Shown here piece after piece: positions 1 through 64,000 of a stretch of DNA of 64,000 nt. This stretch comes from Dehalococcoidia bacterium (lineage in GTDB: Bacteria > Chloroflexota > Dehalococcoidia > Dehalococcoidales > Fen-1064), in the NCBI GenBank assembly GCA_011171075.1, contig DUFD01000025.1, forward strand, positions 30,281 through 94,280. Direction: 5' to 3'. Positions within the stretch are counted from its first letter, which is position 1; each line of letters starts with the position of its first letter. Below the pieces are notes generated by a model, which worked only from the letters and a program-made list of their open reading frames with translations, was not told where the DNA came from and searched no databases. A program made the translations under genes and the position numbers.

Positions 1-698
1 CAGCCGATGCGGGGTCGAACGTGATGATAGAAAAACCCATTTCAAATACCCTCCATAGTGGCCAGGAGATTATAGCTCGGTGTCAGCAAAGAGGGGTCAA
101 TCTGATGGTGGGGCACGTGGAGAGGTTTAATCCTGTCTCCGGGGTACTGAAAAAAAGCATTTCCGGTCTGGATGTTATCTCCATCGATATCACCAGGGTG
201 GGACCGTTCCCGCCCCGCATCCGGGATGTCGGGGTAGTGATTGACCTGGCAGTCCATGATATAGACATTCTCAGGTATCTTACCGGTTCAGAGTTCCGTA
301 CGGTGCGGAGCCTGATAGGTAAAAACCTTGCTGGTGACAGAGAAGATACCGCACTTCTGTCCTTTGAGATGGAGAATGGGGTGCTGTGTCATGTAACGAC
401 CAACTGGGTCACCCCGTTCAAGGTGAGGGAGATAACGGTTGCCGCCAGGGAGAAGTTAATTAAGGGGTGGTTGGTAGAGCAGAAGGCGTGCGAGTACGAA
501 AGATATCAGGAAGATGGCTCTTACATTGTCAGGGAGTTGCCGGTACCTTATGGTGAACCGCTGGAGCTGGAACTGTCCGCATTTCTGGATGCCATCAGGA
601 ACGATGAGCCACCACCGGTGAGCGGCGAGGATGGGCTGAAGGCGCTCGAAATAGCCCTCAGGTGCCTTGAGCAGGGGGAGAAGCGGGTTTGCTCCTGA
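1..698 (+). CDS. Gfo/Idh/MocA-family NAD(P)-dependent sugar oxidoreductase (5' end cut by window edge)
   Basis: The frame is open back to nt 3. ADAGSNVMIEKP matches the family EKP motif, and the C-terminal alpha/beta domain follows. It lies at the edge of the glycan locus. Confidence 0.8.
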   Translation, partial: ADAGSNVMIEKPISNTLHSGQEIIARCQQRGVNLMVGHVERFNPVSGVLKKSISGLDVISIDITRVGPFPPRIRDVGVVIDLAVHDIDILRYLTGSEFRTVRSLIGKNLAGDREDTALLSFEMENGVLCHVTTNWVTPFKVREITVAAREKLIKGWLVEQKACEYERYQEDGSYIVRELPVPYGEPLELELSAFLDAIRNDEPPPVSGEDGLKALEIALRCLEQGEKRVCS

Positions 699-768
699 GA
701 GACGTGTTCTGGGGCCGTCTACGGGCTTCTGGGAGGCAGAAAAAACCTGTAAGAAGGCTGGAATGGCT

Positions 769-1572
769 TTACTCTTTTTTGGATACGATTCCGGAGATGA
801 TTATTACCCCCGCCCACGATTTTACTATTGGGATTTTTTCCAGTAACTTCTCTAAAAGCTCCATCAGGCCGTGTGTCCATATTGTCTGGGTGAACCTTCG
901 TTCGATGAACCCCATGAAGTACTTCCCCTCGACCTCTATGCCTGTTTCGTTAAGGAGACGGACAAGCTTCGCAGATGAGGGGACATCGTGCGAGATTCCA
1001 TGTATGCCCGGCGGCTCCAGCTGAAAAGCGTTTCTACCGGGGATAAACCTGAGTATTCTGTAATAGGCATTTATCAACTTACCTGTGACGGGATTATCAT
1101 TGGGTAGCGAGATAACAATCCTTGCCCCGTTTTTGCTGACCCGCACCATTTCTTTCAGGGCTCCGGGGATGTCATCCAGGTGCTCGATTAAGTTAACCGA
1201 ATATACGACGTCGCAGCAGGAAGACTGAAGTGGCAGGCACTCTGCGTCAGCCTGGACGAAGGTGGCTCTCCCGGAATTACTTTTTGCCAATGCCTTCTGG
1301 AGCATGGCTGAGGATATATCGATTCCATAAATTGCTTTCGATGTTTTCGACCAGTGGCTTGTGTAGATACCCGTTCCGCAGCCAATCTCCGCCGCAACTG
1401 AATTGGCATCAGATTTAGCCAGTTTTGCCATTAGTGCGGCACGTCTTGATATAAAGCCCAGTCGGAACCTGTTAGGCTTACCGTCGATTTCCCAGAGTTC
1501 TACGGAGTCGTAGGTTTCGCTGTAGATGTCGTGATATTCTTTTTGTACTGGTTTCTGCTCGGCCGTCTTCAT
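769..1572 (-). CDS. Class I SAM-dependent methyltransferase
   Basis: 267-aa ORF with SAM motif I EIGCGTGIYT and post-I/II motifs (DVVYSVNLIEHL). Confidence 0.85.
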   Translation of the reverse strand: MKTAEQKPVQKEYHDIYSETYDSVELWEIDGKPNRFRLGFISRRAALMAKLAKSDANSVAAEIGCGTGIYTSHWSKTSKAIYGIDISSAMLQKALAKSNSGRATFVQADAECLPLQSSCCDVVYSVNLIEHLDDIPGALKEMVRVSKNGARIVISLPNDNPVTGKLINAYYRILRFIPGRNAFQLEPPGIHGISHDVPSSAKLVRLLNETGIEVEGKYFMGFIERRFTQTIWTHGLMELLEKLLEKIPIVKSWAGVIIISGIVSKKE

Positions 1573-1763
1573 TTACGTCCTGTCGAATATTTTAGGGTGG
1601 GTCGATTTTAGTCCCTGCCAGTGTATTATACCGGTTCTCGCTGGAATATGCCAGAAGTCCAAAAAGTATATGATGAAAAACACTCTTGACACGAGATACC
1701 GTCTCCGTAGTACAATGAATGAAACACCTAAATTTGCCTGAACGTGGTGTCCGCACAAAAGAA

Positions 1764-2831
1764 ATGAAAATAGCCATTTTATTACCGACCTTTTCAAAGT
1801 TCAGCGGGGATGCCAGAGTAGCCGAGCTGCAGGTGGAGGAATTTACCGAAAGAGGTGATTCTGTGGCGGTATTTGCCTTGGAAGGGGACATATGTACGGA
1901 CGGCGCTGAGCTATTTCTTCTGGGGTCGCCCAAAAACTCACTCTGCCAGACGGTCTACCGCCTGTTGTTTTTCGTCGATATCATCAAGATTTTACGGTGG
2001 CTGCCCAGGCTGAAGAGCTTCGACCGGATTATCTGTCATCTCTATCCCATGACCTGGCTGGCCTGCCTGGCGAGCAAATTCTATGGCGTGGATTATACCT
2101 ACTGGAACCACGGCATAGTCGAGCCAGGGTTGTATTCCCACCTGCATGAGAGGCTCTATCTGCAGATTTCGAACCCGTTGACCAGGATTACGGTCAAAAA
2201 TGTTGACCGCGTGGTTTCCATCAGCAAATTCGCCGAGGACCAGTTCAATGAATACCTTGGCCCGGTTGCTAAGGCCAAATACGAGATTGTCTATAACAGG
2301 ATTGACAGCGAGAGGTTCCATAGCGGTATTGATGGAGCGGCAGTCAGGGAGAAACATGGTCTGGGCAACGACCCTGTCATGCTGTATATCGGCAGGATTT
2401 CGCCCCACAAGGGAATCCACCTGCTGATTGAGGCGTTTCATCTGGTTCGGCGGCAGGTCCCGAACGCAAGACTGCTGGTTGTTGGAAAACACAGCTTTAG
2501 CGACTATTCAAGAAAGCTGAAAGAGATGGGCAATGGCGTGGTCTCATTCGCGGGATACGTGGATGATGAAGAGTTGCCCTCTTACTATGCGGCGTGCAGC
2601 GTGTATGTTACCTGCAGTCTATGGGAAGGTTTTAATCTACCTATAGCCGAAGCGCAGTCATGCGGCAAACCGGTTGTTGCCTTTGACATCGGAGCACATA
2701 AAGAAGTTATTAATGCCGATGGCGTGCTTGTCGAAAGGGCGGACGTAGCCGGATTTGCCCGGGCATGTGTGGATAAGATCCTGGCGCAGAAGGGGGTTGA
2801 TGATGACAGGAGCAGGTCAGGTGGCGGTTGA
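1764..2831 (+). CDS. Glycosyltransferase family 4 (GT-B)
   Basis: Typical N-terminus MKIAILLPT. The C-terminal E-x7-E-like region is EGFNLPIAEAQSCGKPVV. The ATG at 1764 is preferred over the ORF-track start at 1719. Confidence 0.85.
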   Translation: MKIAILLPTFSKFSGDARVAELQVEEFTERGDSVAVFALEGDICTDGAELFLLGSPKNSLCQTVYRLLFFVDIIKILRWLPRLKSFDRIICHLYPMTWLACLASKFYGVDYTYWNHGIVEPGLYSHLHERLYLQISNPLTRITVKNVDRVVSISKFAEDQFNEYLGPVAKAKYEIVYNRIDSERFHSGIDGAAVREKHGLGNDPVMLYIGRISPHKGIHLLIEAFHLVRRQVPNARLLVVGKHSFSDYSRKLKEMGNGVVSFAGYVDDEELPSYYAACSVYVTCSLWEGFNLPIAEAQSCGKPVVAFDIGAHKEVINADGVLVERADVAGFARACVDKILAQKGVDDDRSRSGGG

Positions 2832-3459
2832 TAAGTTGGACGGTCAACAGCCGACCTGGAACGAGGTGTGGGAGAGTTCCGCCGGGTTGAACTGGTTCGG
2901 GCGTCAGCTCCAGAGGGCCCAGTTCAAGGCAATTGTATGGATGCTGGGTGAGTTACCTTTATCCAAAGATGCCAGACTCCTGGACCTGGGGTGTGGCTCG
3001 GGACGCAGCCTGGCTGATTTCAGGAAAATGGGCTATGCGAACTCCATCGGGATAGACATTGCCCCGAATTCAATCAAGGTCTGTGAGGGAATGGGTTTGA
3101 AGGCAGGGAAAGATGTCTTCCTTATGGATGGTACCAGTACCAGCTTCCAGAGTGGGGAATTCGAGCTGGTCTATTCCGGCGGCGTGATTGAGCATTTCCC
3201 CGATTTCGAGCCCTTTGTCAGGGAGATGACCAGAATCTCGAATTCCTATGTACTCTTGATGCAGCCAAATCACTTCTCGCTATTTCGCAAAGTGGTGGAC
3301 CTGCTCCGGGGAGTACCCGTGGACGAGTATTTTTATCGGGAGGAAGACTATACCGTCAGGTTCGAGCAGTACGGTTTTAGTCTTATCGGGAAGCGGGGTT
3401 GCCACTTCAATGAACAGTTCGCCCTCCTGTATAGAAGGAAACAGCTTGGAGAGACTTAA
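2800..3459 (+). CDS. Class I SAM-dependent methyltransferase
   Basis: Motif I LDLGCGSGRS and GGVIEHF. The start is taken at the tandem ATG at 2800, which overlaps the GT4 stop. The ORF-track start is 2755. Confidence 0.8.
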   Translation: MMTGAGQVAVDKLDGQQPTWNEVWESSAGLNWFGRQLQRAQFKAIVWMLGELPLSKDARLLDLGCGSGRSLADFRKMGYANSIGIDIAPNSIKVCEGMGLKAGKDVFLMDGTSTSFQSGEFELVYSGGVIEHFPDFEPFVREMTRISNSYVLLMQPNHFSLFRKVVDLLRGVPVDEYFYREEDYTVRFEQYGFSLIGKRGCHFNEQFALLYRRKQLGET

Positions 3460-4594
3460 TATCGGATTCCTATTCCCCCGTCTGAATTCGGCTTCACAGC
3501 TCTTTTTAAGGCAGTACCTGAGTCTGCTGCAACCCGTAAGCCGTGAAATTTTTATCGTTGCCAGCGATGCCGTCTATCGCTATGGAGATTGGCAACCAGA
3601 TTTTGCCCCCAAAGTAATCCAGGAACAACAGCCGTTTCTCCTCAGGGTAGTCATGACTCTCCTGATAGAGTTCAGGACCAGTCTGAACCTGCTGAAAATA
3701 CTGTCAAAGGTGGACGTGCTGTTTCTGAACTTCTCCATGGGGAATCTGTTACTACCGCAGCTAATAGCCAAGGTCTCGCGGAGAAAGCTGGTGTTGATAA
3801 CCGGGGGCACCACCTCGGAATGCGTCAGGTTCGGTTACGACGAAAACGGTCTTGGCTTTGGCAGGGGCCTATTCACCATGATGGCCCGGATGATAGAGTG
3901 GCTCAACTATACCCTGGCCGACCGAATCGTGGTCTTTACCGAACGGGAGATTGATAACAAGCCCGGCCTGAAAGCGAAACGAGGCAAGGTGCTGGTCTGC
4001 GGTGCCCGGTACGTTGATGATTCCGTTTTCAGGGTTGAGCGGAGCCTGGTACAGAGGGAAGACGTGGTCGGCTTCATCGGCCGTTTTGCCCTGGAGAAGG
4101 GGCTCAGGAACCTGGTTCAGGCAATACCGCTGGTACTGTCACAGCGTCCCGGTGTTAAGTTCCGGTTGCTCGGTGATGGCCCTTTATTGAGTGAGATAGA
4201 AAGGGAGACTAGAAACAACGGTCTATCTTCCTCGGTCGAAATATACAGGTGGGTCGCCCATGAACAGGTGACAGACTATTTAAATGACTTCAAGCTGCTG
4301 GTTATCCCGTCCTTTACCGAGGGTCTCCCTAACACGATGCTGGAAGCGATGGCCTGCGGGACTCCGGTGCTGGCAACTACGGTAGGCGCCGTCCCCGACA
4401 TCATCGAAGACGGCAAGACCGGATTCATGATGAAGAGCAATGAACCGGGCAACATTGCGGAGAACATCGTTAGAGTGCTTGCGCATCCCGACCTCAGCAA
4501 AGTGGCCGATGAAGGCCGTAGACTTATTGAAGGGGAATATACCTACGGGGCCGCACTTCACCGGTATAAGAAAATAATGGAATCAATCCGGTAG
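3410..4594 (+). CDS. Glycosyltransferase family 4 (GT-B)
   Basis: The donor-binding region EGLPNTMLEAMACGTPVLATTVGAVPDIIEDGKTGF is diagnostic. The start is uncertain (ATG 3410 or in-frame TTG 3446). Confidence 0.85.
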   Translation: MNSSPSCIEGNSLERLNIGFLFPRLNSASQLFLRQYLSLLQPVSREIFIVASDAVYRYGDWQPDFAPKVIQEQQPFLLRVVMTLLIEFRTSLNLLKILSKVDVLFLNFSMGNLLLPQLIAKVSRRKLVLITGGTTSECVRFGYDENGLGFGRGLFTMMARMIEWLNYTLADRIVVFTEREIDNKPGLKAKRGKVLVCGARYVDDSVFRVERSLVQREDVVGFIGRFALEKGLRNLVQAIPLVLSQRPGVKFRLLGDGPLLSEIERETRNNGLSSSVEIYRWVAHEQVTDYLNDFKLLVIPSFTEGLPNTMLEAMACGTPVLATTVGAVPDIIEDGKTGFMMKSNEPGNIAENIVRVLAHPDLSKVADEGRRLIEGEYTYGAALHRYKKIMESIR

Positions 4595-4602
4595 TCCGCA
4601 AA

Positions 4603-6756
4603 ATGAGATTACGAACGTTTTTACTGCTGTTTCTTTCTTTCATGGTGTTCACGAACGTCTCGGTGTTGCTGGACCTGCCGGTGCTACGGGTCATTCTTGG
4701 GGGTGTTTTTCTTACCGTGCTGCCGGGACTGCTCATTACCTTTATCCTGAAGCTGGATGAGATAGCACCCCTGCCGAAAATATTGCTGTCGCTGGGACTC
4801 AGCTACGCCTTTCTCATGTTCTATGGGCTGGCCGTGAACTCCATAGCCCTCGCTGTTGATTATACGACGCCTCTGGCAACCACCCCGCTGCTGATTTCGC
4901 TGGATATTGCCATAGCCGTACTGGCTGTCATAGCTTACCTGAGAAATAGAGAGGCCTTCCTGTTCTCGTCATTCAGGGTAAGTCTGGATACCAGGGAAAA
5001 AGTGGTGTATATCACCGCCCTGGTGTTTCCCCTTCTTAGTATCTTAGGGACGCGCCTCATGAATGACAGTGGCAATAACATTGTTCTGATGGTGATGCTG
5101 CTGACAATCCCCATGTACGTCATCACGATTGTTGCCCTGAACCGTAAGCTGCCGGCCAAGATCTACCCATTTACCATATTCATGGTAGGGGTGGCCCTTT
5201 TACTCATGTTTTCCCTGAGGTCTAGCTCGATTATCGGTACCGACGTCCACTGGGAATTTTCTTTCTTCCAGGCCACGGTCGATAACGCGCACTGGAGCAT
5301 ATTGAAGAACGACCCGCTGGATGCCTGCCTGAGTATTTCTCTACTGCCCGCCGTTTATCAGTCAATCTTGAATCTAGACCAGACCATATTTTTCAAACTT
5401 TTTTACTCAATGGCATTTTCTATTACACCACTGGCGGCTTACATAATATCAAGGAAATATGTAAGCGATATTTTCGCTTTTCTGGCTTCCCTGGTCTTCC
5501 TTTCCGACCGCGTATTTATCTGGACGGCGGCCAATACGCGGACCACCACGGCTATTATGTTTTTCGCCCTGGCGATTATGACCTTGCTGACCGACAGGAT
5601 TTCCCGAATGAACAAGAGGATATTATTCATAATTTTTGTGGCGTCGGTGGTGGTATCGCACTACTCAACAGCCAGCGCTTTCTTCTTGATGGGGGTCATC
5701 GGGTGGCTACTGGCGACCGCCCTTACCAGGAGATTCACGTTTTCGAAAGGCATGACCTTCAATTTTCTTTTCCTGTTTGGGTGTCTGATTTTTCTCTGGT
5801 ACAGTCAGATAACTGAGGGGGCTTTTTCCTCGGTGGTGGGATTTTTCGAAGAGACCATCCGCACTCTGCATGAGATTTTTATCGCTGAGTCCAGAGGAGG
5901 TGCCGTACCCGAAGTTCTTGGTGCCGGTTTTGCCGGACAGGAAATCGTCCGTAAGATACACATTATCACTGCCTGGCTGGTTGTAGGTGGTATCGGCCTG
6001 GGTGTTCTCTCGATAATCAGGAACTTCAGGGGTACGGTGTCAACTTCCGAAACAACAGGCCTTAAGTCTGTAACTATGAAGGGCAAGATGGATGTTGACT
6101 ACTTCGTCCTGGTACTGGCCTGTTGTGCGCTGATGGTATTCGTGGTGATTGTGCCCCAGTTTTCCAGGGGATTCGGCACCGAGAGGTTTTTTACTCTGGC
6201 GATGGTTATTCTATCGCTCATTTTTGTAGTAGGATGCCGGTCACTCTCCGGGGCTCTATCAAGACTACGTTTTGGTAAAAGATACCTGCTGGGCGGCCGA
6301 CAGTTAAACGCTTCTGTCATTGTACTGCTGGTCTGGGTGTCGTATTTCATGGCCGGGACCGGCGTGCTTTACCAGCTATCAGGGATACCACAGGAAATTA
6401 CCCTGAATTCAGAGGGCACTACCTACAACGCCTACTATATTCATCGTCAGGAAACTCTGTCAGCAGCCTGGCTGACAAGTCACGCTGTTGGTGCAGATGA
6501 GGTATATGCCGAGCCCGAGGTCAAGCTGCTGTTCAGGGATGTGATGGCACCGACGGCGCCGTTGCTGTTCAGGACGCCGGAGCTTTCCGAACTCGATGAG
6601 GTCAGCAGCTACATCTACCTGAGGTATCATAATATCGTAGATGGCCAGTGGTTTTATGACGTTAACCTGGCGCCGCTAGACTTCAGGGAATACCAGGGTA
6701 GTCTGGACATCAGGGACAAGCTCTACGATAACGGCGGTTCAGCGATTTACCGCTGA
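4603..6756 (+). CDS. Large polytopic membrane protein with C-terminal soluble domain; candidate GT-C/polymerase-like (DUF2206-like)
   Basis: 717 aa. Roughly 15 or more hydrophobic helices were seen by eye through residue ~600, followed by a hydrophilic tail. It is embedded among GT genes. The family assignment is from memory only. Confidence 0.6.
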   Translation: MRLRTFLLLFLSFMVFTNVSVLLDLPVLRVILGGVFLTVLPGLLITFILKLDEIAPLPKILLSLGLSYAFLMFYGLAVNSIALAVDYTTPLATTPLLISLDIAIAVLAVIAYLRNREAFLFSSFRVSLDTREKVVYITALVFPLLSILGTRLMNDSGNNIVLMVMLLTIPMYVITIVALNRKLPAKIYPFTIFMVGVALLLMFSLRSSSIIGTDVHWEFSFFQATVDNAHWSILKNDPLDACLSISLLPAVYQSILNLDQTIFFKLFYSMAFSITPLAAYIISRKYVSDIFAFLASLVFLSDRVFIWTAANTRTTTAIMFFALAIMTLLTDRISRMNKRILFIIFVASVVVSHYSTASAFFLMGVIGWLLATALTRRFTFSKGMTFNFLFLFGCLIFLWYSQITEGAFSSVVGFFEETIRTLHEIFIAESRGGAVPEVLGAGFAGQEIVRKIHIITAWLVVGGIGLGVLSIIRNFRGTVSTSETTGLKSVTMKGKMDVDYFVLVLACCALMVFVVIVPQFSRGFGTERFFTLAMVILSLIFVVGCRSLSGALSRLRFGKRYLLGGRQLNASVIVLLVWVSYFMAGTGVLYQLSGIPQEITLNSEGTTYNAYYIHRQETLSAAWLTSHAVGADEVYAEPEVKLLFRDVMAPTAPLLFRTPELSELDEVSSYIYLRYHNIVDGQWFYDVNLAPLDFREYQGSLDIRDKLYDNGGSAIYR

Positions 6757-7851
6757 TGTCAGTACCTCTTCGACCATACTGACGATGTTTTCCCAGCTAT
6801 AGTATCTCGCTCTGGCCCTGTTGTTTTCCGACATGGTCTTCCGTAAGTCGTCGGATTCAACCAGTAGCAATACCTTCTCGGCAATCTGCTCGGGGCTTCT
6901 CGGTTCGATAAGCAGTCCGTTCTGGCCGTCTTCAATAATCTCCGGCAGTCCATGGACATTTGTGGATACCAGCGGCAGTCCTGAGGCCATTGCCTCCACG
7001 ACAACGATACCGAAACCTTCGCTCAGGCTGGGAAAAACGAAGATATCCGCTGCTGCCAGATAGCCCGGGACTGCCTCGTTCGGTACCATGCCTGTGAAGA
7101 TAACGTTATTCTGCAGGCCTAATTCCAGGGTGAGTTGCTCCAGCAGGGGGCGGTCGGCACCGTCACCGACCATAACCAGCCTAACGTTGCTGGTATTCTG
7201 CAGTATGATGGGCATTGCATTCAGCAAGTAGACCAGGCCCTTGCTGGTTAGCAACCTGCCGACAAACACCAGCACCGTGTCCTTTTCTTTTATGCCCAGT
7301 TTATTCCGTGTGCCCTGTCTCAGCGCAGCGGCACCGGAGAACTGCTCAATGTCAATCCCGTTGGGGACCACGGTAATATCTCTCTGGTATGTACCTGCCA
7401 GTGTTGTAGCCATGTCCTGTGTGGATGCCAGCGCTGCGGCGGCATGTTTCAGGACTATCTTCGAGATTGTCCCTTTGAGCGGCCAGCGGAGGTATTCGTC
7501 ACCCTGCCCCCAGACAACGTACGGCTTTTTCAGCAATAGCTTAGCCAGATAGCCGCCCATACCCAGAATCATGCTTTGCACAAGAATTATGTCGGGGTCT
7601 ATTCTATTCAGACAGCCAAGAGGCCTTATCCAGAACAGTACGGCTCCCAGATAGCGAATCCTCATAATGCTGAGGCGGTGCAGCCAGAAGCCTTCCACGA
7701 TGGTTTCTGACGGCTGGCCTTTGTCCCGGGAGGTGATGACGTGTACTTCATGTCCTCTCTGTGCGAGGTGCCGGGCGAGATTGTAGGTGGCGATTTCGGT
7801 CCCGCCAAGCCACTTCGGCAGAAAGCCTCCCACCATAATGGCTATCTTCAC
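6739..7851 (-). CDS. Glycosyltransferase family 4 (GT-B)
   Basis: MKIAIMVGGF N-terminus and SEGFGIVVVEAMASGLPLVSTNVHGLPEIIEDGQNG. Its 3' end overlaps the convergent gene by 18 nt. Confidence 0.85.
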   Translation of the reverse strand: MKIAIMVGGFLPKWLGGTEIATYNLARHLAQRGHEVHVITSRDKGQPSETIVEGFWLHRLSIMRIRYLGAVLFWIRPLGCLNRIDPDIILVQSMILGMGGYLAKLLLKKPYVVWGQGDEYLRWPLKGTISKIVLKHAAAALASTQDMATTLAGTYQRDITVVPNGIDIEQFSGAAALRQGTRNKLGIKEKDTVLVFVGRLLTSKGLVYLLNAMPIILQNTSNVRLVMVGDGADRPLLEQLTLELGLQNNVIFTGMVPNEAVPGYLAAADIFVFPSLSEGFGIVVVEAMASGLPLVSTNVHGLPEIIEDGQNGLLIEPRSPEQIAEKVLLLVESDDLRKTMSENNRARARYYSWENIVSMVEEVLTSAVNR

Positions 7852-7960
7852 CTGATTGTCCTTTCACTGCTAAGGAGGGCAACTCGTATTCGGATGTCTG
7901 TACTCAGTATTCTATAACCTGAACGGCTTCAATCGCAAACACGTTACGCATGGTGATATA

Positions 7961-8959
7961 ATGAGTTTATCTATGAGAGAGGAACACCTCAGGTATCTGG
8001 TCTGCCCTCGCTGCTCGGGGGACTTATCCATAGCGCAGTTGAATAACGTTATCGGCGATTCCATTGAGAATGCGCAGCTACAGTGTTCGGGTTGCGGTAC
8101 CACTTACGATGTCATCCGGCATATCCCCAGATTCGTTCCCCTGCAAAATTATGCCAGCAGCTTCGGCCTGGAGTGGACCAGGCATTCGAGAACGCAGTAC
8201 GATAGCTACAGCGGGGCCAGGGTGAGTGAAGAGCGGTTTTTCAAGGAGACCGGCTGGCCTCGTCAGATGCCGGGTGAGACGATACTGGAGGTGGGTAGTG
8301 GCTCGGGTCGATTCACCGAGCAGGCTGCTTCAACCGGCGCCATGGTGGTTTCGCTGGACCTGAGCTATGCCGTCGAGGCGAACTATAGCTCAAACGGCCA
8401 CAAAGATAATGTTCTCATAGCCCAGGCCGATATCTACTCCATGCCGGTCAGGACGGACTTCTTCGACAGATTGTTCTGCATTGGCGTGCTCCAGCATACC
8501 CCTGATGTTGAGCGGTCGTTTCTGAGCCTGCCCAAGTATTTAAAAGTCGGGGGTAGCCTGGTGATTGATGTCTATCGCTATTTCTGGTGGCAGTATTTTC
8601 TCCCCGGTTACTGGCTGAGAGAGATTACGCGGCGGCTGTCGCCGGAACGTCTCTACAAACTGTGCCATATGTATGTAAGCTTGATGTGGCCGGTTGCCCG
8701 TCTTATAAACAAGCTGCCGAAGGGTAGATATATTAATCAACTGCTGCTGATTGCTGACTACCGTGGCGTCTACGACCTTCCGGAAAAAACGCTCAAAGAG
8801 TGGGCAATCCTTGACACCTTCGACGTGCTGTCTGCCTTTCATATCAAGCCACAGTCAATCGAGAGGGTGCGGGCGTGGTTTGCCAAGGCCGGGATGGAAA
8901 ATGCAGAAGTCCACTACGGTTACAACGGTATCGAAGGGCACGGCACAAGAGCCGTCTGA
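7961..8959 (+). CDS. SAM-dependent methyltransferase with N-terminal Cys4 (Trm112-like) zinc ribbon
   Basis: CPRC...CSGC ribbon, then motif I LEVGSGSGRF and GVLQHTPD. The true start may be the second ATG at 7973. Confidence 0.8.
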   Translation: MSLSMREEHLRYLVCPRCSGDLSIAQLNNVIGDSIENAQLQCSGCGTTYDVIRHIPRFVPLQNYASSFGLEWTRHSRTQYDSYSGARVSEERFFKETGWPRQMPGETILEVGSGSGRFTEQAASTGAMVVSLDLSYAVEANYSSNGHKDNVLIAQADIYSMPVRTDFFDRLFCIGVLQHTPDVERSFLSLPKYLKVGGSLVIDVYRYFWWQYFLPGYWLREITRRLSPERLYKLCHMYVSLMWPVARLINKLPKGRYINQLLLIADYRGVYDLPEKTLKEWAILDTFDVLSAFHIKPQSIERVRAWFAKAGMENAEVHYGYNGIEGHGTRAV

Positions 8960-8968
8960 AAAAAGCTC

Positions 8969-10843
8969 TTATTTTGCCGGGATTGCCATAACCGGCGAAG
9001 TCTGTGCCGTCGTCTCGAAGTGAGTCTCGTACCATAACTCCAGGGCGAACAGGGTCCAGACATAAGAGGGGCTACTTTTTATCGCTCTCGACAGGTTCTC
9101 TGATAGAGCCTGCCGCTGCTCCGGCCTGATTACCTGTCTGAGCAGGCTCCCTTCACTCAGTTTCTGGTGTACCGTTTCATATAGCTCATTCGTCAGCCAG
9201 TGCCCGACGGTAGTGCCAAATCCCAGTTTCTCCCGGCCCACAATCTCAGGGGGAAGCAGGTCTTCAACCGCCTTTCTCAAGATATACTTGCCCTGTCCGC
9301 GGTGTATTTTCAGCCTTTTGGGGACGGAGAAGGCGAATTCTATTATCTCCCTGTCCAGAAGTGGGAGCCTCTCTTCTACCGAGTTTGCCATCGTACCCTT
9401 ATCGGCTTTCATCAGAAACTTCTCGGGTAGCAGGTTCTTGCAGTCAATTGCCAGTATTCTGTTTAATGGCTGTTGCATTTGCGGTGGCGCTATCGCCAGA
9501 CTCTCGATGTTGTCGAGACTGAGCTGGCTCGTGGTACGAAGCAGGGCGTCGCTCATTTCCCGGGTATAGTACAGATGGGCTTTCTCGAAATCAGGCTGGG
9601 AGAGGAAACTGGCTAATTTATAAGCCAGGCTACCGGGTGAGTACGGATTGCCCTTGCCAGGGATGACACCGATAGCTTCTTTGACTACAGCCCTGGCGAA
9701 TGATGGTAATCGGAAGTAGTCGGAAAAGATAAGATTTCGTGCGTAGTTCTGGTATCCGGCGAATAGCTCGTCGCCACCTTCGCCGGCCAGCACCACCTTG
9801 ACGTATTTCCTGGCTTCCCTGGAGAGATAGTAGTTGTTGATGATAGCTGCATCCCCCAGAGGCTCGTCGTAATACCAGGCAATTTTAGGCAGGTCCTCTT
9901 TAACCATAGCGCCGGTGATTGTTGTCTCGTGGTGCACCGTGCCCAGATGCTTGCTGACGAGCCGGGCATATTCCAACTCAGAGAAGGTCTCAAAGCCGAC
10001 GGAGAAGGTGTGGAAGTCACTCCCGGCGTGACGCCTGGCTAGGGCTACGATGGCGGATGAATCTATACCACCGGACAGGAATGCCCCCACCGGGACATCA
10101 GCAATCATTCTGAGGCGGGTAGATTCCTCAAGCAATGCCCTCAGTCTCTTGACATAATAGTCATTATTGGCGCGGGTTATGGTTTCCCTGAGGTCCCAGT
10201 ACTTCTGAATGGTAAACCTGCCCGCTTCGAAGACCAGCCTGTGGCCGGCAGGCACTTTCTTCACACCGGCGAACAGCGTCTGCTCGCCCAGGGAATACTG
10301 GTATGCCAGGTAGGCCTGGAGGGCAGTCTCATCTATTTCTTTTTTCACCCCCGCCTGGAAAATCGCCTTTATCTCCGAGGCAAAAATCAGCTGCCCGTCC
10401 CTGAAACAGTAATATAGTGGTTTTTTACCTATGGGGTCGCGGGCCAGAATCAGCCTCTTTGCTTTTTCATCATAAAGGGCAAGGGCAAACATCCCCCTGA
10501 GCCTGTCCAGGAAATTCAGGCCATATTCTTCATAGGCGTGGATAATAGTCTCGCTGTCCGAGTTTGAATAGAAGCGGTGCCCTTTTTTCTCCAGTTCTGC
10601 TCTGAACTCTATAAAGTTATATATCTCCCCGTTGGCAACGAGCCAGATGTTGCCGTCTTCGTTGCACATTGGCTGCCGGCCCCGCTCGCTTAAATCGATG
10701 ATGCTCAGCCTGGCGTGGCCAAGCGAGATGTTGGCGTGGGTGTAGATATCGCTGTCATCCGGGCCGCGGTGTCTCAGTACGGAGACCATGCGCTGGATTG
10801 TGTCTCTATCCTCGAGGCCGTATATGCCGCAGATGCCGCACAT
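8969..10843 (-). CDS. Asparagine synthase (glutamine-hydrolysing) family amidotransferase, WbpS-like
   Basis: N-terminal nucleophile MCGICG and PP-loop SGGIDSS. 624 aa, located within the glycan operon. Confidence 0.85.
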   Translation of the reverse strand: MCGICGIYGLEDRDTIQRMVSVLRHRGPDDSDIYTHANISLGHARLSIIDLSERGRQPMCNEDGNIWLVANGEIYNFIEFRAELEKKGHRFYSNSDSETIIHAYEEYGLNFLDRLRGMFALALYDEKAKRLILARDPIGKKPLYYCFRDGQLIFASEIKAIFQAGVKKEIDETALQAYLAYQYSLGEQTLFAGVKKVPAGHRLVFEAGRFTIQKYWDLRETITRANNDYYVKRLRALLEESTRLRMIADVPVGAFLSGGIDSSAIVALARRHAGSDFHTFSVGFETFSELEYARLVSKHLGTVHHETTITGAMVKEDLPKIAWYYDEPLGDAAIINNYYLSREARKYVKVVLAGEGGDELFAGYQNYARNLIFSDYFRLPSFARAVVKEAIGVIPGKGNPYSPGSLAYKLASFLSQPDFEKAHLYYTREMSDALLRTTSQLSLDNIESLAIAPPQMQQPLNRILAIDCKNLLPEKFLMKADKGTMANSVEERLPLLDREIIEFAFSVPKRLKIHRGQGKYILRKAVEDLLPPEIVGREKLGFGTTVGHWLTNELYETVHQKLSEGSLLRQVIRPEQRQALSENLSRAIKSSPSYVWTLFALELWYETHFETTAQTSPVMAIPAK

Positions 10844-11971
10844 TTATCGTCTGCTCTCCGAAGTGTAGTCCCTAATGGCTGACACTACTCTCTCAATCTG
10901 TGTTTCGCTCAACTCAGGGTACATCGGGAGTGAGAGCACCTCTTCTTGAGCGCGCTCGCTCTCCGGGAAATCACCTGCTTTGTAGCCCAGCGGCTTGTAG
11001 ACCTCCTGCAGGTGTAATGAGAGGGGATAGTAGATGGCGGTGGCTATGCCCTGGGAGCTGAGGTATTCCCGGAGTCTGTCCCTGTCTATCTCCCGGTTTT
11101 TCAGCCGGATGGTGTAGTAGTTAAAACTGTGGCGCGTACAGGGTGCCGTGCAGGGTAGCTGGATATCTACCACATCACCGAAAAGCTGTGAGTAGACTTT
11201 CGCTCTCTGTCGGCGCTGCTCAATCCATTTGTCGAAATGCCTGAGCTTGATGCGGAGGATGGCTGCCTGAATGTTATCAAGACGACTGTTGAACCCGATT
11301 CTGTGGTGGAAATATTTCTCCTTGGAGCCATGGTCTCGCAGGATACGGACTTCTTCAGCAATCTCGGGGTTATTGGTGGTCACCATTCCCGCGTCGCCGT
11401 AGGCCCCCAGTCCCTTACTGGGGTAGAAGCTGAGGCAGCCGGCATCACCCAGCGAACCGACCTTCCTGCCTTTATACTCCGCCCCCAGTGCCTGGGCGCA
11501 GTCCTCGATGACCTTGAGACGGTATCTGTCTGCCAGTTCCAAGATAGGCTCCATGTCCGCTGGTTGACCGAAGAGGTGGACAAGCAGGATGGCTTTCGTC
11601 CTCCCGTCAATCCTGGCCTCGATTTCATGGTGGTTGATGTTATAGTTTGTGGGGTCGATGTCTGCGAAGACGGGGGTAGCGCCGCACCGGGAGATTACTT
11701 CAGCGGTAGCGAAAAAGGTGAAGGGCGTGGTGATAACGGCGTCACCCTGCCCCACGCCACAGGCGAGCAGGGCAAGCTGCAAGGCATCGGTACCCGAGGC
11801 AACACCTATTCCGTACTTAACACCGCAGTAAGAAGCAATTTCCTCCTCGAGGGCTTTTACCTCAGGACCAAGGATAAAGTCGCCACTTTCCATGACCCTT
11901 CCGACCGAGCTATTGATTTCATCTTTCAGTGACGAATATTGGGCCTTCAGGTCGACCAGGGGTATATCCAC
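10844..11971 (-). CDS. DegT/DnrJ/EryC1/StrS-family PLP sugar aminotransferase
   Basis: Family-typical sequence [12 protein letters not shown]...[16 protein letters not shown]. It abuts the start of the AsnB-like gene with zero spacing. Confidence 0.85.
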
Positions 11972-12003
11972 TTCCCCTCCTCTTTTAAGCGTGTCTTTAC
12001 GTT

Positions 12004-12924
12004 TTAGCGACTGTGTAGCAGCGTGCGGGCCATTCCCGCCAGTACCCTGGGGGTTTCTACCAGGTTGTAGGGGAACGCGCCTGCCACACTCAGGCTTTCC
12101 CTGATGCCCTTTCTGTTCTCGTGGTTTTTGAAATAGTGCAGCATCAGGGCCGTGTGTAAAAATGCATTTCTCTGTTTCAGCTTCCTGCGTAGTTCTCCGG
12201 ATACTACAGACGGCTGGCTCATCCAGTATTCCAATATCTGAAAGACCTCACCGAACATCTCCGCCTGTTTGGCACTGCTGATACTTCCGTCGTGGATTCT
12301 GTATTTGGCGAGAGGACGCTCGTAATAATCAAAGTGGTAATGCCGGGCTATCCTCAACCATAAATCATATTCCTCGGCTATTTCATAGCTGGGATTAAAC
12401 ACCCCCACCTCGTTAAGCACTTCCTTTCTGATAACTGCCGTCAGAAGAGGGACAAAATCGTTAAGAAGCAGTTCATTAAAGACATACCCACGGCAGGGCC
12501 TGTAAGAATCGAAATAGGTGTTCTTTCTAAGGTTTCCGTCGCCGTCAATCAGGTAGCAGTCGGAATAGACCAGCCCCGGCCTTTCGTTCGAATCCAGGAG
12601 TCCGACCTGTTGCTCAAGCTTGTCCGGCAACCATATATCATCGCAGTCGAGGAAGGCGATGTATTCGCCCCTCGCCTTTTCGATAGCTGCGTTGCGGGCT
12701 GCCCCCAGGGATAGAAAAGTGTCGCCTCTGAAGTACCGCAGAGGCTCTCCGTAGCTTAAGGCAATTTCACTGCTGAAGTCGCTGGACTGATTATCCCAGA
12801 AGACGATTTCGTAGTCCTGAAACGTCTGCTGGTAGACACTGTCTAGGGCCTGGCGTAAATACTTCCTCGAATTGTGGCAGTTCACAATCACACTGACCAG
12901 CGGCATCTGCTGAAAACTACCCAT
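12004..12924 (-). CDS. Glycosyltransferase family 2
   Basis: [21 protein letters not shown] followed by the DCDD (DxD) motif. Confidence 0.85.
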
Positions 12925-13366
12925 GCTTTAATCCCCAGTCGTACGGTATCTCATTAGTGAACGGGTCCAAGCGTGAAATCTCGTCCGGCGTGTAGGGTAT
13001 AGTGGCACAGTTGGCAACGATGGCGGGTATGATTCCAATTCCTTTGAAGCCGTTGTAAACCCCCGAAGGGATTTTCACCAGAACATAATTGTCCTCTCCC
13101 ATAAAAATTTCCTGGATTTCTCCCCTAGTGGCGGAATCCTCCCTGGGGTCGTACAGGACAAGCTTAATCATGCCTGAGACGACGGCGTAATTGAGCGTCA
13201 TTTCAGAGTGGATGTGCCAGCCCTTTACCACTCCTGGATATATCACGGAGAAGTATATCTCACCGAACTGCTCGAAGTGCGGTGCATCGGCCCTGAGCAT
13301 GTGCATGACCTTTCCCCGCTCATCGGGGAACTGCTTGAGGGGTATTACCTGTACGCCTTCTATCAT
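12917..13366 (-). CDS. RmlC-like cupin, NDP-4-keto-6-deoxyhexose epimerase/isomerase family
   Basis: [11 protein letters not shown]...[26 protein letters not shown]...IPSGVYNGF resembles RmlC-type cupins. The start is moved to the internal ATG at 13366. Confidence 0.65.
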
Positions 13367-14354
13367 ATTGGCCCCCTGTCCACTTATCGTTGAAGAACTC
13401 TCTGTACCAGGCAATGGTCTCTATGAGTCCTTGCTCCGGACTGTAACGGGGTTCCCAACCAAGCACCTTTCTCGCCTTTTCTGCAGAGAGGTACTGGTGC
13501 TTTATCTCGTTCCTGGCCTCATTCTTTACGAGCGGGCGCAGGTCTTCTCTGCCCATGAGCCTCAGTATCTCATTCGTCAGTTCCAGAACGGTAAGCTGAA
13601 TCTCGTTAGAGAAATTGAATACTTCCCCGTATATGGGCAATTTTTCCATTCTTTCTGCCAGGAGTAGGTAGGCTTCAACCGCATCCAGGATATAGATATA
13701 GTCTCGAATGAGACTGCCGTCGCTTCTAATTACCGGTCGCTCGTTCAGGAGCACCATGCGAATCGTTCCGGGGACGATGCGATTGAAGTTAACGTCGCCG
13801 CCGCCGTAGAAGTTGCCGCACCTGGTGACGCATACGGGAAGCCCATAGGTGCGATGGTAGGACGTGGCCAGCAAGTCGGCACAGCTCTTGGATACATCAT
13901 AGGGGTGGGCGCCTCTAAGTGCCGCCTCCTCGGTATACGGCAGGATTTCATGCTCGCCGTAAGCCTTGTCGCTGGAGGCGACGATAATCCTTTCCACGGT
14001 AGGGCTCCGACGGCAGGCCTCCAGTATATTCCAGGTACCCCTGATATTGGTGTCAAAGGTCGATATCGGGTTCCGGTTGGCAATGGTGACGATGGTCTGC
14101 GCTGCTAGGTGGAAAACAGTATCTATTTCGTATTCATTCAGGATACGTTCCAGCAGGAAGTAGTTTTCCACCTCACCACGGACGGTAGCAATGCGGTCAC
14201 CCAGCCCCAGACGGCAGAAATTGGCCCGGGGTACATTGTCCCTTATCAGGCCAACGACATTTGCCTGCCGCTCCACCAGTGCCTGGGTTAGCCAGGAGCC
14301 GAGAAAGCCGGTACAGCCCGTAACCAGTACATTTTTATCCTGCCAAACTTCCAT
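13320..14354 (-). CDS. rfbG: CDP-glucose 4,6-dehydratase (extended SDR)
   Basis: Rossmann motif [14 protein letters not shown] and catalytic YDVSK. It is adjacent to rfbF. Confidence 0.8.
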
Positions 14355-14358
14355 AGGT

Positions 14359-15144
14359 CTACTCCCATACTTTCCAGAATGCCTGATTGTTTTGCCACAG
14401 TCTGGTCAGATATTCTACATCCCGGTAGGTATCCATACACGCCCAAAGGCCGTCATGGACATAAACCATTAATTCACCTGCGGCGGTGAGTGCCTCTAGG
14501 GGCCCTCTTTCGAAGTCGCAATTATCGTCATCACTCAGATAGTCGAAAATTTTTCGATTGAAGACGAAGAAGCCACCGTTAATCAGTCCTGCGGAGGTCT
14601 GCGGCTTCTCGGAGAATTGCAGTGCCCGGTCCCCTTCCAGCACCAGTTCACCGAATAGAGAGGGCGGTCGGACGCCGGTAACCGTGCCTATTTTCCCGTG
14701 CTTATTGTGGAAAGCAAGCAGCTTCTGGATATTAACGTTGGCCACGCCATCGCCGTAGGTCAGCATGAACACGTCTTCCGTGATGTATTTTTGGATTCTT
14801 TTCAGGCGGGCGCCCTTGAGTGCCTTATCGCCGGTATCCGCCATGGTAACGCTCCAGTCATCGTGATTGCTGGTGTTATGCAGAATTGTTGCCTTCTTAT
14901 TACCCAGTTTGATTGTCAAGTCGCTGTTCAGGAATTCATAGTTCAGGAAATAGTCCTTAATGACCTCACCTTTGTATCCTAGACAGAGGACAAAGTCCGA
15001 ACAGCCGTAATGGTTGTAGATTTTCATGATGTGCCAAAGGATGGGTTTGCTACCTATCTCTACCATCGGTTTGGGTTTGAACTCGGTCTCCTCTCTGAGC
15101 CTGGTACCCAGACCGCCGCAGAAAATTACTACCTTCGGATTCAC
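14359..15144 (-). CDS. rfbF: Glucose-1-phosphate cytidylyltransferase
   Basis: The signature [38 protein letters not shown] is characteristic of RfbF. Confidence 0.85.
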
Positions 15145-15169
15145 TTATATGTCCTCCCTCATGCTGGAG

Positions 15170-16291
15170 TCAGCTACTCAAACCATTAATTACACCACTA
15201 ATCACCTGCGACACGTCCTCGTCGGTCAGCCCGCAGTGCAGTGGAAGGGTCAGTATCTCCTGGTAGGCCTGTTCTGTCTGGGGCAGGTCCCTCTGGGGCT
15301 GACGGTAAAATGCGTGCAGGTGGTTCGGTATATAGTTAATCCCGGTCTCGATGTCACGCTCCTTGAGATAATCGACCAGATAGTCGCGCCGTCCGTCCTT
15401 TACCCGGATGACATAGATGTGGGGTGCGACGGAATCGTAATCGATATTAAGGCACTGAATCAGCGGGTGGCATCGAAACGATTCATTATAGCGGCGGCAA
15501 ATCTCTTTTCTCCGGGCGATAAAGCGGTCGAGCTTGGCCAGTTGCGCCAGGCCGATGGCGGCGTTTATATTGCTCATGTGGTAGCGGTATCCCTGTGTCC
15601 TCACCTCGTAAAACGAGGCACGGTCTTTCCACAGGCCCGTCTGCGACGGGCGGTCCATGCCCAGCAGCCTCTTCTGCCGGACCAAATTGTCCAGTTTACC
15701 GTCACCGGTGACCACCGCTCCGCCTTCCCCGCATGTGATATTCTTGATGGAGTCGAAGCTGAAACAGGCGATGTCACCGAAGCTGCCAATCATTTTCCCG
15801 TGGTAGAGTGAGCCCAGTGCATGAGCGGCATCTTCGATTATCCTTATCTTGTCTTCGGCAGCAATATCCAGCAGCGCCTCCATATCGCAGGGATTGCTGG
15901 CGTAATGGACCGGCATAATAGCTCTGGTTCTGGGGGTGATACAGCGTTTGACGTCATCAATATCGGTCAGCAGGGTATCGGGATAGACGTCGCAGGGGAC
16001 GGGGGTAGCGCCGGTGGCCGATACCGCCTGAAATGAGCCGACGAAGGTTAGCGAGGGGACAATGACCTCATCGCCCCTGCCTATTCCGGCGGCGTCCATT
16101 GCCAGGTGCAGTGCCGCCGTACCGTTGCTGGTGGCGATTACATATTTTGCCCCCAGGTATTTCTTAAGTGCCTCTTCGAATTCATCTACCTTGGTTGCCA
16201 GACCGAAGTAGCCATAGTCAAAGGCCTCTTTTACCTGTGCCAGTTCCTCTTCCCCGAGGCATGCTCTTGATACCTTAATCATCTCTGTCAC
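15170..16291 (-). CDS. DegT-family PLP aminotransferase (likely acts on the CDP-4-keto-6-deoxyhexose)
   Basis: SNGTAALHLA...SFDSIKNITCGEGGAV contains the PLP lysine. It lies directly downstream of rfbF/rfbG context. Confidence 0.75.
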   Translation of the reverse strand: MTEMIKVSRACLGEEELAQVKEAFDYGYFGLATKVDEFEEALKKYLGAKYVIATSNGTAALHLAMDAAGIGRGDEVIVPSLTFVGSFQAVSATGATPVPCDVYPDTLLTDIDDVKRCITPRTRAIMPVHYASNPCDMEALLDIAAEDKIRIIEDAAHALGSLYHGKMIGSFGDIACFSFDSIKNITCGEGGAVVTGDGKLDNLVRQKRLLGMDRPSQTGLWKDRASFYEVRTQGYRYHMSNINAAIGLAQLAKLDRFIARRKEICRRYNESFRCHPLIQCLNIDYDSVAPHIYVIRVKDGRRDYLVDYLKERDIETGINYIPNHLHAFYRQPQRDLPQTEQAYQEILTLPLHCGLTDEDVSQVISGVINGLSS

Positions 16292-16297
16292 CTGAAA

Positions 16298-17179
16298 TTA
16301 CTTGGTGGTCATAGCCAGGATATAGCGCCCGCAATCCGCATAAGTCTCGGCCAACTGCGTTTCGAGGTCGGACAACTCCGACTGCTGTTTTTCACTCAGT
16401 AAAGAGGGTCGTGCGATTGTCTCCAGCGGGTCGCCCTCGATACCTGAAAAGATACCGATACCCCGGCACATGGTGTTTCTGTAGCCGAGCCTGCTCAGCA
16501 GTTCGACTACTTCATTGGTGGTTTGCCAGGAAAATGTTACTGCTCCCCCGAATACCTTGCCTGTCTGTTGCGTGGCGGCTAACCTGGCCCCGGCAAAATT
16601 ACGTTCCCTTATTGTGTGCAGCAGGTTGAAATACTTGGAGCGGAAGCTTATGAAGGCCAGGCCATCTGATTTCATGATTCGGTGAACGTGCTGCAGAGCT
16701 TTGTCGTATTGGGGTAGCATCAGTACGACTTCAGTAAAAACAACGCAGTCGTAACTCTCTGAAGGGGTCTTTTCCAGGAAATGTGGTGCGTCATCAACGA
16801 GAAATTCTGCGTTTGGCACTCCTTTTTCTTCGGAATATCTTCGGGCTGTCTCAATAGCTTCTTTCGTGAAATCCACGCCGATAACCCGGCCGTTCCGGTT
16901 CCATGCGGCCAGGGGTATCGTTAAACGCCCCTGACCACAACCCAGGTCGAGAATGTTAATCCCTCTATCCGGGAACTGCTCATCGAGTTTTGATAGAATC
17001 CAGTGCAGGTACTGGCCTGCGTAGTACGGTTCATCGGGAGAAGTGACCATATCATGTATGTTAGCTGTACGTTGGATATTCCTTTTGGCCAGGTCCTTCT
17101 CACCGTACCTGATGATGCCGCATAGGTGTATTAGACGGCTGATAACCTTTCCTACTAAAGGCCTGAGCAGTTTCTTCAT
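16298..17179 (-). CDS. Class I SAM-dependent methyltransferase
   Basis: Motif I ILDLGCGQGRLT and YDCVVFTEVVLMLP. Confidence 0.8.
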   Translation of the reverse strand: MKKLLRPLVGKVISRLIHLCGIIRYGEKDLAKRNIQRTANIHDMVTSPDEPYYAGQYLHWILSKLDEQFPDRGINILDLGCGQGRLTIPLAAWNRNGRVIGVDFTKEAIETARRYSEEKGVPNAEFLVDDAPHFLEKTPSESYDCVVFTEVVLMLPQYDKALQHVHRIMKSDGLAFISFRSKYFNLLHTIRERNFAGARLAATQQTGKVFGGAVTFSWQTTNEVVELLSRLGYRNTMCRGIGIFSGIEGDPLETIARPSLLSEKQQSELSDLETQLAETYADCGRYILAMTTK

Positions 17180-17226
17180 TGATTTACATCAACCTCAATC
17201 ATGCGGCACGAAAAAAGCGCCAGAAT

Positions 17227-19338
17227 TTATAATTCTATCCTTTGTGCAAGTAACTCATTCAGCATCGTTTCTCCCCACATCGGGTATGTTCGTGGTTCAC
17301 GGTAGTATGGATATGCCTTGGTATTTTGCTCCATGACACTGAGTGGCCCGATAAGCTCCAATAGCTGGGCTGGTAACCCTGAAAGCCTTTGATACAGAGC
17401 TAACCACCTCCCGATGTAATTTTCGAGATTACTTCTGGCTATTGTGCCCAGCAAGCTATCGCTTGTTTTCATGTTGGTGTAGCTCAGTATAATCGGGTTA
17501 AATATCAGGTTGGCCAGGTCAAAGAAGGGAAGCCCTTCGCTTTCAAAATGCTCGAAGTCTACTATGCTAACCCTGTCGCCGCTAAAGAGCAGGTTGCACA
17601 AATCGTAGTCTCCGTGTACAGCACAGACGGGTATCCGCAGTCCGTCGAGCTTTTCTATTGCCTGCACCAGGTCTCCGATGCGTGAGTCTACCTCTTCAGT
17701 CAAGCGTTCCTGTTCGTTTAATGTTTCTCTCTGTGATTCGATGACCGACAACAGGTGAGGGGTGGCTTCGACTTCGCTCACCTGCGTATATCGCTGGAAC
17801 GTCGCCAGGAACCTGATTGCTGACTGAATAGAGCTGTCAAGTTTTCTTAGATTTTTGGTAGTGAAGCCGGTGTTCAGGTTAAATTTGGAAGGAGCGCCTT
17901 CGAGATACTGTGTGACCAGAATGCTGATATTATCGATGTTGCCAGAATATAAGAGTCGGGGGATACATGCACTAAGCTCGGTATCCATCAGCAGTCGGTT
18001 GACGGTCTTCAGGTTTTTAGCCTCGTTCTCCAGGATGTCGGCATACCTGTTGTTCCGACAGACCTTGCAGAAGCAAGCGGGTCTGGTATCATTGTTTTCG
18101 TAGATTAGAAAGTTGGCGGCGTGGTAACTACCGGCGCGCCCGCCAGACTTGACCACTTTAATGTCTGACGGTGCTGAGCCGTCCAGCAGGCCAGCTTTTC
18201 TCAGCACCTGGACTATTCTGGCCTCCTTTGGCTCGTCTCCACCGGGAGCCTTGGCCATGATGATGAAGCTTGGCGAGCTGTATTTGAGCAGTCCTGCCGG
18301 GAACATCTTGACGGCCAGCTTCTGGTACCAGCGCGCATTGTGGACTGGTATGGCCACCTCCTTCCAGTGTCTTATCAGGTCGGCGGGGATTATCATTGAC
18401 GGCTGTATGTAGTGAGAGAAAGCGCCGTAGTACTCCATATCTGTGAACCCGCCGTCCCGCAACAACGAACGGTAGCCCCTTGAGGAATAGGTATAAGTCC
18501 GGTACTCGCAGTTCAGCTTCCATCTGGTGATGGTGTTGGCCAGAAATCTTGGCAGGAAGGACACGTACATGATGTTCATGTGTTCGTCAGGCACTCCTGC
18601 CAGATATGGGTAACCGATGCTATTCTCGATTGCCAGATATAGGTGGCCGCCCCGCTTTAGCACCCTCTGAATTTCACGCAACACCTCTACCTGCACCTGG
18701 CGCGGGTCCTTCGAATACACCGCCGAGTCCTGCCGTCTTTTGCCCCAGTGAATCTCCAGCACCACGTCTTGGTCAAAGGCAACCCACTCCAGGACACCGC
18801 TTAGAACAACCAGGTCAAAATAGCCATCGGGAAAGGGGAGCCGTTGTACCGGTGAGGCCACGATATGCACATTCCTGAAGCCCATCTGTTTGGCGCGTAT
18901 CTTCAGGAAAGCCAGCGTTTCTATTGTTTTATCGACGGCAAAGACTTCGCCGCAATGTTGCGCGGCCGGTATGGCGAGACCGCCCCACATGCTTCCAGCA
19001 TCCAGAACACGGGATTCACCATTGACAGGCCATAGATATTGAGCATCGGCGCGGTCGAACGGCTCTATATGCTCAACGTACTGTGGAATCAGCTCACGGG
19101 CGGCCTTGAGCCAGTCGCCGCTTTCTCTGGCTCTGTTATTCAGTTCTTGCATCGTTTCCCGGCGGACATTACACCAGTACTCGTCTTTCTGGCCAAAACT
19201 GGGGATGCCGTCCACTACCGGGTATTCTTTCCTGCAGGAGCGACAGGTAAGAGCCCTTTCATGCGAGGATAGCTCACCATGACAGAAGGGACATATCAGG
19301 TCAGCAAAACTCAAATCTTCGATTGTCTCCAGCTTCAT
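17227..19338 (-). CDS. Tri-domain protein: Cys4 zinc ribbon + methyltransferase-like domain + APH/choline-kinase-like phosphotransferase domain (WbdD-like architecture)
   Basis: CPFC...CRSC ribbon. MT core LDAGSMWGG...FDLVVLSGVLEWV. Kinase catalytic loop VHGDYDLCNLLF followed by IVDFEHF. The start is taken at ATG 19338; the ORF-track TTG start is at 19374. Confidence 0.75.
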   Translation of the reverse strand: MKLETIEDLSFADLICPFCHGELSSHERALTCRSCRKEYPVVDGIPSFGQKDEYWCNVRRETMQELNNRARESGDWLKAARELIPQYVEHIEPFDRADAQYLWPVNGESRVLDAGSMWGGLAIPAAQHCGEVFAVDKTIETLAFLKIRAKQMGFRNVHIVASPVQRLPFPDGYFDLVVLSGVLEWVAFDQDVVLEIHWGKRRQDSAVYSKDPRQVQVEVLREIQRVLKRGGHLYLAIENSIGYPYLAGVPDEHMNIMYVSFLPRFLANTITRWKLNCEYRTYTYSSRGYRSLLRDGGFTDMEYYGAFSHYIQPSMIIPADLIRHWKEVAIPVHNARWYQKLAVKMFPAGLLKYSSPSFIIMAKAPGGDEPKEARIVQVLRKAGLLDGSAPSDIKVVKSGGRAGSYHAANFLIYENNDTRPACFCKVCRNNRYADILENEAKNLKTVNRLLMDTELSACIPRLLYSGNIDNISILVTQYLEGAPSKFNLNTGFTTKNLRKLDSSIQSAIRFLATFQRYTQVSEVEATPHLLSVIESQRETLNEQERLTEEVDSRIGDLVQAIEKLDGLRIPVCAVHGDYDLCNLLFSGDRVSIVDFEHFESEGLPFFDLANLIFNPIILSYTNMKTSDSLLGTIARSNLENYIGRWLALYQRLSGLPAQLLELIGPLSVMEQNTKAYPYYREPRTYPMWGETMLNELLAQRIEL

Positions 19339-19387
19339 AGCAGAACCCCATGCAACAATATCGTGACCACGCAACTCACCTCATATA

Positions 19388-20929
19388 TCAGGCCCTTTTC
19401 ATCTGCATAATTATTCCGCGCATCTCTCCCGCCAGTATTTTCATATCGCGGAACGATAAATAGTCCCGGTAAAACAACCCGATTACGAAGCCCCATACGA
19501 CAACCTGGGCTGCTAATGATATCCCGGTGAAGGTCCAAACGTTAGAAATCGCTGAGTCGAGGTAGCTGTGGATGAAGTAGAATGGGACTGTTATTGCGAA
19601 AGGTACCAGGATTCTAGTGACAAACCTGACGAACTCATTAGTATCCGTGAAAATGTAACTCCTGATAAAACGATACAACAGGAGTGTCACCAGGCCTTGC
19701 GTGCAGATAGTTACCCAGGCAACGCCGACCACGCCGTACCCGAGGTTGATTACGAGAATATTGAAGGCTATATTTAATGCCAGGCCGATTGAGTAAAGCA
19801 GTAAGAAGACGCTCTGCTTATTTATTATGCTCGAGGTCAGGATAACTGCCGGAATTATAGAGGCGGAAGCAAGATACAGATTGTACGAGAGTACGTGAAA
19901 TATGGGTATGCTGCTGGCATATTGGGTAGTTATCAGGCTGGCTATCAGATAAAAAACAACTTGTGAAACAGGGACAAGGATAGCGGTACCAAGGGTTATA
20001 TAGATGGCTATTCGTTTCAGGTCTTTAAAGCCTTCGTAGATGCTCTCAGCCTTTCCCGCTTCCTTCCATAAGACCGGTTGAAGTACGTTGCCAAACTCGA
20101 CGGGGATGTTGAACACCAGCATGATAAATCCCATAGCATATACGTAAAATCCCAGCTGGTCGAGGGGGAGTGTTGAGGCTATAATTGTTCTATCCGCCAG
20201 TCGAAATCCCCAGTATACCAGCGTCCCTGCCTGAAGGACGACGCCAAATTTCACCAGCCTGTGGGTTTCTTTCCAGTCCAGTCGGAAACGGAATTCGATT
20301 GGCCCTTTTCGCCAGTAATAAATACCCATAGCTATGGCCGCTCCTATCGGTGCAATTAACAATGCATAGACCTTCAGCCAGTGTATGCAGGCCAACGTTA
20401 GCAGCGGTATCGCGATGCCGGCGATGAGCCTCCCCTTGGCGGCTACATTGAAGTTCTGCCTCAGGAAGTTTACGCCCGCCCAGTAATTTACAAAACGGTT
20501 GGTGATAAAGCTGACTGCCACGATAATCAGGCCGAATTTCAGGAGTGGTTCTGAGTAAAAGAAGGAGACCCCGAGGAGGACAGCAAACGGCAATATTGAA
20601 TACAGTATGTCTGAAGTAATGGAGATATTCTGTATTCTCAGCGCTTCTTTTTCCTCACCCTTTCCTAGGAGTACCGGCACTTCTCTGAAGCCAGCGCTGG
20701 TAAGCCCCAGACCCACAAAACCGGCATACATCAGCCACAACCCCAGGAAACCATACGTCCCGTATTCCTCCGGCGCCAGTATGGTCGCCACGTATATGGT
20801 TACCAGCATTGACATAAGTGCATAAACAATCTGCACCGAACTGAATTTCAGAGAGTTTTTAGCTATATTTATGATGCTTATTGCCATTTGACTATCAGAA
20901 TCCTGCCCAAGGTTGTTTAAGTCATACAA
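19388..20929 (-). CDS. wzx: Wzx-type polysaccharide flippase (MOP/PST superfamily)
   Basis: 513 aa with about 12-14 hydrophobic helices seen by eye. The position within the glycan operon supports the call. Confidence 0.7.
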   Translation of the reverse strand: MYDLNNLGQDSDSQMAISIINIAKNSLKFSSVQIVYALMSMLVTIYVATILAPEEYGTYGFLGLWLMYAGFVGLGLTSAGFREVPVLLGKGEEKEALRIQNISITSDILYSILPFAVLLGVSFFYSEPLLKFGLIIVAVSFITNRFVNYWAGVNFLRQNFNVAAKGRLIAGIAIPLLTLACIHWLKVYALLIAPIGAAIAMGIYYWRKGPIEFRFRLDWKETHRLVKFGVVLQAGTLVYWGFRLADRTIIASTLPLDQLGFYVYAMGFIMLVFNIPVEFGNVLQPVLWKEAGKAESIYEGFKDLKRIAIYITLGTAILVPVSQVVFYLIASLITTQYASSIPIFHVLSYNLYLASASIIPAVILTSSIINKQSVFLLLYSIGLALNIAFNILVINLGYGVVGVAWVTICTQGLVTLLLYRFIRSYIFTDTNEFVRFVTRILVPFAITVPFYFIHSYLDSAISNVWTFTGISLAAQVVVWGFVIGLFYRDYLSFRDMKILAGEMRGIIMQMKRA

Positions 20930-20950
20930 TTCGATTTGGTCACTTATCTG

Positions 20951-21997
20951 CTACAGCTTACCGGCAATTACTCTAATACATGTTCCTTCGCTTCCATATT
21001 GAAAATCATCTGATGATAGGAACTTAAATACATTCTGAGTAGAGAAGAGTTTCCCATATAATTTTTTGAGATACTCCTTCGGAGGTGATTCCGGAAACAG
21101 GTTTGAAGTAATTCTAGATATCCTGTTTAGCCTGCCGTCAGCAGGTTCTTGTTTCCCTCCATTGCGAGTGCTCTTAATATATTCTTCCCACCATTCGGAG
21201 TGTTTTTGGCTGCAGCAGCCCATGAATCTTAGATTGAGTCCGGATTTCTCCAGCGCAGTCCTGAGGCTCGTTTCGTTGAAGAAGGAAAGGTGGGGAGCGT
21301 CATTATACCGCATGTTTCGGCGAGTGATCAGGTCAGAGTTTGGCACCTCACATAAGAATATCCCGTCATCAGTAAGAAGAGTCTGAATGTACTGCAAAAC
21401 AGGAATAATCTCATCACCGTTGTAGTGCTCTAGGAGATGCGACATCAGGATGAAATCAAACCTTTGCGAACCGAAAACCGGGCCTGAATACCGGTCAAAA
21501 TATATAGGGTACAGTTGTACGCCAAGAGACTTCAGAGTTGGATGGGAGAATTGGTCGGGTTCAACCGCAAAAAGGCGCATCTTTGGCAGGAGTTTCCGGG
21601 CAATCCAAAATGATATGCCTCTTCCGCAACCGATATCTAATAGGGTATCGTTTTCTTTAAATTCCTTAAAGGATTTTGCCAGTAAGATTTGTGAAATAGG
21701 TCTCGGTTCGAGCGAAAAATCGCTGTAATTGCTTACTGTGTTTCTGACGTGGTAGGCAGAGTGGGTGTCTCTATAGACATCTGAGTAAAATTTATCCAGC
21801 CTTGTTTTATCAATAGATGGAAGTGCCCAGCCAAAACCGCATCTTTTGCAAACGTGTATTTTAAGGTCCGAAAAGATGTCCTGGGCCACCTCGTTAGTAG
21901 CGAACTCATAATTCATATATTCGATGGAAAAGCTTACATCCTTTTCAGATGAGCAAATCGGGCAAAAGGAATTCTCATTACCCATAAGAATTAGCAT
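20951..21997 (-). CDS. SAM-dependent methyltransferase with N-terminal Cys4 zinc ribbon
   Basis: CPICSS...CKRCGF ribbon, motif I LLDIGCGRGISF and FDFILMSHLLEH. Confidence 0.8.
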   Translation of the reverse strand: MLILMGNENSFCPICSSEKDVSFSIEYMNYEFATNEVAQDIFSDLKIHVCKRCGFGWALPSIDKTRLDKFYSDVYRDTHSAYHVRNTVSNYSDFSLEPRPISQILLAKSFKEFKENDTLLDIGCGRGISFWIARKLLPKMRLFAVEPDQFSHPTLKSLGVQLYPIYFDRYSGPVFGSQRFDFILMSHLLEHYNGDEIIPVLQYIQTLLTDDGIFLCEVPNSDLITRRNMRYNDAPHLSFFNETSLRTALEKSGLNLRFMGCCSQKHSEWWEEYIKSTRNGGKQEPADGRLNRISRITSNLFPESPPKEYLKKLYGKLFSTQNVFKFLSSDDFQYGSEGTCIRVIAGKL

Positions 21998-22034
21998 CCT
22001 CCATTATTTCTGGTGCCCAGTAACCCGTCTGTAA

Positions 22035-24047
22035 TCAGCGTTTGTCATTTATCATTTTAAGAATAATGTCGGCAATGTTCTGTGTGGCCCTGCCATCAAT
22101 CGGTCCGGCGCAGCGGCTGACGAATTCCCTCCGGCTTTCAGTTAATTTAGTTCGCTGCGAGTCGTTCGCTAAGACCTCTAGAATTACTGGAACAAGCTCC
22201 TCTTTTCTTTCTACCTTGAAAGCCGCCCCCTCCTGGGCATAGGGGACTACTTCGGGTCTGCCGGTGGGGTTGTAGATCACGACGTCTTTATTGAAAATCA
22301 TGGCTTCCAGAGCACTGGATGAACTGTGGGTCAGTAAAATGTCCGCTGCTGGGAGTTGGTGAATCAGAGGGATGTCCGAATACAGGATATTGCCCTGTCG
22401 TGCATCTCGAACAACCTGCCTGATATCCTCGGGATGTCTATCGCCGGGATGGGGACGGACGATGAGATAAAGTTGAGGAAGAGCGGCTACCCCCTCGATT
22501 ACGTCCTTCAGGTGTTGTATTATCTCGTCTCTAGTCTGCACTATGTAAGGGTGCCGGGTCTCCCGATTGCTGTGGTCCAGAGCGTATAAGATGACTTTCT
22601 TATCCGGCGGAATCCCCAGGTGGCGGCGTATGGAACCGTTGGAATGGTCGGCTACGCTCCGGTAATCATCAAAATCACTACAGGAAGCGACCTCCACCCT
22701 ATCCAGGGGTGTTCCCCAGATGGTAAACCAATCCTTCGAGGCATCGCCCCAGGCCTCTATCTTGTCGGCGACTGGAGGTACCAGCACCTTCCCGAAAGCC
22801 TCCGAGGCTTCAGGAGTGAAATAATCAACGCCGTGATGGAGTACCAGGGTTTTCTTGCCCCGGTTTTGAAGTGTTCTCATCATGGTACGTACTACCGGGT
22901 CTGCATCTGAAGGTGAGACAAGGACGTCAAGTCCTGTTCTGGTAATCATCTCTTTGATGAGCTCCATGCCGCGGACAACCAGGGGCAGGTATATATCGAG
23001 AATATACTCCAGTTCCTTTCTGGCAACTGCCCAGAAATTAAAACCGTTGTAGCAGAATGTATTTTCCAGATAGCTCACCACCTTGGCCTGGTTTATAATG
23101 TCACGGAAAACGGCTCTTTTCGCCTCGATGAGACGGTTAATCTCTGTGGTGCTGAAGGATTCCAAATATAGCTGTGGTAGGAAGCTCATCATGCGTCGCT
23201 TTTCACCTGGTCCTGCTAGGCAGACTAGACCGTTGTCGGCATCTTTTTTTAAATAGTCGGCGATATTTACCGCGCAGCGTAGCTCCGTAAAGGCTATTTT
23301 GCGTTTTTTCCGGGAAAACCTTCTTGCGGGACGGTGGGCGGTCCACGAGCAAAAACAGAAATTCCGTAATCGCTGCAGGTCACGCCGAATCTCCCGTGGT
23401 AAATTGCCGGAGAAAAATGTCCCTTTATAATTTGCCAATGTCTTTGTGGCAAAATTCAGCACCCGTCGCCGGAGTGGTGCGGAAAGGGCGACCTTTCCCG
23501 TCAGGTATTTTCGGCTCAAGTGTATTGGGTGAGTCCACTCTAGAGAGACGCCCTTTTCGCGAGATAGAGAGCTGACGATGAAGCTGTCCTGTCGTCCCAT
23601 ACAGGTAATGCTGATTGTCTCTGCCTCGGACGCCGGTCTTTTCGTAATAACAACCTTGTCAGGCCTTTCCGTCTCAAAGATACCCTTGTATAGCTCAACA
23701 TCCAGGAAGAACCCGGCAAAAGCCAACCTCAGATAGTATTCCATCGTCTCGCAGAGTGAAACCCCTTCGTGATTGAGGGCCTTTTCAAGCACTGGTTGTC
23801 TGTACCACTCTTTGGCTAGTCTGGTAGACTCGGTATAAGCCCGGTAATGCCTTTCTCTGGTGAGGTAGTCGATGGTGGTCTTGAAAGGTATACCTTGTTG
23901 CTGGCAGGCCCTCTGAGCACTGTATTCGGTGGCAATCACCACCGCCTGACAGTCCGGTCTCTGGTCATAGTCCCGGATTTTGTCCAGTTGAGACAGTACC
24001 TCCGTGTCTGCTGAACAGATAAATGCAATTTTCTTCGTTGCTGCCAT
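22035..24047 (-). CDS. Hypothetical 670-aa protein; the C-terminal half resembles a GT-B/TagF-like transferase domain
   Basis: Long ORF in operon context. C-terminal pattern KKVILYALDH...LIVRPHPGD...ADILLTHSSSSALEAMIFNKDVVIYN. No confident family call could be made. Confidence 0.5.
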   Translation of the reverse strand: MAATKKIAFICSADTEVLSQLDKIRDYDQRPDCQAVVIATEYSAQRACQQQGIPFKTTIDYLTRERHYRAYTESTRLAKEWYRQPVLEKALNHEGVSLCETMEYYLRLAFAGFFLDVELYKGIFETERPDKVVITKRPASEAETISITCMGRQDSFIVSSLSREKGVSLEWTHPIHLSRKYLTGKVALSAPLRRRVLNFATKTLANYKGTFFSGNLPREIRRDLQRLRNFCFCSWTAHRPARRFSRKKRKIAFTELRCAVNIADYLKKDADNGLVCLAGPGEKRRMMSFLPQLYLESFSTTEINRLIEAKRAVFRDIINQAKVVSYLENTFCYNGFNFWAVARKELEYILDIYLPLVVRGMELIKEMITRTGLDVLVSPSDADPVVRTMMRTLQNRGKKTLVLHHGVDYFTPEASEAFGKVLVPPVADKIEAWGDASKDWFTIWGTPLDRVEVASCSDFDDYRSVADHSNGSIRRHLGIPPDKKVILYALDHSNRETRHPYIVQTRDEIIQHLKDVIEGVAALPQLYLIVRPHPGDRHPEDIRQVVRDARQGNILYSDIPLIHQLPAADILLTHSSSSALEAMIFNKDVVIYNPTGRPEVVPYAQEGAAFKVERKEELVPVILEVLANDSQRTKLTESRREFVSRCAGPIDGRATQNIADIILKMINDKR

Positions 24048-24084
24048 CTATGCCTCTGAATACAGGTATAATGTGCCACCCATC

Positions 24085-25032
24085 TTAAGTGGCTTTCTTG
24101 CCTAGAAAAACGGTAATATCTCCAAGATTATGGCTATTAAGAAGCGCCTTGTATTCTTTATCTACCTTCTTAATCCATTTATTGAATATGGCTCTTGTTT
24201 CATCGGGCACCTGGGGAGACCTGACCAAAACGGGGGCAGACATACCGTCGCTGGCACTGCTTTGTGGTTCTCCGGTCAGTATCCAGTTTATCTGGTTGAT
24301 GAAATTGTATTGCTGAAGTGTCTTTGTCTCCCCAATAAAACCGCTTTTCTCGACGACACCTCTCAGTGTTTCAGGCGAAAAATAGAAAAGGTGCGGCTCA
24401 CGATAGTAGAAGTCGGCGTATTCCTTCACTTCGTAAACGGTGAGCAATGAATCATCTATGTTGTCAACCTCGATATAGATATACCCCCCGGGTCTAATAT
24501 ACTTACGTACCGCCCCAAGATAATTAATCGGGTCTTCGATGTGTTCGAGTACATCGAGCATAAATACTATGTCGAAGTATTCCAGGGGTACGTCCGTCTT
24601 TTCCAGGGGGCGGTTATAGACTTTTACCCCACATTTCTTTCTGGCAAACTCGACGTCATCTTTATTTAGCTCGATACCGACGCACTCCTGAACCAGATCT
24701 TTCAGAGCGTATAGAAAGTAGCCTGAAGAGCAGCCAATGTCCAGGGCTTTCATGTCAGGGTTAAGATAGGGTCTAATATCTTCTATGCGGGACTTCTGAA
24801 AAGGAAGATATATCTCAAAACGTTCGGCCGGCGAGACTTCCTGGTTGATTACCGGACTGTAAAGTTTTCTGTAGTCCTTTTCGTAGTATTCTCTGAGATT
24901 TCTTTCTTTATTCTCTAGGAAGACAAGCCCGCATTCTGCGCACTTGAGAACATTGCGTTTGATGCCGTGTCTTAGCTTGGTCTGGATTATCTTCAGGTTA
25001 GACCTGCCGCATAAATAGCAAGTGTTTTCCAT
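24085..25032 (-). CDS. SAM-dependent methyltransferase with N-terminal Cys4 zinc ribbon
   Basis: CYLCGR...CAECGL ribbon, motif I ALDIGCSSGYF and FDIVFMLDVLEH. Confidence 0.8.
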   Translation of the reverse strand: MENTCYLCGRSNLKIIQTKLRHGIKRNVLKCAECGLVFLENKERNLREYYEKDYRKLYSPVINQEVSPAERFEIYLPFQKSRIEDIRPYLNPDMKALDIGCSSGYFLYALKDLVQECVGIELNKDDVEFARKKCGVKVYNRPLEKTDVPLEYFDIVFMLDVLEHIEDPINYLGAVRKYIRPGGYIYIEVDNIDDSLLTVYEVKEYADFYYREPHLFYFSPETLRGVVEKSGFIGETKTLQQYNFINQINWILTGEPQSSASDGMSAPVLVRSPQVPDETRAIFNKWIKKVDKEYKALLNSHNLGDITVFLGKKAT

Positions 25033-25131
25033 GCTTTTAGATTCCTATAGAATACTCTTCAGCATTTTCTTGTTGTTCAAACACCTTAATCAGTTCAACC
25101 TTCCATGTTTTGGAAAATATAAATCTGCTGC

Positions 25132-25791
25132 TTACTGTGTCTCCTTCTCCGCCCAGCTCAGCAGCATTACCTCTTTAGAGAATTTTATTAATTTGATATC
25201 TGACTTTGGGAAACAGGACAGCACTCTGGAAAAGATGCTTAACCACGGATATTTCCATAGAAGCGGCAGTTGTCTGAATTTCTTCACCTCCACCTTGGTA
25301 AAGCCAAATATATGATGAATATCGCGTAGTGATTCTTTGGTGAAGGGTGTCTTATGTGTATAGTCTTCGTAGAAAGTCCTGTAGACTGATTCCCAATCTG
25401 GCGTCATCGTAATCAAACGCCCTCCGGGTCTAAGAACGCGGTATACCTCTGTCATAAGGTTTTCAGGATTGTTCAAATGCTCAATCAATGATTTACTAAA
25501 CACGATGTCGAAGCTGCTGTCTTCGTAAGGTAGCCTTTCTTGATCAATATCTATAACGTCAACCTCTATATCTATTGATAGCTCCCTGGCTTCTTTTGAC
25601 AAATCAATTCCTCTAACCTGATACCCCAGCTTCTGAAATTCACGTAGGTGCTCCCCCCGCCCACACCCTATATCCAGTACTGTCTTATAACCACCACTAA
25701 AATAGTTATCGGCAATGTATTTACATAGTTTACCTGGATAAGAGGTATAGGGCCTTTGCTTTTCAGAATAGACTACGCGTAAATATCCCAC
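25132..25791 (-). CDS. Class I SAM-dependent methyltransferase
   Basis: Motif I VLDIGCGRGEH, FDIVFSKSLIEH and LRPGGRL. Confidence 0.85.
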   Translation of the reverse strand: MGYLRVVYSEKQRPYTSYPGKLCKYIADNYFSGGYKTVLDIGCGRGEHLREFQKLGYQVRGIDLSKEARELSIDIEVDVIDIDQERLPYEDSSFDIVFSKSLIEHLNNPENLMTEVYRVLRPGGRLITMTPDWESVYRTFYEDYTHKTPFTKESLRDIHHIFGFTKVEVKKFRQLPLLWKYPWLSIFSRVLSCFPKSDIKLIKFSKEVMLLSWAEKETQ

Positions 25792-25830
25792 TCTATATTC
25801 TCCTTGGTACTCGTCAGCATTTCCTGTTGG

Positions 25831-26292
25831 TCAAAGCACCTCAACCAGTTCAATACGTGCTCCGTCAGGGTCGGCACAGAAGGTGACCTTGGCGTAGCCA
25901 TCGGGTGAAATATAAGGGGAACAATTAAAACTAACCCCGCTTTTTAACAGTCGTGCGTATTCCTTTTCAATGTTATCCACGGCAAAAGCGACGTGGGAGC
26001 AGCCGATGTCACAGAGCTGCTGGTTATCAGGCGCTTCGCTCGGGTGGGAGAGATATTGGAGGAGTTCAATCATGGAGCCGTCATCGGTGGTCAGCTTGAC
26101 CATGCGCACTCGCACGCCGGTCAACCCTGATATGCTATCGATATAGTCACCTTCCTCGCTGAAGTCCTTAACCACCTTCAGGCCCAGGAGGTCGCGATAA
26201 AACGTTAACGCCTTCACCATATCAGTGACCACGATTCCGGTGTGACGTATTCCGGTGAGCACTTTCTTTTTCCTTTCAGTCCAGGCATTCAT
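25831..26292 (-). CDS. VOC (glyoxalase/bleomycin-resistance/dioxygenase) family protein
   Basis: HTGIVVTDMVKALTFYRDLLGL...SHVAFAVDNI...DPDGARIELVE. The internal ATG at 26292 is preferred, giving a 17-nt overlap with the upstream gene. Confidence 0.7.
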   Translation of the reverse strand: MNAWTERKKKVLTGIRHTGIVVTDMVKALTFYRDLLGLKVVKDFSEEGDYIDSISGLTGVRVRMVKLTTDDGSMIELLQYLSHPSEAPDNQQLCDIGCSHVAFAVDNIEKEYARLLKSGVSFNCSPYISPDGYAKVTFCADPDGARIELVEVL

Positions 26293-27664
26293 CAATAGCT
26301 TCCTGCAAAACGGCCACACCCTCGATGACAGCCTCCTCGGGAATGCTTAGTGGCGGCCCAATCTTAAGCGTGCCGCGACCGGTACGGACCATCAGCAGAC
26401 CTTTCTGCATGGCCTTCTCCAGGACTCTGTCCGCAAGCTCTATATCCAACTCATCTGTCACCGGGTTCGCCAAGTGTACTGCGTAAAGAAGCCCTCTACC
26501 CAGTATGCAGTGTATTCGGTCTGGGTAACGCTGTTTAATATTCATCAGATGCGATTCTAGAATGCCTCCGGTTCTATTGGCTGCGGCTACCAGATTTTCC
26601 TTTTCGATTGCTTCGAGGTTGGCCAGGGCAGCCGCACAGCAGAGGGGATTTCCGCTGTGAGTGCTGCTCAGGTCAGGAGGGATGTCCAGTATTTCTGACC
26701 GGCCAAGCACTGCCGAAAGTGGCAGGCTTGAGGAAATGCCCTTACCACAGCAGACAAGGTCGGCCTCCACGCCATAGTGCTCGAAGCAGAATGGTTTGCC
26801 CGTCCGACCAAACCCCGCCTGGACCTCGTCAAATGTGACCAGAGCAAAGTGCGCATCAGCCCAGGCACGAAGCGCCCTGATATAGTCGTCCGGATAGAAT
26901 ATGGCGCCCCAGGCAAGATACGATTCAACCATGAACCCGGCTATCCGGTTGAGTTCGAGGCCTTGATTACGGAGTTGCTCCAGGCCTCTCTGAAAGCACC
27001 ACTCCCCGCACTCTTTATAGCGTTCTCTACCCCAGGGACACCTCTGGCAAAAAGGAGCAGTAAGCTGGTATATATCGGGGTCGAGATGGACAATCCACTC
27101 TTTGGCGGTTGGGTTTCCGCTCATTGTCTGCGCCCCGATGGTTCGTCCGTGAAACGAACCGTCGAAGGAGACGATGACAGTCTTGTCGGGGTCGAGCCGC
27201 CGTCCATACATACGGGTCAACTTCAACGCGCATTCGGTGGCTTCACTCCCTGTCGAGAGAAGAAAGGCTTTTTCCAGTGGTGGAGGGCTGCTTTCAACCA
27301 GCTTCCGGGCCAACCGGGCGCGAATCTCCGATGCGAAAGTGTAGTTATGGAGGAGCCGGTGGTTTATCTGTTCCGCCAGGGCGTGGCGAATCAGATGGTG
27401 CGCGTGCCCGGCATTGGCGACGAAAATGCCCGAGGTGAAATCTATCCAGCAGTTACCGTAGGCGTCAAACACCTGATGTCCCTCGGCCCGGTCCCATACC
27501 ACGGGCAGCTCGTGGTGCAGTGACTCCGGTTCGTAGCGTTCCAGTTCTTTCAGAGTCGGTATTGAACCCGGGGCTGGAAGTGGGGTTACGATTCGCCGGT
27601 GGCGCGTTTCCACCCGCGGTACACCCACTGGCTCAAGACTGAACGTATATTTTGTCATTTTCAA
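26276..27664 (-). CDS. Class-III (ornithine/GABA-type) PLP aminotransferase
   Basis: DFTSGIFVANAGHAH, SGSEATECALK and FDEVQAGFGRTG are hallmark class-III motifs. Confidence 0.8.
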   Translation of the reverse strand: MKMTKYTFSLEPVGVPRVETRHRRIVTPLPAPGSIPTLKELERYEPESLHHELPVVWDRAEGHQVFDAYGNCWIDFTSGIFVANAGHAHHLIRHALAEQINHRLLHNYTFASEIRARLARKLVESSPPPLEKAFLLSTGSEATECALKLTRMYGRRLDPDKTVIVSFDGSFHGRTIGAQTMSGNPTAKEWIVHLDPDIYQLTAPFCQRCPWGRERYKECGEWCFQRGLEQLRNQGLELNRIAGFMVESYLAWGAIFYPDDYIRALRAWADAHFALVTFDEVQAGFGRTGKPFCFEHYGVEADLVCCGKGISSSLPLSAVLGRSEILDIPPDLSSTHSGNPLCCAAALANLEAIEKENLVAAANRTGGILESHLMNIKQRYPDRIHCILGRGLLYAVHLANPVTDELDIELADRVLEKAMQKGLLMVRTGRGTLKIGPPLSIPEEAVIEGVAVLQEAIDECLD

Positions 27665-28403
27665 TATCTCTCGCCGGAAAATTGCATTTTAGATATTCAT
27701 ATACCGGGTTCTTCTGTTTGCTCAGGGTATATTCGATGAAATCGAAGTCTTCAGGGCGGTCCAGTTCCCCGACATCCGGTGTAATAAAGGAGAGTATTCT
27801 CGGGCCGTGTAAAGTCCCCAGATTCGTTACGGTCTGGCTCTTTACAATGTCCACGTACCCATTGGGATGATAGACCGGCGGGAAGGCCTGCCGGGGCAGA
27901 TTATAGTATTCGGGTCTCGGGTCGTCGGGAAACAGCCCCACGTAATAGTCGTTTTCGATACCAAAGAGTTTGTAGGGGGACTCTGCGGTCTCACAGGCAG
28001 AGCGGAGGGATGTTGCCTCCTCGTTCCGCATTATCTTGTCAATCGCCTCATCAATGAGGGCTGGGTCTCGTAACGGTGTCGGTGGTGAGAGGATAACGAG
28101 GTATTCCGGTTGGGCCCCTTCGTGAGTCTGGAACCAGCCGAGAGCGTGCTTGACATATTCTATGTCGAGTGAGCTATCTCGTGAGATTTCGGTGGGGCGG
28201 AGGAAAGGGACTTCTGCCCCATAGGTAAGGGCTATTTCGGCAAATTCCTGAGAATCGGTCGAGACTATCGTCCTTTCGATTCTCGAGGACAGTCTTGAAG
28301 CGATTATTGAGTAGGCAATCAGCGGATAGCCCGCTAAGGGTTTGATATTCTTCGCGGGGACCCCTCTACTGCCACTCCTTGCCGGTATCAGGCTAATAAT
28401 CAT
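27633..28403 (-). CDS. Acylneuraminate/ulosonate cytidylyltransferase (NeuA/CMP-sugar synthetase family)
   Basis: The N-terminal signature IISLIPARSGSRGVPAKNIKPLAGYPLIAYSI is typical of CMP-NeuAc/CMP-Kdo-type synthetases. Confidence 0.8.
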   Translation of the reverse strand: MIISLIPARSGSRGVPAKNIKPLAGYPLIAYSIIASRLSSRIERTIVSTDSQEFAEIALTYGAEVPFLRPTEISRDSSLDIEYVKHALGWFQTHEGAQPEYLVILSPPTPLRDPALIDEAIDKIMRNEEATSLRSACETAESPYKLFGIENDYYVGLFPDDPRPEYYNLPRQAFPPVYHPNGYVDIVKSQTVTNLGTLHGPRILSFITPDVGELDRPEDFDFIEYTLSKQKNPVYEYLKCNFPARDIENDKIYVQS

Positions 28404-28467
28404 TGCTCAGCCCTCCAAGAACCTTGAAGACCCGGTAGCTCATCTGGTTTAATATAGTCCGTCCTCG

Positions 28468-29304
28468 CTACCAACCTGTAGGCACCCCCCAGAACTCACA
28501 AGACTGGCACAGGCGCACTTTATTTCTCTGCCCCTGGATGTGGTGTTGCAAGTATGATTTCCTTAATTCGCCATTCCAGATATCTTCCAGAGGTGTGGTG
28601 TTGGCATCACCGATAATTCCATATTTGTGGGGGTCAAATCTGACGCACATGGCAACGCTGCCGTCTCTCTTGATAACCATGTGGCTCAGAAGGTCAAGGC
28701 ATATTCCCAGTTCAGGTACCGTGGGGGATTTCTTGTAGGCAAAGCTACCCATCGGTGAGTGTAATATTCTGGTAGCAATGATGCATCCCAACTCCTTGTA
28801 CCTGACCAGGTCCACGTCGCCGAGGCACCTGATGATTACGTTCGGCCTGCGGTTACGTTTATATGCCAGGAACTCCTTTAGCAGGCTGTATTGCTCGTCG
28901 GCTTCGGGGTCAGCCTCGAAGGTGGATATGGTTATCGTGTCCAGATTGTCTATAATCTCATCGGCTTTTGCTATTAGCAATTTACCGTTCGTGTCCACGC
29001 ACTTAATCTGCCGGTCGAATAACTTCACGGCTTCGCCAAATCGGGGGTAGAGCAAAGGTTCTCCATTATCGTGAAATTGAACGACCATATCCGGGGGTAA
29101 CTGCCTGGCTATTGATTCCACCAAACCCCAGTCCATATCGCCCCAATTGGCTAGTTCAGGGTAGTCCCTCTCTATTTTGCGTCGGCCGCACATCCAGCAG
29201 TTCTTGTTGCACCGACTGGTCAATTCTATATTGACCACTCCCAGGCCATTGAACCCCATTTGTTTCTCCAGTTTTCTATCGGTATCAGGGCAGTAGACTG
29301 TCAT
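28468..29304 (-). CDS. Radical SAM enzyme (possible SPASM-like C-terminal Cys cluster)
   Basis: CX3CX2C motif in ELTSRCNKNCWMCGRR. Further Cys residues near the C-terminus (AMCVRF...LCQSCEFWG). Confidence 0.75.
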   Translation of the reverse strand: MTVYCPDTDRKLEKQMGFNGLGVVNIELTSRCNKNCWMCGRRKIERDYPELANWGDMDWGLVESIARQLPPDMVVQFHDNGEPLLYPRFGEAVKLFDRQIKCVDTNGKLLIAKADEIIDNLDTITISTFEADPEADEQYSLLKEFLAYKRNRRPNVIIRCLGDVDLVRYKELGCIIATRILHSPMGSFAYKKSPTVPELGICLDLLSHMVIKRDGSVAMCVRFDPHKYGIIGDANTTPLEDIWNGELRKSYLQHHIQGQRNKVRLCQSCEFWGVPTGW

Positions 29305-29309
29305 TTTAT

Positions 29310-30176
29310 TCAGGCTGTTGCGTACTCTCTGAAGTATCTTAATTTGGCGGCATTAGCCTCTTCTTCCGCGGTGACTCTCTTGATACCATCGCCGAGTAGC
29401 TTCGGGAGACTCTTGGCGTTATCTACCAGCAGACTGAGTCCTCTGGCTTCGAGGGAGGCCGCCTGGTCACTACCGTACATTGCCCTGTCGAGCGTTATGT
29501 GCCGCTCGATAGCTACTGCGCCCAGCGCGGCGGCTACAATAGATGGCATGGGGCTTACCTCATGCCCGCTGTAACCGACATCACATTTGTAGCGCTCTCT
29601 CAGGGCCTGGATGCATAACAGGTTGAGGTCCTCCTCCCTGGCGGGATACGTCCCCTGACAGTGCATCAGGGTAAAGGGGCACTCATGCTCCCTGAAGATA
29701 TCTACCGCTTTATCAACGTCGTCGTAGGTGCTCATGCCGGTTGATATGAATGTATGCTTGCGCTCCTCGGCAACAACGTTCAGCAGGGGGATATTCGTCA
29801 GCATTGGTGAGGCTATCTTGTTGTATTTGCAGTTGTACTGTCTGATAAACATCTGGCTTTCTACATCCCATGATGAGGCAAACCAGTCGATTCCACGCTG
29901 TCGGCAATGTTCGTCAATGATATCGTATTCCTCTTTGCCGAATTCTAAAGCCTCTTTCTGCGCCCTCTGGGTTGTTCCCCACGGGCTCTCCCTCGGGGAG
30001 TCCAGTAGCTCTTCTGAATAAACAATGTCTACCGTCCTTTTCTGAAACTTGACGGCATCACACCCGCAGTCCTTGGCCATGTCAATAAGCTTTCTAGCTA
30101 TATTGACCACCCCGTTGTGATTGATGCCTATCTCCGCGATGATAAAAGGAATATTGTTTTTGTCCACTACGTCCAC
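29310..30176 (-). CDS. NeuB-family PEP-condensing ulosonate synthase, short form without SAF domain
   Basis: FIIAEIGINHNG...DAVKFQ...GYSGH...ERHITLD matches the NeuB TIM barrel. It is 288 aa, against about 345 aa for NeuB/PseI/LegI. Confidence 0.8.
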   Translation of the reverse strand: MDVVDKNNIPFIIAEIGINHNGVVNIARKLIDMAKDCGCDAVKFQKRTVDIVYSEELLDSPRESPWGTTQRAQKEALEFGKEEYDIIDEHCRQRGIDWFASSWDVESQMFIRQYNCKYNKIASPMLTNIPLLNVVAEERKHTFISTGMSTYDDVDKAVDIFREHECPFTLMHCQGTYPAREEDLNLLCIQALRERYKCDVGYSGHEVSPMPSIVAAALGAVAIERHITLDRAMYGSDQAASLEARGLSLLVDNAKSLPKLLGDGIKRVTAEEEANAAKLRYFREYATA

Positions 30177-30192
30177 ACCCCTTTCCCGGATT

Positions 30193-30831
30193 TTAGTATT
30201 GTTCCGACGGCACGCTGCACTTGCCGAATAGTTCTTTCTCCACCAGATAGCAGATAATGTGGCCCATCATGATGTGCGATTCCTGGATTCGAGGCACCTC
30301 GGTTGAGGGGACAGCCAGTAGATAGTCGACATTTTCTGCCAGTTTCCCGCCTGTAGCTCCGGTAAAAGCTACGGTTATCCCGCCCTGTCGTCTGGCTTCT
30401 TCAATACCTCGAATTACATTTTGCGAGTCGCCACTGGTGCTGATGCCGATGACGACATCACCGGGCTTGACCGATGCCTCGACCTGACGGGCAAAGACCT
30501 CGCTGAAATCATAATCATTGGCAATCGCCGTTAATTCGGACGTATTGGTGGTCAGGGCCAGCGATTCCAGAGCCTTTCTTCTGAGATAAAACTTACTGAC
30601 CAGCTCACAGGACAGGTGTTGGGCATCAGCGGCACTCCCTCCGTTGCCGAACCAGAGAACCTTGTTGCCCTTTCGGTAAACACGAATTATCTCCTCCGCA
30701 ATTTGCGCCATGGTTTTCGGGCAGGTTTCTATTAACTGCTTCTTTACAGAGATACAGTCTTCAATATGTTGCAGTATGTCCTCTTCCATCGAGGTCTGGT
30801 TTATTACCCGTTTCATGCCATCTGGGCTCAT
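30193..30831 (-). CDS. SIS-domain sugar-phosphate isomerase (GmhA/PtmF-like)
   Basis: GNGGSAADAQHLSCELV...ISTSGDS...ESHIMMGH matches the GmhA-type SIS fold. The start is uncertain (30831, 30816 or 30789). Confidence 0.75.
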   Translation of the reverse strand: MSPDGMKRVINQTSMEEDILQHIEDCISVKKQLIETCPKTMAQIAEEIIRVYRKGNKVLWFGNGGSAADAQHLSCELVSKFYLRRKALESLALTTNTSELTAIANDYDFSEVFARQVEASVKPGDVVIGISTSGDSQNVIRGIEEARRQGGITVAFTGATGGKLAENVDYLLAVPSTEVPRIQESHIMMGHIICYLVEKELFGKCSVPSEQY

Positions 30832-30920
30832 GGTGATTATGATATATGGACAGGAGACATATATTACTTATTAAATTATATCGTACTCCTACTTTAAAAG
30901 GAAGTCAACTGTCCAAATAG

Positions 30921-30950
30921 TTGCTCATTACGTGCTTTTTATGCTATAGT
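30921..30950 (+). promoter_or_regulatory. Candidate sigma70-type promoter for the + strand epimerase/dehydrogenase/ACP-FkbH operon
   Basis: TTGCTC, an 18-nt spacer, then TGC-TATAGT (extended -10). It lies 43 nt upstream of the ATG at 30993, in a divergent intergenic region. Confidence 0.5.
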
Positions 30951-30992
30951 AAAAAACTGAAAATCAACCCGGGTGATTAGCAGGGTTAGTAG

Positions 30993-31937
30993 ATGGGCGG
31001 ACAAAGAGTAGTGGTTACCGGTGGGGCCGGTTTTATTGGCTCACATGTGGCTGAGGCACTGGCGCAGCGTGGATACCGGGTCGTCGTCCTGGATGACCTC
31101 TCTACCGGGAGAAAGGGAAACATTGAACAATTTCTCAGTAATGGCGATGTAGAATTTGTCCAGGGCAGTATTACCGACATCTCTTTATTGCAGCACGCTT
31201 TCAAAGGTGCCCGGTGCGTTTTCCACCTTGCGGCTCTTCCCAGCGTTCCCCGAAGCATCGAAAATCCTGCGGCCTCTCACGAGGTAAATGCCACCGGCAC
31301 GCTGAATGTGCTGCTCGCTGCCAGGGATAACGCTGTCCGGAGGGTAATCTATTCCTCATCATCGTCGGTATATGGTGATACTCCCACCTTGCCCAAAAGG
31401 GAAGACATGCCGCTCAATCCCCGGTCGCCTTACGCGGTAAGTAAGATGACGGGTGAATACTACTGCTCGGTCTTTCAGCAGGTCTATGCTCTGCCCATAG
31501 TTTGCCTTAGGTATTTCAATGTTTACGGCCCGCGACAGGACCCTGCCTCTCAGTATGCCGCAGTAATCCCCAGGTTTATCAACTGGATTTCTCAGGGAAA
31601 TCAGCCGGTAATTCTGGGAGATGGTGAGCAGACCCGCGACTTCACCTTTGTGCGGGATGTTGTGGCGGCCAATATTCTGGCTATGGAGAAAGATCTGAAC
31701 GGCGTCTTCAATATCGGGGGTGGTAGAAGTATTGCGATAAACAAACTGGCCAGACTTGTTATCAGGCTGATGGGTAATAATGTGGAGCCAGTTTATGAAG
31801 CAGCGCGTCCGGGTGATGTCATGCACAGCCTGGCGGACATCTCACGGGCAGAGGCCTGCGGCTATCGGCCAGCCTATAGCCTGGAAGAAGGACTGAGAGA
31901 GACCATAAGGAGCTTCAATGGGACACGACCTGGATAA
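30993..31937 (+). CDS. NAD-dependent nucleotide-sugar 4-epimerase (WbpP/TviC-like SDR)
   Basis: VVVTGGAGFIGSH and catalytic YAVSK. It is translationally overlapped with a WbpO/TviB-like dehydrogenase. Confidence 0.8.
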   Translation: MGGQRVVVTGGAGFIGSHVAEALAQRGYRVVVLDDLSTGRKGNIEQFLSNGDVEFVQGSITDISLLQHAFKGARCVFHLAALPSVPRSIENPAASHEVNATGTLNVLLAARDNAVRRVIYSSSSSVYGDTPTLPKREDMPLNPRSPYAVSKMTGEYYCSVFQQVYALPIVCLRYFNVYGPRQDPASQYAAVIPRFINWISQGNQPVILGDGEQTRDFTFVRDVVAANILAMEKDLNGVFNIGGGRSIAINKLARLVIRLMGNNVEPVYEAARPGDVMHSLADISRAEACGYRPAYSLEEGLRETIRSFNGTRPG

Positions 31938-33168
31938 CAAGTTTGTCTGCGTGGTGGGGCTGGGATATGTGGGCCTACCGCTGGCTGAGGCGTTTGCCGC
32001 GAAATTGAGGGTAATCGGTTTTGATGTTGATAGCGATAGGGTGAGGAAGCTAAAGGAGAGCAACGGCAACGGTAACCTCACCCTGACTGATGACCCAAAG
32101 GAGATAGGCCGGGCTGACTTTGTTATTATCTGCGTGCCTACGCCGCTGACCCGGTCCAGAGAGCCCGACCTTTCCTATGTAATAAGTGCTGCCAGAACGG
32201 TGAGTCAGAACATGAAGCGGGGCAGCGTAATTATTGTCGAGTCCACCTATTACCCGGGTGTCACCGAGGAGGTGGTAAAGCCGATTCTGGAGGAGTCGGG
32301 TTTCCGATGTGGTGATGGCTTTAAGATTGCTTATTCCCCTGAGAGGGTCAATCCCGGCGACAGTGAGCATGAGATTGGCAAAATCAGCAAGGTAGTGAGC
32401 GGGATGGATGTCGAGACCGCAGAAATGGTGGCGCAACTCTACAGCAGGATTACCGATGTTTACATTGCCAGGGATATCAGGACGGCCGAGGCGGCCAAGG
32501 TAATTGAGAATATTCAGCGTGACCTGAATATCGCCCTGATGAATGAGCTGTCGCTTATCTTTGAGCGGATGGGCCTTAGCACCGAAGACGTGCTTGATGC
32601 GGCCGCCACCAAATGGAACTTCGTCCGTTACGCTCCGGGCCTTGTTGGTGGGCACTGCATTCCGGTTGATCCTTACTACCTGGTTCACAAGGCCAGGGCA
32701 CTGGGGTATTATCCGCAGGTCGTGCTGGCGGGCAGGGCGATAAACGACTACATGGCGAAGCACGTCGCCGAGATGATGATAAAAGCACTGAACGAAATGG
32801 GCAGGGTAATTAAAGGCTCTAAAGTGCTGGTAATGGGCTTGACCTATAAGGAGAATGTCCCCGATATCAGGGAAACGCCGGCAAAGGCGGTGATAGGAGA
32901 ATTGAAGGGGTATGGTGTTGATGTATATGGCTACGACCCCCTTCTGGATGGCGTTGAGATTGAATTCGGCATCAAAGCGGTTACGGACCTTAATGGGAAG
33001 ACCAGATACGATGGCATTATCCTCACCGTGGCCCATCAGGCGTTTGAGGGGATAACCCTGGGCAAGCTGGCGGCTATCACGAATAGCCATCCGGTGCTGA
33101 TAGATGTGCGTGGTTATTATGATGGTAAGGAGGCGGTAGCCAACGGGTTCTATTACCGCACTTTATAG
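31918..33168 (+). CDS. Nucleotide-sugar (UDP-HexNAc) 6-dehydrogenase, WbpO/TviB-like
   Basis: NAD fold VVGLGYVGLP and the catalytic region GGHCIPVDPYYL. Confidence 0.8.
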   Translation: MGHDLDNKFVCVVGLGYVGLPLAEAFAAKLRVIGFDVDSDRVRKLKESNGNGNLTLTDDPKEIGRADFVIICVPTPLTRSREPDLSYVISAARTVSQNMKRGSVIIVESTYYPGVTEEVVKPILEESGFRCGDGFKIAYSPERVNPGDSEHEIGKISKVVSGMDVETAEMVAQLYSRITDVYIARDIRTAEAAKVIENIQRDLNIALMNELSLIFERMGLSTEDVLDAAATKWNFVRYAPGLVGGHCIPVDPYYLVHKARALGYYPQVVLAGRAINDYMAKHVAEMMIKALNEMGRVIKGSKVLVMGLTYKENVPDIRETPAKAVIGELKGYGVDVYGYDPLLDGVEIEFGIKAVTDLNGKTRYDGIILTVAHQAFEGITLGKLAAITNSHPVLIDVRGYYDGKEAVANGFYYRTL

Positions 33169-33183
33169 CGGGTCTATATACAG

Positions 33184-33636
33184 ATGAAGGCTTTATTCCA
33201 TAAGCACCAGTCCGGCTATATCCTTTCCGTTGTTCTCTTGGGAGCGGTACTGGGGGTTACGGGTGTGTTGGGCTACTCGCTGACTACCTTCTACGGAGGG
33301 GAGTCGTTTACCGAGTTTTATATCCTGGGAGTTAGTGGCAATACTGAAGAATACCCGACAGAGATCAGGGTTGGTGAGGAGGCGCAGGTAATTGTCGGAA
33401 TCATAAACCACGAAGGGGAACAGCAGAGCTATCAGGCGGAGGTCAGGATAAACGGCGTATTCAAGAACAGCGTTGGCCCTATTGCGCTGGCAAACGAAAA
33501 GGGTTGGGAAGGTATGCTTGGTTTCATATCGGATAGCGTGGGAAATAACCAGAAAGTGGAATTCTTGCTGTTTAAGGGAGAGGAGACCGAATCCTGTCTG
33601 GAGCCACTCCGCCTGTGGGTTAATGTGAGGGAATAG
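33184..33636 (+). CDS. Small single-pass membrane protein with extracytoplasmic beta-rich domain (DUF1616-like)
   Basis: An N-terminal TM helix is followed by FTEFYILG...EEYP...VIVGIINHEGEQQSYQAEV. The family call is from memory. Confidence 0.5.
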   Translation: MKALFHKHQSGYILSVVLLGAVLGVTGVLGYSLTTFYGGESFTEFYILGVSGNTEEYPTEIRVGEEAQVIVGIINHEGEQQSYQAEVRINGVFKNSVGPIALANEKGWEGMLGFISDSVGNNQKVEFLLFKGEETESCLEPLRLWVNVRE

Positions 33637-33662
33637 GGTACCGAGCTTCGAGGTCTGTCGAA

Positions 33663-33950
33663 TTGGAAAAGGGTGAAATCAGGGAAGTGATTTACGCTTC
33701 TATGAGGACGATAAACGAGCAAAAAGACAGAGGCGACCGTCTGGAATTGAAGGAAGATACATGCCTGTTCGGGAGAGAGTCGAAGCTTGACTCTCTTGGT
33801 CTGGTGAATCTCATTGTCGATATCGAGCAAAGACTTACCGACGGGTTCGGCGTTGAAATATCACTGACCGACGAAAGAGCAATGTCGCCGGAGAATAGTC
33901 CATTTATGAACGTTAAATCGCTGACCGATTACATTTCCTCGCTTGTGTAG
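33663..33950 (+). CDS. Acyl carrier protein
   Basis: 95 aa with the phosphopantetheine attachment motif LDSLGLVNL. It lies immediately upstream of the FkbH-like loader. Confidence 0.75.
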   Translation: MEKGEIREVIYASMRTINEQKDRGDRLELKEDTCLFGRESKLDSLGLVNLIVDIEQRLTDGFGVEISLTDERAMSPENSPFMNVKSLTDYISSLV

Positions 33951-33959
33951 AGGAGGCCG

Positions 33960-35654
33960 ATGGCCCCTAAAGATTTCAAGTGCCTGCTCGTAGCCGATTT
34001 TACTATTGATGGTTTTGCAGGCTATTTGAAAAACGATGAAGACTTCCCCACGGTTGAAAGCATTGTGGCTCCGTTCGACCAGGTGGTTCAGGTGCTGATG
34101 GACGGTGACCTGGAGTGCTGGAAGAGTAAGCCTGATTTTGCCGTGGTCTGGACTCGCCCCGAGAGTATTATCAGGTCTTTTAATCAGGTACTCGATTATG
34201 AGGCCGTGCCGATGGCGCAGATTCTTAAGGAAGTGGATGAGTACGCTTCACTCCTGGCGATGATGAGCGGTAGAGTGAAATCAGTGCTTGTGCCGACATG
34301 GGTTTCTCCACCGTACCACAGGGGCCTGGGGATGCTCGACCTGAAGACAGGCATCGGGGTAGCCAGTACCCTGATGCGGATGAACCTGAGGCTTGCGGAG
34401 AATTTCGATGAATCGTCTAACATATATTTGCTGGATACTCAGAGGTGGGTAAGTGTCGCCGGAAAGCACGCCTTTAACCCGAAGCTATGGTACATGGGTA
34501 AGGTTGCCTTTGGTAGCGACGTTTTCAAAGAAGGCGTCAGGGATGTGAAGTCGGCTCTGAGCGGTATAGTTGGCGGTTCCAAAAAACTGATAATCCTCGA
34601 CCTCGATGATACCCTCTGGGGTGGGGTTGTCGGCGACGTCGGCTGGGAAGGTATCAGGTTGGGTGGACATGATCATCTCGGTGAGGCATACGTTGATTTC
34701 CAGCGTGCCCTGAAATCACTGACAAAACGCGGCATCCTGCTGGGGATAGTTAGCAAGAACGAGGAGGCGGTAGCAATCGAGGCGATAACCAGTCACCCGG
34801 AGATGGTCCTCCGGCTGGATGACTTTGCTGGCTGGAGGATTAACTGGCAGGACAAGGCCCTGAATATCGTTGACCTGGTCTCGGAATTAAACCTCGGCCT
34901 GCAGTCGGTAGTATTTATTGATGACAACCCGGTGGAAAGGGCACGGGTCAGAGAGGCGTTGAGCGAAGTTTTCGTGCCGGAGTGGCCCGAAGACAAGATG
35001 CTTTACCGGAGTACGCTGCTTGGCCTGCGTGTATTTGATACTCCTTCTATCAGTGAGGAGGATGCCGGGAGAACGAAGATGTATGTACTGGAGCGGCAGC
35101 GTAGCGACCTGAAGAAGACGGTTGGCTCCCTGGATGAGTGGCTAAGGAGCCTGGACACAAAAATACAGGTGGAGGAGTTGAATAAGGCCAATCTGCAGCG
35201 GGCTGCCCAGTTATTGAACAAGACCAACCAGATGAATCTCACGACAAGAAGAATGACCGAGTTGGAAATGGCAGACTGGGCCCGGCAGGACAATCATAAA
35301 CTATGGACTTTTCGGGTATCGGACAATTTCGGGGATTCGGGACTGACCGGCATAATTAGTCTGGAATTCGAAGGTAAGGTTGGGAGGATTGTGGACTTTG
35401 TGCTGAGCTGCCGGGTCATGGGGCGTAAAGTCGAGGAGACGATGCTCTATACGGCAATCAAAGGTGCAAAATCTCAGCACCTGGATAGGATATACGCAAA
35501 TTATATCCCGACCTTCAGGAATAAGCCGTGCCTGGATTTCTGGAAGACATCAGGATTTTCTTATAACGGCACAGATAGCTGTTTTTCCTGGGAGCTATGT
35601 GATGAGTACGCCTTGCCCGACTGTATAAAAATCGAGGGTGAGAAGGAAGCGTGA
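33960..35654 (+). CDS. FkbH-like HAD-IIIC phosphatase/acyl-ACP loader
   Basis: The HAD motif I context LIILDLDDTLWGGVVGD...GILLGIVSKNEE...VFIDDNP is typical of the FkbH family. Confidence 0.8.
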   Translation: MAPKDFKCLLVADFTIDGFAGYLKNDEDFPTVESIVAPFDQVVQVLMDGDLECWKSKPDFAVVWTRPESIIRSFNQVLDYEAVPMAQILKEVDEYASLLAMMSGRVKSVLVPTWVSPPYHRGLGMLDLKTGIGVASTLMRMNLRLAENFDESSNIYLLDTQRWVSVAGKHAFNPKLWYMGKVAFGSDVFKEGVRDVKSALSGIVGGSKKLIILDLDDTLWGGVVGDVGWEGIRLGGHDHLGEAYVDFQRALKSLTKRGILLGIVSKNEEAVAIEAITSHPEMVLRLDDFAGWRINWQDKALNIVDLVSELNLGLQSVVFIDDNPVERARVREALSEVFVPEWPEDKMLYRSTLLGLRVFDTPSISEEDAGRTKMYVLERQRSDLKKTVGSLDEWLRSLDTKIQVEELNKANLQRAAQLLNKTNQMNLTTRRMTELEMADWARQDNHKLWTFRVSDNFGDSGLTGIISLEFEGKVGRIVDFVLSCRVMGRKVEETMLYTAIKGAKSQHLDRIYANYIPTFRNKPCLDFWKTSGFSYNGTDSCFSWELCDEYALPDCIKIEGEKEA

Positions 35655-35657
35655 CCT

Positions 35658-36083
35658 GTGGCTGCTGAGCGCTCACGGAGAATCAAGCGGTTACACTTCT
35701 TCGGGGAAAAGGCGCGCTTTCATCATATCGGCCTTGCTGTGAAGTCTATCAGAGATGTGAGCCCGTCGAGTGAAGTAATCGTGGATTCCGTTCAAAAGGT
35801 CTCTCTTGCCTTTGTCTCGGTCGGCGGGATTAAAATCGAGTTTCTTGAGCCGTCGGGTGAGGACTCCCCGGTGTTCGAGAGCCTGAAGAAAAACGTGAAG
35901 CTCCTTCACATCTGTTACTCGGTCCCCGATATCGAAAAAGCCATACAAGAATGCCGGAAACATGGTTTCCATTGCATTGCCCGACCGGTACCGGCTGTGG
36001 CGTTCAACAACCGTAAAATCGCCTGGGTTTATAGTCCGGTATACGGGCTGATTGAGCTACTGGAGAGTCCTGGAAAGCCATAA
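35658..36083 (+). CDS. VOC-family, methylmalonyl-CoA-epimerase-like protein
   Basis: GTG start. FHHIGLAV...IEFLEP...LLHICYSVPDI...GLIELLE matches the epimerase-type VOC pattern. Confidence 0.7.
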   Translation: MAAERSRRIKRLHFFGEKARFHHIGLAVKSIRDVSPSSEVIVDSVQKVSLAFVSVGGIKIEFLEPSGEDSPVFESLKKNVKLLHICYSVPDIEKAIQECRKHGFHCIARPVPAVAFNNRKIAWVYSPVYGLIELLESPGKP

Positions 36084-36091
36084 CAGTTGAG

Positions 36092-37234
36092 ATGAGCGCC
36101 TATAAACAGAGTGGTACCCGTGAAACTAAGCTTTCAGATGAAGTGATACTCCGTCCGTTCTGCGATGACGACCTGGGCGGTGTGATTGACCTGATAACAG
36201 GCACGCTTAATTCAATATACTCTGCCGACGAGCTAAGAAAAATATGGAACTGGAAGTTCAATGAGAACCCGTTTTCTTCAGGGCAGGCCCCGCATGCCAT
36301 CGTCCTGGAGCATGATGGGAGGATTGTTGGCAATACCGGGCAGGTGGCCATACCCGTAAAGCTGGGAGAAAAGTTCGTCACCGGCTATGCCAACAGTGAT
36401 TTTGCTGTAGCAGAGGGATACCGCACGTATGGCCTGAGACTGGCGAGCACGTTCTGGCGGAATGCGGGAGTGCCTTTTCTAATAGCCACCAGTGCCAACG
36501 AAACAGCCTGTGCCGTGGACAGGGCTTTTGGCGCCAGAGAACTGATATCGTCCAGGACACGCTGGTTCAAGGTAAGGCATCCCTTCCGGGTGCTGGGGGC
36601 GCTCAACATGCGGAAAAACGGGGCGGTTGGTGAGTCCTTCGCCGATAATTTATGGATGCTGCCTGTTTCCGGTCTGAAGTCTCTGGTTAGCACACCGCTT
36701 GGTCTTAAAAAGGTCTCCGGGGGTGGGCTGGAGGTAAGAGAAGTAAGTGAATTCGGTGATGAGTTTGATGAGCTATGGGAAGAGGTCTCCCCCTATTATC
36801 CTGTTGCTGTGGCACGCAACAGCCAATACCTGAACTGGCGCTACGCTCAGTATCCCCTGGGAAAGACACGCGTATTCGCCGCTTACCGTGGGAGTAGGTT
36901 GCAGGGGTTCACGGTTGTTCAGGTATCATGGAGACTGGTCGATATCGCGATAAAGCAGGCCTGCATAACCGAACTGTTCACCAGACCCGGCGACGGAGCA
37001 GCTCAGCAACAGCTACTTAAAGCTGCGTTAGTCTGTGCGAAGACGGAAGACGTGGACATTGTTCAGGCCCTGGGCTTCACTTCTGGGGTGTGCAAGCTGC
37101 TCGAGGAGAACTTTTTTCTGAAAACAAGGACGAGGTGGAGTCCCTATCTATACAAAAACAACATCGACGCTAGCCACAGCGTATCTGAAGAGGGCTGGTT
37201 TATCTCGCTGGGCGATGGTGATGCCGTATTCTAG
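36092..37234 (+). CDS. GNAT-like acyltransferase (two-domain, 380 aa)
   Basis: The ILRPFCDDDL...AIVLEHDGRIVGNTG beta-strand pattern resembles GNAT. It is the last gene of the ACP-FkbH cassette. The family call is weak. Confidence 0.55.
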   Translation: MSAYKQSGTRETKLSDEVILRPFCDDDLGGVIDLITGTLNSIYSADELRKIWNWKFNENPFSSGQAPHAIVLEHDGRIVGNTGQVAIPVKLGEKFVTGYANSDFAVAEGYRTYGLRLASTFWRNAGVPFLIATSANETACAVDRAFGARELISSRTRWFKVRHPFRVLGALNMRKNGAVGESFADNLWMLPVSGLKSLVSTPLGLKKVSGGGLEVREVSEFGDEFDELWEEVSPYYPVAVARNSQYLNWRYAQYPLGKTRVFAAYRGSRLQGFTVVQVSWRLVDIAIKQACITELFTRPGDGAAQQQLLKAALVCAKTEDVDIVQALGFTSGVCKLLEENFFLKTRTRWSPYLYKNNIDASHSVSEEGWFISLGDGDAVF

Positions 37235-37265
37235 TCCGATGCTGGCGGGATTATAGACGGTGCAG

Positions 37266-38954
37266 TTACTCGTCACGTGCTATTTCCGTGTCCGAATGTA
37301 ATCCGGCTGCCGAATCGAGCAGACTTTGCGTATGTGGACTAGAAGGGCTCGTTATGATTTGGCTGGTTGAGCCCTGCTCCGCAATCCTGCCTTCGTGCAT
37401 TACCGCGATACGGTCGCTAATCTTGCGGGCGACCGCAATATCGTGGGTGATGAAAAGCATGCTCAGCCCACGGTTCTCCTGCAGGTTCATCAGCAGCTTG
37501 AGAACTTTTGCCTGAATACTGGAGTCGAGAAATGCCGTCGGCTCGTCGGCGATAAGGACCTGGGGATTGAGCACCAGTGCCCGGGCGATATTGACTCGCT
37601 GAAGTTCACCGCCGCTAAGATGGTGCGGGTACTCGTCGAGGAACTCCTCGGTGGTCGGTAGCTCGACCTCTTCGATAACCTTTCTGGCAGCCTTGTCCTG
37701 TTCCGCTCTGGTACCGATGCCCTGGACCTCCAGCGGCTCCCGGACTGCTTCCAGCACTGTCAGTCGGTGACTCAATGCCTCGCCGGGATTCTGAAAAACG
37801 AGCTGGACGGTACGGTGAAAATCCTTGCTTGGCTGTCCGGCCTTCCTATGCTCAATAAAGATTTCGCCCGCATCTGGTTCGAGAATCCCGCTGAGCATCC
37901 GGGCGAGCGTTGTTTTCCCCGAACCGCTCTGACCCACCAGCGCCAGTGTCTCGCCGTGCTCCAGTACAAGACTTACGCCATCGACGGCTTTAAGCGTCTT
38001 GAATGACTTGCTGATGTCGGTCACCGACAGGGCGGGGATGATGCCCCCGCGATGACAGGCGACCAGTCGCCCTTCATGGTTCTCCAGGGCGGGTATTTGT
38101 TCGCGGCAGATTGGAATGGCCTGCGTGCAGCGAGGGTGGAACGGGCAACCGATAACCCGTCGGTCCATTCTGCCCTTTATTCCCTGCAGGTCTTTTACGG
38201 TGGTCATGTTGGGATACGAGCGGAGCAAAGCCCGGGTGTAGGGGTGGCGGGGCTGCGAGAGCATCAGGTTGGTAGGTCCCAGTTCAACGATGCGCCCACC
38301 GTAGAGGGTTGCCGTCCTAGAGGCAAGCTTGGCGGCGGTAGAGAGATTATGGGTTACCAGCAATGTCATGCGACCAGCAATCGCCCGTCGCAGGAACGCT
38401 ATCATTTCCACCTGGGATTTAGCATCCAGCGAGGAGATGGGCTCATCGAGGATGAGCAGTTCGGGCTCATTGACCAGGGCCATGGCAATCAGCACGCGCT
38501 GTTGCTCGCCACCACTCAGCTCATGCGGGTAGTGCGAGAGTTTCTCCGGCTCAATGCCCACTTTTTCCAGTAAGCCGGCTGCCTTTTCTCTGGCTGGTGC
38601 TTTTTCTTGTTTTCCATGAGCAATCAGCGGCTCAGCTACTTGGTCCAGAATCCGGTGGGTGGGATTTAACCGGTTCTGCGAGCTCTGGAATGCCATCGCC
38701 ACATGACTCCATCGGAGATTGCGCATCTCTTCCTCAGAGAGGGTCAGGATATTGGTATCACCGAGGTTGATTTGGCCAGCAGTATTTCCATTAAGGAGCC
38801 CCATGATGCTGAGCCCCAGCGTCGTTTTGCCGGCGCCCGATTCGCCGATGACAGCGAGACATTCATCGTCGGCCACTTCAAGGTTGATTCCCCGAAGAAT
38901 CGACTCTCCGTCAAAGCTGACCTTTAAGTCCTCAATTTTGAGCACTGACTTCAC
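37266..38954 (-). CDS. Fused double ABC ATPase (DppD/DppF- or NikD/NikE-type)
   Basis: Two Walker A motifs (GESGAGKT, GQSGSGKT), two LSGGE(Q/L)QR signatures, and a Cys-rich oligopeptide-type C-terminal segment between the halves. Confidence 0.9.
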   Translation of the reverse strand: MKSVLKIEDLKVSFDGESILRGINLEVADDECLAVIGESGAGKTTLGLSIMGLLNGNTAGQINLGDTNILTLSEEEMRNLRWSHVAMAFQSSQNRLNPTHRILDQVAEPLIAHGKQEKAPAREKAAGLLEKVGIEPEKLSHYPHELSGGEQQRVLIAMALVNEPELLILDEPISSLDAKSQVEMIAFLRRAIAGRMTLLVTHNLSTAAKLASRTATLYGGRIVELGPTNLMLSQPRHPYTRALLRSYPNMTTVKDLQGIKGRMDRRVIGCPFHPRCTQAIPICREQIPALENHEGRLVACHRGGIIPALSVTDISKSFKTLKAVDGVSLVLEHGETLALVGQSGSGKTTLARMLSGILEPDAGEIFIEHRKAGQPSKDFHRTVQLVFQNPGEALSHRLTVLEAVREPLEVQGIGTRAEQDKAARKVIEEVELPTTEEFLDEYPHHLSGGELQRVNIARALVLNPQVLIADEPTAFLDSSIQAKVLKLLMNLQENRGLSMLFITHDIAVARKISDRIAVMHEGRIAEQGSTSQIITSPSSPHTQSLLDSAAGLHSDTEIARDE

Positions 38955-39939
38955 CCCTGAGTCTCGGGTCCAACGCCGGTTCCAGCGCCGAGCCTATCAA
39001 CGTAATGGCGACGATGGTTATCGAAAGGGCTACCCCGGCCGGTACAAGCCACCAGCGCCATGCATCGAGGAATATCCATTGGCGGGCATCGTTAATCATG
39101 CTCCCCCAGCTCACCACGTTGGGATTGCCAATGCCCAGAAAGGCCATACCGGCCTGGAGGAACACCGCACGCCGCACACAAAAAACGAAATCCGCCACCA
39201 GCAGGGGACCCATATCCGGTATGATATGACGGCGTATTATGTACCACGTGTTAGCCCCGAATCCCCGGGCGGCAGCAACATGGGGTTTCTCTTTCAGCGC
39301 CAGTGCCTGGGCTCTTAGAGTTCGTGCTCCGCCCTGCCAGCTCAGCAGTGAGAGGATGATGATTAACCCGCCGGTGGTGGGCAGCAAATTGCGTGCCAGG
39401 ACAATCAGTGCGAGCACGGGCCCGATTATGAGAAGTCCTACCCATCCCAGGCTGCGTACCATATAAAACGCTATCCCGACTACAATAATGCCGATAAGGA
39501 CTTCGATGGCAATGATGGCCCCACTGCCCAGGTTTGGGTCGACATATATGGAGAGCAGGATGAGGAGGAGTATCATCGGGATAATGATGAAGGCATCGAC
39601 CAGCCGCATAACTATCCGGTCATAGACACCACCAATCAGGGCGGTCGAAGCACCGATTAAAGCCGCCAGCACGGTCGAAAGGGCTGCCACCAGCAGTCCC
39701 ACCACGAGCGAGGTACGTGCCCCGTAAACGAGCTGGCTCCAGATATCCTGTCCGACATGGTTGGTTCCCAGCAGGTGTTCCCAGGACGGCGATTCAAAGG
39801 ATTGGGCCGTTTGTGCCAACGGGTCATAAGGGGTAAGCAGGTCTGCGAAGATGGCCATCAGGACAACGACCAGGAGCAACGTCAGCCCGAGCCTGCCACC
39901 TTTGCTCTTAACCACTTCTTGTTTGGGGTCAATGTGCAT
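38932..39939 (-). CDS. ABC permease (DppC/NikC-type)
   Basis: Multi-helix protein with an EAA-like loop (ALKEKPHVAAARGFGA). It overlaps neighbouring genes within the operon. Confidence 0.85.
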   Translation of the reverse strand: MHIDPKQEVVKSKGGRLGLTLLLVVVLMAIFADLLTPYDPLAQTAQSFESPSWEHLLGTNHVGQDIWSQLVYGARTSLVVGLLVAALSTVLAALIGASTALIGGVYDRIVMRLVDAFIIIPMILLLILLSIYVDPNLGSGAIIAIEVLIGIIVVGIAFYMVRSLGWVGLLIIGPVLALIVLARNLLPTTGGLIIILSLLSWQGGARTLRAQALALKEKPHVAAARGFGANTWYIIRRHIIPDMGPLLVADFVFCVRRAVFLQAGMAFLGIGNPNVVSWGSMINDARQWIFLDAWRWWLVPAGVALSITIVAITLIGSALEPALDPRLRGEVSAQN

Positions 39940-40900
39940 AGCTCACCCTCGGGTCGACTCTGGCATAAAGCAGGTCGACGATAAAATTGGCTCCGAGCAC
40001 GCAGAATGCCGATACCAGCAACAGTCCCTGGAGCACCGGGTAATCACGGAAGGTCAGGGCATCGTATGCCAGAAGCCCGATACCGGGATAGGAAAAAACG
40101 ACCTCGATGAACAGTACGCCGGTGACCATAAGCCCCATCCAGATACCGGTTTGTGTCATTACCGGGAGCATCGAGTTCCTGCCGGCGTGCCTGTATTTTA
40201 CCGTTCGTGGTTTAAGGCCCTTGGCGCGGGCCAGCAGAATATAGGGTTCTTTGAGAACGCCTATCATGGTGTTTCGGGTTAAGAGGTATCCTCCGGTGAT
40301 GCGTGCCAGTACCAGTGTGGTGAGGGGCAGGATGAGGTGCTCACCAATATCGATAAGGCGGGCGAATCCAGAAAGGCCGGAATAGACGTCCTCGGCCCCG
40401 AAGAGGGGCAGGACTTTCAGGTTTACGGCAAACAGGAGAAGGAGCAATATCCCCAGGAAGAAATCAGGAAAGCCACTGAGGGTCACCATTCCGGAGAGTA
40501 CTCCGCTATCGAACCGCCCGCCCCGGCGCCATCCAGACTCAATGCCCAGCATAATACCGATTGCCGTGGAGAGAAGCAGTGCCAGACCAGCGAGCAGTAA
40601 CGTCCAGGGCAGGCGGCCAAAGATTACCTCGGTGACCGGGGCATTATAGGAGTAGGAATAACCCAGGTCGCCCCGGAAGAGTGCCAACCAGTACGAGGCA
40701 AACTGTTCGGCCAGCGACTGGTCAAGGGCAAAGCGCTCCGTCAGGTCTGCCTTGAGTTGCGGACTCATCTGTACCAGCGCCTCGTCGCCGTAGATGGCCA
40801 TCAGCGGGTCACCGGGCATCATCCGGGGAAGAAAAAAGTTAAGCGTCAGGATGATGAGCAGCGCAATTAGATAGGTGAGCAAGTTCCCTTTAGTTAACAT
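39929..40900 (-). CDS. ABC permease (DppB/NikB-type)
   Basis: N-terminal LNFFLPRMMPGDP and EAA loop PYILLARAKGL. Confidence 0.85.
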   Translation of the reverse strand: MLTKGNLLTYLIALLIILTLNFFLPRMMPGDPLMAIYGDEALVQMSPQLKADLTERFALDQSLAEQFASYWLALFRGDLGYSYSYNAPVTEVIFGRLPWTLLLAGLALLLSTAIGIMLGIESGWRRGGRFDSGVLSGMVTLSGFPDFFLGILLLLLFAVNLKVLPLFGAEDVYSGLSGFARLIDIGEHLILPLTTLVLARITGGYLLTRNTMIGVLKEPYILLARAKGLKPRTVKYRHAGRNSMLPVMTQTGIWMGLMVTGVLFIEVVFSYPGIGLLAYDALTFRDYPVLQGLLLVSAFCVLGANFIVDLLYARVDPRVSYAH

Positions 40901-41028
40901 AAGTCAAATGTCGTTGTGGGTCGTATCTGGAGTCCACCCCTCCACCATTTTCGTCGTTCCTGGTTAGCGTTTCTACCTCTGAAAGATAACTACCGGTCTG
41001 GGCTTGATTTCATATATTTCTTAATTGT

Positions 41029-42609
41029 CTATTTCCCTAGGAGGGACATCTTGTTCAATGGAATTGGTATCCCCGAGGCAATCCCGCCATCCGTATAATA
41101 CCAATCAATGGTGCCGTCATGCGCCCAGTATGAGTCCGGGTGATACAGCGTGATGGCCGGTACATCTTCGGCGTAGAGCGCCTCTGCCTGCTGGACTATC
41201 ACCAGCCGGGCATCGGGATCCATCTCGTGGAGCTGCTCTTCAAGTAGCCGGGTCAGTTCTTCGTTGGCCGTGTACCGGGCGCTGTTGAAGCCGGAGCTGG
41301 TGATTACCCTCGGCAGGATAGATGGTTCGTACAGACCACCGTGACCGTACACCGAGAGGTCAAAATCCCAGGCCTCCACCTTTGCATCGAGGCTCTTGCC
41401 TTCCATCATGACGAGGTCGATTTTGATGCCGGCATCTTCAAGCGCATCTTTGAGGAACTGGCCTACCTCTTCGAAGCCGTACGAAGTCTGTGAAATCAGC
41501 TCAAGCTCCAGCACCTCTCCGTTCTTGGTGTAGAAGCCGTCATCGTTCAGTACATAGCCCAGTCCCTCAAGTAACTGACGTGCTTTTTGCAGGTTGTACT
41601 CGTACTGCTCGATATCAGGGTTATACCAGTAGTTGTCCGGCGCCAGCAGGCACGGACTTCCCGGGATTCCGTGGCCCCTCTGGGTAACATCCACTAGTTC
41701 CTGCCTGTCGATGGCATAGGCCAGCGCCTGACGAAACTCCTTTTGGTTCATGGGCTCTTTCTGGTGATTAATCGTTAGCTTGGCGCACCAGTTGTAGGAT
41801 GACTTGAGGATTGTGAATCCCTGGGACTCGAGACTATCTATCATTTCCTCCTCAATGCCGGCGGCGTCCACCTCTCCCTGAGTCAATGCTGCGGTCACCA
41901 TTTCCTCGCTTGTTTTCACGAAGACCAACCGGTCAACCTTTGGCTTGCCCTGATAGTAATCATCGAAGGCCTCGTAGAGATATGTACCCTGGGCTTTGTC
42001 GTAGTCGATGAGCTTGTAAGGGCCACTCCCGATAACGGCTTCGGGGCCATCAAAGGTCATTGGGTCCTCTACATCCTCCCATATGTGCTTTGGCAGGATT
42101 GCCATGGTGCCGGCGATTTCATAGAGGAAGGGTGCGTAAAGCGATTCCAGGTAAAGCTTGACCGTATGTTCATCGATTACCACGGCTTCCGTGATACCGC
42201 TGGGCCCGATGAGGGTTACAAAGGGGTCGGGGTGGCTTTTCACGTAGTCGACAGTAAAGGCTATATCCTCGGCAGTAACAGGCTCTCCATCGTGCCATTT
42301 GGCGTTCTCCTGAAGTTCAAAAGTGTAGGCATTGTCTGAATCATCATATGTCCATTCCTTTGCCAGCGCCGGAATGAAATCCCCGCTTTCATTTCTCCAG
42401 ATAAGCGTATCAAAGACAAAGCTCATGCGGATATACCCCGGTCCCCTGGAGTAGCGAAGATAGGGAGAGGGGTAGCCCCAGTCACCAGTGGAATCGGCTA
42501 TCGTGTAGGTCTCAATCTGCGGCTCGTTACCACAGCCCGGTAATATCAGCAAAATAATGGCCAGAATAACAGCCGTTGCTTTAGGCAATATGCTAATTAT
42601 TCTCGACAT
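41029..42609 (-). CDS. ABC substrate-binding lipoprotein, family 5 (peptide/nickel)
   Basis: Signal peptide with lipobox LPGC. 526 aa with a family-5 layout. Confidence 0.85.
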   Translation of the reverse strand: MSRIISILPKATAVILAIILLILPGCGNEPQIETYTIADSTGDWGYPSPYLRYSRGPGYIRMSFVFDTLIWRNESGDFIPALAKEWTYDDSDNAYTFELQENAKWHDGEPVTAEDIAFTVDYVKSHPDPFVTLIGPSGITEAVVIDEHTVKLYLESLYAPFLYEIAGTMAILPKHIWEDVEDPMTFDGPEAVIGSGPYKLIDYDKAQGTYLYEAFDDYYQGKPKVDRLVFVKTSEEMVTAALTQGEVDAAGIEEEMIDSLESQGFTILKSSYNWCAKLTINHQKEPMNQKEFRQALAYAIDRQELVDVTQRGHGIPGSPCLLAPDNYWYNPDIEQYEYNLQKARQLLEGLGYVLNDDGFYTKNGEVLELELISQTSYGFEEVGQFLKDALEDAGIKIDLVMMEGKSLDAKVEAWDFDLSVYGHGGLYEPSILPRVITSSGFNSARYTANEELTRLLEEQLHEMDPDARLVIVQQAEALYAEDVPAITLYHPDSYWAHDGTIDWYYTDGGIASGIPIPLNKMSLLGK

Positions 42610-42625
42610 GATAACTCTCTTTCTT

Positions 42626-43327
42626 CTAGCGATGTGTAATTAATGATAGGCCATCACCAGCAAGCTGATAGTATTCCTGGCCCGAGCAGGGCAGGCAGAC
42701 GGGGTTGCCTTCTTTCATTCTGACGCGGGACTCCATGATATTTTCACCGCATAGCGAACACTTCACGCTGGTAAAAATCCGGGCGTAGGCAGGCACTTCT
42801 ATATTTACCCGGCTGATGCTGAAGAGCTCCTCGTCAGGTATATCCAGCATATTAAAAGCAATCTCTATCCATAGGCGTCTCAGCTCCTGGTTGTCTTCAT
42901 CGGTGCCCCGACGCTCCTGGACTACCTTTCTGAAGAGTTCGGCGGCCTCAGGGTACCTGTCCAGGGGACTGCTGCCGGCTTTGGCGGCTACCCGTATTGC
43001 CTCTCCTGTCCTGCGGGCGAGGGTAACGGCGGTCTTTCCGTAGTCCCGATAAATGAGAGCGTTGTTGCCGAAGGAGCAGCCGGTAACCATCTGAATACCA
43101 TCGCTAAAACAGCTGTTAGTCTCCACAATGGCGACTACCTCCTCCATGCCTGTTGAGCTTACCCGCAGTTCTTTCACTGCTCTGGCAGCTGCCTTCACCC
43201 CTGTAGACAACCCCGGACAGTAATGGCCGTGCAGCATACCGTTCAGCAGTAATAGCTTGTGAAGGTCACCACCTGCAATGGCTGCCTCAATCTCCTGCCT
43301 GGGACTTTCTTTACTTATGGCGCACAA
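42626..43327 (-). CDS. FmdE-domain protein with C-terminal zinc ribbon
   Basis: HGHYCPG FmdE signature and C-terminal CSLC...CLPC. The start is reassigned to TTG 43327, which lies 6 nt after an AAGGAG Shine-Dalgarno. The ORF-track start is 43372. Confidence 0.75.
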   Translation of the reverse strand: MCAISKESPRQEIEAAIAGGDLHKLLLLNGMLHGHYCPGLSTGVKAAARAVKELRVSSTGMEEVVAIVETNSCFSDGIQMVTGCSFGNNALIYRDYGKTAVTLARRTGEAIRVAAKAGSSPLDRYPEAAELFRKVVQERRGTDEDNQELRRLWIEIAFNMLDIPDEELFSISRVNIEVPAYARIFTSVKCSLCGENIMESRVRMKEGNPVCLPCSGQEYYQLAGDGLSLITHR

Positions 43328-43350
43328 GGTCGTCTCCTTTCTAAAGGTTG

Positions 43351-43393
43351 TTGCAATTATAAGTATTTGCAATAGATTGCATTAAATATGCAA
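43351..43393. promoter_or_regulatory. Candidate Fur-family operator/promoter between the regulator and the fmdE-ABC genes
   Basis: TTGCAA at 43351 and 43367. Perfect 6-5-6 palindrome TTGCAT-TAAAT-ATGCAA at 43377-43393. A minus-strand TATAAT at 43361-43356 is embedded. The 10-mer GCAATTATAA recurs upstream of the regulator gene (43840-43849). Confidence 0.45.
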
Positions 43394-43405
43394 AAAAATA
43401 TCTGC

Positions 43406-43822
43406 TCAATTGCTCTTGTTTCTACATTCCTCACAGAGTCCGTTCATTACCAGGTGCTTGAAGTTAACCCGAAAGCCATATCTGTCTGCAAGAGATTTCT
43501 CAACAAGTATGAAGAGGTCTTCTTCGCACTCTATAGTCATGCCACAACCAGTGCACACCAGATGGTGGTGGTGACCTTCCTCAGCATGGTGGTAGATAAA
43601 ATGGTCGCCCAGTTCACTTTTATAAACGCACCCGGCCCCTTCCAGGAGTTCCAGGGTACGGTATATCGTTGACTTATGAACTCCGGGCATTCTCTCCTGG
43701 ACAAGAGTGATAATTTCCTCGGCAGTGAGATGAACATCAGCATTGTGGATGGCCTCTACGATAAGCCTCCGTTGCGGGGTCAGTTTCAGTCCTTTATTCT
43801 TGAGCGTCGTAATGCAACTCAT
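43406..43822 (-). CDS. Fur-family metalloregulator (Zur/Nur-like)
   Basis: Winged-helix segment LKLTPQRRLIVEAI, His-rich site HHAEEGHHHH, and structural CxxC pairs (CTGC, CEEC). ATG 43822 is preferred, with an AGGTG 8 nt upstream. Confidence 0.85.
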   Translation of the reverse strand: MSCITTLKNKGLKLTPQRRLIVEAIHNADVHLTAEEIITLVQERMPGVHKSTIYRTLELLEGAGCVYKSELGDHFIYHHAEEGHHHHLVCTGCGMTIECEEDLFILVEKSLADRYGFRVNFKHLVMNGLCEECRNKSN

Positions 43823-44034
43823 TGTCATTGCACCTGGTCGCAATTATAATCTGAAATGACATCCCTTGTCAACTGTGCTTGTGAAAATGGCTGGCAGAAT
43901 TAGGAGCACTCAAAAAGGAGGAATAGCGGGTGTCATGAATTCCCTTTTAGGTGCACACCGTGTCCCATCATGGTAGCTGTCGTGCTTCAGAAGGGCCACA
44001 TGGTCGCCATATTGAAAGGCTTGCTTGCCGGTAA

Positions 44035-45333
44035 TTAGTTGTTGCTGAAAACCGTAGCGGTTGTCTCGGGCTGTGGATGAGCTGCTGGCCCTCTCCCATC
44101 AACTGCGTTCAGCACCAGATGCAGATAGTCTCTGAGTAATCGGGGCATCAGATAGTTTTGTCTTACCGATTCTCTGCCAGCCTCGCCTATCTTTCTTGCC
44201 AGTTTACGGTCCTGCAACAGGGTTACCATAGTCTGAGCACACGATGGTGTATCATCAACCAGGAATCCGGTCTCACCATTTCTTATCTGAAGTCTGATTC
44301 CGCCGCAGTTACCACCAATAACGGGAGTTCTCTTCCACATTGCTTCCGCCACGGTAAGACCAAAGCCCTCTCTGGTGGATTTCTGTATGATGACATCAGA
44401 GCCCGACTGAAAGGCATTTACTTCCAGGTCGCCGATAACGAACGGGTCAGAGAAGAGGTGTATATCCGGGTCGGACCCTGAGTATTGCTGAACGTCAGCA
44501 AGTACCTCACAGGCATCGGGGTCGTCACCGGCTGTCATCGCCCCGACCAGCGCCAGTTGCAGTCCGGTTATTTCTTTTCTGGCTATATGGTAAGCGTCAA
44601 TTACCCCCCACGGGTCTTTCCATCGGTCGAAGCGTGATACCTGGCTGACAATGGGCCTGTCAGGGTCAAGTCCGAGCCTGGCCAGTACTTTTCGGGCCTG
44701 GCAAAAATCCAGCGGTCTGTGCTTGGGTATGAACGGGTCAATGGCAGGCGGGAACACAACTGTCCTGCACGAATTATTACCCGCTGGCAGGTACTCCGGC
44801 ATACTGGCCACAAGCATTCTGTAATCACACATGTAGGGGTGCAGTATCTCACGGACAGTCTCATTAGGTCTGGTGGTATCGACGTGACATACCCATACAC
44901 CGGGAGAGGAGTTCAGATAGCGAATCAGCGGTAGTACCTGAGCATCGTGGATAAGCCACAGGTCCGCGGCGAGCCCCATAGCCTTTGCAGTACACGCGGA
45001 TTTTCTATTATGCTCCAGGTAGATTTCAATATCTTCAGGACTCAGGTTCCTGCCGTCACCCTGGAGGCAGTGATGCAAGGTCTTGCTCACCCGAAAGAAG
45101 TCTGCATCTGGTTCGATAACATACCACTCGGCATCAATCCCGACGTTGCACATAAGGGGCACTAGTGATTGTAATATCTCGGCCACGCCCCCGCCAGCAG
45201 GGGTGGCATTAACATGTACGATACGGCATCCCCTCAGCCTTTCGGCAGTCTGAGTTATCTCTGATAACAGACTATCAGAGATAACACCGGTGTAATAAGC
45301 AAGTTCTGTTTCTTTAGTTGGAACTCGTAGCAA
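44035..45333 (-). CDS. TreT-like GT4 glycosyltransferase (trehalose glycosyltransferring synthase family), paralog 1
   Basis: HVNATPAGGGVAEIL...SRFDRWKDPWGV...REGFGLTVAEAMWKRTPVIG parallels archaeal TreT as remembered. TTG start preceded by a GAAGGAGG Shine-Dalgarno. Confidence 0.7.
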   Translation of the reverse strand: MLRVPTKETELAYYTGVISDSLLSEITQTAERLRGCRIVHVNATPAGGGVAEILQSLVPLMCNVGIDAEWYVIEPDADFFRVSKTLHHCLQGDGRNLSPEDIEIYLEHNRKSACTAKAMGLAADLWLIHDAQVLPLIRYLNSSPGVWVCHVDTTRPNETVREILHPYMCDYRMLVASMPEYLPAGNNSCRTVVFPPAIDPFIPKHRPLDFCQARKVLARLGLDPDRPIVSQVSRFDRWKDPWGVIDAYHIARKEITGLQLALVGAMTAGDDPDACEVLADVQQYSGSDPDIHLFSDPFVIGDLEVNAFQSGSDVIIQKSTREGFGLTVAEAMWKRTPVIGGNCGGIRLQIRNGETGFLVDDTPSCAQTMVTLLQDRKLARKIGEAGRESVRQNYLMPRLLRDYLHLVLNAVDGRGPAAHPQPETTATVFSNN

Positions 45334-45873
45334 GTGCAGGCCTCCTTCTGGTGCTCTCCTGAGTCCTTAGTACTAGCTACCATTACCTGCCATTCGTTAT
45401 AACCATTGCTCACTACTTAACACAATTGTAGTATTGAGCGACAGGCCTCGATATCCCGCAAAGGTACTTCAAGTAGTAGTACTTTCGTGTTGATGTTTTA
45501 AAGAGCTACGTACGACGATTACTATATTCTTTCCCGGAATTACATTCACAGTTGTTATTAATCATGTAATATAAATGCTACTATCTTATACATGAATAAA
45601 TTATCATGATTATTCTATCCTGTCAAGAGGATTTTTTTAATAAATGGCATGAGCTGTCTACTCTCCAGACGCTCAAATACCTCTATAGGCTCAACTATAC
45701 TTATTAAATGTTAGAAAGGGGTTAAAGGAGTGGAGGAGTTTGATTAGAGATAAATGGGGTTAGTTGAGCAACAGCATACGGTTCTGGAATGCGGCGTGGA
45801 TTTGTTCCAGTTCACCAGGAGAGGGTGGAAGCTTTCCGGGTTGTGATTAGCCCGGAGATGCTAGCAGTGTGGA

Positions 45874-47265
45874 TTATTTTCGTCTCCGCTTATCCAGCTT
45901 GTACCAGGGATGGAAGCTGACAATGCATTGAGAGCAAATGTTTTTGTCTACAGCTCCCTTAACGGTCATCTGTATCGCCATTAACTGGTCAGCAAGCCGA
46001 CTGGGAAGGAGAAAGTGCTCTTTCACATATTTCTTGCCTTTCTCTCCTATGGCTGTCGCAGCTTGTGGGTTCTCCAGTAAATAGAGAATTTTCTTTGCAG
46101 TTCTACGTGGAGTCTGGTAAAAGTAACCGGTATCGCCATCCCTTATCTGGAGGGGAATGGCGCCAACATCGGCGCCTATTACCGGTTTACTCTTCCACAA
46201 TCCTTCGGTAATCACCAGGCCGAAGCCCTCTTTGGTCGACGGTTGCATTATTACGCGTGCTGCCCGCTGGATGGCGTTCACCTCTCTAAAGTTTTCCAGT
46301 CGGTCTGCTTGCGAAAGATTGAGCACGTGGATGTCTTCGTCTTTTTTTGTGGCTTCATATATGTCGTTCAGGATCCTCTCCCCCTCAGGGTCATCGGAAG
46401 CTAAAGCTCCAGCTAATATTAACTGGCACCTTTTTTCTGCCCTGGCGAGACGGAAGGCAGCTATGGTCCTGTCTATTCCTTTCCAGGGGTCAAATCTTCC
46501 GATGTGGGCGATTATAGGGATGACAGGGTCTATCTGGTATCTGGCAAGAACTTCGTCAATCTTCTGTTGTGGCAGCTCCCGGTTTTTTTCAGAGAGCGGG
46601 TCAATGAAGGGCGGAATGATGAACTTTGGCAGGGGCCACTGCGAGACGATATAGTGTGCCGATGTGAATATGGCAGCATCATAGACATCAGTCCAGCCTG
46701 TGACAAAATCCCAGAGGCCAGGGTTATTTTCCAGAGTCTCCTCTTCAATATCAATATGACATCTCCAGAGCCATTTTTGCTCCGCTCGTTTAAGCCAATG
46801 GGCCAGGCCCAAAGGTTGCGGGTCATGCACCAGCACTACCTCGGGTTCATAATCGATAATATTGGCCTCACTGCATCTGGCGAGGTTGTCTGTATAGGTC
46901 TTCACCATCTCCCTGGTGAAGTCTCCCTCCATGCCCTGCAGCAGATTATGCAGGCTTTTCGTACACTCAAAGTATTCCTTATTACCCTGGATAATCTTCC
47001 ATTCGGCCTCGATGCCGAGCGCGTTCATCATGGGGATAGAGCTATAAAGCATCTCGGCGACTCCCCCACCCTGTGCGGTGGAATTTAGCTCCAGCAGCTT
47101 CAGGCCCTGCAACTGCTTGGCTGCTCTGAGGAGCCTTTCCATTTCTTCCTCACCCACAATGGCAGTATAGGCTTCTATCGGCGGTACTGACATGGGGCAG
47201 AAATTCTTTCTCTTGCTGTATACAGTCCCATCAGCCAAAGGCATAATGTTTTCCGATTCTACCAT
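45874..47265 (-). CDS. TreT-like GT4 glycosyltransferase, paralog 2
   Basis: LNSTAQGGGVAEML...WLWRCHID...PPFIDPLSEKN...GRFDPWKGI...KEGFGLVITEGLWKSKPVIG. The AAGGAG Shine-Dalgarno lies 6 nt before the ATG. Confidence 0.75.
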   Translation of the reverse strand: MVESENIMPLADGTVYSKRKNFCPMSVPPIEAYTAIVGEEEMERLLRAAKQLQGLKLLELNSTAQGGGVAEMLYSSIPMMNALGIEAEWKIIQGNKEYFECTKSLHNLLQGMEGDFTREMVKTYTDNLARCSEANIIDYEPEVVLVHDPQPLGLAHWLKRAEQKWLWRCHIDIEEETLENNPGLWDFVTGWTDVYDAAIFTSAHYIVSQWPLPKFIIPPFIDPLSEKNRELPQQKIDEVLARYQIDPVIPIIAHIGRFDPWKGIDRTIAAFRLARAEKRCQLILAGALASDDPEGERILNDIYEATKKDEDIHVLNLSQADRLENFREVNAIQRAARVIMQPSTKEGFGLVITEGLWKSKPVIGADVGAIPLQIRDGDTGYFYQTPRRTAKKILYLLENPQAATAIGEKGKKYVKEHFLLPSRLADQLMAIQMTVKGAVDKNICSQCIVSFHPWYKLDKRRRK

Positions 47266-47597
47266 TTCAAGCTCCTTGCTTGGAGGATGTGTATCTCTTT
47301 ACCTTTTTACACTCGGCATATGCGCCGGGCTGCTGCACTATTTGCTAGCATTATAACAGCCATTACCTGTGTGCTCAATGATGGCTATTCCTCCTACAAC
47401 GAAAGCTGCTGCGCGTCATCAATTAGTAACTTGGCGGTGAGTAGACCGATTAATATCAATGTGTGGTACAATGGGGGCTGTATTCTCTGTGATATTCTGT
47501 CTTATGGATTATTATTATCCAGACGAATACAATGGAAATTGATTGTAGCTATAGCGAATTATGCATACCTACGATGTGGCGATGGGGGTAGGCTGCC

Positions 47598-49778
47598 ATG
47601 TCAAGGTTGATACTTGTTTCTAACCGACTACCTGTCAGTGTGGTTAAAGGTAGGAGAGGACTGCGTTTTGAGCGCAGTGTTGGCGGACTGGCCACGGGCT
47701 TGGGTCCGCTCAGTAAATCCTATAACAGTACCTGGATAGGATGGCCGGGTATTGACCTGGAGACGATGGGTAGTGAGGCGGATAATGCTGTCGCAAAGTT
47801 ACGCGCTGATGGATATTATCCCGTTTCCTTATCAGAGCAGGATATTGAAGGTTACTACCACCAATTCTCCAATGACACGATATGGCCTCTTTTTCACTAC
47901 TTCCCCATGTATGCAGTGCACGATGTAGATTCCTGGCGAGCTTACACGCGGGTCAACGAAGTTTTTGCTGACGCGGTTACTAAGGTTGCCAAAGACGGTG
48001 ATATCATCTGGATACACGATTACCACCTCATGTTGCTTCCGAGACTAGTCAGGAGGAAGCTGGAAAACGCAGCGATAGGTTTTTTCCTTCACATCCCTTT
48101 CCCATCTTTTGAGGTTTTTCGCCTGCTCCCCTGGCGGAACGAAATCCTGCAGGGAATCCTGGGAGCTGACCTTGTGGGCTTTCATACGTATGATTATGCA
48201 GGACATTTTCTTGATAGCGTACGCAATTTATTAGGCTATGATTCGACCATGGGGCAGATTACTGCTGACGACCGTGTGGTGAAGGTTGATATCTTCCCGA
48301 TGGGAATAGACTACCAGCGCTATTCTAGCGCTGCCCGGAATCGGCGGGTGAAGGCACAAGTACGGACGTTCCGCAAGACCGTGGGACGCCGTAAGGTTAT
48401 CCTGTCGATAGACCGTCTTGACTATACCAAGGGTATTCTCGAGCGTCTGGCGGCCTATGACCTTTTCCTGTCGAAGCACCCGGGACAGAGGGAGAAGCTG
48501 GTGCTTGTTCTGGTGGTAGTACCTTCTCGAACTGAGGTCGGGCATTATGCCCTGCTTAAACGGGAGATAGACGAGTTTGTTGGCGCAATCAACGGTAAGT
48601 ACGGTACCATTGGCTGGACGCCCATATGGTACCTGTACCGTTCCTTGCCTTTTTACTCCCTTGTAGCCATGTACAGTATGGCTGATATTGCGCTGGTTAC
48701 GCCTGTCAGAGATGGGATGAATCTGATAGCGAAGGAATATATAGCAGCTAGGTCGGATGGCAAGGGAGTCTTAATCCTCAGTGAGACTGCCGGAGCGGCT
48801 AGAGAGCTTGGGGAAGCTATCATAGTAAACGTTAACAATCAGGGAGAGATGGTACAAGCATTGGAAAGAGCCCTGGTAATGACGGAGGCGGAGCAGATAG
48901 AAAGCAACACGATGATGCAAAAACGCTTAATGCGCTATAACGTGAAGCGATGGGCAGATGAATTCATAGAAAGGTTGCTCCAGACCAAGAAATTCCAGGA
49001 AGAGATGGAAATGAGAGTACTGACTCCTGAGGCACAGAAGGAGCTGGTCAGTGATTATCTGAGGAGTGACCGAAGGTTGGTAATGCTTGACTACGATGGT
49101 ACGCTTGTACCCTTTTCTGGAAGGCCGGCAAAAGCAAAACCGAGCGACGAGGTTATAGCGTTGTTGCATGACCTCGCCGAGAACCCTAAAAATGAAGTGG
49201 TGCTTATTAGTGGACGTGAGAGAGAGACCATAGATGATTGGTTTCACGACTTAAATATTGGTCTGGTGGCTGAACATGGCGTGTGGATTAAAGACAAGCA
49301 CGGGGAATGGACACAATTAGCAGCACTGACAAATGACTGGAAGGATGAGGTCCGTCCCATTCTTGAGCTCTGTGTAGACAGGACGCCTGGTTCGTTGGTC
49401 GAGGAGAAAGAATTTTCCCTGGCCTGGCACTATCGGAGGTGCTGGCCTGCCCTCGGTGAAGTGCGGGCCAGAGAACTGGTGAACGACCTCTTACACCTCA
49501 CAACCAATCTCAACCTTCAGGTGCTGGAGGGTAGCAAAGTGGTTGAAATAAAGAATGCCGGTGTGAACAAGGGGCAGGCGGCCTCACGATGGGCATCTCA
49601 AGAAGAGTGGGACTTCATACTGGCACTGGGTGATGACCTGACTGACGAGGACGTTTTTCAGGCCCTCCCGGCACACACGTGGTCCATCAAGGTGGGTTTT
49701 GGGGCGTCTGGAGCCAGGTTTAATCTCGGCTTTCCGACCAATGTAAGGTCTTTGCTGAAGGAGATGAACGGGCTCTAG
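47598..49778 (+). CDS. otsA: Bifunctional trehalose-6-phosphate synthase/phosphatase (OtsA-OtsB fusion)
   Basis: GT20 N-terminal domain (LILVSNRLPV...GFFLHIPFPS...VTPVRDGMNL). C-terminal HAD domain (LVMLDYDGTLVP...LALGDDLTDED). Confidence 0.9.
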   Translation: MSRLILVSNRLPVSVVKGRRGLRFERSVGGLATGLGPLSKSYNSTWIGWPGIDLETMGSEADNAVAKLRADGYYPVSLSEQDIEGYYHQFSNDTIWPLFHYFPMYAVHDVDSWRAYTRVNEVFADAVTKVAKDGDIIWIHDYHLMLLPRLVRRKLENAAIGFFLHIPFPSFEVFRLLPWRNEILQGILGADLVGFHTYDYAGHFLDSVRNLLGYDSTMGQITADDRVVKVDIFPMGIDYQRYSSAARNRRVKAQVRTFRKTVGRRKVILSIDRLDYTKGILERLAAYDLFLSKHPGQREKLVLVLVVVPSRTEVGHYALLKREIDEFVGAINGKYGTIGWTPIWYLYRSLPFYSLVAMYSMADIALVTPVRDGMNLIAKEYIAARSDGKGVLILSETAGAARELGEAIIVNVNNQGEMVQALERALVMTEAEQIESNTMMQKRLMRYNVKRWADEFIERLLQTKKFQEEMEMRVLTPEAQKELVSDYLRSDRRLVMLDYDGTLVPFSGRPAKAKPSDEVIALLHDLAENPKNEVVLISGRERETIDDWFHDLNIGLVAEHGVWIKDKHGEWTQLAALTNDWKDEVRPILELCVDRTPGSLVEEKEFSLAWHYRRCWPALGEVRARELVNDLLHLTTNLNLQVLEGSKVVEIKNAGVNKGQAASRWASQEEWDFILALGDDLTDEDVFQALPAHTWSIKVGFGASGARFNLGFPTNVRSLLKEMNGL

Positions 49779-49835
49779 GATTTCCCTGTTAATGCCTCAA
49801 AGCAAAGTGGAGAGTCTTTATTTCTTCCGCAAGAG

Positions 49836-50681
49836 CTACTCTTGATTACGCTGCCTGTAGGCCTCAACATACCGCCTGGCAAACCTGTCACGACCAAGCA
49901 GAAGGTCAGCTGCCAGGATTACCGGACGGGATTTGGCCGCATCCGTTATCAGACAGGTCACGCCGGCGCCGATGGCCATGACTATGAAGGCATTATTCAA
50001 TGTGTCACGGTCAGGAAGGCCAAATGATACGTTGCTCGCTCCCAGTGCCTGGTTAACTCCCAGTTCTGACTTTACCCGGCTGATGGCCCGGATGACCTGC
50101 GGCCCGGCGCCCGTATCTGCCCCGATGGCAAAGGCGAGGCAATCGATAATAATATCTTCGCGGGGGATACCCAGCGCTCCGGCCTGTGTCACTATTCGGT
50201 GGGCTATCGATACCCGGCGTTCACTGTCCTTTGGAGGGCCTTCGTCGTCTTGCGCCAGGCCGATGACGGTCGCCCCGTATTCCTTAACTAACGGCAGTAT
50301 TTTCTCCAGCGATTCTCTCTCACCACTGACCGAGTTGATGAGCGGTTTGCCTTTGTAGACCTTTAAGGCTGCCTCCAGCGCCGCCGGATTGTCACTATCG
50401 AGACAGAGAGGTGCGTCGACTGTACCCATTAAGACCTGTACGGCTTCGGGGAGCAGGGTAGCTTCATCCACGCCGAAGGTGCTGACGTTAACGTCAATAA
50501 CATCCGCCCCGGCCTGTACCTGCGCCAGGGCCATGTTACGAACGACGTCCCAGTTGCCTTCCTTCAGTGCCTTGGCCAGCCTCTTGTTTCCCGAGGGATT
50601 GATACGCTCGCCGATGAGCACGGTCGGCCGGTCATCCCCGATAATGACTTCATTCGTGGTGCCTGTTACTCTGGTTTCCAT
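49836..50681 (-). CDS. Pterin-binding methyltransferase (methyl-corrinoid:tetrahydrofolate, AcsE/MeTr-like)
   Basis: LIGERINPSGNKRLAKAL...DVIDVNV...NSVSGE...SNVSFGLP matches the DHPS-like pterin-binding barrel of MeTr. Confidence 0.75.
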   Translation of the reverse strand: METRVTGTTNEVIIGDDRPTVLIGERINPSGNKRLAKALKEGNWDVVRNMALAQVQAGADVIDVNVSTFGVDEATLLPEAVQVLMGTVDAPLCLDSDNPAALEAALKVYKGKPLINSVSGERESLEKILPLVKEYGATVIGLAQDDEGPPKDSERRVSIAHRIVTQAGALGIPREDIIIDCLAFAIGADTGAGPQVIRAISRVKSELGVNQALGASNVSFGLPDRDTLNNAFIVMAIGAGVTCLITDAAKSRPVILAADLLLGRDRFARRYVEAYRQRNQE

Positions 50682-50698
50682 CGGTTAGTTTACCTTTA

Positions 50699-52039
50699 TT
50701 ATTTATATACGCCGTATTCCTTAGCGGCTTCCATCATGGCGCGCAGGTTATCCGGGGGTGCGCTGGTGACTGATGAGCCCGCTGATAGTATGTAGCCGCC
50801 ACCTGGGGCACAGATTTCAATCAGGTTGCGGCAGTATTCCTTGACCTCCTGGGCGGTGCCGGTAGATATCAGTGAGGCGGGCGCGTTTCCGGCAATGCAG
50901 CACTTGTCCCCGAGGACTTTTTTGGCGGTGGCCATATCCGTCTGGTCGAACCGCCAGGCGACCGCCCCCTTAGGGAACTCGTTGACCGTCTCCAGACGTG
51001 TCATGTAGCTCCCTTCGGCAAACAGTGAGGGTATAATGCCTTGGTCAACCAGGGCGAGACAGACTTTTCTCAGCGATGGCCAGTAGAAGGTCTCGAACTG
51101 CTTGGCCGACATGTAACCATCGGCACCTTTATGCAGCGGGAAGCCGATGGTGGTTCTCCTGAGGTCTTTCGCCCTTGAGAGCAACGAATCAATGGTCAGC
51201 TCCGTAATGACGTCAATGGCTTCAAGGAGCTTCTCCGGTTGACGGTACATGTCCATAATAATACCCCGGGTACCCCTCAGTGTGTCTCCGATGGTATCGA
51301 AGGGTGCCTTGGCCAGACCGGCCCCCCGGGGGGAGGGTATCCCCGCTTCCTGTGCCTCGCGGGTGCACTCCTCGACGACCGCCATCCATTTCGGGAACTC
51401 CTTACCGACGTCTATCAGTGCCTGGAGTGTTGCCTGGACATCAGGTCTCGCGAAGGGCATGAAGTAGGCGCTTGGTAGTTCGATAATGTCGGTGAAAGAC
51501 TGAAGGTGCCGGAAGGACTCGAATATGCCGAATATACGGGGCATATAGGTCCTCATCCAGAAATCAGATGGGTTCCTGATAAGGGCATCGTACTCGTCGG
51601 CCATCATATACTCGCCCTCAACAAACTGGTGCCCTTTGGCATCATCAGGAAGGCCGTGGCCCGGCCAGATGTAGAGTTTGTAGTCAATGAGGTCGTATAT
51701 CGTTCCCGGCATGACCGCGCCGGGGCCGGTATAGGTGTCCATCTCAAACTCATTGACGAACTTCTTCCACGCCCGGTGGAGCTTGTCGTAGTCATACATG
51801 ACCGTCTTAAGGTCGGTTCCAGCCCAGTACGCCGGTAAAACGCCGAAAGGCAGTTGCACCGGCACACGGTCGGGCTCTTTCATCAGATAGACGTCGGCCA
51901 GCCTCTGAAGCCTGCTGTAATAGGCTTTCTCAGCTTCCGGACTGGAAAAGTTGATGTCGGCCGGCTCAAGCGACCGTCTGAACCTTTCCTCTCTTTTTTC
52001 TTCAGGGGTCAGCTCTGCCCATTCTTTCGCTCTTTCCAT
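50699..52039 (-). CDS. URO-D-family methyltransferase (candidate substrate:corrinoid MT I), paralog A
   Basis: 446 aa. It is the tandem paralog of the next gene and lies in the corrinoid operon context. The family call is by resemblance to uroporphyrinogen-decarboxylase-like methyltransferases. Confidence 0.65.
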   Translation of the reverse strand: MERAKEWAELTPEEKREERFRRSLEPADINFSSPEAEKAYYSRLQRLADVYLMKEPDRVPVQLPFGVLPAYWAGTDLKTVMYDYDKLHRAWKKFVNEFEMDTYTGPGAVMPGTIYDLIDYKLYIWPGHGLPDDAKGHQFVEGEYMMADEYDALIRNPSDFWMRTYMPRIFGIFESFRHLQSFTDIIELPSAYFMPFARPDVQATLQALIDVGKEFPKWMAVVEECTREAQEAGIPSPRGAGLAKAPFDTIGDTLRGTRGIIMDMYRQPEKLLEAIDVITELTIDSLLSRAKDLRRTTIGFPLHKGADGYMSAKQFETFYWPSLRKVCLALVDQGIIPSLFAEGSYMTRLETVNEFPKGAVAWRFDQTDMATAKKVLGDKCCIAGNAPASLISTGTAQEVKEYCRNLIEICAPGGGYILSAGSSVTSAPPDNLRAMMEAAKEYGVYK

Positions 52040-52077
52040 GTTTCAATGCCTCTGTCCCGTTTTACCCTGGAAAATTA

Positions 52078-53409
52078 TTACCTGTATACGCCGTACTCCT
52101 TGGCGGCATCCATCACGGCACGCAGGTTCTCGGCGTTCGTCTCCGTGGCACTCGCCCCTCCGGTCAGTATATAGCCTCCACCCGGGGCGCAGATTTCAAT
52201 CAGTTTGCGACAGTACTCCTTAACGTCCTGCGCTGTTCCGGTGCACATCAGTGATGTGGGTATGTTACCCATAATGCAGGCGTTATCACCGATAACCTTC
52301 TTGGCGGTGGCCATATCTGTCTGGTCGAAGTGCCATATAGCCCAGCCCCTGGGCAGGTCCTTGATAACTTCAAGGCGTGTGAGGTATTTGCCCTCGGCGA
52401 ATAATGATACCATGATTCCCTCATTAATCAGGGCCATGATTACCTTCCTAAGTGTCGGCCAGTAGAAGGTCTCAAACTGCTTGGGAGACATGAAGGTATC
52501 GTCGCCTTTATGGAGGGCAAACCAGGCGGTGATACCACCGGAGGCATTCACTCCCTCAATCGCCCGTTCGATATTTATGTCTGCGATGAAGTCCATTGCC
52601 TCCAGAAGTTTTTCCGGCTGCCGGTACATGTCCATGATGATACCCTGTGTCCCTCGCAGGGCGTCTCCGATGGTATCGAAGGGCGCCGCCGCCGCACCAC
52701 ACTGTATGGACGGAAGCCCTATGGCAAGTGCCTCCCGGTCGCAGGCACTGACAGCCTCCCGCCATTTCGACATCTCTTTGCCGGCATCAATCAGTGCTTG
52801 GAATGTGGCCTGAACCTCCGGCCTCATGAAGGTCGGCACCATGTTCATCGGCCTCCCCAGCATGGATGAAAAGGGGGCAAACTTCTTGAGGGGCTCCAGT
52901 GCTCCCGCCAGTCGGGGCATAAGTACCCTGAAGGAGAAATCAGACGGGTCTTTCATCAGGGCGTCGTACTCGTCGGCCATCATGTACTCGCCTTCGACAA
53001 ACTGGTAACCCTTGACATCGGGGGCGAGTCCGTGCCCCGGCCATTTATATAGCTTGTAGTCGAGAAGTTCCAGCACTCTGGCAGCGTGGACGAGACCAGG
53101 ACCACGATACGTATCCATATCGAAGTCATGGATGAACTTGGTCCATGCCCTTCGAAGTTCGTCGTAATCATACATGACCTCCTGGAGCGTCGCACCGACG
53201 TAATAAGCCGGGAAGTTGCCCGATGGCAGCTGTACCGGCACCCTGTCCGGCTCTTCGCCACGGATGGCCTTGCCCAGCCTGGTTGCTCTTTCCTTGTAGG
53301 CTTTTTCGGCTTCAGGGCTGGCGAATTTCACTCCGGACGCTGATAACCACTTTTTAAACCTCTCCTCCCTTTTTTCTTCAGGGGTCAATTCTTCCCATTT
53401 TTTATCCAT
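52078..53409 (-). CDS. URO-D-family methyltransferase (candidate MT I), paralog B
   Basis: The start is moved to ATG 53409 (MDKKWEELTPEEKREERF), which aligns with the paralog A N-terminus. It overlaps the upstream stop by 8 nt. Confidence 0.65.
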   Translation of the reverse strand: MDKKWEELTPEEKREERFKKWLSASGVKFASPEAEKAYKERATRLGKAIRGEEPDRVPVQLPSGNFPAYYVGATLQEVMYDYDELRRAWTKFIHDFDMDTYRGPGLVHAARVLELLDYKLYKWPGHGLAPDVKGYQFVEGEYMMADEYDALMKDPSDFSFRVLMPRLAGALEPLKKFAPFSSMLGRPMNMVPTFMRPEVQATFQALIDAGKEMSKWREAVSACDREALAIGLPSIQCGAAAAPFDTIGDALRGTQGIIMDMYRQPEKLLEAMDFIADINIERAIEGVNASGGITAWFALHKGDDTFMSPKQFETFYWPTLRKVIMALINEGIMVSLFAEGKYLTRLEVIKDLPRGWAIWHFDQTDMATAKKVIGDNACIMGNIPTSLMCTGTAQDVKEYCRKLIEICAPGGGYILTGGASATETNAENLRAVMDAAKEYGVYR

Positions 53410-55258
53410 TTTCCAGCATCTCCCGCCTGTTATTCTTAATCCAGTACCTTCCCAGGTGGCCCGTTTCGATGAATATCTTTTTAAAATCCGGGTCGGTGGC
53501 CAGCTCGATATAGCGCGACCGGAACGTGGCTGCCTGCCCCTCTTCACGCTTCGCAAGAGAGATAAGGGCCAGCTTTGCCCCCATGCCGGCGGCGTTCCCC
53601 ACCTGGCGGAAACAATTCAAGGGTAGTGGCGGCAGAAGGCCGATAGTTACCGCGCTGGACAGGTCAAGATATGAGCCAAATGACCCGGCAATTACAACCT
53701 GCCCGAGCTGTTCCTCGGTGAAGCCATTCGTTTCAAGCAGGAGCTGGATGCCGGTACGAATGGCCGCCTTGGCCAGCTGTAATTCGCGTATATCTTTCTG
53801 GGTGAGGACGATTTCCGGATGCCCGTCCTGTTTTGTCTGGTCGACGAGGAGGAACTCGGCCTGGTTGCCCGTCATACGGACACGGGGGTGTTTATCAATC
53901 AGACGCCCGCCGTCATCGATAATTCCCGACAGATAAAGCTGGGCCACGGCATCGACGACTCCCGAGCCACAGATACCAAGCGGGGGTGCTTCATCAATGG
54001 TCTGGAAATCAATGACGTCCCCGGTTATTCGCAGTCTTTCAATTGCCCCTCTGGCAGCCCTCATACCATGTTTGATATGGCCGCCTTCAAAGGCAGGGCC
54101 TGAGGCACATGAAGTCGTGGTTATCCCTTGGCCGTTTACCAGGGAGATTTCGGTATTCGTGCCGATATCCAGGAATACAGTCAGTCCTTCGACCTGGTGG
54201 GTATTCGAAGCCAGCAACACGGCCGCGTGGTCGGAGCCGACGAAACCTGTTACCACAGGCGGAAGGTGGACGTATGCCCCCGGGGCTATCTTTATCCCCA
54301 GTTCACGTGCCTTAATATCGATAGCCATACCTGCCGCAGCCACAAAAGGAGTAAGCGCCAGCTGTTTTACCGGTAAACCGAGTAATAGATGGTGCATGGC
54401 CGTATTACCGACGACCACCATCTCGACAATCGCTTCAACATCGACACCAACCTCCGAACAGAGATTGGCGGCCAGTCCGTTCAATTTGTCCACGACCAGC
54501 TTTTGCAGTACTGCTCTTTTGTTCGGTCGCTTGACGACATAATTGATGCGGCTGATGATATCTTCCCCGTAGTCAATCTGGGGATTCATAGTCCCTTCGA
54601 CGGCCAGGGTCTGGCCGCTGCTCAAATCGACCAGATATCCAGCGATTGTGGTGGTGCCCAAATCTACGGCCAGTCCCAGCTGTTGACTGGGCCACGGGCT
54701 AACTGCTATTACTTCATCGTCACGTACCGCAGCCTGGCATTCCCAGTTCCAGTCACGTATCTGTGGCGAGAGGGAACGCAGCACGTTGATATCAATATGG
54801 CGACAGGGTAGCTGGTATTGCTCGTTCAGCGCTTCGAGCAGACGGTTGGTGTCAGCCTGCTGGTCGGATAACGATGGCGCCGTGAGCCGGATATGATAGG
54901 CTATGACAGCGGGTTCTGGAGGAACCGTCGCTTCCAGTCCCTCCACACAGATACGTTGCGAAGTGCTCATTGACTCCGGCGGGACTATTATCTGGCAATC
55001 GCTGCTCGGAATAGCCTGACAGGCGAGGCGCCAGCCGTCACCAAGCTCTTGGGCTGAAAGGGCTTCTAGTTCACTATCGGTGGGCTCGGATAGGGTACCG
55101 CTTATTACCTTCACGCGGCAGGTGTTGCATGTCCCACGCCCTCCGCATATACTGCTGATACCCACACCAAGTCGGTGTGCACAGTCCAGAAGCGACTCTT
55201 TCTCCCGGCACTCTCCTCTTTGTCCTAGGGGCTGAAAATCAATGGTGTATGATTTCAT
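53402..55258 (-). CDS. Corrinoid activation/regeneration protein (RACo-type: 2Fe-2S ferredoxin + ASKHA ATPase)
   Basis: N-terminal plant-type ferredoxin Cys pattern CGGRGTCNTCRV. A long ASKHA-like body follows (DLGTTTIAGY...DIGTNTEI...GSFGSYL). Confidence 0.8.
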   Translation of the reverse strand: MKSYTIDFQPLGQRGECREKESLLDCAHRLGVGISSICGGRGTCNTCRVKVISGTLSEPTDSELEALSAQELGDGWRLACQAIPSSDCQIIVPPESMSTSQRICVEGLEATVPPEPAVIAYHIRLTAPSLSDQQADTNRLLEALNEQYQLPCRHIDINVLRSLSPQIRDWNWECQAAVRDDEVIAVSPWPSQQLGLAVDLGTTTIAGYLVDLSSGQTLAVEGTMNPQIDYGEDIISRINYVVKRPNKRAVLQKLVVDKLNGLAANLCSEVGVDVEAIVEMVVVGNTAMHHLLLGLPVKQLALTPFVAAAGMAIDIKARELGIKIAPGAYVHLPPVVTGFVGSDHAAVLLASNTHQVEGLTVFLDIGTNTEISLVNGQGITTTSCASGPAFEGGHIKHGMRAARGAIERLRITGDVIDFQTIDEAPPLGICGSGVVDAVAQLYLSGIIDDGGRLIDKHPRVRMTGNQAEFLLVDQTKQDGHPEIVLTQKDIRELQLAKAAIRTGIQLLLETNGFTEEQLGQVVIAGSFGSYLDLSSAVTIGLLPPLPLNCFRQVGNAAGMGAKLALISLAKREEGQAATFRSRYIELATDPDFKKIFIETGHLGRYWIKNNRREMLENG

Positions 55259-55288
55259 ATCCTTCGAATTCTAGTTGAACCTGTCGGG

Positions 55289-55981
55289 TTATTTGGCTAC
55301 CAGCCTGTAATGACAGGTCTTACTGAGGTTGCAACGGGCACAGGCTTCGCCCTGTTTTCGGACGGTTACCTGCTCACCCAGGGCGATAACCATAGAGGCA
55401 GATTTGCGGGGAACCATTATTCCGGAAGGGGCCAATCTAACCCCTATTTCCTCCGACGGTACCAGTTGGAATAGCGGCCACTGCTCTGTAATCGGGAAGC
55501 CGGGTATGCCCGGACTGATGGGACTGCTTGACTGATAACCACGGAGTGACGCTTCATTCTGCATGAGCCTGCAGGTCTCCTGCACCAGCGAGTCCACAGC
55601 AGCACTTCCGATACCGTCGAGCAGCAGACCTCGTAAGGGCTCTCTACCACCGAGGTAATCTGTTACCTGTTTTTCCAGTTTGGGGCCAATTGTACAGACG
55701 GCTACGGTAAGTTCACGACCACCTGATATTAATGAAGAGAGCGACGCGCTTCGAATCTCCGTGCTATTGTCGAGTTGCACCGAATCATGGCCCACTTCGG
55801 ATATGGCGTAGACATCATAGGCGATAGCCGGTTCAAGGAGATGCTTGTCATAAGTGCTGGCCAGTAGCTCATCTATCAGGGCCATTATCTCAGGCTTGAC
55901 CGAGGATTGCTGCCTGATTCCCTCTCTGCGTAATACCTGCCTTTTATCAAGGCTGATGTGAATACCACTGACTATTGTCAC
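55289..55981 (-). CDS. Stand-alone MetH-activation-domain-like protein
   Basis: LLDGIGSAAVDSL...SPGIPGFPITEQ...PRKSASMVIALG and a C-terminal CARCNLSKTCHYR. The family call is from memory. Confidence 0.55.
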   Translation of the reverse strand: MTIVSGIHISLDKRQVLRREGIRQQSSVKPEIMALIDELLASTYDKHLLEPAIAYDVYAISEVGHDSVQLDNSTEIRSASLSSLISGGRELTVAVCTIGPKLEKQVTDYLGGREPLRGLLLDGIGSAAVDSLVQETCRLMQNEASLRGYQSSSPISPGIPGFPITEQWPLFQLVPSEEIGVRLAPSGIMVPRKSASMVIALGEQVTVRKQGEACARCNLSKTCHYRLVAK

Positions 55982-56034
55982 GTCTTTCTCTTCCTTAATG
56001 TGATTGCTCAGGTATGCTACTCATTCTAAGGGCT

Positions 56035-56658
56035 TTATATCCAGCCTTTGGCCAGTGAGACTGCTTTCATAGCATCCTGACCGTAGGCATCGGCACCCGC
56101 ATACTTCCGTATGTCCTCATCAATCTGGCCGCCGCCAATCATTATCTTCACCTTGTCTCGCAGTCCGGCCGCTTTTATTGCCTCCACTGTTTCCTTCATT
56201 GAGTCGAACGCCAGCGTTAAGAACCCGCTCAGCCCTACGATAGGTGCGTCGGTCTCCTTTATCTTATCAACGAATTTTTGAGGCGGCACATCCACACCGA
56301 GGTCGAACACTTCAAAACCGTTAACATCCAGCATGAATACCACGATGTCTTTGCCGATATCGTGTATGTCCCCGGCTACCGTACCAATAATACACTTGCC
56401 GGAGGTTTTTGCCTGCGCATCTTCTTTGAGCGCGGGTTTGATAATTTCGGTTATCTCTTTTAATATTTCGGCTGAATAAATAAGCTCGGGAAGAAAATAG
56501 GTACCATCGCTAAAGCGATTGCCTATTATCTCCATCCCGTTTCTACTCTCTTCAAGAATCGATTTTGGGTCTTCACCACTATCCAGTTTTTCCCTGGCAA
56601 GTCTGAGGGCCTCGTTTTCTTCCAAATCAGCAATCGCCTTGGTTAGCTCTCCACTCAT
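56035..56658 (-). CDS. Corrinoid (B12-binding) protein
   Basis: DxHxxG motif GDIHDIGKDIV, a Rossmann-like B12 domain, and an N-terminal helical cap. Confidence 0.85.
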   Translation of the reverse strand: MSGELTKAIADLEENEALRLAREKLDSGEDPKSILEESRNGMEIIGNRFSDGTYFLPELIYSAEILKEITEIIKPALKEDAQAKTSGKCIIGTVAGDIHDIGKDIVVFMLDVNGFEVFDLGVDVPPQKFVDKIKETDAPIVGLSGFLTLAFDSMKETVEAIKAAGLRDKVKIMIGGGQIDEDIRKYAGADAYGQDAMKAVSLAKGWI

Positions 56659-56759
56659 TGCTTTATATTACCTCCTGAATATCGTGTTTCGTTAACCATG
56701 TATTACCATTACCACGAAGGGATATAATCAGGGTTTGTCTGATGGATTTCTAAGGACAG

Positions 56760-56788
56760 ATTGTAACCTCTGTAACAATCAGAGTCAA
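56760..56788 (-). promoter_or_regulatory. Candidate sigma70 promoter of the corrinoid methyltransferase operon
   Basis: On the minus strand: TTGACT, a 17-nt spacer, then TACAAT. It predicts a leader of about 95 nt ending in an AGGAGG Shine-Dalgarno before the ATG at 56658. Confidence 0.55.
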
Positions 56789-56922
56789 CATAAAGGCATG
56801 CAGGGTGCTCAACACGATACTGATGCATGTTGTTCAGTTTATGCGATACGCTGTTTTGCACAATCGGGTAATAAATAGGCTATATCCCGGAAGGCCTTAG
56901 TATAAGTAGTCTGAACCATGTA

Positions 56923-56951
56923 TTGCTGTCACGTGTGGTGAATGCTATAAT
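56923..56951 (+). promoter_or_regulatory. Candidate sigma70 promoter P1 upstream of tRNA-Glu
   Basis: TTGCTG, a 17-nt spacer, then TATAAT with an extended -10 TGC. Confidence 0.55.
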
Positions 56952-57080
56952 GACTAAGGCTGTTAGTGTGGGGCAAAGCGTTTTCTGAGAAGTTCATGCC
57001 GTCCCAGGACTTCTAGCATTTTGGAATTAAGGGGTTTCCTGAGTGGCTGGTCACTCAGATTTGGAAGATAGTACATCCGT

Positions 57081-57156
57081 GGCGCATTCGTCTAGCGGTT
57101 AGGACACCTCCCTCTCAAGGAGGAGATCACCGGTTCGAATCCGGTATGCGCTACCA
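57081..57156 (+). tRNA. tRNA-Glu(CUC), CCA encoded
   Basis: Hand-folded cloverleaf. Acceptor GGCGCAT/ATGCGCT, anticodon stem CCTCC/GGAGG with loop CTCTCAA, T-loop GGTTCGAATCC. Confidence 0.85.
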
Positions 57157-57159
57157 TAC

Positions 57160-57189
57160 TTGACTTTTAACGGGGTGCGTTTCTATAAT
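57160..57189 (+). promoter_or_regulatory. Candidate sigma70 promoter P2 between tRNA-Glu and tRNA-Thr
   Basis: TTGACT, an 18-nt spacer, then TATAAT. Confidence 0.5.
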
Positions 57190-57230
57190 ACGCAAGTTCG
57201 AGATAGGGAAATCAGAGTATTACGAATGAT

Positions 57231-57304
57231 GCCTGAGTAGCTCAGTTGGTTAGAGCAGCTGTCTTGTAAACAGCAGGTCGAGGGTTCGAATCCCCCCTCA
57301 GGCT
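57231..57304 (+). tRNA. tRNA-Thr(UGU)
   Basis: Acceptor GCCTGAG/CTCAGGC. Anticodon stem GCTGT/ACAGC with loop CTTGTAA. There is one A-C mismatch in the T stem. Confidence 0.8.
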
Positions 57305-57330
57305 GGTAATAATGGTGGGTAGGAATATTC

Positions 57331-57417
57331 GGAGGGGTGCCGGAGTGGTTAATCGGAGCAGACTGTAAATCTGTCGCCCTAAGGGCTACGCAGGTTCGAA
57401 TCCTGCCCCCTCCACCA
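57331..57417 (+). tRNA. tRNA-Tyr(GUA), long variable arm, CCA encoded
   Basis: Acceptor GGAGGGG/CCCCTCC, anticodon loop CTGTAAA, variable arm CGCCCTAAGGGC. Confidence 0.85.
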
Positions 57418-57418
57418 C

Positions 57419-57447
57419 TTGGACTAAGAGTAATAATTCTGTATAAT
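57419..57447 (+). promoter_or_regulatory. Candidate sigma70 promoter P3 upstream of tRNA-Thr(GGU)-tuf
   Basis: TTGGAC, a 17-nt spacer, then TATAAT. Confidence 0.5.
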
Positions 57448-57460
57448 AAATAGAACCGGC

Positions 57461-57533
57461 GCCCACATAGCTCAGTCGGCAGAGCACGTTCTTGGTAAGA
57501 ACGGGGTCACCAGTTCGAATCTGGTTGTGGGCT
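57461..57533 (+). tRNA. tRNA-Thr(GGU)
   Basis: Acceptor GCCCACA/TGTGGGC. Anticodon stem CGTTC/GAACG with loop TTGGTAA. T arm ACCAG-TTCGAAT-CTGGT. Confidence 0.85.
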
Positions 57534-57555
57534 TGGATAAAGAAGGGGGTCTTTA

Positions 57556-58764
57556 ATGGCTAAGAAAAAGTTTGAGAGAACTAAGCCGCATTGCAACGTA
57601 GGTACGATAGGCCACGTCGACCACGGGAAGACAACACTTACCTCAGCAATAACACTGGTGCTGTCCAAGCAGGCCGGTGCTGCTACCGGCTTCCGGAGCT
57701 TTGATAGCATTGACAATGCTCCGGAGGAGAAGGCCCGTGGACTGACGATTGCCATCGCTCACATTGAGTATGAGACAGCAAAGCGGCACTATGCTCATAT
57801 CGACTGTCCTGGCCATGCCGACTTCATTAAGAATATGATTACCGGAGCCGCCCAGATGGATGGAGCGATTCTGGTGGTAAGTGCACCGGACGGCCCGATG
57901 CCCCAGACCCGGGAGCATATCCTGCTGGCGCGCCAGGTGGAGGTCCCCAGCATGGTCGTCGCCCTCAACAAGGTGGATATGATGGATGATGAGGAACTAC
58001 TCGAGCTGGTAGAGATGGAGCTCAGGGAGTTACTTTCCAAGTATAATTTCCCCGGCGACGAGATACCAATAGTGAGAGTGAGTGCCCTCAAGGCGCTTGA
58101 GTGTGGTTGCGGTAATCCAGAGTGTGAATGGTGTGGCCCTATTCTAAAGCTAATGGATGAAGTCGATGACTACATTCCAACGCCGGTTAGACCCAAAGAC
58201 CAGCCCTTCCTGATGTCAGTAGAGGATGTGTTCAGCATCAAAGGTCGCGGTACCGTACCCACGGGGAGAGTCGAGAGAGGTACCATCAAAGTAGGCCAGG
58301 AGGTCGAGATAGTCGGCCTGCACCATGAACCGCGTAAGACAGTGGTAACCGGCCTAGAGATGTTCCACAAGCTGCTTGACGAAGCTGAACCGGGTGATGC
58401 CATCGGTGCTCTGCTTAGAGGAGTAGAGCGTGCTGATATTGAGCGGGGACAGGTCCTGGCGGCGCCTGGTACTATTAAACCACACACCTATGCTGAGGGG
58501 CAGGTGTATGTGCTGAGCAAGGAAGAAGGAGGAAGGCATACCCCATTCTTTAATGGGTACCGACCTCAGTTCTACATAAGGACCACGGATATCACCGGCG
58601 CTATTGAGCTGCCAGAGGGTGTGGAGATGGTAATGCCCGGTGATAATATCACCATGAAGATAAAACTAATCTACCCGGTGGCTCTGGAGACGGGATTGCG
58701 ATTTGCGATTCGTGAGGGAGGTCGAACGGTAGGGGCTGGTACCTTTACCAAGATACTAGAATAA
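57556..58764 (+). CDS. tuf: Elongation factor Tu
   Basis: [18 protein letters not shown] and NKVD GTPase motifs, full length at 402 aa. Confidence 0.97.
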
Positions 58765-58768
58765 CAAA

Positions 58769-58936
58769 ATGGCCCGCAAAACTGAAGCAAGAGTTATTAT
58801 CCACCTTGCCTGTTCTGAGTGCAGGGAACGGACATATACGACAACCAAGAACCGGAGAAGCGATACGCAACGGCTTGAGCTGAATAAGTACTGTCCGCGC
58901 TGTCGTGTTCATACTGTTCACCGGGAAGTAAGGTAA
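58769..58936 (+). CDS. rpmG: 50S ribosomal protein L33 (Cys4 zinc-ribbon form)
   Basis: Not in the ORF track because it is under 60 aa. Hand translation gives [55 protein letters not shown]. The position between tuf and secE is conserved. Confidence 0.9.
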
Positions 58937-58952
58937 TCAGGGGCGAATAGAG

Positions 58953-59219
58953 ATGCCATCTTCCAGACGTTCCAGTGCTGCTACGAAGAAGTCGGTCGCT
59001 CAGGCGAGGCGCCCTGTCGTTGCTGCCAAGCGTCCTTCGAGGTTCAGGTTTATCACGGATACCATATCTGAAATGAAGAAGGTAACCTGGCTGACCCGCC
59101 GGGAGACTGCTTATCTTACTGGTCTTGTTCTCCTCGTTTCCATTACCGCGGGTGTTGTTCTTGGCCTGATTGATCTGGGCTTTAGTAGCCTGGTGGATAC
59201 ATTGCTTTTGGGTGGTTAA
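58953..59219 (+). CDS. secE: Preprotein translocase subunit SecE
   Basis: Basic N-terminus, FITDTISEMKKVTWLTRRE, and a single C-terminal TM helix. Synteny with nusG supports the call. Confidence 0.9.
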   Translation: MPSSRRSSAATKKSVAQARRPVVAAKRPSRFRFITDTISEMKKVTWLTRRETAYLTGLVLLVSITAGVVLGLIDLGFSSLVDTLLLGG

Positions 59220-59268
59220 AAAGCCTTTGACAGACAGGTATGCCTGGGGCTCCACGATTTTTTTCTGA

Positions 59269-59814
59269 GTGAGGGTACGCGTGAGCGAGAACGGGAAAGA
59301 ATGGTATGCAATTCATACCTACTCCGGGTATGAGGAACGGGTCAAGAAGAACCTGGAACAGCGGATTAAATTTATGGATTCTGAGGAGGAGATAGCCCAG
59401 GTTATTATACCCACTGAGGATGAAGTCGAGATTCGGGGTGGGCAGAGACGCACCATATCCAAGAAAATCTTGCCGGGCTACATTCTGGTGGAAATGGTCA
59501 TGACTGACCAGAGCTGGAATATTGTCCGCAATACCCCGGGGGTTACTGGTTTTGTCGGCAGCGGTGGAAAACCGGTCTCACTCTCCGAAGAGGAAGTAGA
59601 GCAGATACTGAAACAGATGCGTGCCGAAACTCCCAAGGTGAAGGTGGGTTTCCGGCAGGGGCAGAGCGTCCGCGTAACGGATGGGCCTTTCACCGATTTT
59701 GTCGGTATTGTCGATGAAATAGGTGCTGAAAAGGGCAAGGTAAAGGTTCTGTTGTCCCTTTTTGGGCGTGAAACACCGGTAGAACTCGATTTTCTCCAGG
59801 TGGAAAACCTGTAG
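59269..59814 (+). CDS. nusG: Transcription termination/antitermination factor NusG
   Basis: WYAIHTYSGYE NGN domain and a C-terminal KOW domain (GQSVRVTDGPFTDFVGIV). GTG start at 59269 or 59281. Confidence 0.93.
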   Translation: MRVRVSENGKEWYAIHTYSGYEERVKKNLEQRIKFMDSEEEIAQVIIPTEDEVEIRGGQRRTISKKILPGYILVEMVMTDQSWNIVRNTPGVTGFVGSGGKPVSLSEEEVEQILKQMRAETPKVKVGFRQGQSVRVTDGPFTDFVGIVDEIGAEKGKVKVLLSLFGRETPVELDFLQVENL

Positions 59815-59835
59815 TTACCTTGGAATGGAGGTAGT

Positions 59836-60264
59836 GTGGCAAAGAAGGTAATAGCTGTAATTAAACTGCAAATTGAAGCGGGTAAGGCAAACCCGGCACC
59901 GCCGGTTGGTTCGGCTCTGGGTCAGCACGGTATTAACATAATGGGTTTCTGCAAGGAGTACAATGACCGTACTTCCTCCCAGGCTGGGTCTATTATTCCC
60001 GCAGAGATAACTGTCTATGAGGACAGGTCGTTTACATTTCTTACCAAGACACCACCGACGGCAGACCTGCTGAAGAAGGCTATTGGAGTAGAGAAAGGGT
60101 CTGGTGCTACCGGACGCGAGCAACTGAATAAGCTGTCACGTGAGAAGCTCAAAGAGATAGCTGAGCAAAAGGCCAAGGACCTGAACGCCACCACTATCGA
60201 GGCTGCCGAACGGATTGTGGCTGGGACGGCGCGAAGTATGGGAATTGAGATAGAGCAAGAATGA
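59836..60264 (+). CDS. rplK: 50S ribosomal protein L11
   Basis: GTG start. The [35 protein letters not shown] signature is present. Confidence 0.95.
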
Positions 60265-60974
60265 CGAAGCATGGAAAGAGATACAGGGAAGCATATCAAC
60301 AGATTGATAGGGCTAAGTCTTATACGCCTGAAGAGGCTGTAGACCTTGCCAAGCGGACAGCATCCGTAAAATTTGATGAAACCGTCGAGCTGCATCTTAG
60401 GATGGGGCTCGACCCGCGTAATGCCAGCCAGCAGGTTCGCGGCGTTGCCCTGTTGCCGCATGGCCTTGGTAAGCCGGTTCGTGTTCTCGTTTTCGCCCAG
60501 GGCGAGGCTGCCAGGAATGCTGAGAACGCCGGTGCTGACTATGTCGGTGCTGACGAACTGGCCAAGAAGATTGAGGAAGGCTGGCTGGAGTTTGATACCG
60601 CGATTGCTACCCCGGAGATGATGAGCAAGGTGGGAAAGCTTGGCCGCGTTCTGGGAAGAAAAGGGCTGATGCCAAATCCGAAGGCGGGTACGGTTGTTAC
60701 GGCGGAAGAGCTACCCAGGGTAATTGAGGATGCCCGTAAGGGCAGGGTGGAGTTCAAACTGGACAGAACAGCTATCATCCACCTGCCTCTGGGTAAGGCC
60801 AGCTTTGATAGTGAAAAACTTATGGGGAACCTGTCGGCGATAATTGAGGCAATAGTCAAAGCAAAGCCAAGTGGCGCCAAAGGCCAATATATTAGATCTG
60901 CCTTCATCACCACGACCATGGGGCCCAGTATTAAGCTTGACCTTCGGCCAACCCTGGCGCTGGCGGCTGCTTGA
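60261..60974 (+). CDS. rplA: 50S ribosomal protein L1
   Basis: ATGA overlap with rplK. Typical L1 sequence ([17 protein letters not shown]...). Confidence 0.95.
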
Positions 60975-61062
60975 TATATAGAATATTGGATAGTAAAATA
61001 TTTCTGCTGATTAGCAGGTGTGTGTTATTTCCCGGATGGTGAGTACTGAATAAGGAGGAAAC

Positions 61063-62490
61063 ATGGCAGGTATCAAATCATATGGAGCATACATTCCGTA
61101 TTACAGAATGCCCCGAAGCGTGATTGGCGCAGCTTGGGGGCGTGGTGGCGGGCGTGGCGAGTTAGCTATAGCCGGGTATGACGAAGATTCTGTTAGTATG
61201 TCAGTGTCGGCTGGTATCGACTGTCTGAAAGGTACTGATCCGCATACGGTTGATGCTATCTACCTGGCAACTACTACCCCTCCATATATCGAGCGATTGA
61301 ATTCAAACATAGTCTCCAATGCCCTTGATTTTCGCCGTGATGTGCGGAATGCCGATTTCGGTAACGGTCTCAGGGCAGGAGTCAGTGCTCTCATGGCGGC
61401 TGTTGATGCCGTAAACGCGGGTTCTCTTAAGAGTGTCCTTGTAACCGCGTCTGACCTGCGCATGGGAGTCCCTGGTGGTGAACACGAAAATACTCTGGGC
61501 GATGGCGCTGCCGCTTTCCTTGTGGCAGACGATGCCGTAGCCGTTGAGGTTGAAGGCAGTCTTACCTATTCGGACGATTTAGCTGATTACTGGAGAATGA
61601 CTGGCGACGAGTTCATTCGCTCCTGGGAAGACCGCTTTGGTCGTGATGCCGGTTATAGCCAGATACCCGTTGAAGTGGTCAAAAACCTCCTGGGGAAACT
61701 GAACCTTACACCCAAGGACATTAGCAAGGCATGTGTGGCCGGTGCCAACACACGTGCACAGACTGGCCTGGCCAGGGCAATGGGTTTTGCTCCCGAACAG
61801 GTACAGGATGCACAACTTGATGATGTAGGTAATACCGGAGTGGCACAGCCCCTGATGATACTGATTGCAGCACTGGAAGATGCCAAGCCGGGTGAGAGGT
61901 TCCTGATGGTCTCCTGGGGTACCGGCTGTGATGCCGTTGTACTGAAAACCACCGACCAGATTGAGAAAATCAAGGATAGAAGGGCTATCAAGCGCCATCT
62001 GGCTATCAAGGCAACCCTCGATAACTATGGAAAGTATATGCGCTGGCGTGACGTCGTACCAACTCAGATACGGGCTCGCGGTGGTATATCCATGTCGGCA
62101 GAGTGGAGAGAGCGTAAACTTGGCCTGGCCCTTTACGGTGTGAAATGCCTGAATTGTGGTACCGTTCAGCTTTATATGAGGGGCTCTTCGATGCGTGCCC
62201 ATATCTGTGTTGAATGTCAGGCAAAGGACAACTTTGAGCCCTATCGGTTCTCTGATAAAACAGGTAAGGTTGTTACCTTCAGTCACGATTTTCTGGGTGG
62301 TGGTATTAATCCACCGATGACACGGGCTGTGGTTGACTTCGAAGGAGGTGGTAGAGGCCTGTTCGACCTGGTGGACCGTGATCCGGAAGAGTGCAAAGTG
62401 GGTATGGATGTCGAGATGACCTTCAGGATGACAAGAACCGCCGAGAATGCCAAGAGCTACTTCTGGAAAATTAAACCGGTTAGGGAGTAG
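61063..62490 (+). CDS. HMG-CoA-synthase-like thiolase-fold domain fused to C-terminal DUF35 (zinc ribbon + OB fold)
   Basis: N-terminal GIKSYGAYIPYYRMPR...GYDEDSVSM matches archaeal-type HMGCS. The C-terminal CLNC...CVEC ribbon plus OB-fold pattern matches DUF35. A strong AAGGAGG Shine-Dalgarno precedes the start. Confidence 0.75.
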   Translation: MAGIKSYGAYIPYYRMPRSVIGAAWGRGGGRGELAIAGYDEDSVSMSVSAGIDCLKGTDPHTVDAIYLATTTPPYIERLNSNIVSNALDFRRDVRNADFGNGLRAGVSALMAAVDAVNAGSLKSVLVTASDLRMGVPGGEHENTLGDGAAAFLVADDAVAVEVEGSLTYSDDLADYWRMTGDEFIRSWEDRFGRDAGYSQIPVEVVKNLLGKLNLTPKDISKACVAGANTRAQTGLARAMGFAPEQVQDAQLDDVGNTGVAQPLMILIAALEDAKPGERFLMVSWGTGCDAVVLKTTDQIEKIKDRRAIKRHLAIKATLDNYGKYMRWRDVVPTQIRARGGISMSAEWRERKLGLALYGVKCLNCGTVQLYMRGSSMRAHICVECQAKDNFEPYRFSDKTGKVVTFSHDFLGGGINPPMTRAVVDFEGGGRGLFDLVDRDPEECKVGMDVEMTFRMTRTAENAKSYFWKIKPVRE

Positions 62491-62534
62491 AATATAATTA
62501 AGTAGCAGAATAGATAATCAGGGAGGTAATGAAG

Positions 62535-63758
62535 ATGGCAGGAAGTATTAAGGATAGGGTGGCTGTGGCTGGTATGGGGTGCTCCAGGTTCGGGGAACGC
62601 TGGGATGCCAGTGTCGATGACCTGATTGTGGAGGCTGCCTATGAGGCTTTCGAGGATGCCGGCGTGGGACCAGAGGATATCCAGGCTGCCTGGGTAGGTA
62701 CCGCAACGGGTGGTACTGGTATGACAATATCCGAACCTCTACGGCTCCAGTACATCCCTATTACCAGGGTCGAAAATGCCTGTGCCACCGCTTCGGACGC
62801 ATTCCGCAATGCCTGCTATGCTGTCGCGGCCGGTATCTATGACATCGTGCTGGCTATTGGTTGCGACAAATACAAGGACAGTGGTCTCAGCGGCCTGACC
62901 GACGGCTCGATACCTGGTCCCGGTCATGGTCTGATGGCGGCTGCAGCTGGTCCGCCACCGGCGTCGTTCGCCATGCTGGCCACCACTTATTTTGACCACT
63001 ATGGCCTCAGCTATGAGGAAGGAAAGCATATGATAGGCCGGGTCTCATGGAAGAGTCATGAGAACGGTCGGCGACACAAGAAGGCGCACTTCCAGAGGGA
63101 AGTCACCATGGACGCAATCCTCAATGCGCCGATTGTTTCTTGGCCCTTGGGACTGTACGATTGCTGTGGCGTCAGCGATGGTGCGGCGGCAGCAATAATC
63201 ACGACACCGGAGATAGCCAAGAACATGCGCAAAGGCAAAGAGCCCCCCATGTTCGTCAAGGCTCTGCAGATTGCCATGGCACCTAATGATGGTAACTTTA
63301 ACACCAAGTTCGACTACATGCATGTTGAAGCTACCGTGAGGGCGGGCGATGCAGCCTACAAGGAAGCCGGCATAACCAATCCGCGCGAGCAGATAAGCAT
63401 GGCCGAGGTTCATGACTGTTTCTCAATCACCGAGGCAGTCACCATGGAAGACCTCAGGTTCAGCGAGCGGGGAAAGGTCCAGAAGGACATTGAGGACGGC
63501 TTCTTTGACCTGGACGGCGGACTGCCGGTGCAGCCGGATGGAGGCCTGAAGTGTTTCGGTCATCCGATTGGTGCTAGCGGAATACGGATGCTTTATGAGA
63601 TGTATAACCAGCTTCAGGGCAGGGCTGACCGGATGTTGAATCCAGGTCTGCCTTCCCGGCAGATAAAAGACCCCAAGCTGGGACTTACCCATAACCTCGG
63701 TGGTGGTCCGGCTGGTTGTGCCATTTTCGTGGGTATCGTTGGTCTTGAAGGGGTATAG
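62535..63758 (+). CDS. SCP-x/archaeal-type thiolase (acetyl-CoA C-acyltransferase family)
   Basis: Active-site region VENACATASDAF and C-terminal GHPIGASGIRM. The start is at the second ATG (62535), 8 nt after GGAGG. Confidence 0.8.
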   Translation: MAGSIKDRVAVAGMGCSRFGERWDASVDDLIVEAAYEAFEDAGVGPEDIQAAWVGTATGGTGMTISEPLRLQYIPITRVENACATASDAFRNACYAVAAGIYDIVLAIGCDKYKDSGLSGLTDGSIPGPGHGLMAAAAGPPPASFAMLATTYFDHYGLSYEEGKHMIGRVSWKSHENGRRHKKAHFQREVTMDAILNAPIVSWPLGLYDCCGVSDGAAAAIITTPEIAKNMRKGKEPPMFVKALQIAMAPNDGNFNTKFDYMHVEATVRAGDAAYKEAGITNPREQISMAEVHDCFSITEAVTMEDLRFSERGKVQKDIEDGFFDLDGGLPVQPDGGLKCFGHPIGASGIRMLYEMYNQLQGRADRMLNPGLPSRQIKDPKLGLTHNLGGGPAGCAIFVGIVGLEGV

Positions 63759-63789
63759 TAAGCTGCCCCTCATGTTGTTTTGCTAATGC

Positions 63790-63827
63790 GAGGGTTGGTG
63801 GTAGGCTCAGGCTGAGCACCAGCCCTC
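63790..63827 (+). terminator. Stem-loop downstream of the thiolase gene (possible terminator, no U-tract)
   Basis: GAGGGTTGGTG pairs with CACCAGCCCTC (11 bp including one G-U), and an inner GCTCA/TGAGC helix is present. No T-run follows. Confidence 0.3.
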
Positions 63828-64000
63828 ACCGGGCATAACTGAATAATTTAACAAATAATGTCCTGAGACAGCGGGTGCCGGTTACGGCTTAATGTTTGCC
63901 TGCCGAGGAAACAGAGCGAGGTAGTAGCTAACCTGAAGGGTGGCGACTGCTTTAGCGTGTAAGATGATAAGTCCTCGTGCAGCAAGCATGAGGACTTAAT

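Follow-up and report, generated by a model that had tools for sequence, protein, structure and literature searches.

The six genes at 49836-56658 on the minus strand of the window, the whole 64,000-nt stretch of DNA analysed here, probably encode a corrinoid-dependent methyl-X:tetrahydrofolate methyltransferase (demethylase) of the MtvABC/Odm/Mto/Cdm type, with aryl methyl ethers as the likeliest substrates (probability about 0.6). The design of the operon is ordinary, while its substrate methyltransferases (MT I) fall in a large, so far uncharacterised branch of an enzyme family already known. All six ORFs listed in the original prediction are found, in the same orientation: a corrinoid protein (CP), a protein resembling the MetH activation domain, a RACo-type activase, two URO-D-family proteins (MT I paralogues a and b) and a pterin-binding methyltransferase (MT II) (Table 1). 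The four-component logic proposed there (MT I, CP, MT II and activating enzyme) holds, with each component matched by sequence searches, and the component set is complete. The intergenic gaps range from -8 to 53 nt, a spacing compatible with a single transcription unit. The RACo gene and the gene for MT I paralogue a share 8 nt at the RACo stop codon. The true start of the latter is the ATG at 53409, which has GGGAG 10 nt upstream and gives a protein of 443 aa (MDKKWEEL...); the TTG at 53556 chosen by the ORF lister was rejected. A candidate sigma-70-like site sits about 100 nt upstream of the CP gene, and a search of the 422-nt leader/intergenic region found no riboswitch.

Table 1. Features of the methyltransferase operon, in window coordinates
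Feature	Position	Strand	Basis
Candidate sigma-70-type promoter, TTGACT-17-TACAAT	56760..56788	-	Consensus scan 10/12; pattern match only
Corrinoid protein (CP), 207 aa	56035..56658	-	Pfam B12-binding + B12-binding_2
TM0269-like protein, 230 aa, MetH activation-domain fold	55289..55981	-	1J6R match, Foldseek
RACo-type reductive activase (activating enzyme), 618 aa	53402..55258	-	Pfam domains, 3ZYY
MT I paralogue a, 443 aa, MtvB-like, UroD superfamily	52078..53409	-	Pfam URO-D E 7e-28
MT I paralogue b, 446 aa	50699..52039	-	60% identity to paralogue a
MT II, 281 aa, pterin-binding, MeTr/MtvA/OdmD type	49836..50681	-	Pfam Pterin_bind E 7e-31

CP matches TIGR02370 (E 5.9e-52) and carries the motif D97-x-H99-x-x-G102. 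As the predicted carrier of the methyl group, it would alternate between Co(I) and CH3-Co(III). Its best solved relative is 4JGI (E 1.4e-48), which we take to be the corrinoid protein of the Desulfitobacterium hafniense O-demethylase. A natural fusion of CP and MT I occurs elsewhere (P0254). MT II scores 282 bits against PRK07535 (cutoff 259), and its best-ranked solved relatives are 4O0Q, 4O1E and 4O1F (E 2.7e-43), presumably the MT II of the same O-demethylase, followed by MeTr/AcsE. The original prediction depended on pterin-binding residues in this MeTr homologue, and the conserved motifs LDSDN (94), INSVS (115), IIDCL (178) and SNVSFG (216) are all retained. MT II would be a methyl-corrinoid:tetrahydrofolate methyltransferase; the work on CdmB (PMC13222342) used 4O1E as the methyl-H4F template and 4O1F as the H4F template for an MT II.

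The activase matches the Pfam domains Fer2, RACo_linker, Raco_middle and RACo_C_ter, has cysteines C38, C44, C47 and C80, and aligns with 3ZYY over its full length (residues 2-599, E 8.6e-106). It scores 419 bits against NCBIfam AcsV, under the cutoff of 800. It combines a 2Fe-2S ferredoxin domain at the N-terminus with an ASKHA ATPase domain. The 230-aa protein has TM0269 of Thermotoga maritima (1J6R) as its best sequence match (E 5.7e-8), with Pfam Met_synt_B12 (PF02965) remaining sub-threshold (E 0.008, 16 bits, cutoff 25). All 19 significant Foldseek matches of its low-confidence model (pLDDT 61.5) are MetH activation domains, and the TM-score to 1J6R is 0.69 when normalised to 1J6R. The earlier label of MetH-activation-like is thus borne out for fold and sequence. 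Residues aligning to the R-x-x-x-G-Y segment of TM0269 are absent, and the protein reads P-I-S-P-G-I where TM0269 has R-I-S-P-G-Y. Like TM0269, it is a small stand-alone protein (about 200-230 aa) encoded beside a B12-dependent methyltransferase. Unlike TM0269, its family has C137 and a C-terminal CxxCx5C tail, in which C214, C217 and C223 are, like C137, invariant among homologues, and it accompanies an ATP-dependent RACo activase rather than MetH. Its gene also adjoins those for CP and RACo in two other loci (L003 and L004), the second of which has the order CP–Act–RACo–MT I×2–MT II. The protein is a putative accessory factor for CP.

Among characterised enzymes, MtvB of the Moorella vanillate O-demethylase is the nearest to both MT I proteins. 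Paralogue a is 32% identical to it over 410 aa (E 6e-69) and paralogue b 33% identical (E 8e-71); MtoB (27-33%) and CdmB (25%) come next, and OdmB, VdmB, MecE, CmuA and UroD match weakly. In a neighbour-joining distance tree (200 bootstraps, 402 columns, UroD as the outgroup, some reference sequences being shortened in their source), the window family falls with MtvB, MtoB, CdmB and Acetobacterium paralogues in a clade with 99% bootstrap support. The phylogeny that had been called for therefore places the URO-D proteins among substrate-specific methyltransferases. Within this clade, the window subclade stands apart from MtvB, MtoB and CdmB (88%), its position as sister to MtvB having 36% bootstrap, while CdmB and MtoB group together (92%). 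The MT I proteins of the window thus belong to a large separate subclade that has no characterised member. It is widespread among uncultured Dehalococcoidales, Acidobacteriota, Deltaproteobacteria and Bathyarchaeia, anaerobes of sediment and soil. Its genes are often arranged in CP–MT I×n–MT II arrays, an order kept by other Dehalococcoidales, and tandem arrays reach 7-8 MT I paralogues.

The window MT I proteins have two distinctive features, a 33-residue N-terminal extension and an insertion of about 22 residues at positions 175-196. Both paralogues carry W(E/A)ELTPEEKREERF as their N-terminal motif, and T11, P12, K15, R19 and F20 are at least 90% conserved across 35 homologues. The extension had been noted as foreign to MtaA/MtbA-type enzymes; it is also missing from MtvB, MtoB and CdmB. 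The AF2 model of paralogue b (pLDDT 91.8) is a UroD-like TIM barrel. F340-A-E342 and Ser/Ala align where enzymes of the MtaA/MecE/CmuA/VdmB type have their H-x-C...C zinc site, so that the thiol-type zinc site is absent from the window MT I proteins. Because this site is replaced, the URO-D proteins are neither HemE nor of the MtaA/MtbA type. Published O-methyltransferases have carboxylates or non-ligands in place of the Cys ligands, and MtvB and CdmB are reported to be zinc-free. In an alignment that included four O-demethylases, namely MtvB and three MtoB sequences, the window clade and each of the four share conserved Q138, D252, H303, E342 and R168, whereas CdmB carries F, S, W, Q and K, respectively, at these positions. 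Since H303 follows the predicted strand 297-301 and E342 the strand 336-341 in the model of paralogue b, both lie at C-terminal strand ends of the barrel, the place of TIM-barrel active sites. The cavity of CdmB has been described as hydrophobic and aromatic (PMC13222342). Because the polar residues are common to the O-demethylases and replaced in CdmB, the substrate is probably an aryl methyl ether.

In the proposed demethylase, each of the two MtvB-like paralogues would bind a methylated substrate and bring it to the 207-aa carrier, whose corrinoid in the Co(I) state would take up the methyl group to become CH3-Co(III). MT II would then move the methyl group to tetrahydrofolate. When the corrinoid is accidentally oxidised to Co(II), the activase would return it to Co(I) with ATP and a low-potential electron delivered via its 2Fe-2S domain, and the TM0269-like protein may hold or cap the cofactor while it is being repaired or loaded. 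The methyl flow would be towards tetrahydrofolate; Wood-Ljungdahl and MetF genes are absent from the 64 kb of the window. The most likely substrate class, judged from the MT I sequences, is methoxylated aromatics derived from lignin or humic material, and paralogues a and b probably differ in specificity. The original prediction held that the substrate cannot be read from the sequence, and we agree. An identity of just 32-33% is insufficient to transfer the substrate class from MtvB. The case of CdmB illustrates that the MtvB/MtoB/CdmB clade can switch from ethers to haloalkanes (PMC13222342).

The same architecture might serve other methyl donors, such as O-methylated sugars, methyl ethers derived from pectin or algae, methylated sulfur compounds like DMS and methylmercaptopropionate, or small polar osmolytes taken up through a binding-protein-dependent ABC transporter, and this is the most credible of the alternatives, though a good deal less likely than aryl methyl ethers. 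The separation of the subclade from every characterised enzyme, together with its own extension and insertion, is in its favour, and arrays of up to 7-8 paralogues imply chemically diverse substrates. Of 78 loci, 15 have SBP_bac_5/Opp/Dpp-type ABC transporter genes next to MT I genes and 6 have MFS transporters there, and one transporter of the Opp/Dpp type is in the window at 37266-42609, 7 kb downstream of the operon. A polar, non-aromatic substrate would fit these neighbours equally well. However, since Opp-type transporters are very common in the genomes concerned, the adjacency may be due to chance. Q138, D252, H303 and E342, shared with MtvB and MtoB, point instead to ether-type chemistry, and the His-Cys-Cys zinc site of the S-methyl enzymes in the superfamily is missing. 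N-methyl donors, for their part, normally use an MT I of the MttB/MtmB/MtbB type rather than the UroD type.

A Cdm-like haloalkane system, in which MT I guides chloromethane or another methyl halide to Co(I) as CdmB does, is unlikely. Such a system would tie non-respiratory Dehalococcoidia to the turnover of methyl halides, compounds that are present in marine sediments. CdmB (9RUI) lies within the same 99%-supported clade and is the sole solved structure with a strong sequence match, at E 2.6e-34 in the single-sequence search and E 1.4e-51, near full length, with the family profile, for which HemE reaches just 2.4e-5. Haloalkane enzymes have also been proposed to have arisen several times within the superfamily (PMC13222342). 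Against this, CdmB is just 25% identical to the window proteins, pairs with MtoB away from their clade and shares with MtoB an insertion of about 26 aa that they lack. They are polar at positions where CdmB is hydrophobic, and a dissolved gas makes a binding-protein transporter unnecessary.

Still less likely is a reverse, biosynthetic flow, in which the MeTr-like enzyme would pass methyl groups from methyl-THF to CP and the URO-D proteins would pass them on to an acceptor, as in a split MetH, or the methylated carrier would supply a core methionine synthase (MesB/core-MetE) encoded at another place in the genome. MeTr-type reactions run both ways, and the gene set mirrors the modules of MetH (pterin-binding, B12 cap plus Rossmann, activation-domain homologue). 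A methylated corrinoid protein is, moreover, thought to be the donor required by the core-MetE of Dehalococcoidia. Yet the zinc site needed by thiol-methylating enzymes is missing from the URO-D proteins, which cluster with demethylating MT I rather than with MtaA or MetE, and methionine-related genes are absent from the operon and the 64-kb window. Up to 8 paralogues in an array also fit catabolic substrate diversity better than a single biosynthetic acceptor. That the URO-D genes are genuine HemE, beside B12 genes by coincidence, is refuted for practical purposes: although source annotations read 'uroporphyrinogen-III decarboxylase' and UroD is the best structural match in an older PDB copy, TIGR01464 (hemE) gives 24-30 bits against a cutoff of 303, identity to Bacillus subtilis UroD, the tree outgroup, is 16%, the Pfam URO-D match is confined to the C-terminal half, UroD TM-scores are modest (0.53-0.55, normalised to the query), CdmB too has UroD as its closest fold (PMC13222342), and the genes sit inside an operon with CP, activase and MT II.

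Although the operon, read as a demethylase, has the same logic as several known systems, each of these has its own features. MtvABC, the vanillate/guaiacol/dicamba O-demethylase of Moorella thermoacetica (MtvB, WP_011391929), shares with it the motifs PLH(K/R)G, FAEG and APFDT(I/L)GDTLRG in MT I, a partner set of CP and pterin-type MT II, and an MT I that has neither the His-Cys-Cys zinc site nor the MtoB/CdmB insertion. MtvB is without the N-terminal extension and the 175-196 insertion, and the window operon additionally encodes the activase and the TM0269-like protein. The Odm/Vdm systems of D. hafniense DCB-2 and Acetobacterium dehalogenans have the same four-component logic and gene clustering, and the solved structures closest to the window CP and MT II (4JGI and 4O0Q/4O1E/4O1F) are presumably those of the D. 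hafniense O-demethylase. Their MT I proteins differ: OdmB and VdmB are short (about 320-330 aa) and lie on another branch of the UroD superfamily. Their matches to the MT I proteins of the window are no better than E 1e-9, D. hafniense OdmB being 18% identical in the multiple alignment, and VdmB-type enzymes keep the H-x-C motif. In MtoABCD, which serves methoxydotrophy in Methermicoccus shengliensis and Archaeoglobus fulgidus, MtoB belongs to the same long MT I clade and has the polar residues Q138, D252, H303 and E342, but it groups with CdmB and has no N-terminal extension. The archaeal MT II is reported to hand the methyl group to H4MPT, whereas that of the window is of the bacterial MeTr/THF type. 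CdmBCA, the chloromethane dehalogenase/methyltransferase of A. dehalogenans, has a zinc-free MT I of the same clade with the same CP and MT II partners; CdmB is set apart by its extra insertion, its lack of the N-terminal extension and its action on haloalkanes rather than methoxylated aromatics (PMC13222342).

The span 49836-56658 holds six minus-strand ORFs and, in the ORF listing, no rival long ORFs of better quality. This bears out the six-gene minus-strand operon of the original prediction, with one start codon corrected. The genes encode a corrinoid protein (CP), a 230-aa protein, a RACo-type activase (AE), two URO-D proteins that are candidate substrate methyltransferases (MT I a and MT I b) and a pterin-binding enzyme (MT II). 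The ORF lister starts MT I a at a TTG within the RACo gene, while the homologous start is the ATG at 53409 (MDKKWEEL...), which has GGGAG 10 nt upstream and gives an 8-nt overlap with the RACo stop. The intergenic gaps range from -8 to 53 nt on one strand, a spacing from which we infer that the six genes are probably co-transcribed. A candidate sigma-70-like site, found by pattern match, lies about 100 nt upstream of the CP gene, the first in the operon. An Rfam scan of the 422-nt leader gave no riboswitch or other RNA element, only neighbouring tRNAs and noise, and no intrinsic terminator was found 3' of the operon on the minus strand. NCBI G4O18_04740 matches the 230-aa protein at 100% identity, and MT I b has an identical copy in an 'SMTZ' metagenome contig.

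Genes of the minus-strand operon and the main features of their products
Product	Position	Strand	Length and features
Corrinoid protein (CP)	56035-56658	-	207 aa; B12-binding cap and Rossmann domains, D97-x-H99-x-x-G102
230-aa protein	55289-55981	-	1J6R (TM0269) homology
RACo-type activase (AE)	53402-55258	-	618 aa; Fer2 and three RACo domains
URO-D protein a (MT I a)	52078-53409	-	443 aa
URO-D protein b (MT I b)	50699-52039	-	446 aa
Pterin-binding protein (MT II)	49836-50681	-	281 aa; PRK07535 282 bits

Besides the operon, the window carries a glycan-biosynthesis island, transporters, trehalose synthesis genes and a tuf-nusG-rplKA region. On the upstream side, 57081-60974 (+) contains tRNA-Glu, tRNA-Thr, tRNA-Tyr and tRNA-Thr followed by genes that look, by their sequences, like tuf, secE, nusG, rplK and rplA. 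The cluster and the operon point away from each other, so that the operon has a core housekeeping locus as its neighbour and does not lie in an obvious mobile island. Farther on, 61063-63758 (+) encodes a 475-aa protein with a ketoacyl-synthase-III-like C-terminal domain and a ChsH2/DUF35-type OB fold, and a thiolase gene follows it; the archaeal-type thiolase/HMG-CoA synthase/DUF35 arrangement is similar, with the two parts fused here. Immediately downstream of the operon, three trehalose genes adjoin one another: two paralogues of a TreT-type trehalose synthase (44035-45333 and 45874-47265, both -) and a fused OtsA-OtsB (Glyco_transf_20 plus Trehalose_PPase; 47598-49778, +), the latter convergent to the operon. 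The large surface-glycan island (1-33636) has at least nine SAM-dependent methyltransferase genes, GT1, GT2 and GT4 glycosyltransferases, NeuB with a cytidylyltransferase (nonulosonic acid), two DegT aminotransferases, an asparagine synthase, a radical-SAM/SPASM protein, a flippase and DUF2206 and DUF1616 membrane proteins. Its GC content falls as low as 0.43-0.45 between 20 and 26 kb, and the GC skew is strongly positive at 32-36 kb. Between the island and an ABC transporter lie a 564-aa protein in which only an FkbH N-terminal domain is matched (33960-35654, +) and a 380-aa ORF that has no Pfam match (36092-37234, +).

The two MT I proteins are 60% identical to each other, and the Pfam URO-D model covers only their C-terminal halves. 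They score 24-30 bits against the TIGR01464 (hemE) cutoff of 303, and 28-39 bits against the cutoffs of 400-600 for the NCBIfam MtaA and MtbA models. Among solved structures, the only strong match of a single MT I sequence is CdmB (9RUI; E 2.6e-34), a chloromethane-specific MT I described in May 2026 that belongs to a UroD-superfamily clade with the O-demethylases MtvB (Moorella) and MtoB (archaeal) (PMC13222342). A 35-sequence family profile matches CdmB over nearly the full length at E 1.4e-51 and HemE structures only at E 2.4e-5, and neither the single sequence nor the profile matches MtaA in the PDB at E <= 1. A Foldseek search with the MT I model, against a PDB copy that runs to April 2026 and does not contain CdmB, confirms the UroD/MtaA fold and nothing more. 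In BLASTP comparisons with the reference MT I sequences of Supplementary Data 3 of PMC13222342, the window proteins are 32-33% identical to MtvB over 410 aa (E 6e-69 to 8e-71), 27-33% identical to MtoB (E 1e-43 to 1e-58) and 25% identical to CdmB (E about 1e-39). OdmB, VdmB, MecE, MecC, CmuA and UroD give partial alignments at 21-37% identity, with E 3e-11 or weaker. B. subtilis UroD, which roots the tree described next, is 16% identical.

In a neighbour-joining tree (402 trimmed columns, 200 bootstraps, UroD as outgroup), a 'long MT I' clade with 99% bootstrap unites the window family, MtvB, four Acetobacterium paralogues, CdmB and MtoB. Window MT I and its environmental relatives are monophyletic at 88%, and CdmB groups with MtoB, outside the window clade, at 92%; a sister position of the window clade to MtvB has only 36%. 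Given the scores, the structure matches and the tree together, MT I a and b are therefore neither HemE nor MtaA/MtbA-type enzymes. By their sequences they are members of the MtvB/MtoB/CdmB clade, within a subclade that has no characterised member. As had been predicted for two substrate methyltransferases, they do not group with HemE, and the chance that their genes are genuine hemE genes is negligible.

The zinc site of the superfamily is also lost. The H-x-C motif of MecE, CmuA, VdmB and one Acetobacterium paralogue aligns to F340-A341-E342 of window MT I, while the third zinc Cys of MecE/CmuA/VdmB-type proteins aligns to Ser or Ala, and the loss is equivalent in MtvB (FFAEG), MtoB (LFEG) and CdmB (SFQG). 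This fits reports that the His-Cys-Cys site is the mark of the S-methyltransferases of the UroD superfamily, the O-methyltransferases having replaced the Cys ligands, and that MtvB and CdmB are zinc-free (PMC13222342). An MtaA/MtbA/MtsA-type identity (methanogen MT2; MecE- or CmuA-like) is rejected on the absent His-x-Cys...Cys site and the low NCBIfam scores. Two other groups were set aside: the Bathyarchaeia 'MtgB' MT I belongs to an unrelated family of about 300 aa, and the 'mlp' clusters are not the same system, because their enzymes are MtaA-like with a His-Cys-Cys zinc site.

The CP and MT II point in the same direction as the position of MT I in the tree, as far as their closest relatives can tell. 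The CP matches TIGR02370, 'methyltransferase cognate corrinoid protein', at E 5.9e-52, and its closest solved structure is 4JGI (E 1.4e-48), followed by a Moorella cobalamin-binding protein. MT II passes the PRK07535 cutoff of 259 bits, and its closest solved structures are 4O0Q, 4O1E and 4O1F (E 2.7e-43), with MeTr/AcsE and MetH behind them. Both 4JGI and 4O0Q come from an O-demethylase of D. hafniense DCB-2, the first as its CP and the second as its MT II. When MT II is aligned to 4O0Q and 2YCK, it keeps the Asp/Asn motifs LDSDN, INSVS, IIDCL and SNVSFG, presumably the pterin ligands by analogy with MeTr and MetH structures, which agrees with the pterin-binding role assigned to this MeTr homologue. 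The three structures 4O0Q, 4O1E and 4O1F serve as MT II templates with methyl-H4F or H4F bound (PMC13222342). MT II was also considered as AcsE, the Wood-Ljungdahl MeTr, and rejected: it scores 115 bits against the NF040758 cutoff of 370, and its closest solved relative is an O-demethylase MT II. No CoFeSP, ACS or CODH genes lie in the 64-kb window, and a Pfam scan of its whole length gave no Wood-Ljungdahl, MetF or CODH/ACS genes. The activase aligns with C. hydrogenoformans RACo (3ZYY) over residues 2-599 at E 8.6e-106 and has all four Pfam RACo/Fer2 domains, with ferredoxin cysteines C38, C44, C47 and C80. A homologue from another genome, P0254 (692 aa), is a natural CP-MT I fusion: residues 6-211 are 48% identical to the window CP, and residues 260-692 form an MT I of the window family (40-42% identity). 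This Rosetta-stone link supports a direct partnership of CP and MT I.

The 230-aa protein is related, at E 5.7e-8, to the Thermotoga protein TM0269 (1J6R), a MetH activation domain that stands alone; against Pfam PF02965 it scores 16 bits, where the cutoff is 25. Its AF2 model gives 19 significant matches in Foldseek, every one of them a MetH activation domain, but the model is of low confidence (pLDDT 61.5, with the C-terminal 45 residues below 50); no claim is therefore made on the structure of its Cys-rich tail. The family has 1063 matches, mostly annotated 'hypothetical'. Where TM0269 has R-I-S-P-G-Y, the family has P-I-S-P-G-(I/M), the window protein reading P-I-S-P-G-I; the corresponding R-x-x-x-G-Y segment of the MetH activation domain presumably binds AdoMet. 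In the family alignment, C214-x-x-C217-x5-C223 near the C-terminal end and C137 are invariant, and C96 is nearly so. These cysteines suggest a metal or Fe-S site, one that does not show in the region aligned to TM0269. Because of the changed segment and the Cys tail, the protein is called activation-domain-like here, and AdoMet-dependent repair is not assumed. Its position between the CP and RACo genes is kept in three related loci (L003, L004 and L084), which suggests that it acts with the corrinoid protein, possibly in activation or cofactor loading.

The operon has the features of a demethylase system: an MT I in a demethylating clade, a CP with DxHxxG, an MT II, a RACo-type AE and a cluster that recurs. 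In the proposed reaction, the methyl group would pass from the substrate to Co(I)-CP and then to THF, while RACo would repair the oxidised corrinoid cofactor. We give a probability of about 0.9 to this logic, a corrinoid-dependent demethylase to THF with RACo repair. The likely substrates would be aryl methyl ethers, and a system that includes this substrate class is favoured with some reservation. Other polar methyl donors are the next candidates, and are rather unlikely as its substrates; they could include O-methylated sugars or oligosaccharides and methylated peptides or osmolytes.

The features that set the window MT I apart bear on this second possibility. Compared with MtvB, MtoB and CdmB, it has 33 extra N-terminal residues, including the W(E/A)ELTPEEKREERF motif recognised in the original prediction, and an insertion of about 22 residues at 175-196, and it does not have an insertion of about 26 residues common to MtoB and CdmB. 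Residues 12-23 of the extension form a confidently predicted helix in the AF2 model, and T11, P12, K15, R19, F20 and L24 are at least 90% conserved. By alignment coverage, which is the usable figure, 133 of 140 full-length family ORFs of other genomes have the extension; a strict regex for the motif is too narrow and finds 3 of 100. Farther cluster representatives, of about 415 aa, do not have the extension.

The branch is large. A word-indexed search returned more than 7900 MT I homologues; identity is 60-93% in the best 120, and wherever one of these has a named source, it is a Dehalococcoidales or Chloroflexota MAG. An exhaustive profile search gave, as representatives of clusters at 50% identity, at least 783 at E <= 1e-30, 2865 at 1e-10 and 7112 at 1e-3. 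In species-representative genomes, at least 568 loci encode MT I relatives, and the best 80 of these (50-91% identity) are all from uncultured MAGs of Dehalococcoidales/Chloroflexota, Acidobacteriota, Deltaproteobacteria (Syntrophus, Syntrophorhabdaceae) and one Bathyarchaeia. The annotation is nearly always 'uroporphyrinogen decarboxylase' or 'hypothetical'. It has already been reported that bacterial-type MT I genes are widely distributed and transferred between bacteria and archaea, that they occur in MAGs of 19 bacterial phyla in peat, and that Acidobacteriota express methoxy-compound genes. A full-text literature search found no paper linking Dehalococcoidia with MtvB or O-demethylases that treats this clade.

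The same or a similar operon order is found in four related loci (L003, L004, L005 and L039): L004 repeats the full six-gene order, and L003 has the CP, 230-aa and RACo genes followed by three MT I genes, with no adjacent MT II. Many Dehalococcoidales have arrays of a CP gene, three to eight MT I genes and an MT II gene. In L037, L038, L040, L061, L075, L078 and other loci of Dehalococcoidales/Chloroflexota MAGs, five to eight MT I paralogues (41-59% identity to those of the window) stand in tandem with one CP and one MT II gene on their flanks, an expansion that goes well beyond the two copies of the window. MT I is alone within about 8 kb in 52 of 78 loci. Opp/Dpp-type ABC genes (SBP_bac_5, two permeases and a fused double ATPase) lie near MT I in 10-15 of the 78; other recurrent neighbours are FAD-dependent oxidoreductases (11 loci), SDRs (9), carboxylesterases (8), molybdopterin oxidoreductases (7) and MFS proteins (6). 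The window has its own Opp-type transporter 7 kb downstream of the operon (37266-42609, -). Directly upstream of it, 42626-43372 (-) encodes a protein in which an FmdE domain is joined to a DksA/TraR-type C4 zinc finger. An Opp/Dpp transporter next to MT I may be chance, or may hint at an imported polar substrate. With the charged 33-aa N-terminal helix, the 22-aa insertion and the arrays of up to eight paralogues, these frequent transporter neighbours raise the idea, which we hold to be unlikely, that enzymes of the extension-bearing subclade are not aromatic O-demethylases and harvest methyl groups from an unrecognised polar methylated pool in sediments and soils. If it were true, we would have to regard uncultured Dehalococcoidales, Acidobacteriota and Deltaproteobacteria as major anaerobic methylotrophs that use never-assayed substrates.

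The interior of the barrel bears on halomethanes, which would be the substrates if the system worked as Cdm does. At thirteen positions, a residue that is at least 90% conserved in the window clade is shared by MtvB and each of the three MtoB but replaced in CdmB; among them are Q138 (Phe in CdmB), D252 (Ser), H303 (Trp), E342 (Gln) and R168 (Lys). In the confident AF2 model of MT I (pLDDT 91.8), H303 and E342 come directly after barrel strands 297-301 and 336-341, and are predicted to lie at the catalytic face of the TIM barrel. The central cavity of CdmB is hydrophobic, aromatic and catalytically passive, and its set of homologues shares at least 40% identity and a hydrophobic central cavity (PMC13222342). 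A CdmB-type haloalkane MT I was rejected for the window on its low identity to CdmB, the grouping of CdmB with MtoB and the polar residues at 138, 252, 303 and 342, and halomethanes are improbable substrates. We infer that the substrate is probably an O-methyl compound, mainly because the polar set common to the ether-cleaving enzymes is retained. A reverse or biosynthetic flow, for example one that feeds the core methionine synthase, is very improbable, even though the core methionine synthase of Dehalococcoidia is presumed to depend on a methyl-corrinoid donor.

One main anaerobic route by which lignin-derived methyl groups enter C1 metabolism is the corrinoid-dependent demethylation of methoxylated compounds, and it competes with methylotrophic methanogenesis. 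The locus would provide a complete, self-sufficient system of this kind in a non-cultured Dehalococcoidia lineage from sediment. Since its MT I genes represent a very large branch, one characterised member would allow thousands of genes to be re-annotated, and would help to measure how much methyl-group harvesting bacteria carry out in sediments, peat and groundwater. The system is not new in its design, the architecture being that of the well-known four-component bacterial system. What is new is the placement, on the comparisons made here, of Dehalococcoidia MT I genes specifically next to MtvB in a distinct extension-bearing subclade, the very large size and mis-annotation of that subclade, and the unusual features of the accessory 230-aa protein.

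Follow-up and report, generated by a model that had tools for sequence, protein, structure and literature searches.

A fused HMG-CoA synthase-like/DUF35 protein devoid of the catalytic Glu-Cys-His triad and its partner thiolase in a Dehalococcoidia bacterium: a probable degradative thiolase complex

What is the role of a protein resembling HMG-CoA synthase (HMGCS) whose catalytic residues appear to be gone, and which is encoded next to an apparently active thiolase? The question is raised by a gene pair within a 64,000-nt stretch of DNA (hereafter the window) from an uncultured Dehalococcoidia bacterium (assembly GCA_011171075.1, contig DUFD01000025.1, forward-strand positions 30,281 to 94,280). 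A preliminary description of this pair had proposed that its first gene encodes an HMGCS-like/DUF35 fusion without the catalytic Glu, Cys and His, acting either as a dead scaffold or in a different reaction, and that the pair recalls the archaeal thiolase/HMGCS/DUF35 complex. The features of the locus are compiled in Table 1.

Table 1. Features of the fusion gene, its partner thiolase gene and their surroundings (window coordinates)
Feature	Coordinates	Strand	Basis
rplK and rplA, directly upstream of the pair (context, outside the system)	59836..60974	+	ORFs
Shine-Dalgarno AAGGAGG, 4 nt before the fusion-gene ATG	61052..61058	+	direct sequence reading
Fusion gene: HMGCS-like thiolase-fold domain, linker, DUF35 domain	61063..62490	+	ORF, 475 aa; Pfam/NCBIfam
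HMGCS-like domain, aa 1-335, predicted non-catalytic	61063..62067	+	phmmer, Foldseek, dN/dS
Thr71 codon, catalytic-Glu position (E82 of 6esq_I, E79 of S. aureus MvaS)	61273..61275	+	alignment
Leu103 codon, nucleophilic-Cys position (C114 of 6esq_I, C111 of MvaS)	61369..61371	+	alignment
Ala226 codon, catalytic-His position (H238 of 6esq_I)	61738..61740	+	alignment
Asn257 codon, sole retained residue of the E-C-H-N tetrad (N270 of 6esq_I)	61831..61833	+	alignment
DUF35 domain, aa 347-475: zinc ribbon, then OB fold	62101..62487	+	Pfam PF01796, phmmer
Zinc-ribbon cysteines C362, C365, C382, C385 (CxxC...CxxC)	62146..62217	+	conservation
SCP2-type thiolase, 409 aa	62529..63758	+	ORF; likelier start ATG 62535 (407 aa)
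Nucleophile Cys85 of the thiolase (VENACATAS)	62781..62783	+	aligned to C85 of 6esq_A
HDCF motif of the thiolase, His295-Phe298	63411..63422	+	H295 aligned to H284 of 6esq_A
GHP motif of the thiolase, Gly344-Pro346	63558..63566	+	H345 aligned to H336 of 6esq_A
Putative terminator-like hairpin overlapping the thiolase stop	63749..63770	+	pattern scan; scan overall not enriched over shuffles
L10 leader, reaching the window end	63844..64000	+	Rfam RF00557, 49.3 bits vs gathering score 44

The fusion protein carries the Pfam domains ACP_syn_III_C and OB_ChsH2_C (DUF35), the latter at 36 bits (cut-off 27.1). In phmmer searches against the PDB, the HMGCS-like domain matched PhlA (6e-35), the archaeal HMGCS 6esq_I (1e-30) and MucA (4e-16), while the DUF35 chain 6esq_E matched residues 347-474 (1.7e-6), the segments matching 6esq_I and 6esq_E being consecutive. 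The C-terminus shows the two hallmarks of DUF35, a four-cysteine zinc ribbon and, behind it, an OB fold: each of the four cysteines is at least 90% conserved in an alignment of 146 sequences, and beta strands extend from residue 391 to 472 in the AF2 model. The whole protein folds into one confident model (pLDDT 93.9, pTM 0.94), for which Foldseek again returned PhlA, archaeal HMGCS and MucA as best matches, with a TM of 0.91 and an rmsd of 1.6 A to 6esq_I. At the N-terminus, the MxGI motif is conserved among homologues. The likeness to the archaeal complex is thus real, PhlA, the 6ESQ HMGCS, MucA, 6esq_E and the 6ESQ thiolase being the best solved relatives of the pair.

Catalytic positions were mapped by HMMER alignments to 6esq_I and to S. 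aureus MvaS (1tvz), as well as by MAFFT alignments. With both programs, E82, C114, H238 and N270 of 6esq_I align opposite T71, L103, A226 and N257 of the fusion protein, which bears out the loss of the triad; the motifs registered by eye (LATTTPPY, DFGNGLRAGVSAL and KACVAGAN) had all been placed correctly, and no mis-registered Cys/Glu/His triad emerged from the alignments. The cysteines of the fusion protein lie at positions 54, 224, 289, 362, 365, 382, 385 and 444. Residues 55-223 therefore contain none, but the Cys-free stretch, at first thought to span residues ~60-230, is interrupted by C224, which sits within KACVAGAN and aligns to no catalytic residue. The fourth residue of the tetrad, an Asn that the preliminary description did not consider, is retained as Asn257.

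These positions were then compared in ~470 relatives, in four sets: 120 close homologues, 150 representatives after clustering at 50%, 82 copies taken from genome loci and 120 sequences belonging to a second subfamily. Not one sequence in the four sets has the canonical Cys or Glu, and a His at the H238 position was seen in only 3 (1 close homologue and 2 representatives), with none among the genome-locus copies or the second subfamily. As the Cys position is Leu in all 120 close homologues and the Glu position Thr in 119 of them (Thr also in 125/150 representatives), the loss is neither a chance event nor a sequencing artefact. The His position is occupied by Tyr in most close homologues and by Ala in the query's own clade, while the Asn is found in 109/120 close homologues but in only 55/150 representatives. 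Outside the tetrad, 22 of the 33 family-conserved positions of the HMGCS-like domain are framework residues identical to those of active archaeal HMGCS; the family-specific ones include E77, R133 and D147, which, together with Asn257, could on sequence grounds have a residual ligand-binding role.

Comparison with the locus of a 91% relative (L001) gave dN/dS values of 0.088 for the HMGCS-like domain, 0.025 for DUF35, 0.038 for the thiolase and 0.049 for the flanking rplA. The HMGCS-like domain, without its triad, is under strong purifying selection and is not a decaying relic. Of the two roles initially envisaged, the dead scaffold is the better supported, because Thr, Leu and Ala/Tyr replace Glu, Cys and His family-wide, because most of the conserved residues belong to the framework common to active HMGCS, and because the only assayed complex of the same architecture yielded no HMG-CoA and only cleaved acetoacetyl-CoA (PMC12960953). 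Our searches found no close homologue with HMG-CoA synthase activity.

The partner gene encodes a thiolase with Thiolase_N and Thiolase_C_1 domains (Pfam; PF22691, 1.6e-31 for the latter), scoring 560 bits with NCBIfam PRK06157 (cut-off 403); the downstream start is likelier, given its better spacing from a GGGAGG Shine-Dalgarno and a product equal in length to that of the 91%-identical relative. Its best PDB match is the archaeal thiolase 6esq_A (6ESQ; 1.4e-55), further matches being the SCP2-thiolases 6hsj and 3zbg, BbsB (7pxp_C; 1.2e-37) and PhlC (3e-21). In SCP2-type thiolases, the cysteine of the HDCF loop takes the place of the CxG acid/base cysteine. Thiolase_C_1, the nucleophilic Cys and the HDCF loop together place the enzyme in this DUF35-associated type. 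The nucleophile is preserved, as had been anticipated, and Cys85, the His, Asp and Phe of HDCF, and the His and Pro of GHP are present in 64/64 partner thiolases, with the Cys of HDCF in 63/64. Mutations H284A in the archaeal thiolase and H294Y in PfACAT, the thiolase of a Pseudomonas fluorescens complex, each abolish activity (PMC12960953).

As for the genomic setting, the pair does directly follow rplKA, as had been noticed, but instead of occupying the place of rplJ-rplL-rpoBC it forms an insertion after rplA and ahead of the L10 leader/rplJ, and rplJ is not replaced: the downstream L10 leader indicates that rplJ comes next, and in the 91% relative, where the same gene order bears Pfam L11 and L1 assignments, rplJ and rplL come after the thiolase. 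Among the annotated ORFs of the window there is no other beta-oxidation gene, so that the argument from context rests on paralogues and orthologues elsewhere. There are likewise no mevalonate or MEP genes among the 40 annotated window ORFs, and no PKS or NRPS genes either there or in the 25 neighbour families seen most often at related loci. Where adjacency could be assessed, 66 of 74 such loci have a thiolase gene immediately next to the fusion gene and co-oriented with it (63 downstream, 3 upstream). Of the 58 loci that span 9 kb or more, 40 (raw count) contain one or more neighbours from acyl-CoA metabolism. The neighbours encode acyl-CoA dehydrogenases, enoyl-CoA hydratases, SDR proteins, 3-hydroxyacyl-CoA dehydrogenases, MaoC hydratases, CoA transferases, acyl-CoA ligases and AbfD-like proteins, with acyl-CoA dehydrogenases, CoA ligases and CoA transferases being the commonest. 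The taxa harbouring the family are anaerobic degraders (Dehalococcoidia, Syntrophaceae, Syntrophorhabdus, Desulfatiglandales, Ca. Methanolliviera and Syntropharchaeia).

Overall, with domain architecture, triad loss, intact thiolase motifs, gene pairing, purifying selection and beta-oxidation neighbourhoods all directly observed, we consider it probable that the pair forms a degradative 3-ketoacyl-CoA thiolase complex of the ACAT/HMGS-DUF35 type, with a non-catalytic scaffold subunit. All chemistry would be carried out by the SCP2-type thiolase, through its Cys85 nucleophile and its HDCF and GHP motifs. The fusion protein would descend from an archaeal HMG-CoA synthase and its DUF35 partner, joined in one chain; having lost Glu-Cys-His it would be unable to make HMG-CoA, and would have been retained as an obligatory structural subunit. 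Judging from the homologous archaeal, PhlACB and MucABC structures, it may form a complex with the thiolase, holding it in an assembly that is soluble and competent, and probably provides one half of a shared CoA-binding chamber. As no live synthase is there to pull the unfavourable condensation, we infer that the thiolytic direction is the most likely, acetoacetyl-CoA or another short 3-ketoacyl-CoA being cleaved in the last step of a beta-oxidation-type pathway.

The same assembly might instead work in the biosynthetic direction, which we regard as unlikely. The thiolase would then condense acyl-CoA with acetyl-CoA while the reaction is driven on by a reductase and a dehydratase that dock on the DUF35/HMGS-like scaffold, in a manner akin to the DUF35-mediated archaeal fatty-acid-synthase complex, serving reverse beta-oxidation or storage-polymer/lipid synthesis. 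Such a role is suggested by the thiolase/DUF35 pair of S. acidocaldarius, which works in the synthetic direction together with a bound ketoacyl-CoA reductase and MaoC dehydratase (bioRxiv 10.1101/2024.07.05.601840), by the SDR and MaoC-pair genes beside several family members (loci L033, L055 and L056) and by a 3-hydroxyacyl-CoA dehydrogenase gene near the pair in the 91% relative, and the place in a ribosomal-protein cluster would fit a housekeeping anabolic function. However, the commonest neighbours are those typical of degradation, we noticed no enoyl-CoA reductase in the leading neighbour clusters, and the sole homologous architecture tested showed thiolysis only (PMC12960953). The failure of that complex to make acetoacetyl-CoA in vitro is nevertheless thermodynamically expected without a coupling enzyme, and is as such compatible with a biosynthetic direction in vivo.

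We give little credence to the HMGCS-like domain having acquired a new catalytic or ligand-handling role, through Asn257, E77/R133/D147 or the small residue 102. The low dN/dS of the domain, the retained Asn257 and the family-specific positions would agree with it, as would the residue preceding the former nucleophile, which is Cys in 108/120 close homologues and Ser in 120/150 representatives. Position 102 is, however, Gly in the query and Ser in its nearest relatives, so that no conserved nucleophile is present there. A small residue generally precedes the nucleophile at the elbow of the thiolase fold, and both HMGCS and PhlA have Ala at this place. The Leu, Thr and Tyr/Ala replacements are not of a catalytic type, two thirds of the conserved positions (22/33) are inherited from HMGCS, and no catalysis maps to the A subunit in PhlACB or MucABC (PMC6392133, PMC12960953).

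It is highly improbable that the pair is a CoA-independent Friedel-Crafts C-acyltransferase like PhlACB/MucABC, acting on a small-molecule acceptor. PhlA is indeed what the HMGCS-like domain matches best in both sequence and fold, and G146, G259 and R/K133 are common to the query domain, PhlA and MucA, but HDCF, the motif lost by definition in PhlC and MucB (PMC12960953), is intact in the thiolase, which is far closer to the archaeal acetoacetyl-CoA thiolase than to PhlC (1.4e-55 vs 3e-21), while the pair lies between rplKA and the L10 leader and is devoid of PKS/NRPS company in the ORFs and neighbour families listed above. Finally, a genuine HMG-CoA synthase with its triad displaced in sequence, as the naming of many homologues by JGI and NCBI and partial NCBIfam HMGCS matches might suggest, can be practically dismissed, as the protein scores below every NCBIfam HMGCS cut-off (PRK04262, 215.5 vs 244; TIGR00748, 165 vs 353; TIGR01835, 46 vs 360), independent alignments to two solved synthases agree, residues 55-223 offer no Cys, and the archaeal enzyme loses its activity once all four of its tetrad residues are substituted (PMC12960953). 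The database label "HMG-CoA synthase" for such fusion proteins is thus probably wrong.

The class of architecture to which the pair belongs has already been published (January 2026, PMC12960953), and the idea is not new. Tentatively, and with somewhat less than even confidence, we propose that the fused dead-HMGS/DUF35 plus thiolase module is one of the main thiolase architectures for beta-oxidation in strict anaerobes, maintained by selection, and not an evolutionary leftover as suggested for the Pseudomonas example (PMC12960953). If so, this would concern Dehalococcoidia, Syntrophia, Desulfatiglandales and alkane-oxidising archaea, with several paralogues per genome, presumably for different acyl-CoA substrates. 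The dead domain would supply a CoA-binding half-site and may dock partner enzymes, and the copy fixed between rplA and rplJ in one Dehalococcoidia lineage would have its expression tied to the ribosomal-protein cluster.

Among known systems, the BbsAB benzoylsuccinyl-CoA thiolase, Ltp2-ChsH2(DUF35), the Sal steroid aldolases and the S. acidocaldarius thiolase/DUF35 pair resemble the present one in that an SCP2-type subunit depends on a DUF35 partner, and they serve beta-oxidation-like pathways, as proposed here. Unlike it, they have no HMGCS-like domain and act on aromatic or steroid acyl-CoA substrates, and in Ltp2 and Sal the thiolase residues have been repurposed for retro-aldol chemistry. 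The archaeal 6ESQ complex has three modules homologous to those of the pair (HMGCS, 1e-30 and TM 0.91; DUF35, 1.7e-6; thiolase, 1.4e-55), and its thiolase shares the catalytic Cys and both His. Its DUF35 is a separate chain, however, and its HMGCS is active (E82/C114/H238/N270), acetoacetyl-CoA being channelled into the mevalonate pathway; with three of the four tetrad residues gone, such channelling to HMG-CoA is impossible in the query.

In PhlACB (PpATase, 5M3K/5MG5) and MucABC (SmaATase, 9VBO/9VBT), the HMGCS-like subunit likewise has neither Glu nor Cys and is non-catalytic but required, DUF35 bridging it to the thiolase-fold catalytic subunit; activity depends on the dead A subunit as well as on DUF35, the thiolase-like subunit alone being catalytic (PMC6392133, PMC12960953). 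PhlA and MucA, however, have Cys at the Glu position and Gly or Glu at the Cys position, where the query has Thr and Leu. These systems further differ in that DUF35 is a separate protein, the thiolase-like subunit has no HDxF, acetyl groups are transferred to phenolic or tetramic-acid acceptors, and the genes lie in PKS/NRPS clusters.

By its published description, the P. fluorescens complex PfACAT/HMGS-DUF35, which cleaves acetoacetyl-CoA and makes no HMG-CoA (Nat Commun 2026, PMC12960953), shares the fused HMGS-like and DUF35 domains, the lost tetrad and an adjacent thiolase with Cys/HDxF/GHx, the HDxF histidine having nearly the same number, H294 in PfACAT and H295 in the query (H293 with the start at 62535). 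The pair further agrees with the "minimal" ACAT/HMGS-DUF35 loci, having the fusion, the loss of E, C and H (N retained), intact thiolase motifs and no PKS or NRPS neighbours. It differs from the P. fluorescens complex in its phylum, in the retained tetrad Asn and in its insertion into a ribosomal-protein cluster. A second homologue search returned no Pseudomonas entry. While the authors of that study view their complex as an intermediate in evolution that has no defined role (PMC12960953), the relatives described here form a large family, under purifying selection and set in beta-oxidation gene neighbourhoods.

The preliminary description had registered the Glu, Cys and His motifs of the HMG-CoA synthase (HMGCS)-like domain by eye and found all three residues missing. 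Alignment to solved synthases proved this registration correct at the three motifs. In phmmer alignments and with MAFFT, residues T71, L103, A226 and N257 of the fusion lie opposite E82, C114, H238 and N270, the Glu-Cys-His-Asn tetrad of the archaeal enzyme (PMC12960953; Nat Commun, 30 Jan 2026), and E79 and C111 of S. aureus MvaS also fall opposite T71 and L103 (phmmer). The loss of the catalytic Glu-Cys-His is thereby confirmed, while the tetrad Asn, a residue left out of the preliminary description, is kept as Asn257. The cysteines of the fusion are residues 54, 224, 289, 362, 365, 382, 385 and 444; with none from 55 to 223, mis-registration cannot yield a nucleophile in that stretch.

Searched against all PDB chains with phmmer, the fusion matched PhlA first (9skh_A, 5m3k_A; E about 1e-34), then 6esq_I, the archaeal HMG-CoA synthase of the thiolase/HMGCS/DUF35 complex (1e-30), MucA (9vbo_A; 4e-16) and bacterial MvaS (1tvz_A; 3e-10), and its residues 347-474 matched the archaeal DUF35 chain 6esq_E (1.7e-6). 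An AlphaFold2 model built with 146 homologues as input (pLDDT 93.9, pTM 0.94) had PhlA, archaeal HMGCS (TM 0.91, rmsd 1.6 A) and MucA as its top structural matches. A hidden nucleophile at residue 102, one before the canonical Cys, was considered and rejected, this residue being Gly in the query, Ser in its nearest relatives and Ala in active HMGCS. It is Cys in 108 of 120 close homologues (motif FANCLRAGT) and Ser in 120 of 150 representatives of the wider family, and on these alignments we read it not as a nucleophile but as the small residue that ordinarily occupies this place in the nucleophile elbow. The Cys of the close homologues could nevertheless give a false call of a conserved catalytic Cys in automated alignments.

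Domain models agree with this architecture. Pfam identified ACP_syn_III_C (the FabH/HMGCS-type C-terminal domain) and OB_ChsH2_C (the DUF35 OB domain) in the fusion, and Thiolase_N and Thiolase_C_1 in the downstream ORF. The NCBIfam HMG-CoA synthase models align to the first ~330 residues of the fusion, all with scores below the curated cut-off (215.5 against 244, 165 against 353, and 46 against 360); the thiolase exceeds that of PRK06157 (560 against 403). An exact-sequence look-up of the fusion protein returned no match, and its context was drawn from the homologous proteins P0003 (91% identical) and P0074 (67% identical). The fusion gene has a strong Shine-Dalgarno sequence, AAGGAGG. For the thiolase, the start is more probably the ATG at 62535 than position 62529, since it lies 8 nt past GGGAGG and gives 407 aa, the length of the thiolase of the 91% relative.

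As had been proposed, the partner thiolase keeps its nucleophile: Cys85, His295 (HDCF) and His345 (GHP) align with C85, H284 and H336 of the archaeal thiolase chain 6esq_A. Its best solved relative is this acetoacetyl-CoA thiolase of the 6ESQ complex (1.4e-55), PhlC being far weaker (3e-21). Among full-length partner thiolases of relatives, Cys85, the H, D and F of HDCF, and the H and P of GHP are present in 64 of 64, and the Cys of HDCF in 63.

A word-indexed protein search gave 3633 relatives, the best 120 of which (62-92% identity) served as the close-homologue set; nearly all are ~478-aa fusions from Dehalococcoidia and Chloroflexota, often under the source name "HMG-CoA synthase". An exhaustive search of representatives of 50% identity clusters gave 3278 at E <= 1e-3 and 569 at E <= 1e-30, and nearly all of the best 150 of the 3278 are full-length fusions. 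Compilation of these data revealed that (i) of the 120 close homologues, 119 have Thr in place of the Glu and all have Leu in place of the Cys, (ii) in the 150 representatives the canonical Cys is present in none and the His in 2, with Thr at the Glu position in 125, and (iii) the same losses recur in 82 genome-locus copies and in 120 members of a second subfamily. This second subfamily has members from the alkane-oxidising archaea Ca. Methanolliviera and Syntropharchaeia, of which P0332 and P0364 are full-length fusions that lack Glu, Cys and His but bear the name 'hydroxymethylglutaryl-CoA synthase'. The dead fusion thus extends beyond bacteria, and in archaea it could be mistaken for a real mevalonate-pathway enzyme. 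More generally, JGI and NCBI label many proteins of the family "hydroxymethylglutaryl-CoA synthase", which calls for an annotation warning, as the metabolic reconstruction of a Dehalococcoidia member or of another uncultured anaerobe could be led to include a mevalonate-pathway step of which these proteins are incapable.

The HMGCS-like domain is under strong purifying selection. Against the 91% relative, dN/dS was 0.088 for this domain, 0.025 for the DUF35 domain and 0.038 for the thiolase, with 0.049 and 0.035 for the flanking rplA and tuf. The domain has 33 positions at least 85% conserved, 22 of them identical in active archaeal HMGCS; shared positions include P12, R15, D40-E41-D42, D98, D131, E142, R178 and G256. 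Residues E77, R133 and D147 are likewise conserved within the family. To judge from this comparison, the HMGCS framework is retained and the catalytic residues are specifically exchanged.

For gene neighbourhoods, one genome per species was scanned with a 26-sequence alignment as query, and the best 80 of 431 relatives were studied. These loci come mainly from Dehalococcoidia and Chloroflexota MAGs, with others from Syntrophaceae, Syntrophorhabdus, Desulfatiglandales, Syntrophomonas, Dethiobacter, Nitrospirales, Nitrospinae and Blastocatellia; several MAGs hold more than one copy of the fusion. Pairing with the thiolase is almost invariable: counts checked by tblastn place its gene immediately after that of the fusion, in the same orientation, in 63 of the 74 loci that could be assessed, and immediately upstream in 3 more. 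Four loci, L014, L050, L054 and L074 (two from Blastocatellia MAGs), are without a thiolase in the flanks fetched, unlike the other 70. The surroundings are those of beta-oxidation. Once neighbours had been clustered and cluster representatives compared with Pfam, we found acyl-CoA dehydrogenase (14 loci), enoyl-CoA hydratase (12), SDR (11), family III CoA transferase (10), AMP-forming acyl-CoA ligase (9), ADP-forming acyl-CoA synthetase-like (7), 3-hydroxyacyl-CoA dehydrogenase (6), paired MaoC hydratase (5) and HpaB/AbfD-like (4) genes. Of the 58 loci spanning 9 kb or more, 40 include one or more of these neighbours, and two or more kinds occur in 21.

The pair had also been described as sitting where rplJ-rplL-rpoBC normally follow rplKA. 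An Rfam L10 leader follows the pair, and the order in L001, the locus of the 91% relative, is tuf-rpmG-secE-nusG-rplK-rplA-fusion-thiolase-rplJ-rplL; it follows that the pair separates the rplKA unit from the rplJL unit as an insertion and has not taken the place of rplJ. Five divergent Dehalococcoidia/Chloroflexota loci carry the thiolase module at this site, between rplA and the L10 leader/rplJ: L001 (fusion 91% identical), L006 (73%; two tandem pairs), L013 (48%; module plus an acyl-CoA dehydrogenase), L029 (45%; fusion plus a different thiolase) and L036 (44%; module). Other relatives have the pair elsewhere. Either the insertion between rplA and rplJ is old, or this conserved ribosomal-protein cluster has a site at which insertion recurs. 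Scanning the surroundings of the pair for promoters and terminators gave no enrichment over shuffles; a putative promoter and hairpins lie near it.

No mevalonate, MEP or further beta-oxidation genes occur among the 40 annotated ORFs of the window, whose features are collected in the table. The glycan cluster encodes many GT1/GT2/GT4 glycosyltransferases, DegT-type aminotransferases, NeuB, a CMP-sugar cytidylyltransferase, a radical SAM/SPASM protein, several SAM methyltransferases, an asparagine-synthase homologue and a flippase. The corrinoid-dependent methyltransferase/RACo cluster has the appearance of a system for methyl groups or O-demethylation, and is followed by tRNAs, tuf, secE, nusG, rplK and rplA. 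EF-Tu has a 16-residue segment with four cysteines, at the place where E. coli EF-Tu has ALEGDAEWEAK; tuf of L036 shares the motif (CGCGKRECEWCG), and the segment could be a zinc-binding insertion.

Features of the window, in window positions
Feature	Position	Strand	Remark
Large surface-glycan biosynthesis cluster	about 1-37 kb
Low-GC segment	20-26 kb		GC 0.43-0.45 against about 0.52 elsewhere
ORF, 380 aa	36092-37234		no Pfam match
Opp-type ABC transporter			listed between glycan cluster and trehalose genes
Three grouped trehalose-synthesis genes	44035-49778
TreT-like glycosyltransferase	44035-45333
TreT-like glycosyltransferase	45874-47265
OtsA-OtsB fusion	47598-49778		Glyco_transf_20 + Trehalose_PPase
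Corrinoid methyltransferase/RACo cluster	49836-56658	-
Pterin-binding methyltransferase	49836-50681	-
URO-D/MtaA-like methyltransferase	50699-52039	-	long
URO-D/MtaA-like methyltransferase	52078-53556	-	long
RACo-type reductive activator	53402-55258	-	2Fe-2S domain
ORF, 230 aa	55289-55981		corrinoid cluster; no Pfam match
B12-binding corrinoid protein	56035-56658	-
Four tRNA genes	57081-57533	+	Glu-CTC, Thr-TGT, Tyr-GTA, Thr-GGT; directly upstream of tuf
Sigma-70-like promoter match	57160-57189		11/12; inside tRNA cluster
Sigma-70-like promoter match	57420-57447		10/12; inside tRNA cluster
tuf (EF-Tu)	57556-58764	+
Putative promoter	60971-60999		pattern scan not enriched over shuffles
Thiolase module	60975-63843		interval between rplA and L10 leader
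Shine-Dalgarno of fusion gene	61052-61058	+
Fusion ORF	61063-62490	+	475 aa
Codon of Gly102	61366-61368
Thiolase ORF	62529-63758	+	409 aa
L10 leader	63844-64000		cut by window end; 49.3 bits, gathering score 44

We propose that the fusion and the thiolase would form a 6ESQ/PhlACB-like hetero-oligomer, in which the fused pseudo-synthase/DUF35 may keep the SCP2-type thiolase folded and contribute to a shared CoA chamber, while the thiolase would cleave acetoacetyl-CoA or another short 3-ketoacyl-CoA. 6ESQ and PhlACB are A4B4C4 dodecamers, and by analogy the fusion would take the place of their A and DUF35 subunits. The main rival, that the same assembly runs in the biosynthetic direction with a reductase and a dehydratase docked on it to provide the pull, has a precedent in the DUF35-mediated complex of S. 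acidocaldarius, which operates that way (bioRxiv 10.1101/2024.07.05.601840); we consider it unlikely here. Family size, purifying selection, near-constant pairing with a thiolase and beta-oxidation surroundings make the inactive synthase domain look like a working part that a widespread degradative thiolase requires, and no relic. The suggestion that the fusion may be a dead scaffold is supported by the lost triad, the homologues and the 2026 biochemistry of the same class, and the fused pseudo-synthase would be a clean natural case of a pseudoenzyme kept for that purpose.

Related assemblies have been characterised. In PhlA, Gly115 replaces the Cys and Cys83 the Glu, and PhlACB catalysis uses residues of PhlC only, yet all three subunits are needed (PMC6392133). 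The E-C-H-N tetrad is missing from both MucA and PhlA, and HDxF from both MucB and PhlC; in the archaeal complex HMG-CoA formation is abolished by substituting all four tetrad residues or by H284A (PMC12960953). Of 1030 bacterial HMGS-ACAT-DUF35 loci, 1001 are "minimal", without PKS or NRPS genes; in the Pseudomonas fluorescens representative HMGS and DUF35 form one chain from which the tetrad is missing, and the ACAT retains Cys, HDxF and GHx (PMC12960953). From acetyl-CoA this complex makes neither HMG-CoA nor acetoacetyl-CoA, but it cleaves acetoacetyl-CoA, an activity abolished by H294Y, and its authors see it as an evolutionary intermediate with no defined role (PMC12960953). Every sequence-level feature of this class, as matched to the published description, is found in the window's pair, which has neither the features that define a true HMGCS nor those that define the Friedel-Crafts acylases. 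When a family member from Pseudomonadota served as the query of a homologue search, the matches came from Thermodesulfobacteriota, Syntrophia and archaea, with no Pseudomonas entry among them. Overall, the class of dead HMGS-DUF35 fusion with live thiolase is already published with biochemistry, and the pair therefore extends it, here to a new phylum, and opens no new one. On genomic inference, size, selection and neighbourhoods argue for a functional primary-metabolic enzyme as against the intermediate of the 2026 authors, and the family offers a way of testing for the physiological role that was not settled in their paper.
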